Origin: Dictyostelium discoideum
Lineage: Eukaryota
Assembly: GCA_000004695.1 (NCBI GenBank)
Contig: CM000151.3
Coordinates: 7,744,001-7,808,000 of the forward strand
DNA: 64,000 bases
Reading direction: 5' to 3'
Positions 1 to 64,000 of this stretch are shown piece by piece. The notes below the pieces were generated by a model that was not told where the DNA came from, did not search any database, and saw only the letters and a list, made by a program, of their open reading frames with translations. How positions within the stretch are numbered: the stretch's first letter is position 1; every line of letters starts with the position of its first letter. Both the position numbers and the translations under genes were made by a program.

Positions 1-81
<81 letters not shown>

Positions 82-236
82 GTAATAATAATAATAATAA
101 TATTTCAAATGATCTCACGAATAATAGTGAAGTTAATCCTGAGAAAAGTACTAATAATGAAAAAACTAATGATAATAATAATAATAATAACAACAATATA
201 AATACTCCTTTTGAACCAATTTCATTACCAGATGAA

Positions 237-302
<66 letters not shown>

Positions 303-353
303 GAAACAAATTCTGAGAAAAGTTATACAAATAATTGTGACGAAGTTGACTGA
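1..353 (+). CDS. 3' terminal coding segment of an upstream gene (window-truncated). Asn-rich C-terminus.
   Basis: The frame with codons at 93,96,... reads ...[49 protein letters not shown](N)n..[17 protein letters not shown], then TGA at 351-353. Non-repeat codons are interspersed with the (AAT)n, which argues for real coding. An AT-rich 3' flank follows. Confidence 0.4.
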
Positions 354-600
354 TTCTTTAATAAATTTTAAATTATATATCATAAATTAAAAAAAAAAAA
401 AAAAAAAAATGGAAAAAATAAAAATAAACTCCTAACCGATTTTTAGACTTTTTGTTTAAGCATTCGCGAATCTATTTTTTTATTTTTTAATATATTTTCA
501 TTTTTATTTTCATTTTGGGAGTTTCAGTGGTTTTTTTATGCAATTGTAAGAGTAATTAATTTCGTAATCATTCTATCACAAAATCAAAATTAAAAAAATT

Positions 601-640
<40 letters not shown>

Positions 641-743
641 TTTAAAGAGAATTTTTCAATTTAAAAATAAAAATAAAAAGAAAACCAATAAATAAATAAT
701 TAATTAAATATATAAATATATTAAAAAAAAAAAAAAAAAAAAA

Positions 744-1848
744 ATGAGTATTGTTGAAAATAATGATAATTTAGTAGCAGTAACTGGTGCTACAGGTTTC
801 CTTGGTGCATACATCGTTAGAGACTTATTAGAACAAAATTACAGAGTTTTAGCATTTGTTCGTGATCCATATAATCAAGAAAAATTAAAAACTTTAAAAA
901 GTTTTGATCCAACTGGCTCAAAATTAACCTTTACTGGTGGTGATCTTGAAACTGTAATTATATATTATTAAAAAATAATTATAAAAATAATAATAATAAA
1001 TTAACTAATTTTTATTTATTTATTTTTTTTAAAAAAAAAAAAAAAAAAAGATTGATTATGAAAAAGAATTAAAAAATGTTAATTATGTAATTCATACAGC
1101 ATCACCATTTAAATATTCATCCCCAGATCCTTGGGGTGAAATTATTAATCCAGCAATTAATGGTACACTTGGTGTATTGAAAGCTGCTTCAAAAATATCA
1201 ACTATTAAGAAAGTAATTGTAACTTCATCAGGTTTGGCAGTGTATGATATTGGAACAAAGAAACCTGAAATTAATGATGATGATTGGAGTAATGTGCAAG
1301 ATCCAATTAACCAACCATATCCATATAGTAAAGTAGCTGCTGAGAAAAAAGCATGGGAATATATTAAAGAAAATAATGAAAATCCATCCACAAATCATTT
1401 TAAATTGGTCGTTATTAACCCATCCTATATCTTAGGAGCGGCTTTATCACCATTAGTGAATGCAAGTGTTGCTACAATCGTCAGACATTTAACATTAGCT
1501 GAAAAACCAAGAAATGTTGCGATTGGTGTTGTTGACGTTAGAGATGTTTCAAGATCGCATTTAATCGCTTTGGAAAATGATGATGCCAATGATCAAAGAT
1601 TATTAGTTAGTGCTAAAGTTGTAACATTTAAAAGTATATCCGATTCAATAGTTCAATTATTTCCACAATTTAAATTTAATACAAATACTTTGAATAATGA
1701 AGATCCTGAACCATTCATTTTCAACTTGAAATCAACTAAATTGGATAAATTAAATTTTGGACAATTCATACCATTTGATGAAACTCTTAAAACTATGACT
1801 AAACATTTACTAGATTTAAAAATAATTAATCCTGAATTAAAAAATTAA
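744..1848 (+). CDS. NAD(P)-dependent epimerase/dehydratase-family (extended SDR; cinnamoyl-CoA/dihydroflavonol reductase-like) protein, 2 exons join(744..953,1051..1848).
   Basis: Exon 1 is MSIVENNDNLVAVTGATGFLGAYIVRDLLEQNYRVLAFVRDP..GGDLET with a Rossmann TGATGFLG motif. Donor is GTAATT at 954; acceptor is A(18)G at 1050. Exon 2 is in frame (IDYEKELKNVNYVIHTASPF...) and contains the YxxxK catalytic motif (YPYSK). Stop TAA at 1846-1848. Confidence 0.8.
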
Positions 1849-2560
1849 TTTTTAAAAATTCTAAAAATAGAAATAAAAAAAATTAAAAATAAAATAAAAT
1901 AAACAAACTAGTAAAAAATAAATAAATTATTTATTTTATATTAAATAAATTCAATCAAAAAATAAGATTTACTTGAAATTATTATAATTATTACTATTAT
2001 TAAATAAACAAGTTAAACAAATAATTTAGGTATTTTTTTAAATTAATTTAATCAAAAAAAAAAAAAAAAAAACAAAAAAAAAGATTTTACCAAAATTATT
2101 TGTTTCACTTGTTTATTTAATAATTATAATAATAATAATAATAATAATTTAGGTAAATTTTTTTTTTTTTTTTTTTTCGAGTGATGCCAATACTCAAAAA
2201 AAAAAGAAAATATTTTTTCACTTGGAATTTTCAAATTGTTTTTTTTTTTTTTGTATGCTTTTGGAACCCTAAAAAAAAACACATCAACAAAACCTGATTT
2301 TTCGCTATAAAAAATTTTATTTTATTTTAATTATTTTAATTTTAAATTTATTTTTTTTATTTATTTTTTTTTTTAAAAAATTTTTTTTTTTTTTTTTTTT
2401 AAATTTTTTTATTTTTTTTTTTTTTTATTTTTTTTATTTTATAATTCCCAAACTTTTAATATTAAATATTATTTTTTTTTTAACACGTAATAAATAATTG
2501 GAAAAAAATAAAAAAAATAAAAAAAATAAAAAAAATAAAAAAATAAAAAAATAAATAAAA

Positions 2561-3278
2561 ATGGCATTTGATAATAACAATAACAATGAAAATGAAAAAA
2601 CTCCATTAGTACAAGCAGCAGCACCACAACCACAAGTACAACCAATTCAAGCTGTACAATATAATAATTTACAACCACAACAATTCTATTACCCACCAAT
2701 TCAACAACAACAACAACAATTTGCTTATCAACAACAAATCCCACAACAACAACAATCACAAACATATGCTGCACCACCACCAGGTTACGTTTATGCACCA
2801 GCTCCACAATACCAAATTGCACCACAATATCAACCAACCCCAATCATTGTTGAAAAATGTCATTCACAAAAATCTCACACATCTAAAGATACTACTGGTG
2901 CTATCATCATTTTCATTTTAGGTGTAAGTATTTTTTTTTTTAAAATAATGGAAAAAAAAAAAAAAAAAAAAAAAAACAGGAATAAAAAACGAAAAAAACA
3001 AAAAAAAAAAAAAAAAAAAGATATTTTTTAGATATTAATTTTTTAATTTTTTTTTTTTTTTTAAAAAATTTTAGTTCTTTGTTTCTTGTGTATGGTTAGC
3101 TGGTTGTTTATATTTCAGATCTAAAGAACCAGTTGCCAGAGGTTTAGGTATTTTATCAGTTGTTCTCTTTGTTATTGGTGTAATTGTTGCTATCATTGTT
3201 CTTTCAGTTGCTCTCGCTGGATCTTCAACCTATTCATACTACAATTATTCATCTGAAAGCAGTAGTTATTATTATTAA
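2561..3278 (+). CDS. Small Pro/Gln-rich membrane protein with C-terminal hydrophobic helices (CD225/dispanin-like or BRI3-like), 2 exons join(2561..2923,3075..3278).
   Basis: The N-terminus is PQ/PPxY-rich (QPQQFYYPPIQQQQQQFAYQQQ..PPPGYVYAPAPQYQ). Donor GTAAGT at 2924; acceptor TTTTAG at 3069-3074. Exon 2 is FFVSCVWLAGCLYFRSKEPVARGLGILSVVLFVIGVIVAIIVLSVALAG...SYYY*. The motif C.WLAGCLYFRSKE resembles the CD225 C..G..A.AYS.KSRD signature. Confidence 0.65.
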
Positions 3279-3299
3279 TAATATTGTATAATCAAACGT

Positions 3300-3335
<36 letters not shown>

Positions 3336-4047
3336 AACCAACAAAAATTTAATGATCAATGAATCAATTGTAAGAAAAAAAAAAAAAACCATCAAAAAAA
3401 AAAAAAAAATTAAATTAAGATATAATTTTCCAATCTGTAATAAAAAGTACCAAAACAATTTAATGGTAAAAAAAATAAAAATAAAAATAAAATAAAATAA
3501 AAAAAAATAATATTATAAAAATAAAAATAGACTTTATTAAAATAGTTTTTTAACCTTTTTTGGAAATATTTGTTTTTTATTATTTTTAGATTTTTTAATT
3601 ATTATTAAACTTGTAAAAAAAAAAAAAAAATTAATAATAATAATAATCAACAAATAAATTTAAATATGTATGATTTTTTTTTTTTTATTTTTCTTTTTTT
3701 ACAAGTTTAATAGTTAATGATGGTGAGAGTATAATTTTATTAATAAACAAACGAATATATGAATGTATGTTTTATTTAAATCATTAATCAATTTTTTTCA
3801 ATAATAAAAATTATTTTAAACCCCTTCAGATAATTATCTGAAAAAAACCAGTGAACATTTTTTTTTTTCTCTGAAATTATTTTTATTTTATTTTTTTTTT
3901 TGTTTTGTTTTGTTTATTTTTTTATTTTTTTATTTTTTTATTTTTTTTATTTTATTTTGTTTTTTTTTTTTTTTTTTTATTTTATTGACATTAACAAATA
4001 AATATAAAAAATATAATAATTATTAATCACTCATATAAAATAAAATA

Positions 4048-4806
4048 ATGAACAATAATAATAATAAAATAAAAATAGAAAAAGAAATAATAAATGAACT
4101 TTGCATAAAAGAAAATTCATTTTATTTAAAAAATATATTAAAATTAATAAACTACAAATATTATAATAATAATAATTTAACAGAATTACAGAGAGTTCAA
4201 TTAAATAATATTATATTAAATATAAAATCACCATATAGATTAATAAAACAAGAATATTTTAATATTTCAGTTGAAGAGATTGAAAAAAATGTTGACTTAT
4301 TTAATGATTTAAATGATCATATTGATTATATTGAAAAAGTTGCAACCCATTTCTTAAATAATATTGATTTGATTCATATATTTAATAATTTATTAGATGG
4401 TTATTATAATTTTGAAAAAGAATTAATTAAAAGAATTTTTACAAGAAATGAAAATAATAATAATAATAAAAATAAAAATGGTGATATATTTTGTGATATT
4501 GTATCAAATTCTTTATTATTATTTGAAGATTTAAAATATAGAGAACTTTCAATTTCAAATTTAAATAAATTATCTACAATAAAAGAAAATATAAATTATT
4601 TTTCATTTATTGGAAATAGTGATAACTCAAATCTAGAAAATAAAAAAAATCAATATTATTATAATTGTAAATTTGAAAATTCAGAATATTCATTAAAACC
4701 GGCTCATCAAAATGCGACTTACCAATTTTATAATAATTTATTTCCAAATAAAAATGAATTAATATCTCCAACTCAATTAATAATTGGTTTTAATTTATTA
4801 AATCCA

Positions 4807-4853
<47 letters not shown>

Positions 4854-5397
4854 TAATTCAAATAATAATAATAATAATTTAAATAAAAAAAATGAAATAT
4901 TATCATTATTTACAATTAAAAAATCAAAAGAGAAACAAGAGAATTTTCAAAATATTAAAAAATTAATTTTTCATAAACCTGAAATTATTGATAAAATTGA
5001 TATTGAAAGTTATAGTGCACATTTTATAAGTAGTTTATTATTTTTCCAAAATGATTATGAAATTAATTGTTCAGATTTTACAATTAGAGTTTGTAGTAAT
5101 AATAATAATGATGATAATAATTTTCATTCAATTGAAAGGGATGAATTATTTACAATGACAAATAAAGAATGTAAACAAATTAATATTCAAATTAGAACTT
5201 CAAATATTTTATATACTCTTTCAAATTTAATGTCAAAACCAATTCATCAATCAATTGTAAATTTTATTCTCTCACAAAATCCAAATATTTTCATAATGAA
5301 TTGGTTAGTTTCATTATATAATAAACAACAATCAATATATCAAAAAATGTATACTGAATCAATGAAAATAATAACTGATTTATCTTCTATAAATAAC

Positions 5398-5432
<35 letters not shown>

Positions 5433-6051
5433 TAATAATAATAATAATAAAAATAATAATAATAATAATCATATTATAAATAATAATAATATTGGTATAT
5501 TAAATCAATTATTTTTAAATTTTGATGAAGGTTTAATAAAAGAAATGTTAGATAGATTTAAAAAAATTCAAAAAATTTTAAAAAGATCTTTAAATAATAA
5601 TAATAATAACAGTGATAATAATGATAATAGTAATAGTGAAAAAAAATTAATTACACATTATGATTTATTAAAGAAAATAAAACCAGTTACTTATTATTAT
5701 TATATGGCATTATCATATGAATATATTGATCCATATAATAATATATATAAACATGATTATATTGATTTATTAAGAAGGAATCCTCCAAAAGATATTAGAA
5801 AATTTAATAAATTATTATTATCACAAGATTATAGGGAAGGAAATATTCAACATAATAAAATCTCTTTAAAAGAAGCAATTCAAGAATTAATTTTAAATTC
5901 ACCTGTTAAAGATTTTACAATTAAAAATCAACAACAACTACTACAACAACAAAATTCAGAATCATTCATTAAAAAATGGAAATTAATGATTGAATCTTTA
6001 AATTTAACAGACTTTAAATATCATCAATCTTGGTTAAGCCAATCAATTTAA
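4048..6051 (+). CDS. Asn-rich hypothetical protein (667 aa ORF, apparently single exon). No recognisable domain.
   Basis: Uninterrupted 2-kb ORF with Dictyostelium codon bias and several poly-N tracts. Non-repeat stretches (e.g. KPIHQSIVNFILSQNPNIFIMNWLVSLYNKQQSIYQKMYTESMKIITDL) look protein-like. Confidence 0.55.
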
Positions 6052-6149
6052 TTTTAAAAAAGAAAATAAAAACAATAATAATAATAATAAATAATTAAAA
6101 AAAAAAACAAATCAACAACTTTTTTTTTTTTTTTCTCAAAACCTAAAAT

Positions 6150-6360
6150 TATGTTTGAATAAGGAAATATGGTAAAATAAATAAAATAAAAAATAAAATA
6201 AAGAATAAAACAAAACTTAACTCAAATAGGTGATAACATTTAAATACAAAAATTCCCAACCCAATCCTCGGGTAGGTCTCACTCTCTTTTTTTTTTTTTT
6301 CAGATATTTTTTTTTTTTTTGATTACTATTTTTAGATTTTTTTTTCTTTTACTTTTTTAT
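6150..6360 (+). repeat. Copy A of a ~200-bp dispersed/duplicated segment (see copy B at 8262..8470).
   Basis: Shared blocks in the same order and orientation: atgtttga(a/t)taaggaaatat ... aaataggt.at.a.ttaaata.aaaa.tcccaacc.aatcctc..gt... actc, then T-run, then attattatttttagattttttttt. The identical blocks are GC-containing and were matched by eye. Confidence 0.5.
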
Positions 6361-6721
6361 TTTCCGCCTTAAAAAAAAAAAAAAATTTTTTCATTTGAAT
6401 TAAAAAAAATAAATAAAAAAAAGATTTTTATTTTATTTTTTAAATAAATGAGACATATGATGTCATTAATATTTTTTATTTTATTTTTCCTAGAAATAGA
6501 TATACATTGTTGATATTGCCTATTCAATGAAGTTAACTTTATTTTTTTGAGTCCCAACAAAACTTAAAAAAAAAACTATTATTTTAATTTTTAATTTTTT
6601 TCAAAAAATAAATATCTAACGATATTTTTATAGTTTTTTTTTTTTTATATAAAATTAACATGGTTTTTTTTTTTTATTTTTTTATTTTATTTTCAAACCA
6701 AAACACGTTACACGAAAAAAA

Positions 6722-7531
6722 ATGACTACTATGCTTAAAGAATCATATAAATTAATATTAATATTATTCGTATCATTATTTGTTACATGCTCATTATGTA
6801 TCAATTATCAACCAACCACTGATGATGATTTAAATTCATCTGAACCAACTCAAAAATGTGTATTTGTTGATGATGATGGAAAGACTATTGATTTGACTCC
6901 AATCCAAGGGTACTTATTATAATATAAATTAATTTAAATCTTCCACCCAAACTAACCATTTTTTTTTATTTTTTATTTTTATTTTTTTATTTATTTTATA
7001 GGGGTTACTCTTATTTTGATGCACCAAGCGGTACTGAAGTATGTAGTTAAATTATAAATACATAATTATTAATTTATTTTTTTATTTAAAATTGTATGGA
7101 AAACTTTGTTTTTTAACTTTATTTTTATTTTTTTTTTTAATTTTTATTTTTAGTATCATTATGGAATTTGTTCACCAAATAAATATTGTCAAAAATTATT
7201 AAATACAGATGTTGAAATTGAATCATGTGGTATATTCTCATCACCAAATGTAACATATGCAATTAGTTTATTTGATAGTAATACAAATTCAGTTCAAGTT
7301 TATACAGAAGTTACAAATTTATTTTATTATAGAAATGTTGGTGTAAATGTTTGTCCAGGTAATGGTTTAATGTCAATGCAATTAGAATTAAATTGTAATT
7401 ATTATTTTAATTTTACTGTCCATACTGTTTTACAAGCTAGAACTTGTAATACCATAATTTCAATTGGTACAATTCATGCATGTGAAGCCGGTAGTAAACC
7501 AGATGATACTCATGTTTCTTTAAATATTTAA
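6722..7531 (+). CDS. Secreted protein with mannose-6-phosphate-receptor-homology (MRH)-like domain, 3 exons join(6722..6909,7002..7038,7154..7531).
   Basis: Signal peptide MTTMLKESYKLILILFVSLFVTCSLC. Donors GTACTT at 6910 and GTATGT at 7039; acceptors TTTTATAG at 7001 and TTTTAG at 7153. The phases join cleanly. The spliced product contains C-VFVDDDGKTIDLTPIQG-GYSYFDAPSGTEYHYGICSPNKYC..C..C..C, which matches the MRH pattern C...Y.(F/Y)DLS.L....Y.Y..N.C. Stop TAA at 7529-7531. Confidence 0.6.
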
Positions 7532-7815
7532 AATAAAATTTAATTAAATAACTATATTTAGTATTTTCTTAAAATAAATCATTATATTTTGAATATAATC
7601 AAAAAATGAGATGTTGTTTTTATACTTTTTTATTATATGTTAATATAGACGTTATTAATTTACAAAATAAAGGTAAAAGTGTTTTTTTTAATAAATGATA
7701 ATTTTTTTTTTATTTTTTAAATAATTTTTTTTCTTTTTTTAAATTACTTATTAAGTTCACAAGTTTTATAAAATTCAAATACCCTTTGAGTTGATATTAA
7801 AGTTATATTTACATA

Positions 7816-8290
7816 TTATTTTAAATCACTATTGTTAGGAAATTGCGATAGCAAATTATTAGAATACATTTTTGCTTTTTCAATAGCCTCATTGGTTAGG
7901 TTGATAGTTTGATCCATTGCAATTTGAATTGAACCACATTGTTAAGTAATTATTTTAACCAAATTAACAAAACTTTTTTCTTTAAATTCTTTTTTGAATG
8001 ATGAACAATCATTTACTAAAATGCCAACTGAACCAATCCAAAAAATAAACTCTTTAAAATTTTCAGAGTATTTAATGTTATTTGATAAAGTAAGATGTAA
8101 TGAAAAACAAGCTATACAATGTCCATGACCACCATCAAGAGCTCTTAAATTTAAATAATAAATAGGTTCATATTTAATAAAACATCATTTGACTTATTAA
8201 TATATTGAGAAAATGATTTTTCAATAAATCTTGAACCCATGACCCAATCTTTTGTAATCAAAATGTTTGATTAAGGAAATATTGCAAATC
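7816..8290 (-). pseudogene. Degenerate terpene-synthase-like C-terminal fragment (frame-disrupted).
   Basis: The minus strand reads ..YEPIYYLNLRALDGGHGHCIACFSLHLTLSNNIKYSENFKEFIFWIGSVGILVNDCSSFKKEFKEKSFVNLVKIIT*QCGSIQIAMDQTINLTNEAIEKAKMYSNNLLSQFPNNSDLK*. VNDCSSFKKE fits the class I terpene synthase NSE/DTE metal-binding motif (N/D)D(L/I/V)x(S/T)xxxE. There is an in-frame TAA, and upstream stops with no splice signals. No DDxxD region is present; it would lie under the neighbouring gene. Confidence 0.25.
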
Positions 8291-8453
8291 CCAAAATAAT
8301 ATTCTCTAAAAATGGGATTTAATTTTAAAATAAAAATAAAGTCTTTCTCAAAAAAATAGGTTATCATTTAAATACTAAAACTCCCAACCTAATCCTCAAG
8401 TGTGCAACGCACTCACTCATTTTTTTTTTTTTTTTAATTATTATTTTTAGATT

Positions 8454-8470
<17 letters not shown>
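8262..8470 (+). repeat. Copy B of the ~200-bp duplicated segment (see 6150..6360).
   Basis: Same ordered blocks as copy A (...gattaaggaaatat...aaataggttatcatttaaatactaaaactcccaacctaatcctcaagtg..actcactc, T-run, attattatttttagattttttttt). It lies immediately 5' of the ORF starting at 8504, as copy A lies 5' of the gene at 6722. Confidence 0.5.
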
Positions 8471-8503
<33 letters not shown>

Positions 8504-8506
<3 letters not shown>

Positions 8507-10040
8507 AAAAAATATCATTTAATAACAATGAATAAAATTGTAATAATTAAAAATCAAACCATAATTATAAAAATTATAAATTATTTAACATCATTTTGGG
8601 TTAGTGGTGGTAAATTTGGAGATTCATCGTCAAATGAAATGTTTTCATTAGTTTTTATTGGGATAGTACGTGATTTATCAATGGTTTCAAAGGAATGGTA
8701 TAATACAATAATACCAATTGGATTGAAATTACCACAATACTATCTACTAAATGAAAGTGAATTATTGAATAAAGGAATTAAAAGAATGATTAATTCAAAA
8801 TCAATATTCATTAAATTAGGTAGTGTTACAAATGCTAATCATAAATCTAGATTATTAAATGAATTCAGTGATTCGATATCATCGATTACATTAAAACCAA
8901 ATTTCAATGCAACTGATATAAGTAATAGTAACCAATTCAATATTAAACCATGGTGTTTTAAAAATTTACAAAGTTTACAACTAAATTTAGGAGATTATCC
9001 AAATTGGAAAATTTATTTAAATCATTTATTCCCAATTAATCAATTCAATTCACAAATTAATGCTACAAATGATCAATTAGAATTATTAAATAAATTACAT
9101 AATGATTCAAATTGTGTTAATTTAACATCAATTAATGAAATTACAAATAATAATAATAATAATAATTATTATAATTTTGATTGGACAAATCAATTGAAAA
9201 CTTTAATATTAGATTTCACCACTACCACTACCAACACTACAAATGCCACCACTGATTTTGATTTAACAATTTTTGATAATTTCATTAAATTGGGTGGTTT
9301 TTATAAATTAAATACTTTAAAATTGAAATCAAATTTAAAGAGAGTTGATGGTTTATGTTCAGAATTAACCAAAAAAGTTGAAACATTTCAATTATATGGT
9401 ATTAGAATTGATAGTGAACAAATTTCAAAATTACTTGCATCAACTTCAAATAATTTAAAATTCTTTGAAACTTCACAATGTTTACCATTAATTGGATCAA
9501 AATCAATTTGTGAAACTTTGAAATCAATTTTTTCAAATTCAAATAATTCTTGTAAATTAGAATCATATCATCAAACTTCATACTCTAATGAAGATTTAAA
9601 TGATTTAATATCACTTTTATCATCATCAAATAATGAAAATTTTAAATCTTTGAAAATTAATAGTCAAATTGAACTTTCAAAAAATTCAAACTCCAATAAC
9701 AATAACAACAGTGGTAGTGGTAGTAGTATTGGTTATAATCAATCATCAATTCAATATCTATCATTAATATTACCAGACACAAGTTTTTGTAAATTTATTT
9801 TCTCAAAAGTTTCATTTAAATTAACAACTTTAAATCTTAAATTTATAAGATTCTATTCATCAAATTTAAACGATAAATTAAATAATGATACAGAAATGAT
9901 TGATATTATAATTGAAATTTTAAAAAATCAAAATCAATCTTTAAAAATTTTAAAAATTCAAAATACTATTTCAGATTTAGATAAATTAAAACAAAATCCA
10001 ATTAATTGTTCAATTTCAAAATTATTATCTTTTATTTGTG

Positions 10041-10078
<38 letters not shown>

Positions 10079-10672
10079 AATGAAATTGAAATTGAAGAGA
10101 ATCAATTAGAAGAGATTAATTTAAGAAATTTTTGGATTTCAAAAGAAACAATTATAACAACATTATCATCATTTAATAATAATTCAAAATCAAAGGTTAA
10201 ATCATTCTATATTTCAGGTTTATCTGATTTTAAGCCAACTGATATTAGTCATACTTTATTATCAAATGATACAATTTGTAAATTAATTTCATTTGGAATT
10301 TCACTAATGTCAATTAAAGATAGGGATGATAATAGTAAAACCACTACCGCCACCACCACCACCTCTTTAAAAAACAAGTTTTCTTCTGCTTTTAGAAATA
10401 CATTTTCAAATATTAATGAAATTAATGATTGTGATAAAAATTATTTAAAACTTTTAATTGAAATTTTAAAATCAAATAAAATAATTCAACATATTGAAAT
10501 TAATACACCAACACATCAATTCACAACTGGTTTGGAGGAACTAATATCAACAATTAAAAATAATAAAACTATAGTTTCAATTGGTTTAAATATAAATAAT
10601 AATAATTTTATTAATCAATGTTTAAATAATAGTATTTATCCATACTTTAATCCACCATCAATTAATTATTAA
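8504..10672 (+). CDS. Asn/Ser-rich protein with F-box-like N-terminus and LRR-like repeats (722-aa ORF).
   Basis: Long open frame. The N-terminal segment FSLVFIGIVRDLSMVSKEWYNTIIP resembles an F-box (..VCK.W). Downstream there are repeated L..L.L..N..I and LxxLxL patterns typical of F-box/LRR proteins. A (CAA)n poly-Q tract lies at 10046-10080. Confidence 0.5.
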
Positions 10673-10831
10673 ATAAAGAAATATTTTAAATAATTGTTTT
10701 TTTTTTTATAATTTTTATAATTTTTTTATATATATTTTTTTTTTTTTTATTTTATTATTTTATTATTTATTTATTTATTTATTATTACCATTTATAATTA
10801 TTATTTAATTATTTAATTATTTAATTGTTTT

Positions 10832-11668
10832 TTAACGATAAAGATAATCAGCAGCAATATTTGAAGCGATTTCAGTTTCCCATCTATCACCATTTGCAAG
10901 TAATTTCTCTTTATTATATAAAAGTTCTAATCTAGTTTCGGTGGTGAATTCAAAGTTTGGACCTTCAACAATTGCATCTACTGGACAAGCTTCTTGACAG
11001 AAACCACAATAAATACATTTAGTCATATCGATATCGTAACGAGTTGTTCTTCTTGAACCATCTTGTCTTGGTTCTGCTTCAATTGTAATTGCTTGAGCTG
11101 GACAAATTGCTTCACAAAGTTTACATGCAATACATCTTTCTTCACCAGTTGGATATCTTCTTAAAGCATGTTCACCACGGAAACGTGGTGATAATGGACC
11201 CTTTTCGAAAGGATAATTTATTGTACATTTCTTTCTAAAAAAGTATCCCATTGTAATATATAAACCCCACATAATTTCTGTCATAAAGAATGCTGTTGCT
11301 GCATCATCAACTACTTTTTTAAATGTTGGTGGTTTATCTTGCTAAAAAATTTAATTATATATATAATTTTTTTTTTTTTTTTATTCAATATTATTAATAT
11401 CCTGGTAAATATTATTATATAAAGCGTATATATTACACAATTTTTTTATTTGTTTTTATTTTTTATTTCATTGATTTTCAGTGATTTTAAGTGATCATCA
11501 AAAATAAAAATATAAAAAATATATATGTATTTTATAAATACTCACTTCTTTTTCCCATCTTGCAAGAGTTGGTTTTGAAGTTTGAAATGATCTAACTCCA
11601 AATTGAATACCACCAATTTGATGTTTATTTTGTGAATTTAAACCTGTTCTTACAAATCTTGATAACAT
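10832..11668 (-). CDS. ndufs8: NADH-ubiquinone oxidoreductase 23 kDa Fe-S subunit (NDUFS8/TYKY/NuoI homologue), mitochondrial precursor, 2 exons join(complement: 11668..11546, 11341..10832).
   Basis: Exon 1 is [41 protein letters not shown], a mitochondrial presequence. Donor GTGAGT at 11545; acceptor TTTTAG at 11343. Exon 2 is [95 protein letters not shown].., i.e. two CxxCxxCxxxCP 4Fe-4S motifs, highly similar to TYKY. An alternative in-frame upstream ATG exists at 11707. Confidence 0.88.
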
Positions 11669-11926
11669 TATTGCAAATATATGTGTAATTAAATCACAAT
11701 AAAACACAACAATGACAAAAAAAAAAAAAAAAAATAAATAATAAATTGAAAAAAATCAAAAAAAAAAAAAAAAAAAAAAAATTTTGTTTTAAAAAAAAAA
11801 AAAATAAAAAAAATAAAAAAAAAAAATAAAAAAAAAAAAAATAAAAGTTCGAAGTATAAAAGGATCACTAGTTTTTCATTTTTTTTTTTTTATTTTTTTT
11901 TTTTTTTTTTTTTTTCAAAAATTAAA

Positions 11927-13898
11927 ATGTTAAAATTAATTTCAAGAAATGCAATAAATAAAAATAAAATAATATTATTTAGATTATATACAACAACAAT
12001 AAATTCATCAAATAATGGTTCAACAATAAGAGAATGGAAAAAACCAAGTTTAGAGAATTCATATGATACTGGTATTATGGTAAAAAATAGTTTATTTAAA
12101 AATGGAAATGTACCATTTTTAATATCAAATTGTAGTGAAAAGAATCAACGTCCAATCAGTTGGTATACATGTGGACCAACAGTTTATAGTAGTTCACATA
12201 TTGGTCATGCAAGAAATTATATGACAGTTGATATCATTCAAAGAATTTTAATAAACTATTTCAGATTTAATATTATTCATGTAATGGGTTTAACTGATAT
12301 TGATGATAAAATTATAAATAAATCAAAACAAGAATTAATATCTGCTTCTGAACTTTCAAAAAAGTTTGAACAAGAATTCTTTGAAGATTTAAAATCATTA
12401 AATGTAAGTCTGGATAATAATAATAATAATAATAATTATAATCAAAAATAAAAAAAAAAAAAAAACAAATTAATTAATTAATTATAAAATTTTATAATTT
12501 CTTTTTATAAAAAAGATTAAACCACCAATGTTTACAACTAGAGTATCAGAACATATTGATGAAATTATTAAATATATTGAAAAGATTAAAGAGAATCAAT
12601 TAACATATGAATCAACTAAATCGGTAATATTTGATGTAAATAAATTTGGTATTGATAGATATTGTAGTTTAAGAGCAGCAAATCAACAAATTAAGTCGGA
12701 TGATACATTGTTGGAAAAGGATAAAAAATCAAGTCAGGATTTTGTATTATGGAAAGCATATAATGAAAATATTGATATCGATGGTACTGGTAATCCTGTT
12801 TGTTGGGATTCACCATTTGGTAAAGGAAGACCAGGTTGGCATATAGAATGCTCTGCAATGATTGATTCAATTTTTAAAGATCATTTAGATGTCCATTCTG
12901 GTGGTGTGGATTTAGAGTTTCCACATCACCAAAATGAAATAGCCCAATGTGAAGGCCATAGTCATTCTCATGGCAGTGGTGATGCTGAATCAACTCAATG
13001 GGCAAATTATTTCTTTCACATTGGTCATTTAATTTTAAATAATGAAAAAATGTCAAAATCACTCGGTAATGTTATAACAATTCGTGATTTCTTATCACGT
13101 TATTCTGCAAATTCACTTCGTTGGATTTGTTTAATTCATAAATATAATGATCCACTCTCTTTTTCTGATGAAACTTTACAATTATGTATTAGTAAAGAAA
13201 TTAAATTTTTAAATTGGTTTAAAATTGTTAGAGTAAGTTTTTTTTAATTAATAATTTATTTTACCTATTTTCCCCTCCCCTACTAATACTTTTTTTTTTG
13301 TTTTTTTATTTTTTTATTTATTTTATTTTATTTAATTTAGTCAAAATTAAAATTAGAACAAACAAGTGTAAATAAAGTTAAAAAAACATTTAATCATTCA
13401 ATTGAATTATTAAATCAATTAAGTGAAACAAAATATTTAATTGAAAAAGATTTAAAGGATGATTTCAATACACCATCAGTTATAAAGAGATTGGAGTTAT
13501 TAATGAAACAAACAAATGAATCAATGAATTCAATCGATACAGATTTATTATTCAATGTTCAAGATTACGTAGAGTCAATATTAAATATATTTGGTTTAGA
13601 AGTTAACAGTGAAATTAGCGATCATAATAAAACTGACGAATCAAATCAATTCTTATTGGAGAAATTATTGGATTTTAGATCTGATGTAAAGAATTTAGCA
13701 AAAAATGAAAAATCATTAGACCAAATAAAATCAAAAATTTATCAAATCACTGATCAACTCAGAAGTGATTGTCAATCCGAAATTTCATTAAGAGTTTCTG
13801 ATATTCCTGATAAAGGTACAAATAAACCTTATACAGTTGATTGGTTAGATAAAAATCATATTCAATTATTAAATATTAAAAAACAATCTAAAAAATAA
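11927..13898 (+). CDS. mcysS: Cysteinyl-tRNA synthetase, probable mitochondrial isoform, 3 exons join(11927..12403,12516..13232,13341..13898).
   Basis: N-terminal targeting-like sequence MLKLISRNAINKNKIILFRLYTTT. Class I aaRS motifs are WYTCGPTVYSSSHIGHAR (HIGH) and NNEKMSKSLGNVITIRDFL (KMSKS). IKPPMFTTRVSEHIDEIIKYIEKI is typical of CysRS. Donors GTAAGT at 12404 and 13233; acceptors AAAAG at 12515 and TTTAG at 13340. Frames are continuous. The symbol follows the dictyBase convention and is tentative. Confidence 0.85.
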
Positions 13899-13942
13899 TA
13901 ATAATATTAATAATAATAATTATAGCCACAATGTAGTACCAA

Positions 13943-13978
<36 letters not shown>

Positions 13979-14099
13979 ACAAATAAAAAAAATAAATAAA
14001 TATTATTATTTTTATTTTTATTATTTTTGTTTTCTTATTTTATTTTTTTTCCCAAATACGGCATATCTAGATAAGTTTTGGTAGTTATTACAAGTATAA

Positions 14100-14340
<241 letters not shown>

Positions 14341-14795
14341 AATATATTATTTTGGAATCTACTAATAATAGCTTTTTTTAATTAAAAAACTACTATTAAT
14401 AACTGTTGTGGTGAACTGCTTTACTGTTTTTTATTATGTCACAGTTAAAATTAAATTGTTTATTGGTGTTAAATTAAAAAAAAAAAAAAAAAAAAAAAAG
14501 CCAGAAATTGGTGGTGGCAATTATTGCTTGTGTAAAAAAAATTGTATTCTAAAATTAATTTTCCCACATATATTGGTAAATTAAAACATTATCAACACCG
14601 TTAATCATATATATTTAATAAATATAAATAAATATAAATAAATTATAATTATATTATTAAATTCAAAATTATTTGTTTTTTTTTTTTTTGGAGAAAGAAA
14701 AAAAAGTATAAATTGGAATTAAAAAATTATTTTTCATCATTAAATAAAAAAATAAATTATTTGTTTAATAAAAAAGAAATCCTAAAATTAAAAAA

Positions 14796-15151
14796 ATGAC
14801 AATTTTATGTATGTTCAAAAATATGTCTAAAAAAAAAAAAATGTACAAATTAAAAGAAAAAAAACCTAATTCCTTATTTTTTATTTTCCTAAATAAATAG
14901 CTGCAATCACTTCAATTACAAGACCAAATAAAATTAGTAAATCAGTTGTTTCATCAAATGGAGGTGCTTCATTGTCATTGAGTTCTAATTCAGTTGCATG
15001 TGCTACTGCTTGTGGTGGATCAAGTTATTCATACAGCTCAAGTTACTCAAGTTCAGGTTTGGGATATTCATATAACTCAAGCTATTCAAGTTCAGTTGGC
15101 TATAGTTCCTCCGTTGGCGTTGTAATTGGAAGTTGTGGCCATTGCAGTTAA
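14796..15151 (+). CDS. HssA/B (2C/7E)-family small Gly/Ser/Tyr/Cys-rich protein, 2 exons join(14796..14808,14901..15151).
   Basis: Micro-exon 1 is ATGACAATTTTAT (MTIL+1 nt). Donor GTATGT at 14809; acceptor AAATAAATAG at 14900. Exon 2 is [83 protein letters not shown]. The MTIL(A/S)..S... start, one tiny first exon and a ~90-aa G/S/Y/C-rich body are characteristic of the Dictyostelium hssA/sigN family. Confidence 0.65.
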
Positions 15152-15587
15152 TTTAATTAATTAACTCTAATTAATTAATTTATTAATTAATTCAACCAAG
15201 GAAATTTATTTCCTTCGTCATCAAAAAATGTATATATGTAAAAAAAATAAAAAAATAAAAAAATATCAATGTTAAATTGTTTAAAAATTAAAAATACCTT
15301 AATATTTTTCTTTATTCATTTATTAAAAAAATAACTTTTTATTTTTATTTTGGATTATTGATTAAAATGATTATTAAAAAAAATAATTTTTTTTTTTTTT
15401 TTTTGAAATATTGTATGATAATCAGAAATAGTCAATTAATCCAATTTTAATAGAATTATCAAATTATTGATAAAATAATTGAAACATTGTTGATTAGAGA
15501 TAATTTTTTATATGTGTGCGTGGATTAAATCCATACAACTTTTATTTAAAGAAATTTTTAAATAAATAAAACTAAATTTTAAATTTC

Positions 15588-16441
15588 TTAATTTATTTTT
15601 ATTACATATAAATTTTTAAGTTTATAAAGTTCATTAGCTTTTTCTGTCGAAATTAATGTATTCTATTTATAATTAAATTATTAAAAAAAATTAAATTAGA
15701 CCAATATACATTTTTAGAAAAATAAAAAATAATAAAAAAAAAAAAAAAAAGATGAATAAACTTACATTTAAATAAACTTTACATAAAGTTTTACAATGAT
15801 TTAATATTATATCTATTGATTTATCAGTGATTTGATTTGAACTTAAATTTAAAGTTTCTAAACCTTCCCCAACCAATGATAAAACATTTTCTAAAACTTC
15901 ATCATCAATCTTTGTTTTACTGATATTTAAAAATTTAAGTTTATTTAATTTTGAGAAAATTGAAAAACAATTATCTTTTGTTATACTATATAAATAAAAA
16001 TAATTTAATAATTAATATTATTATTATTATTATTATTATTTATAAAAAATAAAAAAAATATACATTACTTCCAATCAATTATTGATAAATCATTTAAATT
16101 TGGGAAACTAATTTCAGGACAAGTTAAGGTATAGGATGAACGAAATGTTTTTAAAGTTTCAGAGTGTACATTAATATTACCAACATTTCTACAAAAGTCA
16201 ATTGATAACTCTCTTAGATTTGGCATGGATTCTAAGGCGGTATTAATTGCACCACCAGTTATTTGAAAATTATTATAAATATTAATCACTTGAAGATTCG
16301 TTAATGACATAAATAATGAAATGAATATATCATTTCTAATAATCATATTAACTAATGTTAAATGAGTAATTTGTTTACATTTATAAAGTTTTTCAAGTAG
16401 TGATGGATTAAATAATGAATCTTTTGACCTATATGATAACA

Positions 16442-16491
<50 letters not shown>

Positions 16492-17384
16492 GATAGGTTT
16501 TAATACCTATAGTTTATTATTATTATTATTATTGATTATCTTTATATACTTACTAATTTTGTTAATAATGGACAAGATTCCAAGTATTTATATAATTGTA
16601 TGGATTCAACAGTACCAGGTAAATTTAAAGAAGTTAAAGAACCTAACTTTTTGAAATAATTTGGAGGTTCGCTTGAAATGAATGTTGGTAATGATAATGA
16701 TACAATCTTTCTTTGATGTGGTGTTTCAAAGAATCCATTGAAAAATTTTATACTTAAACAATCATTAATTGATAAATTTTCAATATTTGACATTGCCACA
16801 CAATTATTTATATATTTGAATACATTTGAAGTGATTTTATATAGTTTATCCATTATTAATGTTTCAATATAAAAACTATGAAAAATTCTTGTTTTTTTAT
16901 TCTTTTTATTTTCTTTTATTATTATTATATTATTATGATGATCATTATTATTATTATTCTCTGTGGTTTCATTATTACTATTTTCAACTATTTCATTATT
17001 ATTATTATTATTTTCATTGTCTTCATCATCTTCATTATGGTTGTTATCATTAGTTTCATTATTATTCTCGCTAATTCTATCAATAAAGTTGAAATTATTG
17101 TTATTAAAATATTGATTAAGTATACTACATAGTCTATAGATAACTTTATCTTGTGCTTCTACCATGAAGCTAAGGTCCATAACTCTCCACCTATTTGAAT
17201 AAAAAAATAATGATCTTAAATGTTTACAAACACTTGACCCAAATCTAAAAAATGTTTTGAAATCCATTTCATTAACAATTGAATCGAATAATGGTTTTGA
17301 AATTTTATTTAATATATTATTACTAATAATAAGGGTTGATACACCCAACCTTATTTCATTGGTTGTTGAACAATTATTATCCAT
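15588..17384 (-). CDS. F-box/LRR-repeat protein, 4 exons join(complement: 17384..16554, 16442..16069, 15985..15766, 15662..15588).
   Basis: Exon 1 has an F-box-like FKTFFRFGSSVCKHLRSLFFYSNRWRVMDLS and an acidic Asn-rich insert. Donors GTAAGT (16553-16548), GTAATG (16068-16063) and GTAAGT (15765-15760). Exons 2-3 encode LRR-type repeats (LTLVNMIIRNDIF..LTNLQVINIYNNFQITGG..MPNLRELSIDFCRNVGNINV..., KLNKLKFLNISKTKIDDEVLENVLSLVGEGLETLNLSSNQITDKSIDIILNHCKTLCKVYLN). Phases are consistent (0,2,0). The last short exon (NTLISTEKANELYKLKNLYVIKIN*) is the least certain. Confidence 0.6.
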
Positions 17385-17648
17385 TATTTATTTTTATTTT
17401 TATTATTAATATTATTATTTTTTATTATTATTGTTGTATTTGATCAAAATTAAAAATAAAAAAAAAAAAAAATAAAACATTCAAATTTTACACTTTTAAA
17501 AAAAAAAAAAAAAATAATTTCATTTTTTTTATTAATTAAAAAAAAAAAAAAAGCCCAGGATAACCAACTTTTTTTTTTTGTTTTGTTTTTTCCAAGATTA
17601 TTTAATTTAAAATTTATTTTTATGGTTTTAATTAAAAAACCAGTATTT

Positions 17649-18287
17649 CTAGTCATATTTAAATTTGAAAGGATCACTATTACTTTGGGATAATAAAGCA
17701 AAATAACATAAAACAGTGAATACACCTTGAAGATACCTAAATACTAAATTACCATTTGATACTATATTTGTCATTGATAATGGTAAATAAGTTAAAGCAA
17801 TAACTAATCCAATATGAAATATTTTAGATTTTAATTTTAATAATACCTAAATGAAATAAATGAAATTATAAATATATTAGAATAAAGTTTTTTTTAATTT
17901 TCTATAATTTAAATGAGGGATGAGTGAGTGAGAGATTAACTTACCGATTCATCATCGTCATCACCATTTATAAATTGATCAGTACTATCAGAATCCAGTT
18001 TATTATTAATTATTGGATATGATATTAATATGAAAGTAACCAAATAAGATAATGATTTTAATATGTTTACAGTGTTTATAATCGATGATGTATCGAATTG
18101 GAAAAAGAATGAATAAAGATTTAAACAAATGGTTAATGTTATTAATGATATATCTGATAACATTGATTCTTCAACCATATACATATATGGTAATAATAAT
18201 ATCATCAATGTACCTAAACTTGATAATAAACTTTAAAATAAAAATAATTTAAAAAATTAATATTTAAATAATTATTTTTTAAAAATA

Positions 18288-18319
<32 letters not shown>

Positions 18320-18841
18320 TTACCATGAATTTAAAGTTGAAATTATATTATAATTAAATATTTGATAAATTATAAAGAAAGAAAGTGAATATGAAAAGAT
18401 TGAAATTAAAATTACAAATGTTTTGAAAATGATATTATTTGAATCACTTGAAATTAATTGATTTGAGAGGGAACGTGATTTGAAAACAATTAATAAAATG
18501 GCTTGATATGATTCTACTGTATAAACTAATAATGGAAATATCCATTGAAAACAATAATAATAGAAATCTATCACTTGATCGGGAATTAATGGGTAGATAT
18601 AATATGATAATGCCAATATTGGTATATCTATTATAAATTTAATAAAATTCCATTTTTCAATTCCACCTTTAACAAATAATGATTGAACTAATAATGATAT
18701 CAATTGACATATCAATAATACTAATGAAATTCTTAATGTTGATCTATAATCTAAAAATATTGATGATGCTACTAATCCAACTAAAGGTGTTGCAAAGAAA
18801 AATAATTTAATTGTCATTAAAATTAATGAAATTATTATCAT
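17649..18841 (-). CDS. Polytopic membrane protein of unknown family (~334 aa), 3 exons join(complement: 18841..18324, 18230..17945, 17846..17649).
   Basis: Exon 1 is MIIISLILMTIKLFFFATPLVGLVASSIFLDYRS..IPILALSYYIYPLIPDQVIDFYYYCFQWIFPLLVYTVESYQAILLIVFKSRS..., with several predicted TM helices. Donors GTAATC (18323) and GTAAGT (17944); acceptors TTTTAAAG and TTTAG. The phase-2 and phase-0 junctions are clean. It ends ..YLQGVFTVLCYFALLSQSNSDPFKFKYD*. Confidence 0.55.
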
Positions 18842-19035
18842 TTTTTTATTTGAATTATTATTATTTATTAATATTAATATTATTTATATATTCACTATTT
18901 AAAAATAAAAATAAAAAAAAATAAAAAAAAAAAATTATTTACAACCTTAAAATTGCGCCTTTTCTTACTTTTTTTTTTTTTTTCACTTTTTTTTTTTTTT
19001 CATTTAATAATTTTTTTTTTTTTTTTTCTTTTCAA

Positions 19036-19482
19036 ATGATTCCAAATAATATAAATAACCGAAAAAAATTAAAATTACCAGAATTATTTAAAGAAAAATA
19101 TGGATTCAATAAAAAAGGAATTGAATTAAGATATTGTGATGGTGAAAAAGGTATGGGTATATTTTCAAATAGAAAATTTAATAAGGGTGAAAAGATTATG
19201 AAAATTGAACCATACGTTTGGTCAGTTGCAAAGCATGCTATAGTTTGTGATGAATGTTTAAAGAATAAATTGGATTTAGAAGAAGGTAAAACTTTGAAAA
19301 GATGTTCAAATTGTAAATTGGTTTACTATTGTTCAACTGATTGTCAAACTAAAGCATGGAAAATTCATAAACAAGAATGTAAAATCCTTTCAACAATTCC
19401 TTCAACAACTGATAAAAAAAATATAAATACAAAATCAACTACAATGTTATTAAGATTATTTATAAAAAGGAATTTAGAATTA

Positions 19483-19536
<54 letters not shown>

Positions 19537-19968
19537 GATAACCATATTACTGGTCAATATGAAATTATTGATGGTCTTTTAAATCGTATGTATCCTTTAT
19601 TTTTATTTTTATTCTATTAATGTTAACATTAATTATTAATTTTATTTATATATATATATATATATTAATATAGATAAAGATATTAGATCAGATAATAATG
19701 AATATAAATCATTTTCAAGTGGATTTTGTAGTTTATTAGGTGAAGATCCACAATTAAAAGCACCAATTGTTTTAGAGTATCTATTGAAATTGGAACCAAA
19801 TTGTATAACAATACCAAGATGTGAAGCCTCTTCAATTGGTTTATATCCATTAATGTTATTTTTTAATCATTCGTATGTAAACCTATTTCATTAAAACTTT
19901 TTTTTATTTTTATTTTTATTATTATTATTATTATTATTATTGATATATATATATATTAACTTTTATAA

Positions 19969-20004
<36 letters not shown>

Positions 20005-20280
20005 TTTAGATGTAAACCAAATATATCAATTATAAATAATAGAAAAGAATTATTAATTATTACAAATAAAATTATTGAAAAGGATGAAGAGTTATTTATA
20101 AATTATAGTCCTGCAATTTGTTATAGAAATGAAAGATTGGATAACTTAAAACAATGTTTTTTCTTTAACTGTAAATGTACATTATGTTTAGGTGAAGAGA
20201 AAATAAAATCAAAAGATCTATATATAACTTGCAATATAAATAATTGTGGTGGTAGAATTAATCAAGAAATTGATATTAAT

Positions 20281-20323
<43 letters not shown>

Positions 20324-20910
20324 GCAACAACAACAACAACAACAACAATAGCAATGAAGAGATTTTAAAGTGTTATAAATGTTTAAAAGTTTATAAAGGC
20401 CAAGAAAAAGATGAAATCCTTAAAAAGAAATTAATAATAAAAAATTTACAAAATAAATTATCAACAAATACTGACCAAATTAATATCAACCAAGAATTTA
20501 AATCGTTACTTGAATTATATTGTAAAGAGATTCATCCAACCGATCCATTATTTTATGAAATTGTAAATAAAACTCAATTATTTTATTTAGGTAATAATAA
20601 TAAATTTATAAGTGATAATGAATTATCAACAATATATCACCCAAGATATCAAATAATGATAAAGTATCATCTATTACAAGTTCAAAACTTAGAATATGAA
20701 TATTGTAGACAAATGTTAGATTATGTGAATACATTAGCAACAACAAGTTATTTTAAAGATGCTCTTAATATTTTAACAGATTTAATGTCAAATCATTTAT
20801 CTCAAATCGATTTCTATGGTTTCAATAGAGATGAATTATTATCTTTACTTTATAATTTACAACATGAATATAAAAATAATATAAAGACCAGTCGTAAAAT
20901 AATAAACTAA
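19036..20910 (+). CDS. SET and MYND domain-containing protein (SMYD-type lysine methyltransferase), 3 exons join(19036..19585,19674..19872,20010..20910).
   Basis: MYND zinc finger CDECLKNKLDLEEGKTLKRCSNCKLVYYCSTDCQTKAWKIHKQEC. The split SET domain has the canonical NHSCKPN motif, which is reconstituted across intron 2 (..FFNHS|CKPNISIINNRKELLIITNKIIEKDEELFINYSP..). Donors GTATGT at 19586 and 19873; acceptors TATAG at 19673 and TTTTAG at 20009. A post-SET Cys-rich region follows (CFFFNCKCTLCLGEE). Confidence 0.8.
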
Positions 20911-20968
20911 AAAAAATAAAATTAAAAATTACTTTTTTATATTTAATAATTTTATTATTTAATTATTT

Positions 20969-26836
<5,868 letters not shown>

Positions 26837-27056
26837 TGTGGTGTTATTGAAAAATTAAAATGAGGGAAAATTTCAAAATAAAAATAAATAATAATAAAAT
26901 ATAATTTAAAAATAATTTAAAAAAATAAGAAACTATCTCATTGTTTGAATATATGAAATAAGAAAAAAAAATAAAAAAAATAAAAAAATTAAAAAAAAAA
27001 AAAAAATTTTGTATTTACATTAAATCAATTACTTGAACAATTTACAAGATTCCGAA

Positions 27057-27106
<50 letters not shown>

Positions 27107-27779
27107 CGAGTAATCCATTTGTAAATTTTAAAAAAATAAAAATAAAGAAAAAAAAAATAATAAAAAAAATAGAAAAATAGTAAAAAGAAAAGATAATAGA
27201 AAAGGTGTTAATTATATAATCATTTACACAATAAATTAATTTATTTTTTAAAAATTGGGTTGAATAGGATTATTGTGAAAAAACTAATTTAAAAAAAGTT
27301 TAAAAAAATAAATAAATAATTTTTTCTTTTTTTTTTTTATTATTATTAAAATAGTTTTGATCACTAAAAATATATAATTATTTCATTTTTAATATTAAAT
27401 TATAAAATATTGAATGCCAATTATTTTTTTTTATTTTTATTTTTTTTTTTTATTTTTTTTCTACCGAAATAATTGGGAAACCATTTTTTTTTTAATTTTA
27501 ATTTTTTTTTAAAAAATTGGTCATGAGTTTTTTTTTTTATTTATTTTAATTTAAATTAATTTTTTTGATTTTCAGACCATCGTCACAATCAATTAGTCAC
27601 CAATTTCGTTTTTTTTTTTTTGAATTTTAGTATAAATAGGGTCAAAACCAATACCATTTATTCACACCATCACCTAAAAAGTTAACTGTTTGTTGATAAA
27701 CCTATTATTAAACACACAATTTTTCTTTTTTTTAGAATCGATCCTCACAGTTTGATTTTTTCTTTTTTTTTTTTTTTCG

Positions 27780-27844
27780 TCCCTCGCATATCTTATCTTT
27801 TATTTATTTTTATTTTTATTTTTTTTTCATCCCTCGCATATCTT
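27780..27844 (+). promoter_or_regulatory. Two direct copies of TCCCTCGCATATCTT spaced 50 bp apart, 25-90 bp upstream of the ATG at 27869. Candidate promoter element.
   Basis: Exact 15-mer at 27780-27794 and 27830-27844. These are GC-rich islands in a 90% AT context. A TATAAATAGG box lies at ~27630. Confidence 0.3.
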
Positions 27845-27868
27845 TTTTTTTATTTTTTTTATACCAAA

Positions 27869-28912
27869 ATGAGTTCTACCCTTAAACAACAACTTGAAGA
27901 ACAACAACAATACTATAACGAAAGAGCAACGTAAAGTATCTTATAGTTGTTTAGTTCTCTATCAAGTTATGGCCTAAATTAATTTATTTTTTATTTTAAT
28001 TATTTTTTTTTTCTATATTTTATATCTTTTTTTCCTCTTTTTTTTCCACTTTTTTATTTTTTTATTTATTTTTATTTTAAATTATGTTTTATATTTAGTC
28101 AATATGATGATTGGTGGCATTTCTCAGGCAGTTTCGACCAAGGAGAACAAGTTAAAGCAGAGGCATTAAAAAACAGAGAAGGATTTTACAATTTCTTTTC
28201 AAAGATCACCGAAAATGCTGGTACTGAAAAATTAAATGTTTTAGAATGCGCTAGTGGTATGTTTATTTTTATTTTTAATTATTTAGGATCTTGTATTTAT
28301 ATTTTTTTTTTTTTTTTTTTTATTATTATTATTTATCAAGGTACTGGTAATTTTACAAAATTATTTTTAAATGAAAAATATAAATTACATTGCGAAGAAG
28401 GTTCACTTCAAATGATTGATGTCCTCAAATCAAAATTTGAAAAAGAAATCAAAGAAATGGGTGATAACTTCTCAATCAACCAAACTGATTTATTCAGTGA
28501 GAAATTTAACCCAGCACCAAATACCTACGATATTGTATTTATGGGTTTCTTAATTTCTCATATTCCACCATCTCTCTTTAATGAATTCTTTTCAAAGTGT
28601 ACTACTGCTTTAAAACCAAATGGTAGATTAGTTTTCATCGATAGTTATTACCATAAAAGCTATAAATTAAAAGTCCACGAATCTGGTAAAAACAATATCA
28701 AGTTGGATGAAAATTTGAAAGATGATGACTATATCATTAAGAGAAAATTATTAGATGGTAAAGAATTCAGCATTTACAAGATTTGTTTCACCGCTGAATC
28801 AATTATGAATACCCTCACTGATGTTGGTTTATTAATGCAAAATAATGATTCAGTTATCATAAATAGTACCTACATTTTTGGAAGTTATTCAAAACCAGGA
28901 TCTTCAAATTAA
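27869..28912 (+). CDS. Class I SAM-dependent methyltransferase, 3 exons join(27869..27930,28099..28256,28341..28912).
   Basis: Exon 1 is MSSTLKQQLEEQQQYYNERAT. Donor GTAAAG at 27931; acceptor TTTAG at 28098. Exon 2 is ..QYDDWWHFSGSFDQGEQVKAEALKNREGFYNFFSKITENAGTEKLNVLECASG. Donor GTATGT at 28257; acceptor TCAAG at 28340. Exon 3 is GTGNFTKLF... giving motif I LECASGTGNFT, a post-I acidic residue and motif II-like DIVFMGFLISHIPP. Confidence 0.75.
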
Positions 28913-29308
28913 TTTTTTATTTATTTATTTATTTATTAATTTTTAAAAAATAAAAAAACAATTAAAAAAAAATAAAAAAATTAATAATAAATAAAAAAAT
29001 AATAGTTCATATTCTAGAATTATCGAATATTGAATTCACACTATTACATTCACAAAAAATGAATATCTGCAAATCTTTTTTTTTTTTATTTTTTTTTTGG
29101 GAAATAAGTTAAAAAAAAATAAAATATTTATCAATAAATTAAAAAAAAAAAAAAAAAAAAATCATAAAAAATAAACGACTCGGTAATTTAATGAAATCGT
29201 TTTTTTTTTTTTTTTATTTTTTTCTTTTTTTAAATTACATGGTTGAATTAATATATACATATAAATAAAAAAAATAAATAGATAATTTTTAAAAAAATAA
29301 AAAAAAAA

Positions 29309-29521
29309 ATGAATTTTAGAATATTTGACAAAATTGGAAATTCATATAAAAAATCATTACAAAATAGGCCAGTCATCACAAAATCATTAACAGGTACAGT
29401 TGTATTTTTTTTAGGTGATACTTTAGCTCAAAAAATAGAAAATAGAGGATATGATCCAAAAAGAACATTAATGATGTGTACAGTTGGTACATTTATAGTA
29501 GTTCCACAAATTCATTTGTAT

Positions 29522-29561
<40 letters not shown>

Positions 29562-29588
29562 GATATTTTTAATTTAATTAATTAATAA

Positions 29589-29622
<34 letters not shown>

Positions 29623-30020
29623 GGTTTAAATTTTTAGATAAAACATTTACAAAACCAGGATGGGCAGGAGCAATACCAAAAGTTGTAGTTGATCAATTGA
29701 CATTTGGACCATATTTATTTGTATGCAATATGACATCAGTACAATTATTTCATCAAGGTTTTAATTTTGATACTCACCAATGGAAAGATAAAATGAAAAA
29801 AGATTTTTTCCCAGTACTTCAAAAAGCATGGATGATTTGGCCACTTACAAATTGTATATTATTTAGATTCGTTCATCCAGATTATAGAATTTTAATTAGT
29901 AATTTAGTGAGTGTTGGTTGGAATTGTATTTTATCAACTGTTTCAAATAAATCATTTTTAAAAAATAATAATAATAATAATGATCCTTCAATTTCAACAA
30001 TGGCATCATTAAATGAATAG
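29309..30020 (+). CDS. Mpv17/PMP22-family membrane protein (peroxisomal/mitochondrial inner-membrane type), 2 exons join(29309..29517,29621..30020).
   Basis: Exon 1 is MNFRIFDKIGNSYKKSLQNRPVITKSLTGTVVFFLGDTLAQKI..CTVGTFIVVPQIH. Donor GTATGT at 29518; acceptor A(n)G at 29620. Exon 2 is (F)WFKFLDKTFTKPGWAGAIPKVVVDQLTFGPYLFVCNM..KAWMIWPLTNCILFRFVHPDYRILISNLVSVGWNCILS. It matches the Mpv17/PXMP2 signature W(Y/F)..LD..F.....KV..DQL.FAP...F..WP..Q..NF..VP...R.L.....WN.YLS. Confidence 0.75.
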
Positions 30021-30135
30021 AGATAAATAAAATAAAATGTTGAAAAAAAAAAAAAAAAAAAAAAAAATCAAATATTATTATTATTTATATTTTATATTTA
30101 TATTTTATTTATTTAATTTAATTTAATTAAATAAT

Positions 30136-32793
30136 TTATTTTTTTAACATTAAAATTGATTTTAGTGTTATATTTTGTAAAAAAGCAGTTTTTGAAGATG
30201 AAAAGTTTAATTTCTTTGATTTAGTTAAAATGTTGTTAAATGAAGTGGTGGAGGTGGTAAAAGATGAACCATTAATAGATTTGAGAGGTTTAGTAGTATC
30301 ATCAAATAATGAGACTTTAGATTCATTTTCCGAAATTAAATTAATATCATTATCTTTTTGACTAATAGCAGCTTTTGCGATTTTATATTCATTAATGACT
30401 GATCTAATATTATCTTGAGAGAATGGTGATTTGAATTTTGATTTTGGAAGATAATTAACGATAATTTCTCTTTCTTTTAATCTTGAAATATTTAATTCTT
30501 GATAATAACCATCCAATATATCCTTTACATTATAGAGTAAATCTGCTTGATAAGGTGAGAATCTAATTAAATCATAAGCAACACCATATGGTACTTTACC
30601 AAAACCACAACGAATTGTATTTTGATAACGTTGTGAGAAATGAGTTACGATCGTTTTTCTAGCTCTCATATTGTAGGATACATTTAAAGTTTCATCTAAA
30701 GTTGAATGACGTTTTAGGTAAGCTTGGTCTTTTTCATCGTTGGCAAAGGTTGATTCGTGAATTAAGAGATCAGAATCTGCACCAGCTTTCTCTAAAAGTT
30801 GGCAAGGTCTAGTATCACCAGAGAAAGTTAATCTAAAGCCATCATTGAAATCAATGACACAACCATAGGCATTTGGTGCATGTATTACTGGTACATTTGT
30901 GAATGAACTAATTCCAAGGGTTTCACAAACTTGTACCATATTTTGACCACCCGAACCAATGCTTTGAGTTACAAATGAAAGAGATGGATCAAAACTTTCA
31001 CGATATTGAGTGATCCAATTGATGTAGGATGAATGTGAAACCACAAGCATTGGTGAATGTTTACTTCTCTCTTCTTCACTTAATTTGCTCAATGCTTCAT
31101 CCCTTGCTTTGACAATTGATATTAAACCCAAATGATGATCAGCATGTAAATGTGATATCCAAATCATTTTGGTGTCAATTAAAATCTTTTGCAAATCGAC
31201 TCTACCAAAGTATCTCTCCATTTGAATTAGAGTTGATTCACCACAATCCAATATGAAATGATTATTCTCACTACTACTAATGAGAATACCTGTAACATTT
31301 CTATGTTCTGAAGGAACGGATGAGGCAGTACCAAGGAATAAAGTTTTTGGATATTTACTAGCTGGTTTATTCTTTACCAATGATTCCAAATGTCTATCGA
31401 GATCCAACATTGTTTTAGTTTGTTTTTCACCCTCACCTTTCAAGAAATAATCATCATGTTGAAGTTGTAATTCATCTTGGTGACTTATAATATCTTGAGC
31501 CAATATTGGTGCACCACGGAATTGTGTTGGTGTCATTATGACTCTAAATGAATTTCTAGCTGGAATGATTGAATTGAAAATGGTTGATTTCTTTATATTC
31601 TCTAAGGAATTGATTGAAGTTGGCTCCCATTTTGGGGAATCGGTTTTATGGATTGATAATGAGGGTATCAAAATCTTTAATCTACTTCTAAAGAGGTCAC
31701 AAAGTTTAAGGACATCTTGAATTTCTGTGAATTCTTTATGTAACAATATATGTTTAGTTGAACCATACATAACACTACCATCCTCTTCAGTGATTGATTT
31801 CTCCTCATCATTAATATCTTTAAGTTTTCCATAGAATTTGGTGTAGTTATTTTTGGTGGATACATGACTAATCGATTCAATGAATTCCAAATATTTTGGA
31901 TTCTCCATTATATGTGGTGCAGTCTTATGATAGATGGCAGTCAATGGTTTTGTACCATCTTTAATTGAATCCCAAGCTGGATTATTAAATAAATCTTGGA
32001 AATACTCCTCTGATGGACAATTAATATATGCAAATGATGTACCTGGTGATGGTTTGGTAAGTAGTTCCTCTGGATATACCATTCTTGGATTTTCACGATC
32101 TTCATTCATAACTGGTTTTCTCTGTGCGACCAATTGTTGAATCTTTGATTGTTTGGTAATTTTTAAATCTCTTGCTTTATTACTATCGAATCTACCCATC
32201 ATTTTTTTAGAATGGAAAATGTAACATATCTTTTCATCTGTTGGTTCACTAACTATACTTGATTCTTCTTCTTGTTGTTGTTGTTGTTGTTGTTGTTGCT
32301 TTCGTTTTTGGTGTTGTCTTTGTGGTTTATGTGATTGTTGTAATTGTTTTTGTAATTGTTGTCGTTTTCTATGTTCTGGTGTTAAGAATGGTATTGCTAT
32401 AACTTTGAATACTCCATCCTCAATCATATAATTTTCACTATCTGAAAACTCTATAATCTCAAGGTTTTTAATATATTGAAAACATCTTGATATTTTAAAT
32501 AGTTTTTTAATTCCAGGTGGTCCATATATTTGAGTGTTGGTTGGAAATGTTGTAAATGATAAACCTATACCAAAAATACCACCAATATCTTTCCAATCAA
32601 GTGATGTTAATAAAATTTTACGTGTTTTATTAAATGATAAACCATCTTTACCAAGTAATGATCTTAATGTTGATTCTGATGGATCAATTAAATATCTATC
32701 ACCAATTTCTGAAAATACATATGTACATGATAAATTTGAACCATTAAATATAGTTTCAACAAATGAAACACCTAATGCATAATTCCCTCCCAT
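30136..32793 (-). CDS. tRNase Z, long form (ELAC2-type zinc phosphodiesterase), single 885-aa ORF.
   Basis: N-terminal pseudo-MBL half and C-terminal metallo-beta-lactamase half. ..LFLGTASSVPSEHRNVTGILISSSENNHFILDCGESTLIQM.. is the tRNase Z motif I region. MIWISHLHADHHLGLISI is the HxHxDH motif. There is also a poly-Q linker. Confidence 0.8.
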   Translation of the reverse strand: MGGNYALGVSFVETIFNGSNLSCTYVFSEIGDRYLIDPSESTLRSLLGKDGLSFNKTRKILLTSLDWKDIGGIFGIGLSFTTFPTNTQIYGPPGIKKLFKISRCFQYIKNLEIIEFSDSENYMIEDGVFKVIAIPFLTPEHRKRQQLQKQLQQSHKPQRQHQKRKQQQQQQQQQEEESSIVSEPTDEKICYIFHSKKMMGRFDSNKARDLKITKQSKIQQLVAQRKPVMNEDRENPRMVYPEELLTKPSPGTSFAYINCPSEEYFQDLFNNPAWDSIKDGTKPLTAIYHKTAPHIMENPKYLEFIESISHVSTKNNYTKFYGKLKDINDEEKSITEEDGSVMYGSTKHILLHKEFTEIQDVLKLCDLFRSRLKILIPSLSIHKTDSPKWEPTSINSLENIKKSTIFNSIIPARNSFRVIMTPTQFRGAPILAQDIISHQDELQLQHDDYFLKGEGEKQTKTMLDLDRHLESLVKNKPASKYPKTLFLGTASSVPSEHRNVTGILISSSENNHFILDCGESTLIQMERYFGRVDLQKILIDTKMIWISHLHADHHLGLISIVKARDEALSKLSEEERSKHSPMLVVSHSSYINWITQYRESFDPSLSFVTQSIGSGGQNMVQVCETLGISSFTNVPVIHAPNAYGCVIDFNDGFRLTFSGDTRPCQLLEKAGADSDLLIHESTFANDEKDQAYLKRHSTLDETLNVSYNMRARKTIVTHFSQRYQNTIRCGFGKVPYGVAYDLIRFSPYQADLLYNVKDILDGYYQELNISRLKEREIIVNYLPKSKFKSPFSQDNIRSVINEYKIAKAAISQKDNDINLISENESKVSLFDDTTKPLKSINGSSFTTSTTSFNNILTKSKKLNFSSSKTAFLQNITLKSILMLKK

Positions 32794-33200
32794 TTCTTTT
32801 TATTACTATTTATTAAGTTTTTAGTTTTTTATTTCTTAAAAAAAAAACAAATAACTGATAATAATAATAATAATGAAAAAAGAAAAAAAAATTAGAAAAA
32901 AAAAAAAAGTTAAAATTGAAAACGAATTGTAAAAAACGAAAAAAATAAAAAATAAAAAAAAACAAAATAAAATTAAATTAAAAAATAAAAAAAAGTAAAA
33001 AAACGAAAAAAAAAAAAAAATATCATAAATTAAATTAAAAAAAAAAAAGATTTTAAAATAATAATAAATTAGTAATTACAATAATTTTTTTAAAATTTAT
33101 TATACTAAAAAAAAATATAAAATGATTAATCAATTTACCCAAAAGTTGGATCAAATAATTTATTTTATTTTTTTTTATTTTTTTTTTTTTTCAAAATTTT

Positions 33201-33237
<37 letters not shown>

Positions 33238-33376
33238 CAAGTCATGACATACCCCTAAATTAAAATTTTTTTATTTTTTATTTTTTTTTTTTTTTTCATT
33301 TTCAATTTGTTAATTAATAAATTCAAATTGAAATTCATATATTCATAATATAAATAAATAAATAAAAAAAATCAAA

Positions 33377-34183
33377 ATGAGTGAGATGTTAATGTTAACA
33401 AGTTCAGATTCAATTGAAATCAATAGATATGAAGAAGGTATAAGAAATAGTGGTAGATCATTTAATTGGGTATTGGTTAGAGATACACTAAGATTCTTAA
33501 GAAAGAGTAAAATACGTAAATCAAATCTTGTTTCAAAGTATGGTTTAAAATTAGTTACGCAATATTTCAATAAATTAGAAGATCAAGAAGGTTATGATAC
33601 AATTGAACAAGTGATTGTAGCTTGTTTAGATTGTGGTGATCATACAAATCCAAAGAAACTTTTCGAACAATTAAAATCAAAATTTGGTAAAGATAGTGTA
33701 CGTGTCCAAAGAATTCATGCATTATGTCTAGAATCAAATAATCAGTTAGCTGAAGCTTTACAAATTTTTGAATCAATTTTAAAAAAGTATCCATCTGATG
33801 CTGTATGTATTATTTATTAATAGATTAATTTATTAATTGATTAACTACTTACTTACTTTTTTTCAATATTAATAAATAGTTAAGTATGAAAAGACAAGTG
33901 GCAATTTTTAAAGGACAAGGAAATTTGAGTAAAGCAATTCAAGTTTTAAATGCATATCTTCAAATATATATGTGTGATTTAGAGGCATGGTTAGAGTTAT
34001 CATCATTTCATATTTCATATCTATCATATAGCACTGCATTATATTGTTTAGAAGAGGTTTTATTAAATGCTCCAATTAATTTTGTTTTTTATATTAAATA
34101 TGCTGAAGTATGTAATATTTTTTTTTTGTTGTTTTTTAATTTCAAACTAAAAAAAAAATATTAATAATAATCAATTATTTTTA

Positions 34184-34226
<43 letters not shown>

Positions 34227-34542
34227 GCCTTTATATTGTTTAGGTGGTAATGAAAATTATAATAGTGCAGTTCAATATTATACACATGCATTGGAATTAA
34301 ATTCACCAACTGAAATGGATAAACTTGATCATCCACCAACATTTTTACCTGCCATTTATGGTATTATCATGTCAATTTATTCATTATGTGAGGAAGGTTA
34401 TCAATTAAAAGAAAGTCAACTCAAACTTATGGAATGGGCTCAAAATAATTTATTAACCATCACAAAGAAATACTCTTCAAATGATAAAATAAACCTTGTA
34501 AAACATTTCATTGATTCAACTGATATCTTTAATAAAGAATAA
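33377..34542 (+). CDS. ER membrane protein complex subunit 2 (EMC2/TTC35) homologue, TPR protein, 3 exons join(33377..33802,33880..34107,34228..34542).
   Basis: Exon 2 MKRQVAIFKGQGNLSKAIQVLNAYLQIYMCDLEAWLELSSFHISYLSYSTALYCLEEVLLNAPINFVFYIKYAE aligns residue-for-residue with human EMC2 [74 protein letters not shown]. Exon 3 (LGGNENYNSAVQYYTHALELN...) aligns with [21 protein letters not shown]. Donors GTATGT at 33803 and 34108; acceptors at 33879 and 34227. Confidence 0.78.
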
Positions 34543-35084
34543 AATATAAATTAATTAAATTAAAAAATAAAATAAAAAATAAACTTTAAATAAAAAAAAA
34601 GTGCTTGAAATAAACTATTTTATTCTTTTTACTTTATTATTAATAGTAATTTAATATTAAAAATTTTAATAATAATAATAATAATAATATGGAACAAATT
34701 GGAATATTATAATAAATTTGGATCTAAAAAAAAAATTTTTTTTTTATTTTTTTTTTTTCCATATTTTAATAAATGTTTTATTTAACATTAAATATTTTAT
34801 TTCCAAATTATTCAACTTTTAATAATTTTTAAAAATAAATAAAGAATAAAAAAAAAAAAAAAAAAATATCCTATGCCATCTTTTTTTTTATTTTTAGAAT
34901 CTATTTATTTTATTTTGTTTTTTTTTCTTTTGTTTTAATATTTTTAATTATTTTTAATTTTTTTTAATCTATATATTTTTTTTTTTTTTTTCTGATTTTA
35001 TTATATAATTTTTTATTTTTAAATTTTTATTTTTATTTTATTATTTAGATTTTAAATATCTAATTCAATCATAAATCTTTTTTT

Positions 35085-35120
<36 letters not shown>

Positions 35121-35174
35121 CAAAATAATTTTTTTTTTTTAAAAAAAAAAAAAAAAATAAAACAATTTTCATTT

Positions 35175-35207
<33 letters not shown>

Positions 35208-35262
35208 CACCAAAGAATAATTATTTGTTTTTAAGTTATAGGTGACTTTTTTTTTTTTTGTC

Positions 35263-38556
<3,294 letters not shown>

Positions 38557-38710
38557 TCATAAAAAAAAAAGAAAAAGAAAAAATAAACAAATAAGTAAAA
38601 AAGTGTTTAAATAAAATTTCATTTATTTTTTTTATTTTATTTTTCATTTTTTTTTATTTTTTTTTTATTGGAATAAAATTTTTTTTTTTTTTTTTATTTT
38701 TTTCTTTCCC

Positions 38711-38742
<32 letters not shown>

Positions 38743-38979
38743 GTATCTTGAGCATTCAAAGACAACGGCCATGAATAATTATTGTTAAATAATAAAATAA
38801 AATAAACAAATAACAAAGGTTCTTTAGTTCATAGAACCCTTTCATTCAATTAATTAGAACAATTCATTTTATAATTAACAAGAAATAATAATTATAAATT
38901 CATAATAATAATAATAATAAACATCGGTTCCAATTGAAAAAAAATAATAAAATAAAACTCAAAAAAGTAAAACAAACAC

Positions 38980-39024
<45 letters not shown>

Positions 39025-40465
39025 ATGATAGATTATAAAATTAATGAAATTTTAGTTAAACAATTAAATGATGACTATAATTGTTCAATTTGTGTAGATC
39101 CAGTATTAAATAGTTTACCATTAGAACAACATCAAGCACTTTCTTGTAAAAATGGTCATTTATTATGTCAAGCTTGTTGGGGTAAACAATTAGCATTAAG
39201 AAAAGAATGTTGCATTTGTAAAATAAAAGTTGAAAGTATTAGCGAACTTTGTAGAAATATGTATGTATATAAAAAGTTATAATTTCATTGTTTTTTTTTT
39301 TTTTTTTTTTTTTTTTTCCTTTATTAATTATTATTTTTTAAAAAAAAGATTTTTAGAAAAAGGATTTAGAAATAAAAAAGTTCATTGTCCAAATGGATTT
39401 GAAAATTTTAAAGTTGATGAAAAGTTAATAAAAGATGAAAGTGATGGATGTAAATCAGTGATAACTATAGATCAATTAGAATCTCATCTTAGGGAATGCG
39501 AATTTGTATTTATAGAATGTCCAAATGATCCAATTAGATGTAAAGATAAATTTAGAAAGAATCAAACCGATAAACATATGAACAAATGTCAATATGTTAC
39601 AATCAATTGCGAACATTGTAAAGAACCAGTGATAAAGAATGATATGCCAACACATATCGAGAATGATTGTTCCATCATCTCATTGGAATGCGAATTTTGT
39701 AAAGATAAATTTGGTAGACGTTCATTAGAGAACCATATAGCTAATGAATGTCCAAACGTAGTTATCGATTGTCCTCATAAAGAGGGTGGTTGTACTGCTA
39801 GAATCAAGAGATGCTATCTTTCACAACATCTCACCGAAGAAGATAACCATATCAGATATATGCAAAAAATCATTGAAAAACATAGAATTCAAGTAGAGGA
39901 ATCAGATCGTATCATTAAGAAACTTCGAGTCGACTATAAAGAATTGGAAAAACGTGTAGAGATTACCTCTCGTTACAAAGGAAATTGGACCATTGAAAAT
40001 TGGTCTCAAAAACTCACTCACTATCCAAATAATGAACGCTTAAAATCCCCTTACTTTTGTATTGGTTCAAAGAGTTTTTATGTTGGTTTATATCCAAATG
40101 GTTTCAATCAAACAAATGCTGGTTTCATGAGTATCTTTTTACATCTCTATGAAAAACCTTCAACTTCAACCACTGTCGTTAGATTTAGTTTTGAATTATT
40201 ACATTCAGATCCAACAAAATCTTTAAAATTTGGTAATTATATTATTATTATTATTATTATTTTGTTTTTAAATACAATTTATTTATTTTACTTACAAAAT
40301 TTTATTTATATAGAAAAATCAAATAAATATACTGAAAATAAAGGTAGTGGATTTAGTCAATTTATAGATATAAAAATGATTAATAACTTTATTATTGATG
40401 GAAAACTCACAATTAATATTGATGTTGAAGTTATACCACCAAGTAGTTCATTGGTTACAAAATAA
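39025..40465 (+). CDS. TRAF-like protein (RING finger + TRAF-type zinc fingers + C-terminal MATH domain), 3 exons join(39025..39260,39349..40232,40314..40465).
   Basis: RING: CSICVDPVLNSLPLEQHQALSCKNGHLLCQACWGKQLALRKECCIC. TRAF-type Zn fingers: HCPNGFENFKVDEKL..CEFVFIECPN..CQYVTINCEHCKE..CSIISLECEFCKDKF..HIANECPNVVIDCPHKEGGC. The MATH-like region GNWTIENWSQ..SPYFCIGSKSFYVGLYPNG...MSIFLHLYE is split by intron 2. Donors GTATGT 39261 and GTAATT 40233; acceptors 39348 and TATAG 40313. Confidence 0.75.
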
Positions 40466-40935
40466 AAAATATCTGAAAAAAAAAAAAAATAAAAAATAAA
40501 ATTTGTTTTTTTTTTTTTTTTAAATGTTAAATTTCAATAATACCAACAAAACTCAAAGAGAAATAATTAATTTGGATATGGAAATAAGTAATACCCTTAA
40601 CTGTAATAATTATTTTCAAATCCAGTTTTTTTTTTTTTTCAACTCAAAAAATAATTTATTTTACAAACCTAAATTGCCAATTTTCAGTTTTTTTTTTATT
40701 ATTATTATTATATTAAATTAAAAAATTAATAAAATTAAATATATTAAAGTGTAATTTTGTTAAATTCTTGGTAAATTTTATTTATTTCTTTTTTTTCATT
40801 TTTTATATTAATAATCAATTATTTTTATTTTTTTTATTTTTTTTTTTATTTTTTTATTTTTTTTTTTTTTTGTGAAGTTTCAAATTTTTTTTTTTTTTTT
40901 ATTTTTTATATGTAAAAAAAAAAAAAAAGAAAATA

Positions 40936-42053
40936 ATGGATAATAATAATTCAAATAATATTAAATTAAAGAATAATTTTGAAAAAAGGTTTCAAGAGAT
41001 TGAAAATGAATTAAGAGATAGTCATATTGGATTAGATGAAAACTTTTATACATCAATAAATGATAATATTGGTATTAGTAAATTAATTAGATTATCAAAA
41101 TCAATATATATAGCGAAAGATGATGATAATGATGAAAACATTGATAAAGAGAAAGAGACTCAACAACATCAAATATTTACAACACAAGAATATGAAAATG
41201 GTATTGAAATTCATGATATAAATAATAGATTAGTATTCTTTTGTTCAGATTATTTATGGAATTGTGAAAATCATATAAAATCATTATTAAAGATTTATTC
41301 AATTAATAACTGTATAATTTATTGTGGTCTATCTGAACTTGCACATATTAGTCATCCAAATTCTTCAAAATCAAAATCAAAATCAATTAATAATTTACCA
41401 AACTTTCAAAATTTTAAAAATAAATTCATTGAAAAAATGAAATTATCTTTTAAAAAAGAAAATCAAGATATCAATCATGATGGTCATGATGATGATGATG
41501 ATGATGAATATTATCAAGATGAATTACCAGATATATCATGTACAATTAAATATTTCCCTTTATGTTATAGTCAACCATTTAAAAATTTCTTTACTATTCC
41601 AATTCAAAAATCATTATTTCCTTCAAATTATTTTATTAATGATTTAAAGTAAGTTTTTTATTATTGTTTTATTTTAATATTTATTTCTTATTTTATAAAT
41701 TACTAATATAAAAAAAAAGATTAAATGAATATAAATTAAATAAAATGCCAGAAGAAATTCAAGATAATGTTCATAAAAGTATTTATTCATTTTTATCATT
41801 TTTAAATGAAATGAAATTGGGGTCAGTGTCAGGAGAAGATTTAAATATCTATCCAATTGGACCATTTTCAAGTTATTTAGCACATGAAATTCAAACCACC
41901 TTAGCCACTATAACAAATCAACAACAAGATGATTATCATCCAATATCTTTATTATTAATTGATAGAACTTTAGATTTAGTTGGTCCATCATTACATTCTG
42001 AAAATTCAATGGATAGAATTTATTTTTCAACTACAACACCATTAAATAAATCA

Positions 42054-42103
<50 letters not shown>

Positions 42104-43721
42104 TCAACTTAATAATTATCAACCAATAATTAATATTGAAACATTTTTTGATAATGATAATAAAATAGTTAGTGAATCAAGTATTAATGAATGTCCAAGG
42201 ATTATATCAACAATTAATGGTAGTGATATTGAACGTCATCAAAATCTTGATAATACCAACAACAACAATACCAGTGGTGAAAGTAGTGTTAGATTATGGG
42301 ATAGTTTAATTACAAAGAGTTTAAAAGATGTTATAATGATATTAAAGAGAAGATTAGTTGAAATCATTTCAAAAGAGAATATAAATGTTGATATTTCAAG
42401 TATTGCTGGTCCAACTAATATTCAATCTTTAATTGCTTTAGTAAATGTTTTAAAAGATGGTGATAATAATGGCGATTATGATGATAGTGATGATAATGAT
42501 GATGATGGTAATGATGATGGTGATGATAATGGTGATAATCATAATCATATGTTAATGTATAGGTATAATGATATAATAGAAGCTGTTGCTGCAGTTGAAC
42601 AAACTATTAATTTATCATCACAGTTTCATTGGGATCAACTATTATCAATTGAAAAAATTCTATTATTAAGCTCAGGTTATGAATTAGAAGAGGAGGATGA
42701 AGATGATGAAGATGATGAAGATGAAGAAAATGAAGATAATAGTGAACCATCAATACTATCACAAATTTGTGATATAATTGAAACACCAATTAGTGGTGGT
42801 GGAGGTGATGATAAATATTATTCAATTCAAGAGATTTTAATCCTATGTGTTATGGCATATTCAATCAAAGGTTTGACCTCAAAATTATCTCAAAAACATT
42901 TAAATTCATTATCATCTTTAAATATTAGCAATAGTGTTAGTAATAATAATAGTAGTAATAGTAATCTCAGTGGTAGTGGTAGTGTCAATGACAATAATTC
43001 TGTATCAACACTCGAAAAGATACCAATATTCTCAGATTCAGATGAACAAAGATTAATCAATTGTTTATCAGATAAAATTTTAAAGGAAAATATTTATAAA
43101 GATTTAAAATTTTTAAATAGAGAATCAAATAATAATAATAATAACAATGATAACGAAGAAAAAGAAGAAGAAGAAGAAGAAGAAGAAGAAGAAGAAGATG
43201 ATGAAAATATTATTGACAAGAATGAATTAAATGAAATTTTAAAGAAAAAAGTATTAAGTAAACTTAAATCAATTGGAATTATTAGACAAAAATATTTAAA
43301 TGAACATAAATCATTAATAAGTGGTGGTGGTAGTTCAATGATGGGTGCAACTTATTCAAGTTTATTAAGTCAATTGGTGAAATCATTATTTGAGAATAGT
43401 GTTTCAACGGGTGGTAAAGATATTAAAGATTTTGAAAAGTTTAATTCATCCTCTTTGGTTGGTTATCTATTAGGTAAAACAAATTGGATGGGTAGATCAA
43501 AGAAAAGAGAGAAACCATTGGATAATAGAAAGGTTTTAATATACGTTTTAGGGGGTATCACTTTCACTGAACTCAAGGAGTTAACTGATCTCTTTGAAAA
43601 AACTCTAAAATCATCCCAATATAAAGAATTTTCAAATCATCAATTCTTAATTGGTTCAAATCAAATTTTAACACCTTTAAAATTATTTAATCATTTATTT
43701 ATAAATGAAAATAAAAAATAA
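40936..43721 (+). CDS. Sec1/Munc18 (SM)-family protein, divergent and expanded by low-complexity inserts (~905 aa), 2 exons join(40936..41648,41720..43721).
   Basis: Donor GTAAGT at 41649; acceptor A(9)G at 41719 (phase 2). SM-family hallmarks: HPISLLLIDRTLDLVGPSLH (compare LLILDRSxDxxSPLLH). The C-terminus is KVLIYVLGGITFTELKELTDLFEKT...QFLIGSNQILTPLKLFNHLF (compare (I/V)IVFV(I/V)GG(V/I)TYSE......(I/V)I(I/L)GS(T/S)xILTP). There are acidic, Asn and Glu-rich inserts. Confidence 0.55.
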
Positions 43722-43827
43722 AAAAATTTTAAAAAAATAAAAAAAGTGAAATTAAAAATAAAAAAAGTCATTAAAATGAAAGTATGTATGTATGTGAACT
43801 TTTATTTGAAATTAAAATGTTTTTTTT

Positions 43828-43869
<42 letters not shown>

Positions 43870-44091
43870 TTTCTTTTTAATTTTTTTTTTTTTTAATTTT
43901 TTATATTTTTCCAAAGAGTAAATTAATTTTGTGTGTGGTGTGCCTTTGATTTGTATTTGTAATAAAAAAAATAATAATAATAATAATAATAATAATTTAA
44001 AAAATAAAAATAAAAATAAAAATCTAAAAATTAAATAATTAGAAATAATAAAAAAAAAATAATAATAAAAAAATATATATAAAAAAACAGA

Positions 44092-44245
44092 ATGATTAGT
44101 GCATTATTCTTAATGAATGGAAAAGGAGAGGTGTTAATATCACGTATCTATAGAGATGATATTAGGTATGTAATTTTTTTTTTTTTTTTTTTTATATTTT
44201 TTTTTATTTTAATTTCATTATTGTTTAATTAAATTATTAATAATA

Positions 44246-44302
<57 letters not shown>

Positions 44303-45756
44303 AAATTATGGTTTTGTAGCCGTGGTGTTGCAAATGCATTCAGATTAGAAGTTATTGGATCTCAAGAAACAAGATCACCAGTAAAATTAATTGGATCAAC
44401 TTCATTTATGTATATTAAAGTTGGTAATATTTATATTGTTGGTGTATCAAGACAAAATGTTAATGCATGTATGGTATTCGAAGTATTACACCAATTGGTT
44501 GACATTTTTAAATCATATTTCGATAATTTAGATGAAGATTCAATTAGAAATAATTTTGTTTTAGTTTATGAGTTATTAGATGGTAAATATATTTTTTTTA
44601 TTTTATTTTTTTTTAAAATTATTTATTTACTAATCTTTTTATTTATTTAAAAAATAATAGAAATTTTAGATTTTGGTTACCCACAAAATTGTTCAACAGA
44701 TGTATTAAAACTTTATATTACTCAAGGTCAAGGAAAATTAAAATCACTTGATAAAGTATGTATAAAACTAATGGAAAAGAAAAAAAAAAAAAAAACTTTA
44801 TTTTTTTATTTGATTTATTAATTAATTAAAAATAAATAAATATAAAATTTTTTTTTTAAAAAAAAAAGTTAAAACAAGATAAAATTTCAAAGATTACAAT
44901 TCAAGCAACAGGTACAACACCATGGAGAACACCAGATATTAAATATAAGAGAAATGAACTTTATATTGATGTTGTGGAGAGTGTAAATTTGTTAATGTCA
45001 GCAGAAGGTAATATATTAAGAGCAGATGTATCAGGACAGGTTATGATGAAATGTTTCCTTTCTGGTATGCCAGAATGTAAATTTGGTATGAATGATAAGG
45101 TTATTATGGATAGAGAGAAATCAACAAATGGTGGTAGTGCCGCTAGAAGTGGAGCACGTCGTGCAAATGGTATTGAAATCGATGATATTACATTCCATCA
45201 ATGTGTACGTCTTGGTAAGTTTGATAGTGATCGTACAGTAAGTTTCATTCCACCAGATGGTGAATTCGAATTGATGCGTTATCGTACCACTGAACATATC
45301 AATCTACCATTCAAAGTTATACCAATCGTTAGAGAGATGGGTAGAACTCGTTTAGAGTGCTCCGTCACTGTTAAATCAAATTTTAGTAGTAAAATGTTTG
45401 GTGCAAATGTTAAAGTAATCATTCCAACACCTAAAAATACCGCTGTCTGTAAGATTGTCGTTGCAGCTGGTAAGGCTAAATATATGCCAGAACAAGATGC
45501 TATCATTTGGAGAATTAGAAGATTCCCTGGTGATACTGAATTCACTCTCAGAGCTGAAGTTGAACTTATGGCATCCGTTAATCTCGATAAAAAAGCTTGG
45601 TCACGTCCACCAATCTCTATGGAATTCCAAGTTACTATGTTCACTGCCTCTGGTTTCTCTGTTCGTTTCCTTAAAGTCGTTGAAAAAAGTAATTATACAC
45701 CAATTAAATGGGTTAGATATTTAACAAAAGCTGGTACCTATCAAAATCGTATTTAA
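44092..45756 (+). CDS. apm1: AP-1 clathrin adaptor complex mu subunit, 4 exons join(44092..44165,44320..44582,44661..44755,44869..45756).
   Basis: MISALFLMNGKGEVLISRIYRDDI / SRGVANAFRLEVIGSQETRSPVKLIGSTSFMYIKVGNIYIVGVSRQNVNACMVFEVLHQLVDIF.. / ILDFGYPQNCSTDVLKLYITQGQ.. / ..YKRNELYIDVVESVNLLMS..MPECKFGMNDKVIM..IDDITFHQCVRLGKFDSDRTVSFIPPDGEFELMRYRTTEHINLPFKVIPIVREMGRTRLE..IKWVRYLTKAGTYQNRI*. This is near-identical in pattern to metazoan AP1M1, including GMNDK and FIPPDGEFELMRYR. Donors GTATGT 44166, GTAAAT 44583 and GTATGT 44756; acceptors TTTTGTAG 44319, AATAATAG 44660 and A(n)G 44868. Confidence 0.88.
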
Positions 45757-46151
45757 AAGAAAATAAAAAAAAAAAAAAAAAGAAAAAACAAACAAAAAAT
45801 AAATAAATAAATAAATAAAAATTAAATAAAAACAAAAAAATAATAAAATATCTAAAAAAATAAGAAATAAAAAAAAAATATCTAATCGTTGGAAGCAAAT
45901 TCTTATATTTTTTTTATTTTTTTTTAATATTTTTTTTTTCTTTGAAGAATTTTTTTTTTTTTTATTTCGATCTCTGATCATTTTTATGATATTTTCAAGA
46001 TATTTTTAGATATTTTTTTTATTGTTTTTTTTTATTTTTTTTTTTTTTATTTTTTTATTTTCTTAAGAATTGTTTTTAAAATTTTTATTTTTTGTTTTAC
46101 ATTATTTTTATTTTTTTTTGTAACAATATTTAAAGAGCAGAATAAAATAAA

Positions 46152-46605
46152 ATGAAATTTATTTTATTTTTTATAATTATATTTTATTTAATTTCATATA
46201 TTAATTGTATAAAATTGGAATTAACAGATATTACTTATAATGATTTAGGAGTATCAACACCTTATCAACACAATAGGAATCCAGATGATCTTACAGGAGT
46301 AGCCTGCTCTTTTTATTTAATGTTTTATGCGGTGGATATTGAAGATACAATTAATTCGGGTGAAGCAATTAATTTTACTTCTCAAAATTATCCTGGACCA
46401 TTTTTACATCAATTATCAAATAAAACAGCCAAAATCACTCAATATGATATTTCTATCCCAATAGGGTCAACCATTTTAGATGTTATAGCCCAATATGAAA
46501 ATGCACAGACTTCAATTAATGTAACATTAAATTGTCATGGTAAATATATATTTTCTAACAAATAAATTAATTAATTAATTAATTAATTTATACAAAATAT
46601 GTACT

Positions 46606-46641
<36 letters not shown>

Positions 46642-47011
46642 CATCATAACTATAGAAAATGATTTCAGTAAAATTACAGTCAAAGTTTTTAAAAACTCAA
46701 TTGATTTTAGACCACTTTTTCCTTACCCAGCATTAGTTAAATTACAAGGTCCATTTTATAATAATATTAGGTCAATATCTGCTGTGGGTATTCCTTATGG
46801 GATTAGCTCATTTCTTGTTTTTACAACCCAACCCTATCTTATAGATAGCTTCAATATTACTATTGAATTTATTAATTCAAATGCACTAAATATAACTATC
46901 CCACAATTTTTTGAATGTAAGAATTTATTTTTAATATTTTTTTATTTATTTAATTTGGTTAAATTATTAAAATAATTTAACAATTATTAATTACTAAATA
47001 TTATTTTTTTG

Positions 47012-47065
<54 letters not shown>

Positions 47066-50000
47066 TAATATAAATAATGATATAATTTTAAATAGATTTC
47101 CAAATCAAACACAATTTTATGAAATGGGAAGATATTATTCTCCTTTGTATACTATATCTTCATCTGGTGATTTACCAATTTATAGAACAAATTCTGTGAA
47201 TTCTGTAAATCCAAAAGCAATATATGGTTCACCTAATAATTACACATTTATAGGTTCAGTAACCGAACCAGATTCAAATAAAAAATTTTTTTTACAAACA
47301 TTAAATGGAAATAAATTTGAAAATATTACAACCAATCTTTTTACAACAATAAATGGTATGTATATATGAATTATTATTATTATTATTTTATAAAAAAAAA
47401 AAAAAAAAAAAAACTGTTTTTAATAATTAATTTTTTATTTTAAAAAAAAGTTCTCCCATTTTATAGAATACCATTACTTGCTGATTTTACCTATAGTACC
47501 TCAACAGATTTATCAACAATGTTCACAGCATACTATGATTCATCCTCAAAATATGATTTTTCAACAATAAAATATACTCTTAAAGAATACAATTTAAAAT
47601 TAGCATGGCCATTTGGATTTGAAAATGGAAATAATAATGCCCATAAGTTAATTGTATCTTTTCCATTTTCCAATTATTCATCACAATATTATGATACATT
47701 TAGTGTTTCTGTTATTAGTGGTTCTGTTTTGGGAGAGTTAATCCCTGTTAATTTGGGTAGGTATTTTATTATATTTTAATTTTTATTCTTATTTTAATTT
47801 AAAATTATCACTTCTACTAACTTCTTTTTTAAAAAAAAATTATTAAAGTAACAACAAACCCTCTAAAAATTTTATCTTTTGAAATAATTTATTTATATGA
47901 TTTTAATGTTTTGGTAAAGGTAAAAATTAATTCAAATGTTTCATATAAATATGAAGAGTTTTCTTATATAGATATTTTGGGTGAAAAGTTTGGATATGAT
48001 AAATGTGTTTCAAATGAAGATCAAAATCCATCATTTGAAATTCTTGTTAATTCATGGAATTTATTTGAAAAAATTGAAATTAGTGATTTATCTGGTTATA
48101 TAATAACATATGATATGGGCTCATTTGTTGATATAAATCCTCCAAAAAGATTAATGCATCCATTAGTTATGGCTGGTATGTATAAACAAAAAAAAATTGT
48201 ATAAATAAATTAATTATTTTTACTAATTGTAATATTTTTTTTACAATTAATAGAAAATGATATTTTTTCAATTGAAAATGTTACATTTTTATATAATAAT
48301 TTAAATGTTATAGATAAAAATGTTCCAAACGTTATGTCATTTAATTATAGTGATGTAACCAATACTAGAAAACCATTTGGTCTTTACATTTTAGATGAAA
48401 CATCAGGATTTTTAAATAAATATGATGAAAAATCTGTATTTTTCTCAAAATGGAACCCTATAAAAAAAATGTATGAAATTGAATTTTTTGTTGGAGCAAA
48501 TTCAAGGGAAGGTGTTTTACCTTGGATGTTAATGGGTGGTAATAATAATGCAGGTCTTATAAATTCATTTTTACCACATTCTTGTCAACTTTTTATAAAT
48601 CAATCGAGTAAGTTTAAAATTATATTATTCAATAATTAAATAATTATTTTTATTTTTATTGACATTTATTTATTTTTTTTTTTTATTTATGTAAAAAAAA
48701 AAAAGAATTTGATGCATATGGTCCAATTTTTACAAATATTACTAAAACTAGTAGTTATGGATTAAAACCAGAATTATTAGTTGATTGGGAATTCCATATT
48801 AGAGATGAAGTTAACGGATTTGAAAGAGGTTATATTGAAATTAGAGGCGATTTTGATAGTTCCTTATATAGATTTACATTTACAAATGCAAATTTAAGAC
48901 AAGGTGATATCTATAATGGAGTATACATTTATACTCAAATTATTTCATTGAATAATGTATGTAATATTCAAAATTATACTATTACAAATGTTGAATTATA
49001 TGATCGATTTGGTAATTCTGCAAAGTTTAGTACTATTTCAGAAAGAGTTGATGTTGACCCAACAAGAAATCCTTTTATTTTATTTGGCGATGATCCAAAT
49101 ATAAACAAATTCCAAACTGATTGCAATGATACAGTAGATGACTATCCTCCAAAATTATTATCATTTTCATTTGAAAATAGGATGGAAACAACTCAATCAA
49201 TATTATTTTCATTTTCAGCTCAATGTATTGATAGTGGTATTAAATTCGCACAATACCCAATAGTTTATGCAACTTCAAGCCAATTCAAAACAGTTCAATG
49301 TATTTCTTATATAGATTTTTACAATACCACATATGCCTTGTATTCTTGTCATATGGATATTCCATTTGGTTTCGGATATAAAAATGAAATTTTATTCAGT
49401 GTTTATGGATTTATAAATAATGGCGGATACTTTAGTGGTTTCTCAACAGAATATTTGAAAACTAATTCTTTTCCATATTCAATTTCAAATATTCCGCTTT
49501 ATAGAAAGTTATCAGTTGAAAAAACAAGTTCAATTACAAATAAAGGTGGTGATTTATGGATTATTGGTAGAGAATTTGATATTAACAGTTGGGTATTTGT
49601 ACTATATACTGATGGTAAACCCAACGATTCTTTATATCCAAAAGAACTTCATTCAACTGCAATTCTTGTTAGTGGAATTAAACCTACTATACACCCTTTT
49701 ACAATTCAAGTAAGACATATTACAAATGGTACATTAGCTTCAAACAATTATAGAGTTGACCCTCTCATTTTTATATATCCTGAAGATTCATCTTCAACTT
49801 CTTCAACTTCTTCATCCTCAACCTCTTCATCTTCTAGCTCATCATCATCATCATCATCATCATTGTCATCATCATCATCATCAAATGAAACTACGCCTAG
49901 CCCAACATCATTACCAACAAATGCTCCTCAAAAATGCAAAGGAAATCCAATTTGTGGTGGTTTAAATGGATATTGTTCATCTAGTGGTTGCGTTTGTTAT

Positions 50001-50975
50001 TCTCCATGGGTTGGCGAGGATTGTTTATCAAAAGTAATCATTGTACCACAACCATCAACAAATACCTCGCAACCATCAACTGAAATTCCAATTTTTGATG
50101 ATAATAATTCAGAATCAATTATGTTTAAATCATTGATTTCAATTGTTTCATTAAGAGAATTAGATTTCAATGATAAACAAGTAAACCAATATAAATTTGA
50201 TAAATGGACTTATTCAAAATTAAATGAAACAACAAATCAATATTTCACAAATATTACAATTCAACCATCAGCTTCAAATAATTTTAAAAGTAGTATAACT
50301 AATATCACTGCAACATTACAATGGTTTAATAAAGAAACAAATATAACATTTGCAAATGAACAATTACAAATGAAACCATCTAGTATTAAATATACAATTG
50401 AAATTTCACAATATAAATTCTCAAATGCATTAAATAAATTACAACTTGTAATGTCAGCATCATTAACATCTTTTAAAGGTGATGATAATAACATTTGTTC
50501 ATTCAATAAATTTGGTGAAACTACAAATGGTGATGATTCTGAATATATTAAAATCCAAGTTGATGATCATTCATTATATGGTAGATTTATTAAAAGAGCT
50601 TTCATTGATTCAAAAATTAGATCAATTTCAAATGTTCAATTGGATTCATCATTTGAAAATCCTTCCTCATCTTCATCCACATCCTCTCAACTATTCATTG
50701 GTATTGAAATTCCAATCTATAATGATAATGTTATTATAGATCCTGACTTTTCTGTACTAATAGACAGTAAAGCTGCCTCAAATAGTGATGATAATTCAAT
50801 ATGTTCATCAAGTATATCAAAACTATCAAAAACTCAACTTGCTGGTATTATTATTGGTTCAACCCTATTTGGTTTAATAGTGATAGTTGCCATAACCTAC
50901 TATGTCATAAATAAGAGAAAAAATACTAAAATGATTAACAGGATCCAAAATAAATTAAAAAAAGTTAACAAATAA
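46152..50975 (+). CDS. Large (~1400 aa) type I membrane glycoprotein: signal peptide, long extracellular region, Ser-rich stalk, EGF-like module, single TM, short basic tail. 7 exons join(46152..46539,46656..46916,47065..47355,47451..47756,47849..48175,48254..48607,48706..50975).
   Basis: Signal peptide MKFILFFIIIFYLISYINC. Donors GTAAAT 46540, GTAAGA 46917, GTATGT 47356, GTAGGT 47757, GTATGT 48176 and GTAAGT 48608. Acceptors TATAG 46655, A(n)G 47064, A(n)G 47450, TTAAAG 47848, AATAG 48253 and A(n)G 48705. All six introns are phase 1 and the join keeps one frame open throughout. The last exon has a poly-Ser tract (49790-49880), the EGF-like KCKGNPICGGLNGYCSSSGCVCYSPWVGEDC, and the TM LAGIIIGSTLFGLIVIVAITYYVINKRKN. 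Confidence 0.6.
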
Positions 50976-50996
50976 AATATATAACAACAAATTTAA

Positions 50997-51032
<36 letters not shown>

Positions 51033-51175
51033 TTATTATTTATTTATATTTTTATTGATTATAATTATTTTTTATTTATTGATTTTTTTTATTTTTTTAT
51101 TTTTTATTTATTTTTTTTTTTTATTTTTTTTTGTTGATTGTTAAAAATGAAAAAAAAAAATAATTACAATCAGTG

Positions 51176-51228
<53 letters not shown>

Positions 51229-51599
51229 AAAAATTAAATAAATAATTAAATTTGCCGATTATTTAAATTGGATAAAGAAAATAAATAAAAAAAATCTCAA
51301 TATTTGGTGAATCAAATAAAAAATTACATTATAGATCAAAAATATCAATAAAATGTTACATATTAAACAAGAAAAAAAAAAGATTTTTTTTATTTTTTTT
51401 TTCGCAAATTTAAAAAAAATTAAAAATTTTACATTGGCTATGTAATTTCTATGTAAAAATTTCACACTAAAAATCATTTATTGAACGATATTTTTTCGAA
51501 TTTTTTTTTTTTTTTTTTTTTGGAATTTTTCAGTTGCCCTCCACACAAAATAAAATTTTTTACTCTCACTCGGCCTTTTCAAACTTACGTTAATCAAAT

Positions 51600-52248
51600 A
51601 TGGCAGAGTACGTGTTGATCACATAAATTTTTTTTTTATTTGTATCTGTGTTTTTTTTTTTTTTAAAGATAAAAAAAAAAAAGTAAAATAAAATAAAGTT
51701 AAATTCCCTTTAGAAATAAATAAATAAAAAAATAAAACAAAGAAAAAAAAATATATATAAAAAAAAAAATAATAATAATAAAAACAAGAATTATATTCTT
51801 CAATTTTCAAAAACAGATTTAAAAAAAATAATTTAGTCTATGATTTAGAGAGAATAGTCAAATATAGGATTTAGGTACACATAAACAACAACAAAAAAAA
51901 AAAAAATCGAAATAAAAAAAAACAATATATAATAAATTTTTATTGGGAATCTAAACTTTTTATATAATATTTTATATTTATTCTTATTTTTTTTTTTTTA
52001 AAAAAAAAAAGAAATAAAAAACACATGATTGTTATTTTTTTAAAAAAAATGAATAAACACTAATATTTATATATTTTTTTTTTAATTACAGTAAAAAAAA
52101 GAAGGGATCCAAAAAAGGTGGTAAAAAGTAAGTTGAAATAAAGTTTAGAATAGTATTATCATAGAAATTTTTAGCAACTTGATTATCTACATTTTTTTTC
52201 GGTTTTTTTCAAAAAAAAAAAAAGTCGGAAAAAAAAAGAGTGAATTTT

Positions 52249-52283
<35 letters not shown>

Positions 52284-53187
52284 GTGAGATAGAGTTGCGA
52301 TGATGAAATTGATAATACTATTTTTTTTTTAAAAAAAAAAGATAACTTGGAAAAAAGAATATTAATTTAGTTTAACTTTTTTTTTTTTTTTAAAAAAAAA
52401 TTAATTTAGAGTCGACCCATTCACCCGTAAGGAATGGTATGTTGTAAGAGCACCAACTCAATTCTTCAAATCACCAGCTGATAACAAAGTCGGTTTCACT
52501 CCAGTTAACAGAACCCAAGGTACCAAACTTGCTTCTGATGGTTTAAAGGGTCGTGTCTACGAAGTTTCACTCGCTGATATGAAAGACGATGAATCCCAAG
52601 TCTTCAGAAAGATCAAATTAAGAGCTGAAGAAGTTGAAGGTAGAAACGTTTTAACCAACTTTTACGGTATGGATTTAACCTCAGACAAACTCCGTTCATT
52701 AATCCACAAATGGTCCACCTTGATCGAATGTTTTGTTGATGTTAAGACCACTGATGGTTATTTCCTCCGTGTCTTTGCCATCTGTTTCACCAAAAAGGGT
52801 GAATCCCAAAAGAAAAAGACCTCATACGCCAAGACCTCCCGTGTTAAGGCTATCCGTAAGAAGATGGTTGACATTTTAACCGAAACCGTCTCATCCAACG
52901 ACCTCAAAACCGTTGTTGACTATTTAATTGGTGTCTCATTAAACGGTGTTACCACTAACGCCTCTGGTTTTGCCCCAACCCTCGCTGAAAAAATCAGAAT
53001 CGAAGGTTCATCAATCTTCCCAATCCACAACGTCTTCATCAGAAAGGTTAAAGTCCTCAAGACTCCAAAAGTTGATGCTGCTAAATTATCTGAACTCTAT
53101 GCTTCATCTGCCACCTCAACCATCGCCCCAACTGAAGAAGTAGGTACCGCTGTTGAAAGAACTGAAGAAACCACCACCACCGCTTAA
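51600..53187 (+). CDS. rps3a: 40S ribosomal protein S3a (eS1), 3 exons join(51600..51607,52092..52127,52410..53187). The first 8-nt micro-exon is tentative.
   Basis: Exon 3 is [140 protein letters not shown].., i.e. unmistakably RPS3A, with high-expression codon bias (GC-rich third positions). Exon 2 is T AAA AAA AAG AAG GGA TCC AAA AAA GGT GGT AAA AA ([12 protein letters not shown]) between acceptor TTACAG at 52091 and donor GTAAGT at 52128. Proposed exon 1 is ATGGCAGA + GTACGT at 51608. It sits in a GC/pyrimidine-rich island (tactctcactcggccttttc, TOP-like 5' UTR) and gives MAD-KKKK.., consistent with MAVGKNKR.. of other S3a. Confidence 0.8.
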
Positions 53188-53354
53188 AAAAAAATAAAAT
53201 AATTCCTTATTTTTAAAAATATATAAAAAAAAAACCCTTCTTTTTCTTTTTATTGTTTTATTTTCAAAAAAAAAAAAAAAAAAAAAAAAAGGAATGAATA
53301 ATAAAATTTTCTTTTTTAATTTTTATTTGTTTATATATTTTTTATTATTTTTTT

Positions 53355-53662
53355 TTAAAATAAAACTTGTGAATCTGGTATAGTTAAATTATTTTTATCA
53401 TTAATTGAAATAGTGTTTTTACCAAATAGAAATTCAGAGGATTTTACAGTATTCTTTTTACCTTCTTCAAATAATTTAGTAATACCAATCCAACCATCTT
53501 TACAATTTACCCACATTATATTATTATAAGGTTTTGATTTATCAGTTTCTAAAAAGAAAGAACCATGTTTTAAAGTTGTTGAATTTCTATTTTCATAATT
53601 TTTGATATCTATTAATAATTGTTTATACATTTCATTTGTGGTGGTTGTGGTTGTGGTTGTGG

Positions 53663-53715
<53 letters not shown>

Positions 53716-54500
53716 GAATCTGATGGTGGTTGTAACATTTCTTTTACTTTAATTGTTTTTGCAGATTTTGATTTCTTATTGTAAATCATTGTATTTAAAC
53801 CAATGTTATCACTGAATGCTTTATAAAGAATCCAAATCTCATTGATGGTTTGTGTTGACCATTCTAATTTTGACATTTTTCTATTCACTTTTGGTGCTAA
53901 AGTTTTACCTTGTTCAGTTTGATTTTTAGCATTTTTGGAAGATTCTGGAAAATCTTGAATTGTTGACATTACACATTCACTTCCTAATTCAACCAAGTTT
54001 GTTAGTAATTGATTGTATAGGATTTTATCTTTATCATATGGTTCCAATTTAATTTGTTTTAAAATTTTACCACAGTCGAATCTTTCGTGATGTAATTCTA
54101 TCACCGAGATACCAACATTATCATCGTCGCTTAGAATTTGGTGGTAAATGGGTGCAGCACCACGATGTCTTGGTAATAATGATGGATGCATATTAATACC
54201 ACCATATTTAAATTTTGATAATACTGATTTCGGTATGAAATGTCCAAATGATACAACCACGGCCAAATCAAATAATTCATCATTACCTTGTTCACTTTCA
54301 CCAGTCGTTATCTTTGGTACTTGAAATCCTTTCATACCATTAATTGCATCAGGATATGTTATCTTTAAACCATTCTCAATTGCATATTCTTCAACTAATT
54401 CTTTTTTTTCGGATTTTGGACAAATAACTTGTAATTCTTTAACTAAATTATTTGTTTTTAATTCTAATTTTTTTGAAAAAAAAATTAATTAATAAACCAC

Positions 54501-54548
<48 letters not shown>

Positions 54549-54755
54549 CCAAAAATAAAAAGTGTTTAAAAAAAATACATACATACTTTGGTTTTCATGA
54601 AGAGATTTTAAAATTGGTAATGAAACATTATCAGTACCAAAAAATAAAATTCTATATGGAGGTGATTTAATTATTGAGGTGGAAAAATATCTAATGTTAT
54701 TAAATAGAATTGAGTTTTTATTTTTGTTGGTTAAAATAGAACGTGATAAAAACAT
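53355..54755 (-). CDS. Methionyl-tRNA formyltransferase, mitochondrial, 2 exons join(complement: 54755..54587, 54463..53355).
   Basis: Exon 1 is MFLSRSILTNKNKNSILFNNIRYFSTSIIKSPPYRILFFGTDNVSLPILKSLHENQ, a presequence plus the (I/V)LFFGTD formyltransferase start. Donor GTATGT (54586-54581); acceptor ATTAG (54465-54464), phase 1. Exon 2 has FDLAVVVSFGHFIPKSVLSKFKYGGINMHPSLLPRHRGAAPIYHQIL..GISVIELHHERFDCGKIL, the N(I/L)HPSLLP(R/K)YRGAAPI formyl-transferase signature. An in-frame poly-Thr insert (ACA/ACC)n lies at 53640-53720. Confidence 0.8.
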
Positions 54756-55231
54756 TCTTTAAATTCTAATATTTTTTTTTATTTAATAAATATGTTTTTA
54801 TGGTATTATTAAAAATTTAAAAAAAAAAAAAAATAAATGTTTTCGTAAAAAAAGCGAATATCAAAATTGATATTACGTTTTTGGCAAAAACTGGTCAAAA
54901 TGTGTTTTAATAAAAAAAAAAAAAAAAAAATCAATTTTTAATATTTTTTTTTTTTTTTTTTATTCTGAACACCAAACCCTTTTAAATTAAATTTTTCTAA
55001 ATTTCAATTAATATTTTTTATTTTTTTTATTTTTTTTATTTTTTTTTTTTTTTGCTACCCAACATAACTAATTTGTTTTATAGATTCAAAATTTTATTTA
55101 TTTGTTCATATAAATAAATAAATATATATAAAAAAAAAAAAAAGAATAAAAAAAAAAAAAAAAAAAAAATAATAAAATAATAAAAAATTAAATAAAGTAA
55201 TAATAGTAATAAAATAATATATATAATTAAA

Positions 55232-58200
55232 ATGGCAAAGGTAAAATTTTTAATTACTATTCTTTGTTTTTAAATTAATTTTTTTTAAATTAATTCCTGT
55301 CTTAATTTTTTTTTATTTTATTTTATTTTTTTTTTTATTTTTCAAATTAAGAAACATTCAAGAGAAGAAACAATAACATCACCAAGTCCAAGTGGAAATA
55401 CAACTACAACATCTACAACAAGTCCAACATCAACAACACCAACAAAAGAAAAAAGAACAAAAATTTCAAATGGAAATAATAAAGAAAAAGAAACCAATAG
55501 TAATAATAATATAAATACAAGTAATACAAATATTTTAAATGGTAGTGTTAATAGTTTAAATAATAGTAGTACAAATTTATTTACAACACATCAAAATAAT
55601 CCAGTAAAGAATTTAAAAGGATTTGATGATATTGGTGAAGGTATACTTAGATTCGAAGGATCAAAAGAAATTGATTTCATTGGATCAGTAAAGAGAGTTC
55701 ATTCAATGATGAAAGATTATTTAAAGAAAACTCCACAATATGATTACGAATTATTAAGTCAATTATTCAAATGTGATTTACAATTGAAATTAGAGAATCT
55801 TCAATTGTTTGGTGATATTTATGTTAGAAATTGTTTTAGTATCCTTTTATCAAATTATTTTAATCAAGCCAAAGATTTAGGTAAAGAGTTTAGACAAATT
55901 GGTGGTTTCGTTTTAGTGATTAATCCAATGGATATTGAAAGTCAACCAATGGTAACTGGTAGTATTTTAACTGCTCTTCATTTAAAAATGAAATGTATTA
56001 TTTATGTTGGTCCTGGTAATTTACCATTATCACAAATTACAAGAGTAAGAGTTATTATTATTTTTATTATTATTAATTATTAATTATTATTTTTTTTATT
56101 TTTATTACTAATTTAATTTTTTTTTTTTTTTTTAAAAAATAAAAGTTATATATGTGTCATGCTAGAGGTGCAAAAATTATATTTCATAAAGGTGATGTAT
56201 CATCATGTTATACAAGAGCATGGCAACATGCAAAAGATATGAGTATGGTATTTTTAGATTGTAAATTTATACCACATTTTAGTTTATTGGGTGCAGCAAC
56301 TATTGCACATGAAATGATGGAGGATAGTCCAGATAGGGAGACAATTATCATACCATTAAGATTATATTCACAGGGTTGGAGTTATGTCAGTGGTATTTCA
56401 ATTTTCTATAAGATTATGAAACCTGAAATCAAGATTATAGTAGTTCAAATGACTGATGATCTCTTTGGTAAAGATATTGAAGGTAAAGAATTTAATAGAC
56501 AATCATTATTCCCTGACCGTTTAGAGATTGGTTGGTTAGCATTAATTCATGATCAATCAGATCTTACCAATGTTTTCGACGCTTTCGATTCAAGAAATCA
56601 AGGTAAATTCTCTGATAAAGATTTAGAGGCATTATTGATAAGCATTGGTGGTGATCCAACTAGAAATAAATCAATGTGTCCAAAATCATCACTTTCTCAA
56701 ACTGAATTTGTTCATGAAGTAATCACAGAGATCACAAATGGTTTAGAGCAATTGGAGGAGAAATTTAGCTACTTTTTACCACAATTCAAATTGGATAACT
56801 TAATCAATCATAAAATCATCGATCAATTAGTAACAGCAACCGAGGATCAAGCTTCAATCGCTTTCATTAAATGTTTAGAGTATACCCATACTCTCACCAA
56901 TGGTAAGGGTTCAATTGCTTTGGGTGGTCTAATGAGTGGTAATATTCATTTAAGACCCGATGAAAAAGTATTGGTTATGTTATCAGGTGGTTATGTCGAT
57001 GTAATCGATTTTCAAACTATTTTAAACTATGGTTTAGATATCACTGGTCAAAGCTTTGAAATTGAATTGGATTTACCCGATAATACTACATCACTAAATA
57101 AAGTATTAAATGTTATTGGTGAAAATAAAGTATCAGTTATGGAGGTATTAATGGATCGTTCTTGTGAAACTTTAAAACAATATCATGTTAGAACTTCAAT
57201 TCAATGTCATTCAAGAAATTTTGAACAACAATTTAAAATCTTTGATGTTATTAAATCTTTAGGTTTTAAATATAGTTTAAGAAAATCTGCAATTCTAAAT
57301 AAAGAAGAATCTGGTTTCCTCTCACCACCAATGATTAAGCCTTCAACAAATTTATCAATTTCTCAATCAATTAATATTGGTAGTAGTGTAACGAGTTTAC
57401 CATCATTTCCAAATACTTTAAATTCAAGTAGTTCAAATGCATTTAATAGATTTGGTAATGGTAATGGTAGTTCATCAAATACAACATCACCATCACCACC
57501 ACCACAACTACCACCACAATTACAATATAAAATTTCACCAAAACCATATCATCAACAAAAAAGAAATATTGGTGATATAACAGTTCAATCAATTAGAGAA
57601 GCACATAATAGAATTAAACATATTATGACTCAACCACCCATTTATCATTCAACTACCTATTCAAAGATTTGTGGTTGCAAAGTTACATTAATGTTAGAGA
57701 ATACTCAAAAGACTGGTAGTTTTAAGATTAGAGGTTCATCGAATATGGTGTTAAGAGCATTGGAAGGTGCAATGGTAAACACTGATGAAAGACCAGTTGG
57801 TTTAGTTGCTGCCTCTGCAGGCAATCATGCTCAAGGTGTAGCTTTAATCTCTGCAAAAGTTGGTTTACCTTGTACAATCGTTTGTCCAGAGTATGCACCA
57901 GATTCAAAATTATCATCAACTCGTCAATATGGTGCCGAAGTCATTAAAAAGGGTAAAAGTCTTGAAGAGGCTGTCAAATTGGCCGATGAAATCTGTAAGG
58001 AAAGAAATTGGACATTGGTTAGACCTTACAATGATGTTGATGTAATCGAAGGTCAAGGTACAATGGGTTGTGATATCTATGATAAAGTACCAGATGTCGA
58101 TACTGTGGTTGTAAATGTTGGTGGTGGTGGTATGATCGCTGGTATCGCACTATTCTTGAAACGTATCAATCCAAACATTAGAATCATTGGTGTTCAATCA

Positions 58201-58965
58201 GCAAACGTTTCACCATTATCAGAATTTAAACAAACCAATCAATTCCGTTATATCGAACCAGCAGTTTTATCATTGGCCGATGGTACAAATGTAAAGATGC
58301 CAGGTGGTGTACACACTCAAGTACTTCATGATATGGTCGATGAGTATGTAACCGTTAGTGAAAATGAAATCGCTTCGACCATAGTTCATCTACTTTATAA
58401 TAGTCGTACAGTTTCAGAGGGTGCAGGTTGTTTAGGTTTGGCTGCATTAATGCATAAGAAAATTAAAGTTAGAAAGGATGAAAGGGTTTGTGTCATCATT
58501 TGTGGTGGTAATATCGATATGTCAACACTTCGTCAAGTCTATGAATATGGTTTACGTTCACTTGGTCGTTCTTTCACAATTCATTTAACAACTTGGGATT
58601 ATCCTGGGACCCTAAGTAAAATCATTGGTTTGGCTGCCCGTGCCGAATTAAAAGTTCGTGAAATTAGACATATCCGTGGTGGTGGTAATATCAATTGGAA
58701 TGAAGTTATCATTTCCCTCTCCTTCTATAGTAACTCTTTTAATCATCAAAACTTTTTCTTATCTCTATTGGCTCAAGAAGGTCTCTTCCCAAAGATTGTC
58801 GGTAGAAAATACATTAAAGATAATGAAATAGTCTATAAAATTTTCGATAAATCTGTTGATAAAAAGAATAAAGAATTAAAAGATACCTTTTCAGAAAGAC
58901 AACAACTATTTTTAGAACAATATGGAAAACAAGCCAATGTTTCTTTGGAAAGTAAAATGAATTAA
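55232..58965 (+). CDS. Tandem threonine-dehydratase-like protein (~1173 aa): Asn/Thr-rich N-terminus, a degenerate (lysine-less) PLP fold-II domain, then a complete threonine/serine dehydratase domain with C-terminal ACT-like regulatory region. 3 exons join(55232..55240,55352..56044,56146..58965).
   Basis: Exon 1 is ATGGCAAAG + GTAAAA (55241). Acceptors AATTAAG 55351 and A(4)G 56145; donor GTAAGA 56045. Domain 2 has ..IREAHNRIKHIMTQPPIYHSTTYSKICGCKVTLMLENTQKTGSFKIRGSSNMVLRAL..GLVAASAGNHAQGVAL..VNVGGGGMIAGIA..VSEGAGCLGLAAL..CGGNID.. plus a C-terminal SFTIHLTTWDYPGTLSKIIGLAARAELKVREIRHIRGGG.. (IlvA-type regulatory fold). Domain 1 is a parallel but degenerate copy: TPQYDYELLSQLFKCDLQLKLENLQLFGDIYVRNCFSILL. 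Here the position of the PLP-lysine (TGSFKIRG) is occupied by FGDIYVRN. Confidence 0.72.
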
Positions 58966-59165
58966 AAAATTTTTTAAATAAATAATAAAAAAAAAAATAA
59001 TAATAATAATATACAAATAAAATTATAAAATAAAATTCAAACATATATATTTAAGGAAATAAATAAAATAAATAAAACTTATATATATATATTATTATCA
59101 TTATTATTATTATTACTAATTTATTATTATATATTTTTTATTTTATTTTATTTAATTTTATTCTT

Positions 59166-59217
<52 letters not shown>

Positions 59218-59231
59218 AAAAATTAATTTTA

Positions 59232-59965
59232 TTAATTATTTGATTGTGAATCAAGAAATTGTTCAAATGCATGAGATTGTTTTCCAACAAGAGATTCTAA
59301 TCTTAATTTATATTCTCTATCAGAAACCAAAGCATTCAAAAATTTGGCTTCAACAAATTTCCAATTAATACATGACCAGAAATTTGCAATATATTTCTTT
59401 TTTTTTAAAAAAAAAAAATAAATAATTAAATAAATATTAAATAAATAATTAAATAAATAATTAAATAAATAAAATAGATTAGTATTTAAAAAAATATTAG
59501 TAATAAAATTAATGAAAATGAATAACTGTGAGTGTGTATTGATATTTACATTTTTATCACCATGGTCAGAAACGTAAGCATGTTCAAAAAGATCAAGACA
59601 TAAAATTGGGTGACAGTTTTGTAATTTTAATGGTGAACCTGATCCAAAGGTTGTGATAATTCTTAAAGCTTTATCATGGAAAACTAACCAAGTAAATCCT
59701 GGTACATTTAATGCTGATGCTGATTGTGAGAACTATTAGATTTTATAAAATATATAGTTTTAATGTTTTTTTTTTTTTTTTGTTTTTTTTTTGTTTTGTT
59801 AGTTTTTATCATTATCGTTGAAATATAATTATAATTATAATTAAATATCATTGTTAAATATATTTTATAACAAAAGGAATTGATGGGTAATATATGGTAT
59901 GTATTTTTGTTATTATTACTATTACTATTACTTTTATTATTATTATTTATTAATATTATTATCAA

Positions 59966-60017
<52 letters not shown>

Positions 60018-60432
60018 TACCTTTTGTTGGAAACCAGCAATTGAACCAAAATCTAATTCGAGTGCTTTTTTCATGTGAGCTGATGGAGTTTCTTTAATAT
60101 TTGAAATTGATCTCCAAAAGAATGAATGGTTGTAGTGAGATGATACTGATTCAAAAAATGGAGCATCCTCAATACTGGTGAATGATTGCTTGATGGCTTG
60201 GTTGATGGTAGTATCTTCCCATGGAGTTCCTAATTATTATTATTTTTATTATTATTATTATAATTATTATTTGTTGTTTCAATGATTATCAATATATTTT
60301 TATTTTTAGTTCAATTTTATTTTTGTCATTAGTAAATTATATTAACATTTAATAATAGTTCAACCTATTTGTTTTATCATATATTGTCTCATTGTCATCA
60401 TCATTATTATTATTATTATCATCATCATAATC

Positions 60433-60479
<47 letters not shown>

Positions 60480-61043
60480 ATTATTATATTAAATTGTCAT
60501 CATCAATATCACTACATCTGTTTTTTGTTTTTGTTGTTGTCGTTGTTTTTTGTTTTTGCTGTTGTTGTTTCTGTTTTTGCTTTTGTTTTTGTTTTTGTTT
60601 TTGCTTTTGTTTTTGTTTTTGTTTTTGTTTTTGTTTTTGTTTTTGATTTTGATTTTGATTTTGTTTTTGTTTTTGTTTTTGATTTTGTTTTTGTTTTTGT
60701 TTTTGTTTTTGTTTTTGATTTGTTGTAATCCTCATAATTCTATTATTGCTATTATATTTGGGAAGTAGATGGTTGAAAAAAAAAAAAAAAAAAAAAAAAA
60801 AATGAAAAAAAAAAAAAAAAAAAGGTAAAATTAAAACATACTTTGAACTAAATTATTTGCTTTTTCGATATCTTCTTGATGAAGTTTTACGTGTTGTTTG
60901 AGTGATGGTACTGACATGAAATTTTTGATACCACTATTTAAATATGGAATTTCTGGGAGTGTGTATATAAATCTTTTTTGCATTTCTGAGGCCATTGATT
61001 TTTGTACCAATGCCATTGTTTTACTAACAATATATCTATTCAT
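59232..61043 (-). CDS. sod2: Manganese superoxide dismutase, mitochondrial precursor, 4 exons join(complement: 61043..60842, 60229..60021, 59732..59550, 59396..59232).
   Basis: Exon 1 is the presequence MNRYIVSKTMALVQKSMASEMQKRF plus ..YTLPEIPYLNSG..KQHVKLHQEDIEKANNLVQ. Exon 2 is ..FFESVSSHYNHSFFWRSIS..ALELDFGSIAGFQQK. Exon 3 is FSQSASALNVPGFTWLVF..KLQNCHPILCLDLFEHAYVSDHGDKN. Exon 4 is KYIANFWSCINWKFVEAKF... These match the Fe/Mn-SOD signatures (H.NHS.FW, GSGW.WL, D.WEHAYY, IWNVINW). Donors GTATGT (60841), GTAAAT (60020) and GTAAAT (59549). Phases are 1,0,0. Intron 1 is ~610 nt and carries microsatellites. Confidence 0.75.
60519..60722. repeat. (TTTTTG)n hexanucleotide microsatellite (~34 units, a few variants) inside sod2 intron 1. 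Adjacent (ATT)n at 60400-60480 and 59940-60010.
   Basis: Regular 6-nt period gtttttgtttttg... with occasional gcttttg/gattttg variants. There are no unique spacers, so it is not CRISPR-like. It gives artefactual poly-FV / poly-KQ ORFs. Confidence 0.95.
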
Positions 61044-61622
61044 TCTTTTATTGATTGTTTGTTTGTGAAAATAAAAATAAACGTAAATTGATCAACAATG
61101 CAATATGAATATTTTGTTTTTTTCGTTCGACAAATGATCAAAAAAAAAAAAAAATAAAAAAAAATAAAAAAAAATAAAAAATAAAAAAAATAAAAAATAA
61201 AAAAAAAAAAAAATTTGGAAAAAAAAAAAAGTGAAAAAATGTTTTAAAAATAATATTAAAATCATTGAATGTAGAAATAATTAATATAAATTAATTTTAA
61301 TTAACTTAATTGATATTTTAAAAATAAATTTAAAATCATTGAATCAATTAAGTTAATATTAAATTAATTTAAATTATTTCTATATTTTTATTAATTTTTT
61401 TCTTTTATTTTTTTATTATTTTTTCTTTTTAATTTTTTCAATTTTTTTTTTTTTATAATACTTAAGTACCATCAAAAAAAAAAAAAAAAAATCAAAATCC
61501 AAAATAAAAAAATCTTAATGTATGACTATTTTTGTTATCTATTTTTATTTTTTTAATTTATTTTTTATTACTGCATTCCAAAACTGGAAAAAATAGGAAA
61601 TTTGGAAGTCAGAAATTATTTT

Positions 61623-61664
<42 letters not shown>

Positions 61665-62144
61665 AAAAAAAAAAAATTATTATTTTGTGTTATCATGATC
61701 AAAATTTAAAGGGGGTCACATAGAAAATAAAAAATAAAAGAAAAAAAAAGAGGTGGCTAACCAGCATCGCATAAATTACTTTTCGTTGCTTTAATGCTGA
61801 AATTTTTATATCTGGACAATCCTTAGAAAATTTTTGTTGACTATTTTGAACAGTTTTCTTTTTTTTCTTTTATTTTTTTTTTTTTTTTTTTTTTTTTTTG
61901 TTTTTTTTTTTTTTATTTTTTAAAAATTAATTTTTTTTTATTTTATTTTTATTTTTTTTTTTTTTTCAAGAATTTGCCTGTTAAAAAATTATTAACATTT
62001 AAAAAGATAGTGAAATATCTATTTTTAATAGTTTTTTTATTTTTTATTTTTTTTTTTATTTATTTATATTTAGATAAAGAAGCGTCATATATGGTATTTA
62101 AATAAGAAAAAATAAAAGAAAAAAATAAAAATAAAAAGAAAAAA

Positions 62145-62176
<32 letters not shown>

Positions 62177-62203
62177 AAAAAATAAAATAAAATAAAAATC
62201 AAG

Positions 62204-64000
62204 ATGAGATTACAAATATTATTAATATACTTAATATGTATAATAGTATCAAGTATAGTTTTAGTAGAGTCAAGTAATAAACATCATTTCAAAGAAAATG
62301 ATGAAGTACCATTCTATGTAAATAATGTTGGACCATATTCAAATCCAACAGAAACCTATGAATTTTATACATTGCCATTTTGTAAACCCTCAAGTATCTC
62401 TTATAAAAAAACCAAATTAGGTGAAATTCTTCAAGGTGATTCAGCTGTTTTATCAGATTATCAATTTCCATTCAAAAGTATGTTTTTTATTTAATAATTT
62501 TTTTATTTTCATTATTTTTATTATTTTAAAACATATTATTAACAAAAAAGAAAAAAAACCTTTTTTTTATTTTTTTATTTTTTTTTTATTAATTAATTAA
62601 TTATTATTTATAGGTAGTTTTGAAAATAAACAACTTTGTGAATATACATTAAAGAAAGAGGATATAGAAAAGTTTAAAAAAGCTATTGGCGAATATTATT
62701 ATGCAGAGATGATTTATGATGATTTACCAATTTTTAGTTTTGTCGGTACTGTTGATGATTCAGATCTAACAAATATTAGATATTACTTATATAATCATAT
62801 TCCATTTGAATTTGATTATAATGGTGATCAAGTAAGTTATTCAAAATAGTTCTTGTGAAAGATATATTAAACATGAAAAGGTTGTACAACCTTTCACAAT
62901 TCGAATATATTTATTAATAGATAAAAAAAACAAAAAACAAAATCTTATAGGTTATTAGAGTTAATATCGATACAGAACATATTAAAGTTATTGAACTCTC
63001 AGATCAAGACGAAATTACTCTCAAATTAACGTATTCAGCAAAATGGCAACCAACCGAACATGAATTTTCAAAGAGAATGGACTTGTACGAAGAATTTTTC
63101 ACAAAGGAATTAGAGATTCATTGGTTATCCGTTATGAACTCTTTCTTTTTAGTTGTATTATTAACTGCATTTTTAGCAATTATGATAATGAAAATTTTAA
63201 AGAATGATTATTCAAGATATTCAAAAACTGATGAAGAAGAAGATTCTGATTGTATGTATTTTGATATTATGGTATTAGTATTATTAGTAATAATAGTAGT
63301 AATGGTAATAGTAATAGTGATAATAGTATTAGTAGTATTGGTAGTAGTAGTAGTAGTAGTAGTAGTGATATTAGTGGTGGTATTAATAGTAACAGTACCT
63401 TATTATTATTATTTTTCTTTATCATTTATTTATTAAAATATCTAATCAAATCAAAATTTTATTATTTTTATTTTTATTTTTTTTATAAATTATAATAATA
63501 GATCAAGAAGATTATGGATGGAAATTAGTTCATGGTGATGTATTTAGATTCCCACCATATAAGAATGTATTTTCAGCATTTTATGGTATTGGTTGGCAAT
63601 TTATTAGTATTGTTTGTGGTATTTTAGCATTATCATTATTTGGTATGTTTTATCCAAACAATGGTGGTAATATGTATACGGCAGGTATTGTTTTATATGC
63701 ATTAACTAGTGGTATCTCTGGTTATCAATCAGCTAAAATGTACAAGAATATGGGAGGTAATAAATGGGCATGGAATATTGTGCTAACAGCAACCCTATTT
63801 GTAGCACCATTATTTATTGTGGTTATTCTTTCAAACACTGTAGCGATTACATGGCATTCAACCGTCGCATTACCAATCCTAACAATGATTGAAGTCATTA
63901 CCATTTGGTTATTTGTTGGTTTCCCTTTGACCGTCGTTGGTGGTATCGCAGGTCGTAGATTATCAGAAAACTTTGAAGCACCATGTCGTACAAAGAATTT
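62204..64000 (+). CDS. Transmembrane 9 superfamily (nonaspanin / Phg1-like) protein, 3'-truncated by window end. Exons join(62204..62477,62614..62831,62951..63251,63502..>64000).
   Basis: Signal peptide MRLQILLIYLICIIVSSIVLVES. VPFYVNNVGPYSNPTETYEFYTLPFCKP matches the TM9SF N-terminal signature (VPFYVNKVGPY.NP.ETY.YY.LPFC). Later ..SKRMDLYEEFFTKELEIHWLSVMNSFFLVVLLTAFLAIMIMKIL.. and ..DYGWKLVHGDVFRFPPYKNVFSAFYGIGWQFISIVCGILALSLFGMFYPNNGGNMYTAGIVLYALTSGISGYQSAKMYKNMGG.. are near-canonical TM9SF2/4. Donors GTATGT 62478, GTAAGT 62832 and GTATGT 63252; acceptors TATAG 62613, TTATAG 62950 and AATAG 63501. Phases 1,0,1. Confidence 0.88.
62853..62899 (+). other. Nested palindrome/hairpin inside TM9SF intron 2.
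   Basis: ttgtgaaag(62853-62861) ... ctttcacaa(62891-62899) are reverse complements. They enclose the perfect 18-nt palindrome aaaggttgtacaaccttt (62877-62894). The element is GC-containing in an AT-rich intron. Confidence 0.5.

Follow-up and report, generated by a model that had tools for sequence, protein, structure and literature searches.

A Dictyostelium discoideum gene of the ComC family with six phase-1 introns at or beside the borders of predicted immunoglobulin-like modules

In animals, the placement of one extracellular module per phase-1 symmetric exon is regarded as a hallmark of the assembly of adhesion proteins and receptors as multicellularity arose, and in genes built from class 1-1 modules (sensu Patthy) the module is flanked on both sides by phase-1 introns. 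One domain per symmetric phase-1 exon is also the rule described for animal genes of the immunoglobulin (Ig) superfamily (PMC3488318), in which about six tandem Ig-like beta-sandwiches are carried by a single-pass membrane protein, as in contactins, the class III RTKs VEGFR/KIT/CSF-1R, ICAMs, CEA and LILR/PirB. In the sponge Amphimedon, the repeated domains of the aggregation factor (AF) genes respect exon borders with phase 1 introns, an arrangement that has been read as exon duplication/shuffling (PMC5400394). Among the social amoebae, comC encodes a protein with EGF domains, a signal peptide and a transmembrane (TM) segment; its mutant aggregates aberrantly and the gene is conserved in group 4 only (PMC4931340, PMC2873529).

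The locus described here lies in the window, i.e., the whole stretch of 64,000 nucleotides of Dictyostelium discoideum DNA that was analyzed, and is likely to be a single intact gene of seven exons whose product would belong, as a type I membrane glycoprotein, to the ComC family of dictyostelids (Table 1). An earlier note, written from the letters alone, had proposed seven exons, a product of ~1400 amino acids and six phase-1 introns; indeed, when the splice model was rebuilt mechanically the seven exons joined into one ORF of 1398 amino acids (4197 nt in total) with no internal stop, interrupted by six GT..AG introns of 78–148 nt and 88–95% A+T, all six in phase 1. Given their lengths, exons 2–6 are therefore symmetric 1-1 exons, five such exons being a feature that the locus shares with the class 1-1 module genes mentioned above.

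Table 1. Positions in the window of the exons, introns and protein features of the gene
Feature	Position	Strand	Description
Exon 1	46152..46539	+	388 nt; aa 1-129 plus 1 nt; start codon, signal-peptide-like segment, first predicted beta-sandwich module
Signal-peptide-like segment	46152..46208	+	aa 1-19
Intron 1	46540..46655	+	116 nt, GTAAAT..AG, 91% A+T, phase 1
Exon 2	46656..46916	+	261 nt, 1-1 symmetric; module 2
Intron 2	46917..47064	+	148 nt, GTAAGA..AG, 95% A+T, phase 1; long poly-A run inside
Exon 3	47065..47355	+	291 nt, 1-1 symmetric; module 3
Intron 3	47356..47450	+	95 nt, GTATGT..AG, 94% A+T, phase 1
Exon 4	47451..47756	+	306 nt, 1-1 symmetric; module 4
Intron 4	47757..47848	+	92 nt, GTAGGT..AG, phase 1; at N-terminal border of DUF7743-type domain
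Exon 5	47849..48175	+	327 nt, 1-1 symmetric; module 5; paralogues have Pfam DUF7743 at this place
Intron 5	48176..48253	+	78 nt, GTATGT..AG, phase 1
Exon 6	48254..48607	+	354 nt, 1-1 symmetric; module 6
Intron 6	48608..48705	+	98 nt, GTAAGT..AG, phase 1; directly precedes DUF7035
Exon 7	48706..50975	+	2270 nt including TAA stop; 3' half without introns
DUF7035	48708..49127	+	aa 644-783; Pfam E 4e-34, 118 bits
DUF7034	49149..49487	+	aa 791-903; Pfam E 3.5e-26, 92 bits
Further beta domain	49488..49778	+	aa 904-1000; probably Pfam DUF8390, from its listing in orthologues
Ser/Thr/Pro-rich linker	49785..49925	+	aa 1003-1049; length differs between strains
EGF-like six-Cys module, Pfam DUF7949	49935..50036	+	aa 1053-1086; Pfam E 1.3e-13, 51 bits
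ComC supersandwich domain (PF22933, ComC_SSD)	50127..50759	+	aa 1117-1327; Pfam E 8.8e-19, 68.5 bits, cut-off 24
Single transmembrane helix	50838..50909	+	aa 1354-1377; Kyte-Doolittle maximum 2.66
Cytoplasmic tail, short, basic	50910..50972	+	aa 1378-1398 (21 aa), NKRKNTKMINRIQNKLKKVNK

All six introns are required, because the open frame of each exon runs into a stop within a few dozen bases past the donor. The only alternative splice that keeps the frame is short and concerns intron 3 (47360..47466, phase 2); it was set aside, since the LPFYRIP motif, conserved in the orthologues, would be lost with it. Alignment of the predicted protein with its orthologues reveals no indel at any exon junction, and the ATG of exon 1 is the start position that the orthologues use as well. 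On the basis of this comparison with homologues and of the reading frames, the six predicted splice junctions can be regarded as confirmed.

The hydropathy profile displays only two peaks, at aa 4–22 (signal-like) and at aa 1354–1372, the latter in the predicted TM helix (aa 1354–1377), which is followed by NKRKN..., so that the signal peptide, the membrane helix and the KRKN tail read by eye are all recovered, as is, with 26 N-glycosylation sequons in the predicted protein, the surface glycoprotein of type I. A Ser-rich stretch (aa 1003–1036) lies within the linker and is followed by an EGF-like six-Cys motif (aa 1053–1082, Cys spacing 5-6-4-1-8), CVCYSPWVGEDC, which we take to agree with the PROSITE EGF signatures; for a canonical EGF domain six Cys with the spacing C-x-C-x(2)-[GP]-[FYW]-x(4,8)-C would be looked for. 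The poly-Ser stalk and the one EGF-like motif previously noticed are thus both present, but the motif does not adjoin the membrane as had been supposed, ~270 residues, the ComC supersandwich domain among them, lying between it and the TM helix. The Pfam models EGF_TEN and EGF_Teneurin remain below their cut-offs on this protein (E 0.03 and 0.9, respectively) and only the family-specific DUF7949 passes. The beta domain at aa 904–1000 is probably DUF8390, which is listed between DUF7034 and DUF7949 in the orthologues.

These domains also decide the question of kinship. No family had been assignable by eye; with Pfam matches counted above the curated (gathering) cut-offs, the hits to ComC_SSD, DUF7035, DUF7034 and DUF7949 indicate that the gene is a member of the ComC family, with which the predicted protein shares the C-terminal domain set and the overall size, a signal peptide followed by a ~1350-aa ectodomain, one TM helix and a short tail, and a homologous N-terminal region of 620 aa together with the intron positions. 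It differs from other members in that Pfam does not detect DUF7743 in the window copy. An exhaustive HMMER search with a profile of the N-terminal 620 aa retrieved 87 representative proteins, of which 60 had E<1e-10; most of the alignments run end to end and most of the proteins are 1300–1450 aa long. The ten that were identified by species all come from Dictyostelium, Polysphondylium violaceum or Tieghemostelium, under the names “hypothetical” or “EGF-like domain-containing”. A word-index search, whose index was swamped by low-complexity sequence, returned no match to the N-terminal alignment and a single match (41%) to aa 644–1000, and no protein identical to the predicted product was found in the public protein collection. 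The gene is probably a paralogue of comC and not comC itself, as suggested by the score of its supersandwich domain, 68 bits vs 172 bits for the Dictyostelium purpureum protein P0043, presumably the comC orthologue. Within the window no second ComC-family member was found by tblastn; a 66%-identical blastn match to the C-terminal region had pointed to a paralogue two genes upstream, where the ORFs (40936–43721) turned out to specify an unrelated Asn/Asp/Glu-rich protein. Taken singly, the gene is an ordinary uncharacterized member of an already catalogued family, whose animal-like gene architecture is undescribed so far.

This architecture concerns the N-terminal half, where each of the six exons appears to encode one Ig-like beta-sandwich of ~100 aa, a reading drawn from the secondary structure, the borders of Pfam domains and the behavior in fold searches. 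An AF2 model of the N-terminal region, made for the 93%-identical orthologue P0001, was all-beta with pLDDT 85 and pTM 0.78 when 50 aligned sequences were used (a model from a 7-sequence alignment, with pLDDT 40, was discarded); it places 7–10 strands in each exon, with eight in the exon 1 module, and the introns map to inter-strand loops. In Foldseek the model aligns over 450–690 columns to six-/seven-Ig ectodomains (contactin-2, CEA, VEGFR-1 D1-6 and PirB) with E of about 1e-8, whereas the Pfam Ig, I-set and fn3 models gave no match on the predicted protein. Introns 4, 5 and 6 fall at domain borders that Pfam has curated independently: DUF7743 occupies the columns of exon 5 (719/724 to 907/912, the introns being at 719 and 910) and, in each of the seven members tested, intron 6 is followed without a gap by the first column of DUF7035. 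The six phase-1 introns lie at or beside module borders.

The likeness to the animal Ig superfamily is one of fold and gene architecture only; sequence identity is a mere 7–14%, and the resemblance is most likely convergent; furthermore, the predicted protein is without the kinase or ITIM-type cytoplasmic domain of its animal counterparts. With the sponge AF genes the locus has in common that both are lineage-specific genes for surface or extracellular recognition (putatively so in the present case) with same-phase (phase 1) exon borders, but the AF domains (Calx-beta, Wreath and VWA) are unrelated to those found here and the AF products are secreted proteoglycan components, whereas the product of this gene would be a type I membrane protein. 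The predicted protein also differs from the Tgr (TgrB1/TgrC1-type) proteins, which carry IPT/TIG domains: Pfam yielded no TIG match, IPT/TIG being among the folds that the earlier note had suggested searching for.

The intron positions are old. For five syntenic orthologues (P0001, P0002, P0009, P0004 and P0005), exact threading of each annotated protein on the DNA of its own locus gave the same six intron positions, all in phase 1; synteny, with AP-mu upstream and rps3a downstream, extends to four other genomes. In the four closest orthologues (P0001, P0002, P0009 and P0004) exon lengths equal those of the window gene or are off by multiples of 3, whereas the introns range freely in length from 68 to 234 nt. 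The position of intron 1 (column 220 of alignment A4) is common to P0001, P0004, P0005, P0006, P0016 and P0043, and for intron 6 a common column is seen in P0001, P0004, P0005, P0016 and P0043. In a comparison that the earlier note had suggested, paralogues out to Tieghemostelium keep the same positions and phases, with some introns lost: the Tieghemostelium homologue has five phase-1 introns and that of P. violaceum a single one, in phase 1. The recurrence of the same positions in orthologues and paralogues across Dictyostelium shows, at the level of aligned genes, that the six phase-1 introns are ancestral to the ComC family.

How such a gene came about can be envisaged as follows. The ectodomain would have been assembled by duplication of symmetric 1-1 exons, one beta-sandwich each, with introns subsequently surviving in the 5' half but disappearing from the 3' half, yielding the predicted order signal peptide, six Ig-like modules, DUF7035, DUF7034, DUF8390-like domain, linker, EGF-like module, ComC supersandwich, TM helix and tail. 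Homology is detectable for at least one pair behind the duplication step, exon 5 and DUF7035, whose kinship (hhalign probability 97%, E 6.7e-11) emerged only with 49-sequence profiles, no inter-module similarity being seen with 8-sequence profiles. Even with the larger profiles, modules 1–4 and 6 have no detectable mutual sequence similarity, and for them a common origin by duplication is for this reason conjectural.

A different origin, namely classical exon shuffling in which phase-1 modules were gained from or exchanged with other genes through intronic recombination, is rather unlikely. It would account for the symmetric 1-1 exons that end at domain borders and for the phase-1 bias, by which mobile domains are recognized in animals (PMC3488318), and a DUF7743-x-DUF7035-DUF7034 cassette is present twice in P0032 and P0045. 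However, the HMMER profile search (87 representatives) found the N-terminal modules inside the ComC family only, the seeming fusions to methyltransferase, macro and esterase domains may be merged gene models, and internal duplication accounts for the data equally well; the module sharing observed comprises within-family occurrences and possible annotation fusions. P0010, which has only DUF7035 and DUF7034, had been considered as a mobile cassette but looks like a fragment: it adjoins a separately called 395-aa gene, and a full-length ComC-family member lies nearby on the opposite strand. Of the exon shuffling proposed at first reading, the correspondence between symmetric phase-1 exons and protein modules holds (DUF7743/DUF7035 borders, AF2 strands), whereas no evidence was found of modules moving between unrelated genes, only intragenic duplication and a family-wide ancestral structure being seen. 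The layout of one Ig-like domain per 1-1 exon appears to be conserved throughout a family of surface proteins in social amoebae, whose multicellularity arose independently of that of animals; if confirmed family-wide and by transcripts, it would offer a tractable non-animal case in which to ask whether modular surface receptors are generally reached through such an architecture.

As to function, a role in cell–cell or cell–substrate recognition or in signalling during social development may be inferred by analogy, because the genetically studied comC is reported to act so. By analogy only, the ectodomain might form a long multi-Ig-like rod projecting from the cell surface; the tail being short and non-catalytic, signalling would need partner proteins. 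If the exon layout were confirmed family-wide and by transcripts, the uncharacterized ComC paralogues, some of them fast-evolving, would become candidates for cell–cell recognition.

The window gene itself diverges 2–3 times faster than its neighbors in three genome pairs (94.5 vs 97.3–98.3%, 97.6 vs 98.9–99.9% and 92.9 vs 96.0–98.0% identity for gene and flanks, respectively), with both dS and dN elevated, and its fastest-evolving module is exon 5, whose dN/dS against P0002 is 1.13, other parts ranging from 0.05 to 0.58 (P = 0.004 in a Fisher test that compares its N:S ratio with that of the remaining gene). The membrane-proximal ComC supersandwich is the best-conserved part, with 95–100% identity between strains. 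These figures would fit a polymorphic receptor for self/non-self or kin recognition, in which the N-terminal Ig-like modules, especially exon 5, would be under diversifying or balancing selection and symmetric exons would allow exon-level exchange between alleles or paralogues, a scenario compatible with the duplication of exons favored above. We nevertheless consider it improbable, in that dN/dS for the whole gene is ~0.3 (0.28–0.39), i.e., indicative of purifying selection, and the compared genomes may represent cryptic species and not alleles of one population. The divergence is also modest next to that of the allorecognition genes tgrB1/tgrC1, which exceeds it. Equally doubtful is the broader proposition that dictyostelids have in the ComC family an analogue, specific to them, of the animal Ig superfamily, with Ig-like modules multiplied and perhaps still exchanged on symmetric phase-1 exons by intronic recombination, and that the gene encodes a fast-evolving recognition receptor whose partner specificity is set by the variable, DUF7743-type exon 5; if true, a second multicellular lineage would have independently invented the protein and gene architecture of animal cell recognition.

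That the all-phase-1 pattern arises from chance or from gene-predictor bias is very improbable, even if the orthologue models are computational annotations. Phases are dictated by the frames of the seven open stretches and by the only available consensus donors, and a constraint solver fed with nothing but gene span and product length found a unique model for the orthologue, with all introns in phase 1. The same pipeline gives mixed phases in the neighboring genes (0:1:2 = 3:3:4 for ten uniquely solved introns in six of seven neighbors), and at ~0.3 per intron six phase-1 introns out of six would be expected by chance with a probability of ~7e-4. Across ten homologues, phase 1 is found in 52 of 53 introns, the genomes of D. 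purpureum, T. lacteum, D. firmibasis and P. violaceum having been annotated by separate projects.

Finally, that the locus consists of two separate genes (46152–48607 and 48706–50975), or is an artefact of chained open frames, is exceedingly improbable: beyond the open frame of 770 codons that exon 7 forms by itself nothing was found to favor it, and exon 7 has no ATG, GTG or TTG start before 48948 and lacks a signal peptide, while the indel-free junctions, the conserved column of intron 6 and the family-wide fusion of the N- and C-terminal halves in proteins of ~1350–1450 aa all argue for one gene.

The gene on the plus strand of the window, a new, uncharacterised member of the known, poorly studied ComC family, was rebuilt from the raw sequence as seven open stretches lying in frames 0, 2, 0, 2, 1, 1 and 0 (coordinates in the table below). 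When all GT..AG pairs that keep the frame open were enumerated gap by gap, each gap yielded one shortest intron having a Dictyostelium-type donor (GTAAAT, GTAAGA, GTATGT, GTAGGT, GTATGT and GTAAGT for introns 1–6) and an A+T content of 88–95%; the lengths are 116, 148, 95, 92, 78 and 98 nt and the phase is 1 throughout. The spliced coding sequence of 4197 nt encodes 1398 amino acids and contains no internal stop; exons 2–6 measure 261, 291, 306, 327 and 354 nt and are therefore symmetric 1-1 exons. The alignment with the annotated proteins of homologues has no indels at any of the six junctions. The single seven-exon gene of ~1400 aa with six introns that an earlier note had read by eye is upheld, and the pattern holds for the family as a whole. 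The exact 1398-aa sequence is absent from the public protein collection, so its source genome may lack an annotation of the gene or carry a different model of it. Introns 1 and 2 hold very long homopolymer runs, a typical trait of Dictyostelium introns, whose length varies among strains and which are likely to cause mistakes when such sequence is assembled or aligned. As to the surrounding genome, the product of an 885-aa ORF has its exact record only in GCA_054883475.1 (JBTAPE010000033.1), and the divergence from isolates labelled D. discoideum is ~6% at synonymous sites.

Features of the gene, of its neighbourhood and of homologous loci (L numbers) in other genomes
Feature	Nucleotides	Residues	Remark
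Gene	46152-50975 (+)	1-1398	seven exons
T and A runs, introns 1 and 2	46608-46639, 47006-47064		~30 T and ~60 A
Exon 5	47849-48175	416-524	
Intron 6	48608-48705		
Exon 7	48706-50975		
DUF7035		644-783	Pfam
DUF7034		791-903	Pfam
Further domain, probably DUF8390	49488-49778	904-1000	
DUF7949, EGF-like		1053-1086	Pfam
ComC supersandwich domain		1117-1327	Pfam
TM helix		1354-1377	hydropathy
Flanking genes	39025-45756, 51600-58965		
885-aa ORF	30136-32793 (-)		
rps3a orthologue	51600-53187		L001 15367-16951
Extra intron, D. firmibasis	L004 7708-7777		phase 1
Extra intron, D. purpureum	L006 5563-5634		phase 1
Post-signal-peptide intron, T. lacteum	L005 3056-3123		phase 1
Region with a split or fragmentary family member, D. 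cf. discoideum	L011 3157-11325		395 aa plus 371 aa

Intron positions and phases were read in homologues by threading their annotated proteins exactly onto their own genomic DNA. All five syntenic orthologues (from two isolates labelled D. discoideum, one D. cf. discoideum, D. dimigraforme and D. firmibasis) possess the six intron positions of the window gene, every one in phase 1, which, together with the raw-sequence rebuild, confirms the six phase-1 introns first noticed by eye. In the four closest orthologues the exons are as long as those of the window gene or differ by multiples of three, and the introns vary freely, measuring anything between 68 and 234 nt. The D. firmibasis gene, which is more distant, also departs from the window gene's exon lengths by multiples of three, except where an extra C-terminal intron splits exon 7. 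Two D. discoideum paralogues and one protein each of D. purpureum, Tieghemostelium lacteum and Polysphondylium violaceum retain subsets of the positions (columns 220, 384, 546, 719, 910 and 1093 of the family alignment), phase 1 throughout, so that the paralogues with matching phases sought in the earlier note do exist. Over ten homologues phase 1 is found in 52 of 53 introns, the sole exception being a 45-nt intron within a signal peptide. As a local control, the neighbours of the orthologous locus were rebuilt with nothing but gene span and product length as input: the solution was unique for six of the seven, their ten introns being distributed 3:3:4 among phases 0, 1 and 2, and the same solver returned for the window gene's orthologue a single model with all introns in phase 1. 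Taking ~0.3 per intron, the chance of six out of six is ~7e-4; in general, it is phase 0 introns that are in excess (PMC3488318). The D. firmibasis and D. purpureum homologues have in common one further phase-1 intron near the C-terminus, which occupies a single alignment column in a DPDFS motif ending the supersandwich. In the T. lacteum homologue a phase-1 intron directly follows the signal peptide; these introns suggest that the ancestor had more phase-1 introns than the window gene now keeps.

The correspondence between exons and structural modules was approached with an AlphaFold2 model of the N-terminal 624 residues, not of the window protein, but of its 93%-identical orthologue P0001, built on a 50-sequence family alignment (pLDDT 85, pTM 0.78). 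The model is all-beta, with 7–10 strands in each exon-encoded segment, and each of the five internal introns maps to a loop that separates two successive groups of strands. Foldseek aligned 450–690 columns of it to six- or seven-Ig ectodomains (E ~1e-8), among them contactin-2 Ig1-6, CEA, VEGFR-1 D1-6 and PirB. Independent support for the equivalence of exon and module comes from Pfam borders: in paralogues DUF7743 extends from column 719/724 to 907/912, the introns being at 719 and 910, and DUF7035 starts at column 1094 in seven of seven members tested, intron 6 being at 1093. By deep profile-profile comparison the exon-5 module is homologous to DUF7035 (probability 97%, E 6.7e-11); DUF7035 and DUF7034 give a weaker hint of relation (26%) and no mutual similarity was detectable by this method among the remaining modules. 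Of the premise that symmetric phase-1 exons are shuffled modules, the match of exons to modules is supported by Pfam borders and model loops, and shuffling between genes is unproven.

The evidence best fits descent from a ComC-type ancestral gene with one symmetric phase-1 exon per Ig-like sandwich, partly duplicated internally. Internal duplication would have produced at least part of the module array, and introns would have survived in the first 46% of the coding sequence and disappeared from the 2.27 kb at its 3′ end, the one at the supersandwich end persisting in two homologues. Strict exon shuffling among unrelated genes is not demonstrated: the modules were found in the ComC family alone, odd architectures with methyltransferase, macro or esterase domains may be merged gene models, and a short DUF7035-DUF7034 protein is an apparent fragment that adjoins a separately called 395-aa gene, close to a full-length member. 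The animal-like layout, in which every phase-1 exon seems to encode a single Ig-like domain and which is conserved in a lineage that became multicellular on its own, is a hitherto undescribed feature. Within the family, a DUF7743-x-DUF7035-DUF7034 cassette is doubled in some members and methyltransferase, macro or esterase domains are joined in others (P0032, P0045, P0057, P0075, P0008); such combinations are either genuine or the product of merged gene models. Near the split or fragmentary D. cf. discoideum member, the opposite strand carries a ComC-family gene of full length; a Dicty_CAD (cadA-like adhesion) gene lies between the two, and the region may be a local surface-protein gene cluster holding a decaying copy.

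Contrary to the earlier opinion that no family could be assigned, four Pfam domains pass the curated cut-offs; the N-terminal 643 residues, exactly exons 1–6, have no Pfam match in the window protein. Orthologues also contain DUF8390 which, because of domain order, must be the domain at ~aa 904–1000. A profile of the N-terminal region, searched against 1.84 billion representatives, matched 87 proteins (60 at E<1e-10), most of 1300–1450 aa and aligned end to end over this region. Each of ten checked by name belongs to a species of Dictyostelium, to Polysphondylium violaceum or to Tieghemostelium lacteum, and they are called only “hypothetical” or “EGF-like domain-containing”; thus the family is catalogued yet uncharacterised, comC excepted. 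The latter was reportedly put upstream of lagC/tgrC1 by Kibler et al. in 2003. It is listed among genes essential for development, as having EGF domains, a signal peptide and a TM, as conserved only in group 4 and as giving a mutant that aggregates aberrantly (PMC4931340, PMC2873529). The supersandwich scores 68 bits in the window protein versus 172 in a D. purpureum member, for which reason the gene is probably a comC paralogue. Hydropathy shows an N-terminal segment resembling a signal peptide and only one TM helix, after which comes a basic tail of 21 residues, and there are 26 N-x-S/T sequons; the EGF-like motif (aa 1053–1082), said to lie just before the membrane, is in fact ~270 residues away from it. 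Two separate genes in place of one are not tenable, because exon 7 has neither a start codon before 48948 nor a signal peptide, the two halves are fused across the whole family and intron 6 is conserved.

In three genome pairs (loci L001, L010 and L012) the gene is 2–3 times more diverged than its flanks: nucleotide identity is 94.5% (flanking genes 97.3–98.3%) between the window and isolate ACTFIR, 97.6% (98.9–99.9%) between ACTFIR and ACTFIW, and 92.9% (96.0–98.0%) between the window and D. cf. discoideum. Both dS and dN are elevated, overall dN/dS being 0.28–0.39; supersandwich and EGF are the best conserved modules and the N-terminal ones the least. Exon 5 evolves fastest, with 66–78% amino acid identity between close strains versus 83–89% for the whole protein. 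In the comparison with the D. cf. discoideum allele its dN/dS is 1.13, and its nonsynonymous changes are in excess relative to the remaining gene (Fisher P = 0.004). Residues 904–1000 differ from the ACTFIR allele by 13.8 nonsynonymous changes as against 1.2 synonymous ones (dN/dS 3.4) and have a dN/dS of 0.32 against D. dimigraforme, both on small numbers; ACTFIR and ACTFIW are identical here. The comparison may be one between cryptic species instead of within one population. The raised divergence is compatible with a recognition role, though it comes nowhere near proving one.

The long, heavily glycosylated multi-Ig-like ectodomain, the Ser/Thr-rich linker, the conserved membrane-proximal supersandwich and the short basic tail suggest, by analogy only, a recognition or adhesion receptor that may signal via partners; the adhesion role suggested earlier is unproven. 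In the neighbouring rps3a orthologue ~800 nt have to be spliced out, starting in phase 2 once eight coding bases have passed; this stretch, probably one intron, exceeds the length of the region's other introns severalfold.

Follow-up and report, generated by a model that had tools for sequence, protein, structure and literature searches.

Pseudoenzyme domains fused to live paralogues are a recognised regulatory design, of which the JAK pseudokinases are an example. For fold-type II PLP enzymes, our literature search turned up a single described fusion with a dead domain, nematode CBS-1. In CBS-1 of C. elegans (ZC373.1; Vozdek et al. 2012), the N-terminal module is PLP-less and inactive, the C-terminal module is catalytic, and the protein is monomeric, for which its authors propose a dimer-like packing inside one chain (PMC3316156). 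These authors knew of no other PLP-less fold-II protein, and they reported that the CBS-1 type is confined to nematodes, one of which retains the PLP site in both modules (PMC3316156). A eudicot tryptophan-synthase-beta-like pseudoenzyme is reported to be a dead fold-type II PLP protein that has been kept as a partner or activator of another enzyme (PMC12727527); unlike the Dictyostelium fusion described here, it is a separate polypeptide of a different subfamily.

Single-module enzymes provide the remaining points of comparison. The medium-form threonine ammonia-lyases of the TIGR01127 type, which are bacterial and archaeal proteins of ~400 aa (e.g. P0001), combine one PLP domain with one ACT-like domain, and resemble both modules of the Dictyostelium protein from end to end. 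In contrast to these enzymes, the Dictyostelium protein consists of two fused units, the first of which is cofactor-less, and adds an EF-hand pair, a disordered linker of ~90 aa, and a family-specific C-terminal tail. TdcB of Salmonella (2gn0/2gn1/2gn2), the best solved relative of the C-terminal module and also the top PDB sequence match of the N-module family profile (E 1.3e-17), possesses no ACT domain, EF-hand, or tandem module, whereas the Dictyostelium protein has all three. IlvA of E. coli (1tdj/9d2q), to which the N-half model is structurally most similar (E 3e-18), shares the PLP fold and carries two ACT-like subdomains per chain, the same number as in the Dictyostelium protein; in IlvA, however, these units lie side by side behind a single live PLP domain, whereas in Dictyostelium one follows each PLP-type domain, and a Thr_dehyd_C match is lacking.

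The closest likeness in overall design is to CBS-1: both proteins contain two fold-II modules per chain, the N-terminal one without a PLP site and the C-terminal one intact. CBS-1, unlike the Dictyostelium protein, belongs to the CBS subfamily and has neither ACT domains nor an EF-hand, and the two tandems are independent events, related by analogy and not by homology. The preliminary description of this locus had called a tandem dead/live fold-II arrangement unusual; this is so, but CBS-1 is a published precedent.

Gene structure and transcripts

The gene occupies positions 55232-58965 on the plus strand of the window (the whole 64,000-nucleotide stretch of D. discoideum DNA that was analysed), and all features given below lie on this strand. 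Splicing of its three exons produces an ORF of 1173 aa, identical to D. discoideum XP_642753.1 / Q86AP7_DICDI, whose annotation, 'threonine ammonia-lyase', understates the architecture. Exon 1 (55232..55240) encodes only Met-Ala-Lys, and a 9-nt first exon is also found in D. firmibasis, D. dimigraforme, and D. purpureum. It is followed by intron 1 (55241..55351; GT..AG, 9% GC), as defined by splice alignment with transcript contigs, by exon 2 (55352-56044), by intron 2 (56045..56145; GT..AG, 5% GC), which lies within the dead PLP-like domain at a position conserved in orthologues, and by exon 3 (56146-58965). GC content is 5-9% in the introns versus 26-37% in the exons, and the inter-module linker, at 31% GC and without a stop codon, is coding-like.

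Three Logan contigs (SRR24091722/25/28, ~3.65 kb each) align in three blocks to positions 55151-59011 of the window with both introns spliced out, which places the minimum extent of the mRNA, from 5'UTR to 3'UTR and through both modules, at 55151..59011. Each contig encodes the complete 1173-aa protein, with E48D as the sole difference. Because these three intron-less contigs cover both halves, the N-half and the C-half belong to one mRNA; together with the identity to XP_642753.1, this upholds the three-exon, single-chain model proposed in the preliminary description. The contrary view, that the gene model is wrong and the two halves come from separate genes or are not translated together, has a negligible probability in our estimation: a single ORF of 937 codons starts inside the N-module and continues through to the stop codon, the full 1173-codon ORF is present in three independent contigs, and four further Dictyostelium genomes have this structure, either annotated or recoverable. 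No support for this view was found, though an internal promoter may give rise to a C-module-only isoform. An operon-style context was considered and rejected, as the neighbours (ribosomal S3Ae, a formyltransferase, and an Fe/Mn-SOD family gene) are unrelated.

Two threonine ammonia-lyase units in one chain

Profile searches matched Pfam PALP (PF00291) twice in the 1173-aa protein, the N-half alone scoring 42.3 bits (E 7.7e-11; gathering score 35), and TIGR01127 (NCBIfam, ilvA_1Cterm) was the top-scoring family for both halves. Each half is a full medium-form threonine ammonia-lyase unit of the TIGR01127 type, in which a fold-type II PLP domain is combined with one ACT-like domain. The modules extend over residues ~113-615 (N-module) and ~706-1120 (C-module), and replace the earlier boundaries of 250-560 and 640-1000. 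The motifs on which the tandem was originally recognised are all present: FGDIYVRN at residues 156-163, TGSFKIRG at 757-764, SAGNHAQG at 791-798, and GGGGM at 893-897. Two points had been missed, namely that the duplication takes in the ACT domain, and that the dead module has gained an EF-hand pair as an insertion.

Outside the modules, a low-complexity region (residues 4-92; 55352..55618) that differs among close species is predicted to be disordered (pLDDT <50 for residues 1-85). The S/N/P-rich linker (residues 616-705; 57289..57558) is similarly predicted to be disordered (pLDDT <50 for residues 617-703).

The C-terminal module is an intact catalytic unit

The catalytic domain of the C-module (residues 706-1035; 57559..58548) is an intact fold-type II PLP domain, with 265-302 bits against Pfam PALP (cut-off 35). 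It matches TdcB 2gn0 both in sequence (E 2.5e-65, 37-38% identity) and in predicted fold (TM 0.91-0.93, rmsd 2.2 Å), and the module is 33-40% identical to the bacterial enzymes P0001-P0003. Lys761 (codon AAG, 57724..57726), which aligns with the FKIRG lysine of TdcB, is the predicted PLP Schiff-base lysine; K761, SAGNH (791-795), and GGGG (893-896) show no variation across the 14 family members. The catalytic domain is followed by ACT-like domain 2 (residues 1036-1120; 58549..58803), modelled as beta-alpha-beta-beta-alpha-beta, which has kept its D-x-P-G-x-L loop. The chain ends in a family-specific C-terminal tail (residues 1121-1173 and stop; 58804..58965), where an IVGR...Y..FD motif precedes charged helices; this tail is present in 11 of 11 long relatives and missing in bacterial single-module enzymes.

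The match to TIGR01127 covers profile positions 2-375 of 380, thus reaching through the ACT-like domain, and scores 359 bits. Since this is just below the trusted cut-off of 378.75, the identity of the substrate is assigned by similarity only. The C-module would deaminate L-threonine and/or L-serine, with 2-oxobutyrate or pyruvate and ammonia as products, in a catabolic, TdcB-like manner. In the preliminary description, this half had been regarded as a biosynthetic dehydratase with an IlvA-like ACT region. The PLP-lysine, SAGNH, and Gly-rich loop that it listed are all in place; the labels 'biosynthetic' and 'IlvA-like ACT' are not retained. A Pfam search of the protein at E up to 1 returned no match to Thr_dehyd_C (PF00585), and the regulatory region consists of one ACT-like domain, as in TIGR01127. 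The IlvA model TIGR01124 scored 226 bits (cut-off 411), with a match limited to the catalytic part, and the NCBIfam TdcB model NF006389 scored 307 bits (cut-off 453). That the best solved relative is the catabolic TdcB was also counted against a biosynthetic label, which should not be assumed.

The N-terminal module lacks the PLP-binding motifs

The dead PLP-like domain of the N-module is divided into two parts. Part 1 (residues 113-340; 55679..56463), which is split by intron 2 and accounts for the PALP match, aligns with the C-module and the bacterial enzymes and has a dN/dS of 0.008-0.018. Part 2 (residues 456-530; 56809..57033) is 28% identical to the C-module (BLASTP E 7e-19) and matches TIGR01127 positions 223-378. 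The paralogy of the two halves, as originally suggested, is confirmed by BLASTP of one against the other (E 7e-19 and 4e-6), by the match of the N-half to TIGR01127 (121 bits, E 5.5e-35), and by a predicted structure (pLDDT 81, pTM 0.80) for which Foldseek retrieves IlvA and TdcB structures (E 1e-15 to 3e-18).

Where FGDIYVRN is aligned to TGSFKIRG, the position of the Schiff-base lysine is occupied by Tyr160 (codon TAT, 55820..55822), as the preliminary description had noted; the equivalent position in other N-modules reads Y/Q/S/L/S/T/M. In addition, SAGNHAQ is replaced by NPMDIESQ and GGGG by RLYSQGWS, and the loss of all three motifs is repeated in the N-module of every relative. From these substitutions, the N-module is predicted to be incapable of conventional PLP binding.

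ACT-like domain 1 (residues 531-615; 57034..57288) adopts the beta-alpha-beta-beta-alpha-beta order in the model, matches Pfam ACT_4 weakly (E 0.015), and aligns with the ACT domain of P0001, which carries PF01842. Its D-x-P-G ligand loop is missing, with L-P-D-N-T in its place.

The dead module contains an EF-hand insertion

Between the two parts of the dead domain, after the strand equivalent to IIGVQ, lies an insertion of ~115 aa (residues 341-455; 56464..56808) that is absent from the C-module and from the bacterial relatives. Over this insertion, the family profile of the N-module retrieves calmodulin, ALG-2, and myosin light chain (RLC) with E values of 1e-7 to 1e-8, and the model comprises two helix-loop-helix units with bridging strands at 388-390 and 416-418. 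No column of the N-module is invariant apart from F378, G387, and F422, all of which lie within the insertion.

The presence of an EF-hand pair raises the question as to whether the D. discoideum enzyme is a Ca2+-switched dehydratase, in which Ca2+ at the dead module turns catalysis on or off. Profile and predicted structure both reveal the pair, Pfam EF-hand_6 and EF-hand_1 each match three family members, and the homologous loop passes the canonical test in about half of the members, namely the six relatives P0016, P0018, P0020, P0021, P0023, and P0091. This test, a PROSITE-style pattern, calls for 12 residues with liganding side chains at positions 1, 3, 5, and 12. In D. discoideum itself, however, EF loop 1 (DSRNQGKFSDKD, residues 382-393; 56587..56622) is degenerate and fails the pattern: in this species and in D. 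purpureum it reads DSRNQGKF[S/N]DKD, where Arg occupies position 3 and Gln position 5. Moreover, the D. discoideum sequence alone reaches Pfam EF-hand_7 only at E 0.016-0.03, which is under the cut-off, and the second loop is non-canonical in all members. The departure of the loop from the canonical pattern makes Ca2+ control of the D. discoideum protein doubtful, and we regard a Ca2+ switch in this species as quite unlikely; here, the EF-hand pair would probably be only a structural or protein-contact element.

Selection, distribution, and origin

The dead module is under strong purifying selection and is not decaying. Its dN/dS is 0.016; the C-module has 0.006-0.008 (0.007 in the catalytic domain), the linker 0.16-0.25, and the N-terminal tail 0.38-0.39. 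The dead module is also 85-94% identical to its D. purpureum counterpart, the disordered parts being 44-66% identical. One might suppose that the N-half is a functionless leftover from a duplication and is in decay, given that its PLP-binding motifs are all gone and that its rate of evolution is about twice that of the C-module. Against this, its dN/dS is 10-25 times below that of the linker and tail of the same protein, its fold is predicted with confidence, and the architecture has been retained from Dictyostelium to metamonads. The dN/dS value effectively refutes the relic interpretation, to which we attach very little credence.

Relatives were found by an exhaustive representative search of the sequence collection; word-indexed searches with the N-half, or with the alignment of its family, missed them and returned just 3-5 distant bacterial single-module enzymes. 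The tandem architecture, with an N-module that always lacks the lysine, occurs in D. purpureum and five metamonads, and the 11 long relatives come from D. purpureum, Dysnectes, Barthelona, Chilomastix, Aduncisulcus, and Skoliomonas. The lysine-less N-domain, whose retention in other dictyostelids had been proposed as a check, is thus kept in these and in far more distant eukaryotes as well. The whole architecture is old and common to Dictyostelium species and metamonad flagellates.

In neighbour-joining analyses, the C-modules are monophyletic in 200 of 200 bootstraps. The N-modules cluster together on a long branch, with internal groupings that mirror those of the C-modules, and are sister to the C-modules in none of 200 bootstraps. 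The similarity of the N-half to its own C-half is about equal to its similarity to bacterial P0001. The tandem may have arisen either by internal duplication of the C-module or by fusion of two different dehydratase genes.

Proposed role of the dead module

Enzymes of the threonine dehydratase clade act as dimers or tetramers, so the dead N-module may be taken to replace a second subunit. Because the design has been kept under strong selection in both slime moulds and flagellates, the dead copy would seem to be a built-in partner or regulator, and a fused pseudo-subunit and regulatory partner of the C-module is its most likely role, one that we favour by a modest degree. In such an arrangement, the N-module would stand in for the second subunit to form an intramolecular pseudo-heterodimer, ACT1 would pair with ACT2 as an effector-sensing unit, and the EF-hand pair would pass a regulatory signal into the pseudo-heterodimer, this signal being Ca2+ in those relatives with a canonical loop.

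Several observations touch on this partner role. The titles of 2gn0 and 2gn2 give TdcB crystals as dimer or tetramer, which speaks in its favour, as does the precedent of the monomeric CBS-1 with its fused dead module. On the other side, the disordered linker of ~90 residues would equally permit inter-chain (swapped) pairing, and the ligand loop is lost in ACT1. The full-length AlphaFold model, whose pTM is only 0.50, is taken neither for nor against the pseudo-dimer. The non-canonical EF loop of the two Dictyostelium species counts against the Ca2+ component. Our literature search returned no reports of enzymology, localisation, or interactions for XP_642753.1/Q86AP7, and no paper dealing with this protein, with any EF-hand threonine dehydratase, or with the homologues from metamonads.

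Alternatively, the N-module may have a separate job, such as Ca2+- or ligand-dependent docking or scaffolding, localisation, or amino-acid sensing in the vestigial cleft, in which case the fusion would merely co-express the two modules. Such independence would fit the strong purifying selection on the N-module, its own motifs (LKLENLQ, YTHT, and L-P-[ND]-x-T in ACT1), the EF-hand pair as its best conserved stretch, and the long flexible linker that sets the modules apart; the CBS-1 authors suggest likewise for the N-module of that protein (PMC3316156). However, every complete relative contains both modules, the branching of one subtree mirrors that of the other, and no clear stand-alone N-module was seen among the relatives, the short P0017, P0023, and P0040 looking like fragments. 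We consider a separate job improbable. To our knowledge, enzymes of the fold-type II PLP fold are obligate oligomers, and the partner role is the simpler reading for this reason.

A bolder extension of the partner role, which we put forward only tentatively, is that the present protein is the founding example of an ancient class of eukaryotic amino-acid dehydratases gated by EF-hands. In these, the fused, cofactor-less pseudo-subunit would carry a Ca2+ sensor, and the catalytic module would receive Ca2+ input (or some substitute for it in Dictyostelium) by way of the pseudo-dimer interface and the hybrid ACT1/ACT2 pair. If true, this would couple Ca2+ signalling to threonine/serine breakdown and ammonia release.

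Biological implications

Ammonia is a morphogen in Dictyostelium development, and D. discoideum depends on Ile, Leu, and Val from its diet. Partial mound arrest is reported for the knockout of 'threonine deaminase DDB_G0277245', which may or may not be the present gene (PMC12711200).

The Dictyostelium protein represents a second, independent, and much older case than CBS-1 of a dead fold-type II module fused to a live one, in a different subfamily, with the additional feature of an EF-hand pair embedded in the dead module and with selection on that module nearly as strong as on the catalytic one. It raises the evolutionary question as to why Dictyostelia and anaerobic metamonads share the design. 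As a single chain in a genetically easy organism, it offers a tractable system for the function of a dead PLP module, and it provides a hint that amino-acid catabolism may be under Ca2+ control in some protists.

Gene structure and genomic setting

The gene is formed by three exons on the forward strand (55232-55240, 55352-56044 and 56146-58965), which, when joined across two GT..AG introns, produce a 1173-codon ORF embedded in AT-rich eukaryotic DNA. The GC content of the exons is 26-37%, that of both introns 5-9% and that of the flanks 4-8%, and the stretch coding for the linker between the two modules measures 31%. An uninterrupted ORF of 937 codons begins inside the N-terminal half and extends to the stop codon. 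The 1173 aa product is identical at every residue to XP_642753.1 (EAL68808.1, Q86AP7_DICDI) of D. discoideum AX4, which is labelled 'threonine ammonia-lyase' in the databases.

The preliminary description had proposed that both halves belong to a single three-exon gene, and this is borne out by three transcript contigs of ~3.65 kb (runs SRR24091722, SRR24091725 and SRR24091728), which span both halves and align to the window in blocks 55151-55240, 55349-56044 and 56136-59011. Both introns are absent from these contigs, which must therefore derive from spliced RNA, and all 1173 residues are encoded with a single difference, E48D. A reading as two separate genes is hence ruled out, and a wrong gene model is essentially excluded by the presence of the full-length ORF in three intron-less contigs. 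The 9-nt first exon and both intron positions are shared with D. firmibasis and D. dimigraforme and are conserved in D. purpureum, the orthologue of which has a third intron in the N-module region (1767-1844 of its locus, L007) that is absent from the other three species.

Upstream of the gene lie an exon of ribosomal protein S3Ae (52579-53187, forward strand, E 3e-47) and, on the reverse strand, a gene with Formyl_trans_N/C domains (53355-54755) that looks like a mitochondrial Met-tRNA formyltransferase; neither has a functional link to the dehydratase gene. In the formyltransferase, a run of threonines is inserted, and 54489-54755 probably represents an upstream exon. The convergent downstream neighbour (~59240-61043, reverse strand) is a member of the Fe/Mn superoxide dismutase family. 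Sod_Fe_N and Sod_Fe_C domains were called in three further Dictyostelium species at the corresponding orthologous loci (L005 4110-4273, L006 4202-4284 and L007 4154-4157), so that local gene order is conserved back to D. purpureum. A long AAC/CAA-type microsatellite, typical of Dictyostelium simple-sequence DNA, occupies positions 60369-60768, where several frames read (KQ)n or poly-F/L/V.

Two threonine dehydratase-like modules in one chain

Pfam analysis of the protein finds the PALP domain twice, as had been suspected: the C-half match (729-1021) is strong, while the N-half alone clears the gathering score of 35 with 42.3 bits (E 7.7e-11). Furthermore, the two halves match each other significantly by BLASTP (E 7e-19, 28% identity between residues ~456-597 and ~962-1102; E 4e-6 for their first parts). 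The top-scoring NCBIfam model for both halves is TIGR01127, which describes threonine ammonia-lyases of the medium form, whose C-terminus carries one ACT-like domain. The C-half covers profile positions 2-375 of 380 (359 bits, slightly below the 378.75 cut-off) and the N-half matches in two stretches reaching position 378 (121 bits, E 5.5e-35). As both halves match this model along its length, the repeated unit consists of a PLP domain plus an ACT domain.

AlphaFold models made with the family alignment agree with this layout, displaying the beta-alpha-beta-beta-alpha-beta ACT pattern after each PLP-type domain. The full-chain model has a pLDDT of 72 and a pTM of 0.50, the N-half model a pLDDT of 81 and a pTM of 0.80, and residues 1-85 and 617-703 are disordered. 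The top PDB matches of the N-half model are IlvA structures (9d2q, 8y1j and 1tdj; E 1e-17 to 3e-18), followed by TdcB and serine racemases.

The C-half had initially been described as biosynthetic, with an IlvA-like regulatory region, and this label does not fit: Thr_dehyd_C, the IlvA regulatory domain, gave no match in the Pfam search of the 1173 aa protein, TIGR01124 (two-domain IlvA) scored far under its cut-off, and the closest solved relative of the C-half is the catabolic TdcB (2gn0, E 2.5e-65; Foldseek TM 0.91-0.93, rmsd 2.2 Å, 37-38% identity). By sequence, the protein is assigned to the fold-type II threonine-dehydratase clade, with TIGR01127 as its nearest family.

One intact and one substituted active site

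Both halves were aligned with three bacterial single-module enzymes and ten long relatives. The motifs TGSFK761IRG (PLP-lysine), SAGNHAQG and GGGGM, from which an active C-module had been predicted, are all present there and are conserved without change in each of the 14 family members. The N-module does indeed lack the Schiff-base lysine, which is replaced by tyrosine (FGDIY160VRN), and the loss extends beyond this residue: NPMDIESQ with a four-residue insertion stands in place of SAGNHAQ, and RLYSQGWS in place of the Gly loop. The N-module is therefore devoid of any standard PLP contact. The D-x-P-G-x-L ligand loop is retained in the second ACT domain (ACT2, residues 1036-1120) as WDYPGTL, and is exchanged for LPDNTTSL in the first (ACT1, 531-615).

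An EF-hand pair within the N-module

The C-module and the bacterial enzymes in the alignment lack any equivalent of residues ~341-455 of the N-module. With the D. discoideum sequence alone, Pfam EF-hand_7 is suggestive only (E 0.016-0.03); a profile of ten N-halves matches calmodulin, ALG-2 and the myosin regulatory light chain exactly over this insertion (E 1e-7 to 1e-8). The model of the insertion contains two helix-loop-helix units joined by short strands (388-390 and 416-418), and the D. firmibasis orthologue is automatically named 'EF-hand domain-containing protein'. The only N-module columns invariant across the whole family, F378, G387 and F422, all fall within this insertion. The site otherwise tolerates large changes, since a Logan sequence (P0018, 1344 aa, GC/Ala-rich) carries a low-complexity insertion of ~250 residues (~350-600) between the two units, and in two further relatives (P0022 and P0026) the first EF loop is expanded and degenerate.

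At the equivalent position, a PROSITE-style pattern for EF loops is matched by the loops of six relatives (DKDGDGELTRSE, DKDKNGVVSGKE, DADGDGNLTDAE, DTDESGDVTEKE, DVDQSGWLEQTD and DKNNSGIVTKND), among them Barthelona P0020 and P0021, and is failed by D. discoideum and D. purpureum, where DSRNQGKF(S/N)DKD places arginine at ligand position 3. These loops suggest that Ca2+ binding is likely ancestral in the family and doubtful in the D. discoideum protein. A true Ca2+ switch in the latter, to which the loops of the six relatives would lend some credence, is accordingly improbable.

Distribution, origin and selection

When 1.84 billion representatives were searched exhaustively by HMMER, the N-half as query gave 716 matches, the majority being ordinary dehydratases of ~400 aa (E 1e-10 to 1e-23). 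The top-ranked matches, of 877-1344 aa, share the layout N-dead/EF-hand/ACT/linker/C-live/ACT/tail, and include D. purpureum (XP_003294419), Dysnectes brevis, Barthelona sp. PAP020, Chilomastix cuspidata, Aduncisulcus paluster (GKT25912), 'Eukaryota sp. TZLM1-RC' (KAL0214707), the type isolate of the metamonad Skoliomonas litria (PMC11603281), and four environmental or Logan sequences. The lysine is absent from D. purpureum and from every other N-module covering the site (Y, Q, S, L, S, T or M), so the lysine-less domain is indeed kept in orthologues. A word-indexed search missed all eukaryotic members, including the N-half of D. purpureum at 87% identity, yet exact look-up and the exhaustive search found them in the collection; its negative result is thus not to be taken as absence.

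The C-modules form a monophyletic group in a neighbour-joining tree (200/200 bootstraps), in which the N-modules also cluster, with a fragment of another N-module (P0040) among them. The same pairings recur in the N and C subtrees (D. discoideum, D. purpureum and P0016; P0019 and P0020; P0022 and P0026), which indicates, at the sequence level, that the tandem had one old origin, by internal duplication or two-gene fusion, followed by co-inheritance. A family-specific C-terminal tail (residues 1121-1173; 58804-58965), 3' of ACT2, bears the motif P-x-I-[VI]-G-R...[VI]-[YF]-x-x-[FY]-D followed by charged helices. It occurs in 11 of 11 long relatives, is absent from the bacterial single-module enzymes, and might pack against the N-module.

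Nine D. discoideum-group sequences are 96-99% identical, with nearly all variation in the N-terminal tail and linker. Identity to D. purpureum is 85% and 91% for the first and second parts of the N-PALP domain, 83% for the EF insertion, 94% for ACT1, 96% for C-PALP and 100% for ACT2, falling to 66% in the linker and 44% in the N-terminal tail. Nei-Gojobori dN/dS estimates (dS ~0.4-0.6) against D. firmibasis and D. dimigraforme are 0.016 and 0.016 for the N-module, 0.008 and 0.006 for the C-module, 0.16 and 0.25 for the linker, and 0.38 and 0.39 for the N-terminal tail. Judging from these substitutions, the dead module is maintained by selection; that the N-half is a relic is essentially excluded, as its dN/dS is unlike that of a relic.

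Proposed working and biological context

Within a single chain, the protein combines one intact active site and two ACT-like domains with a conserved twin that lacks the cofactor and bears an EF-hand pair. Among related enzymes, TdcB, IlvA and serine racemase are dimers or tetramers, and ACT-type regulatory domains work in pairs. The simplest reading is thus an intramolecular pseudo-heterodimer, in which the N-module would stand in for the second subunit, ACT1 and ACT2 would form an effector-sensing pair, and the EF-hand insertion would provide an additional input. The reaction is most likely the catabolic deamination of threonine and/or serine, because the protein resembles TdcB and TIGR01127 and D. 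discoideum requires dietary branched-chain amino acids. We lean, with some caution, towards this overall picture; an independent docking or sensing role of the N-module is the main alternative, and a rather unlikely one.

The intramolecular-partner logic of the pseudo-heterodimer has already been proposed for C. elegans CBS-1, a monomeric enzyme that is unstable when truncated and has an N-module unable to bind PLP and a catalytic C-module (PMC3316156). The present protein shares the PLP-less N-module and intact C-module and may work in a like manner, but it belongs to a different subfamily and is of independent origin. A literature search found no publication describing this architecture, and the fused pseudo-subunit with an embedded EF-hand is new within the threonine-dehydratase clade. 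Finally, an eLife study of ammonia as a tip-organiser signal reported partial mound arrest upon knockout of the D. discoideum 'threonine deaminase' DDB_G0277245 (PMC12711200). If DDB_G0277245 is the present gene, the enzyme would have a developmental phenotype.
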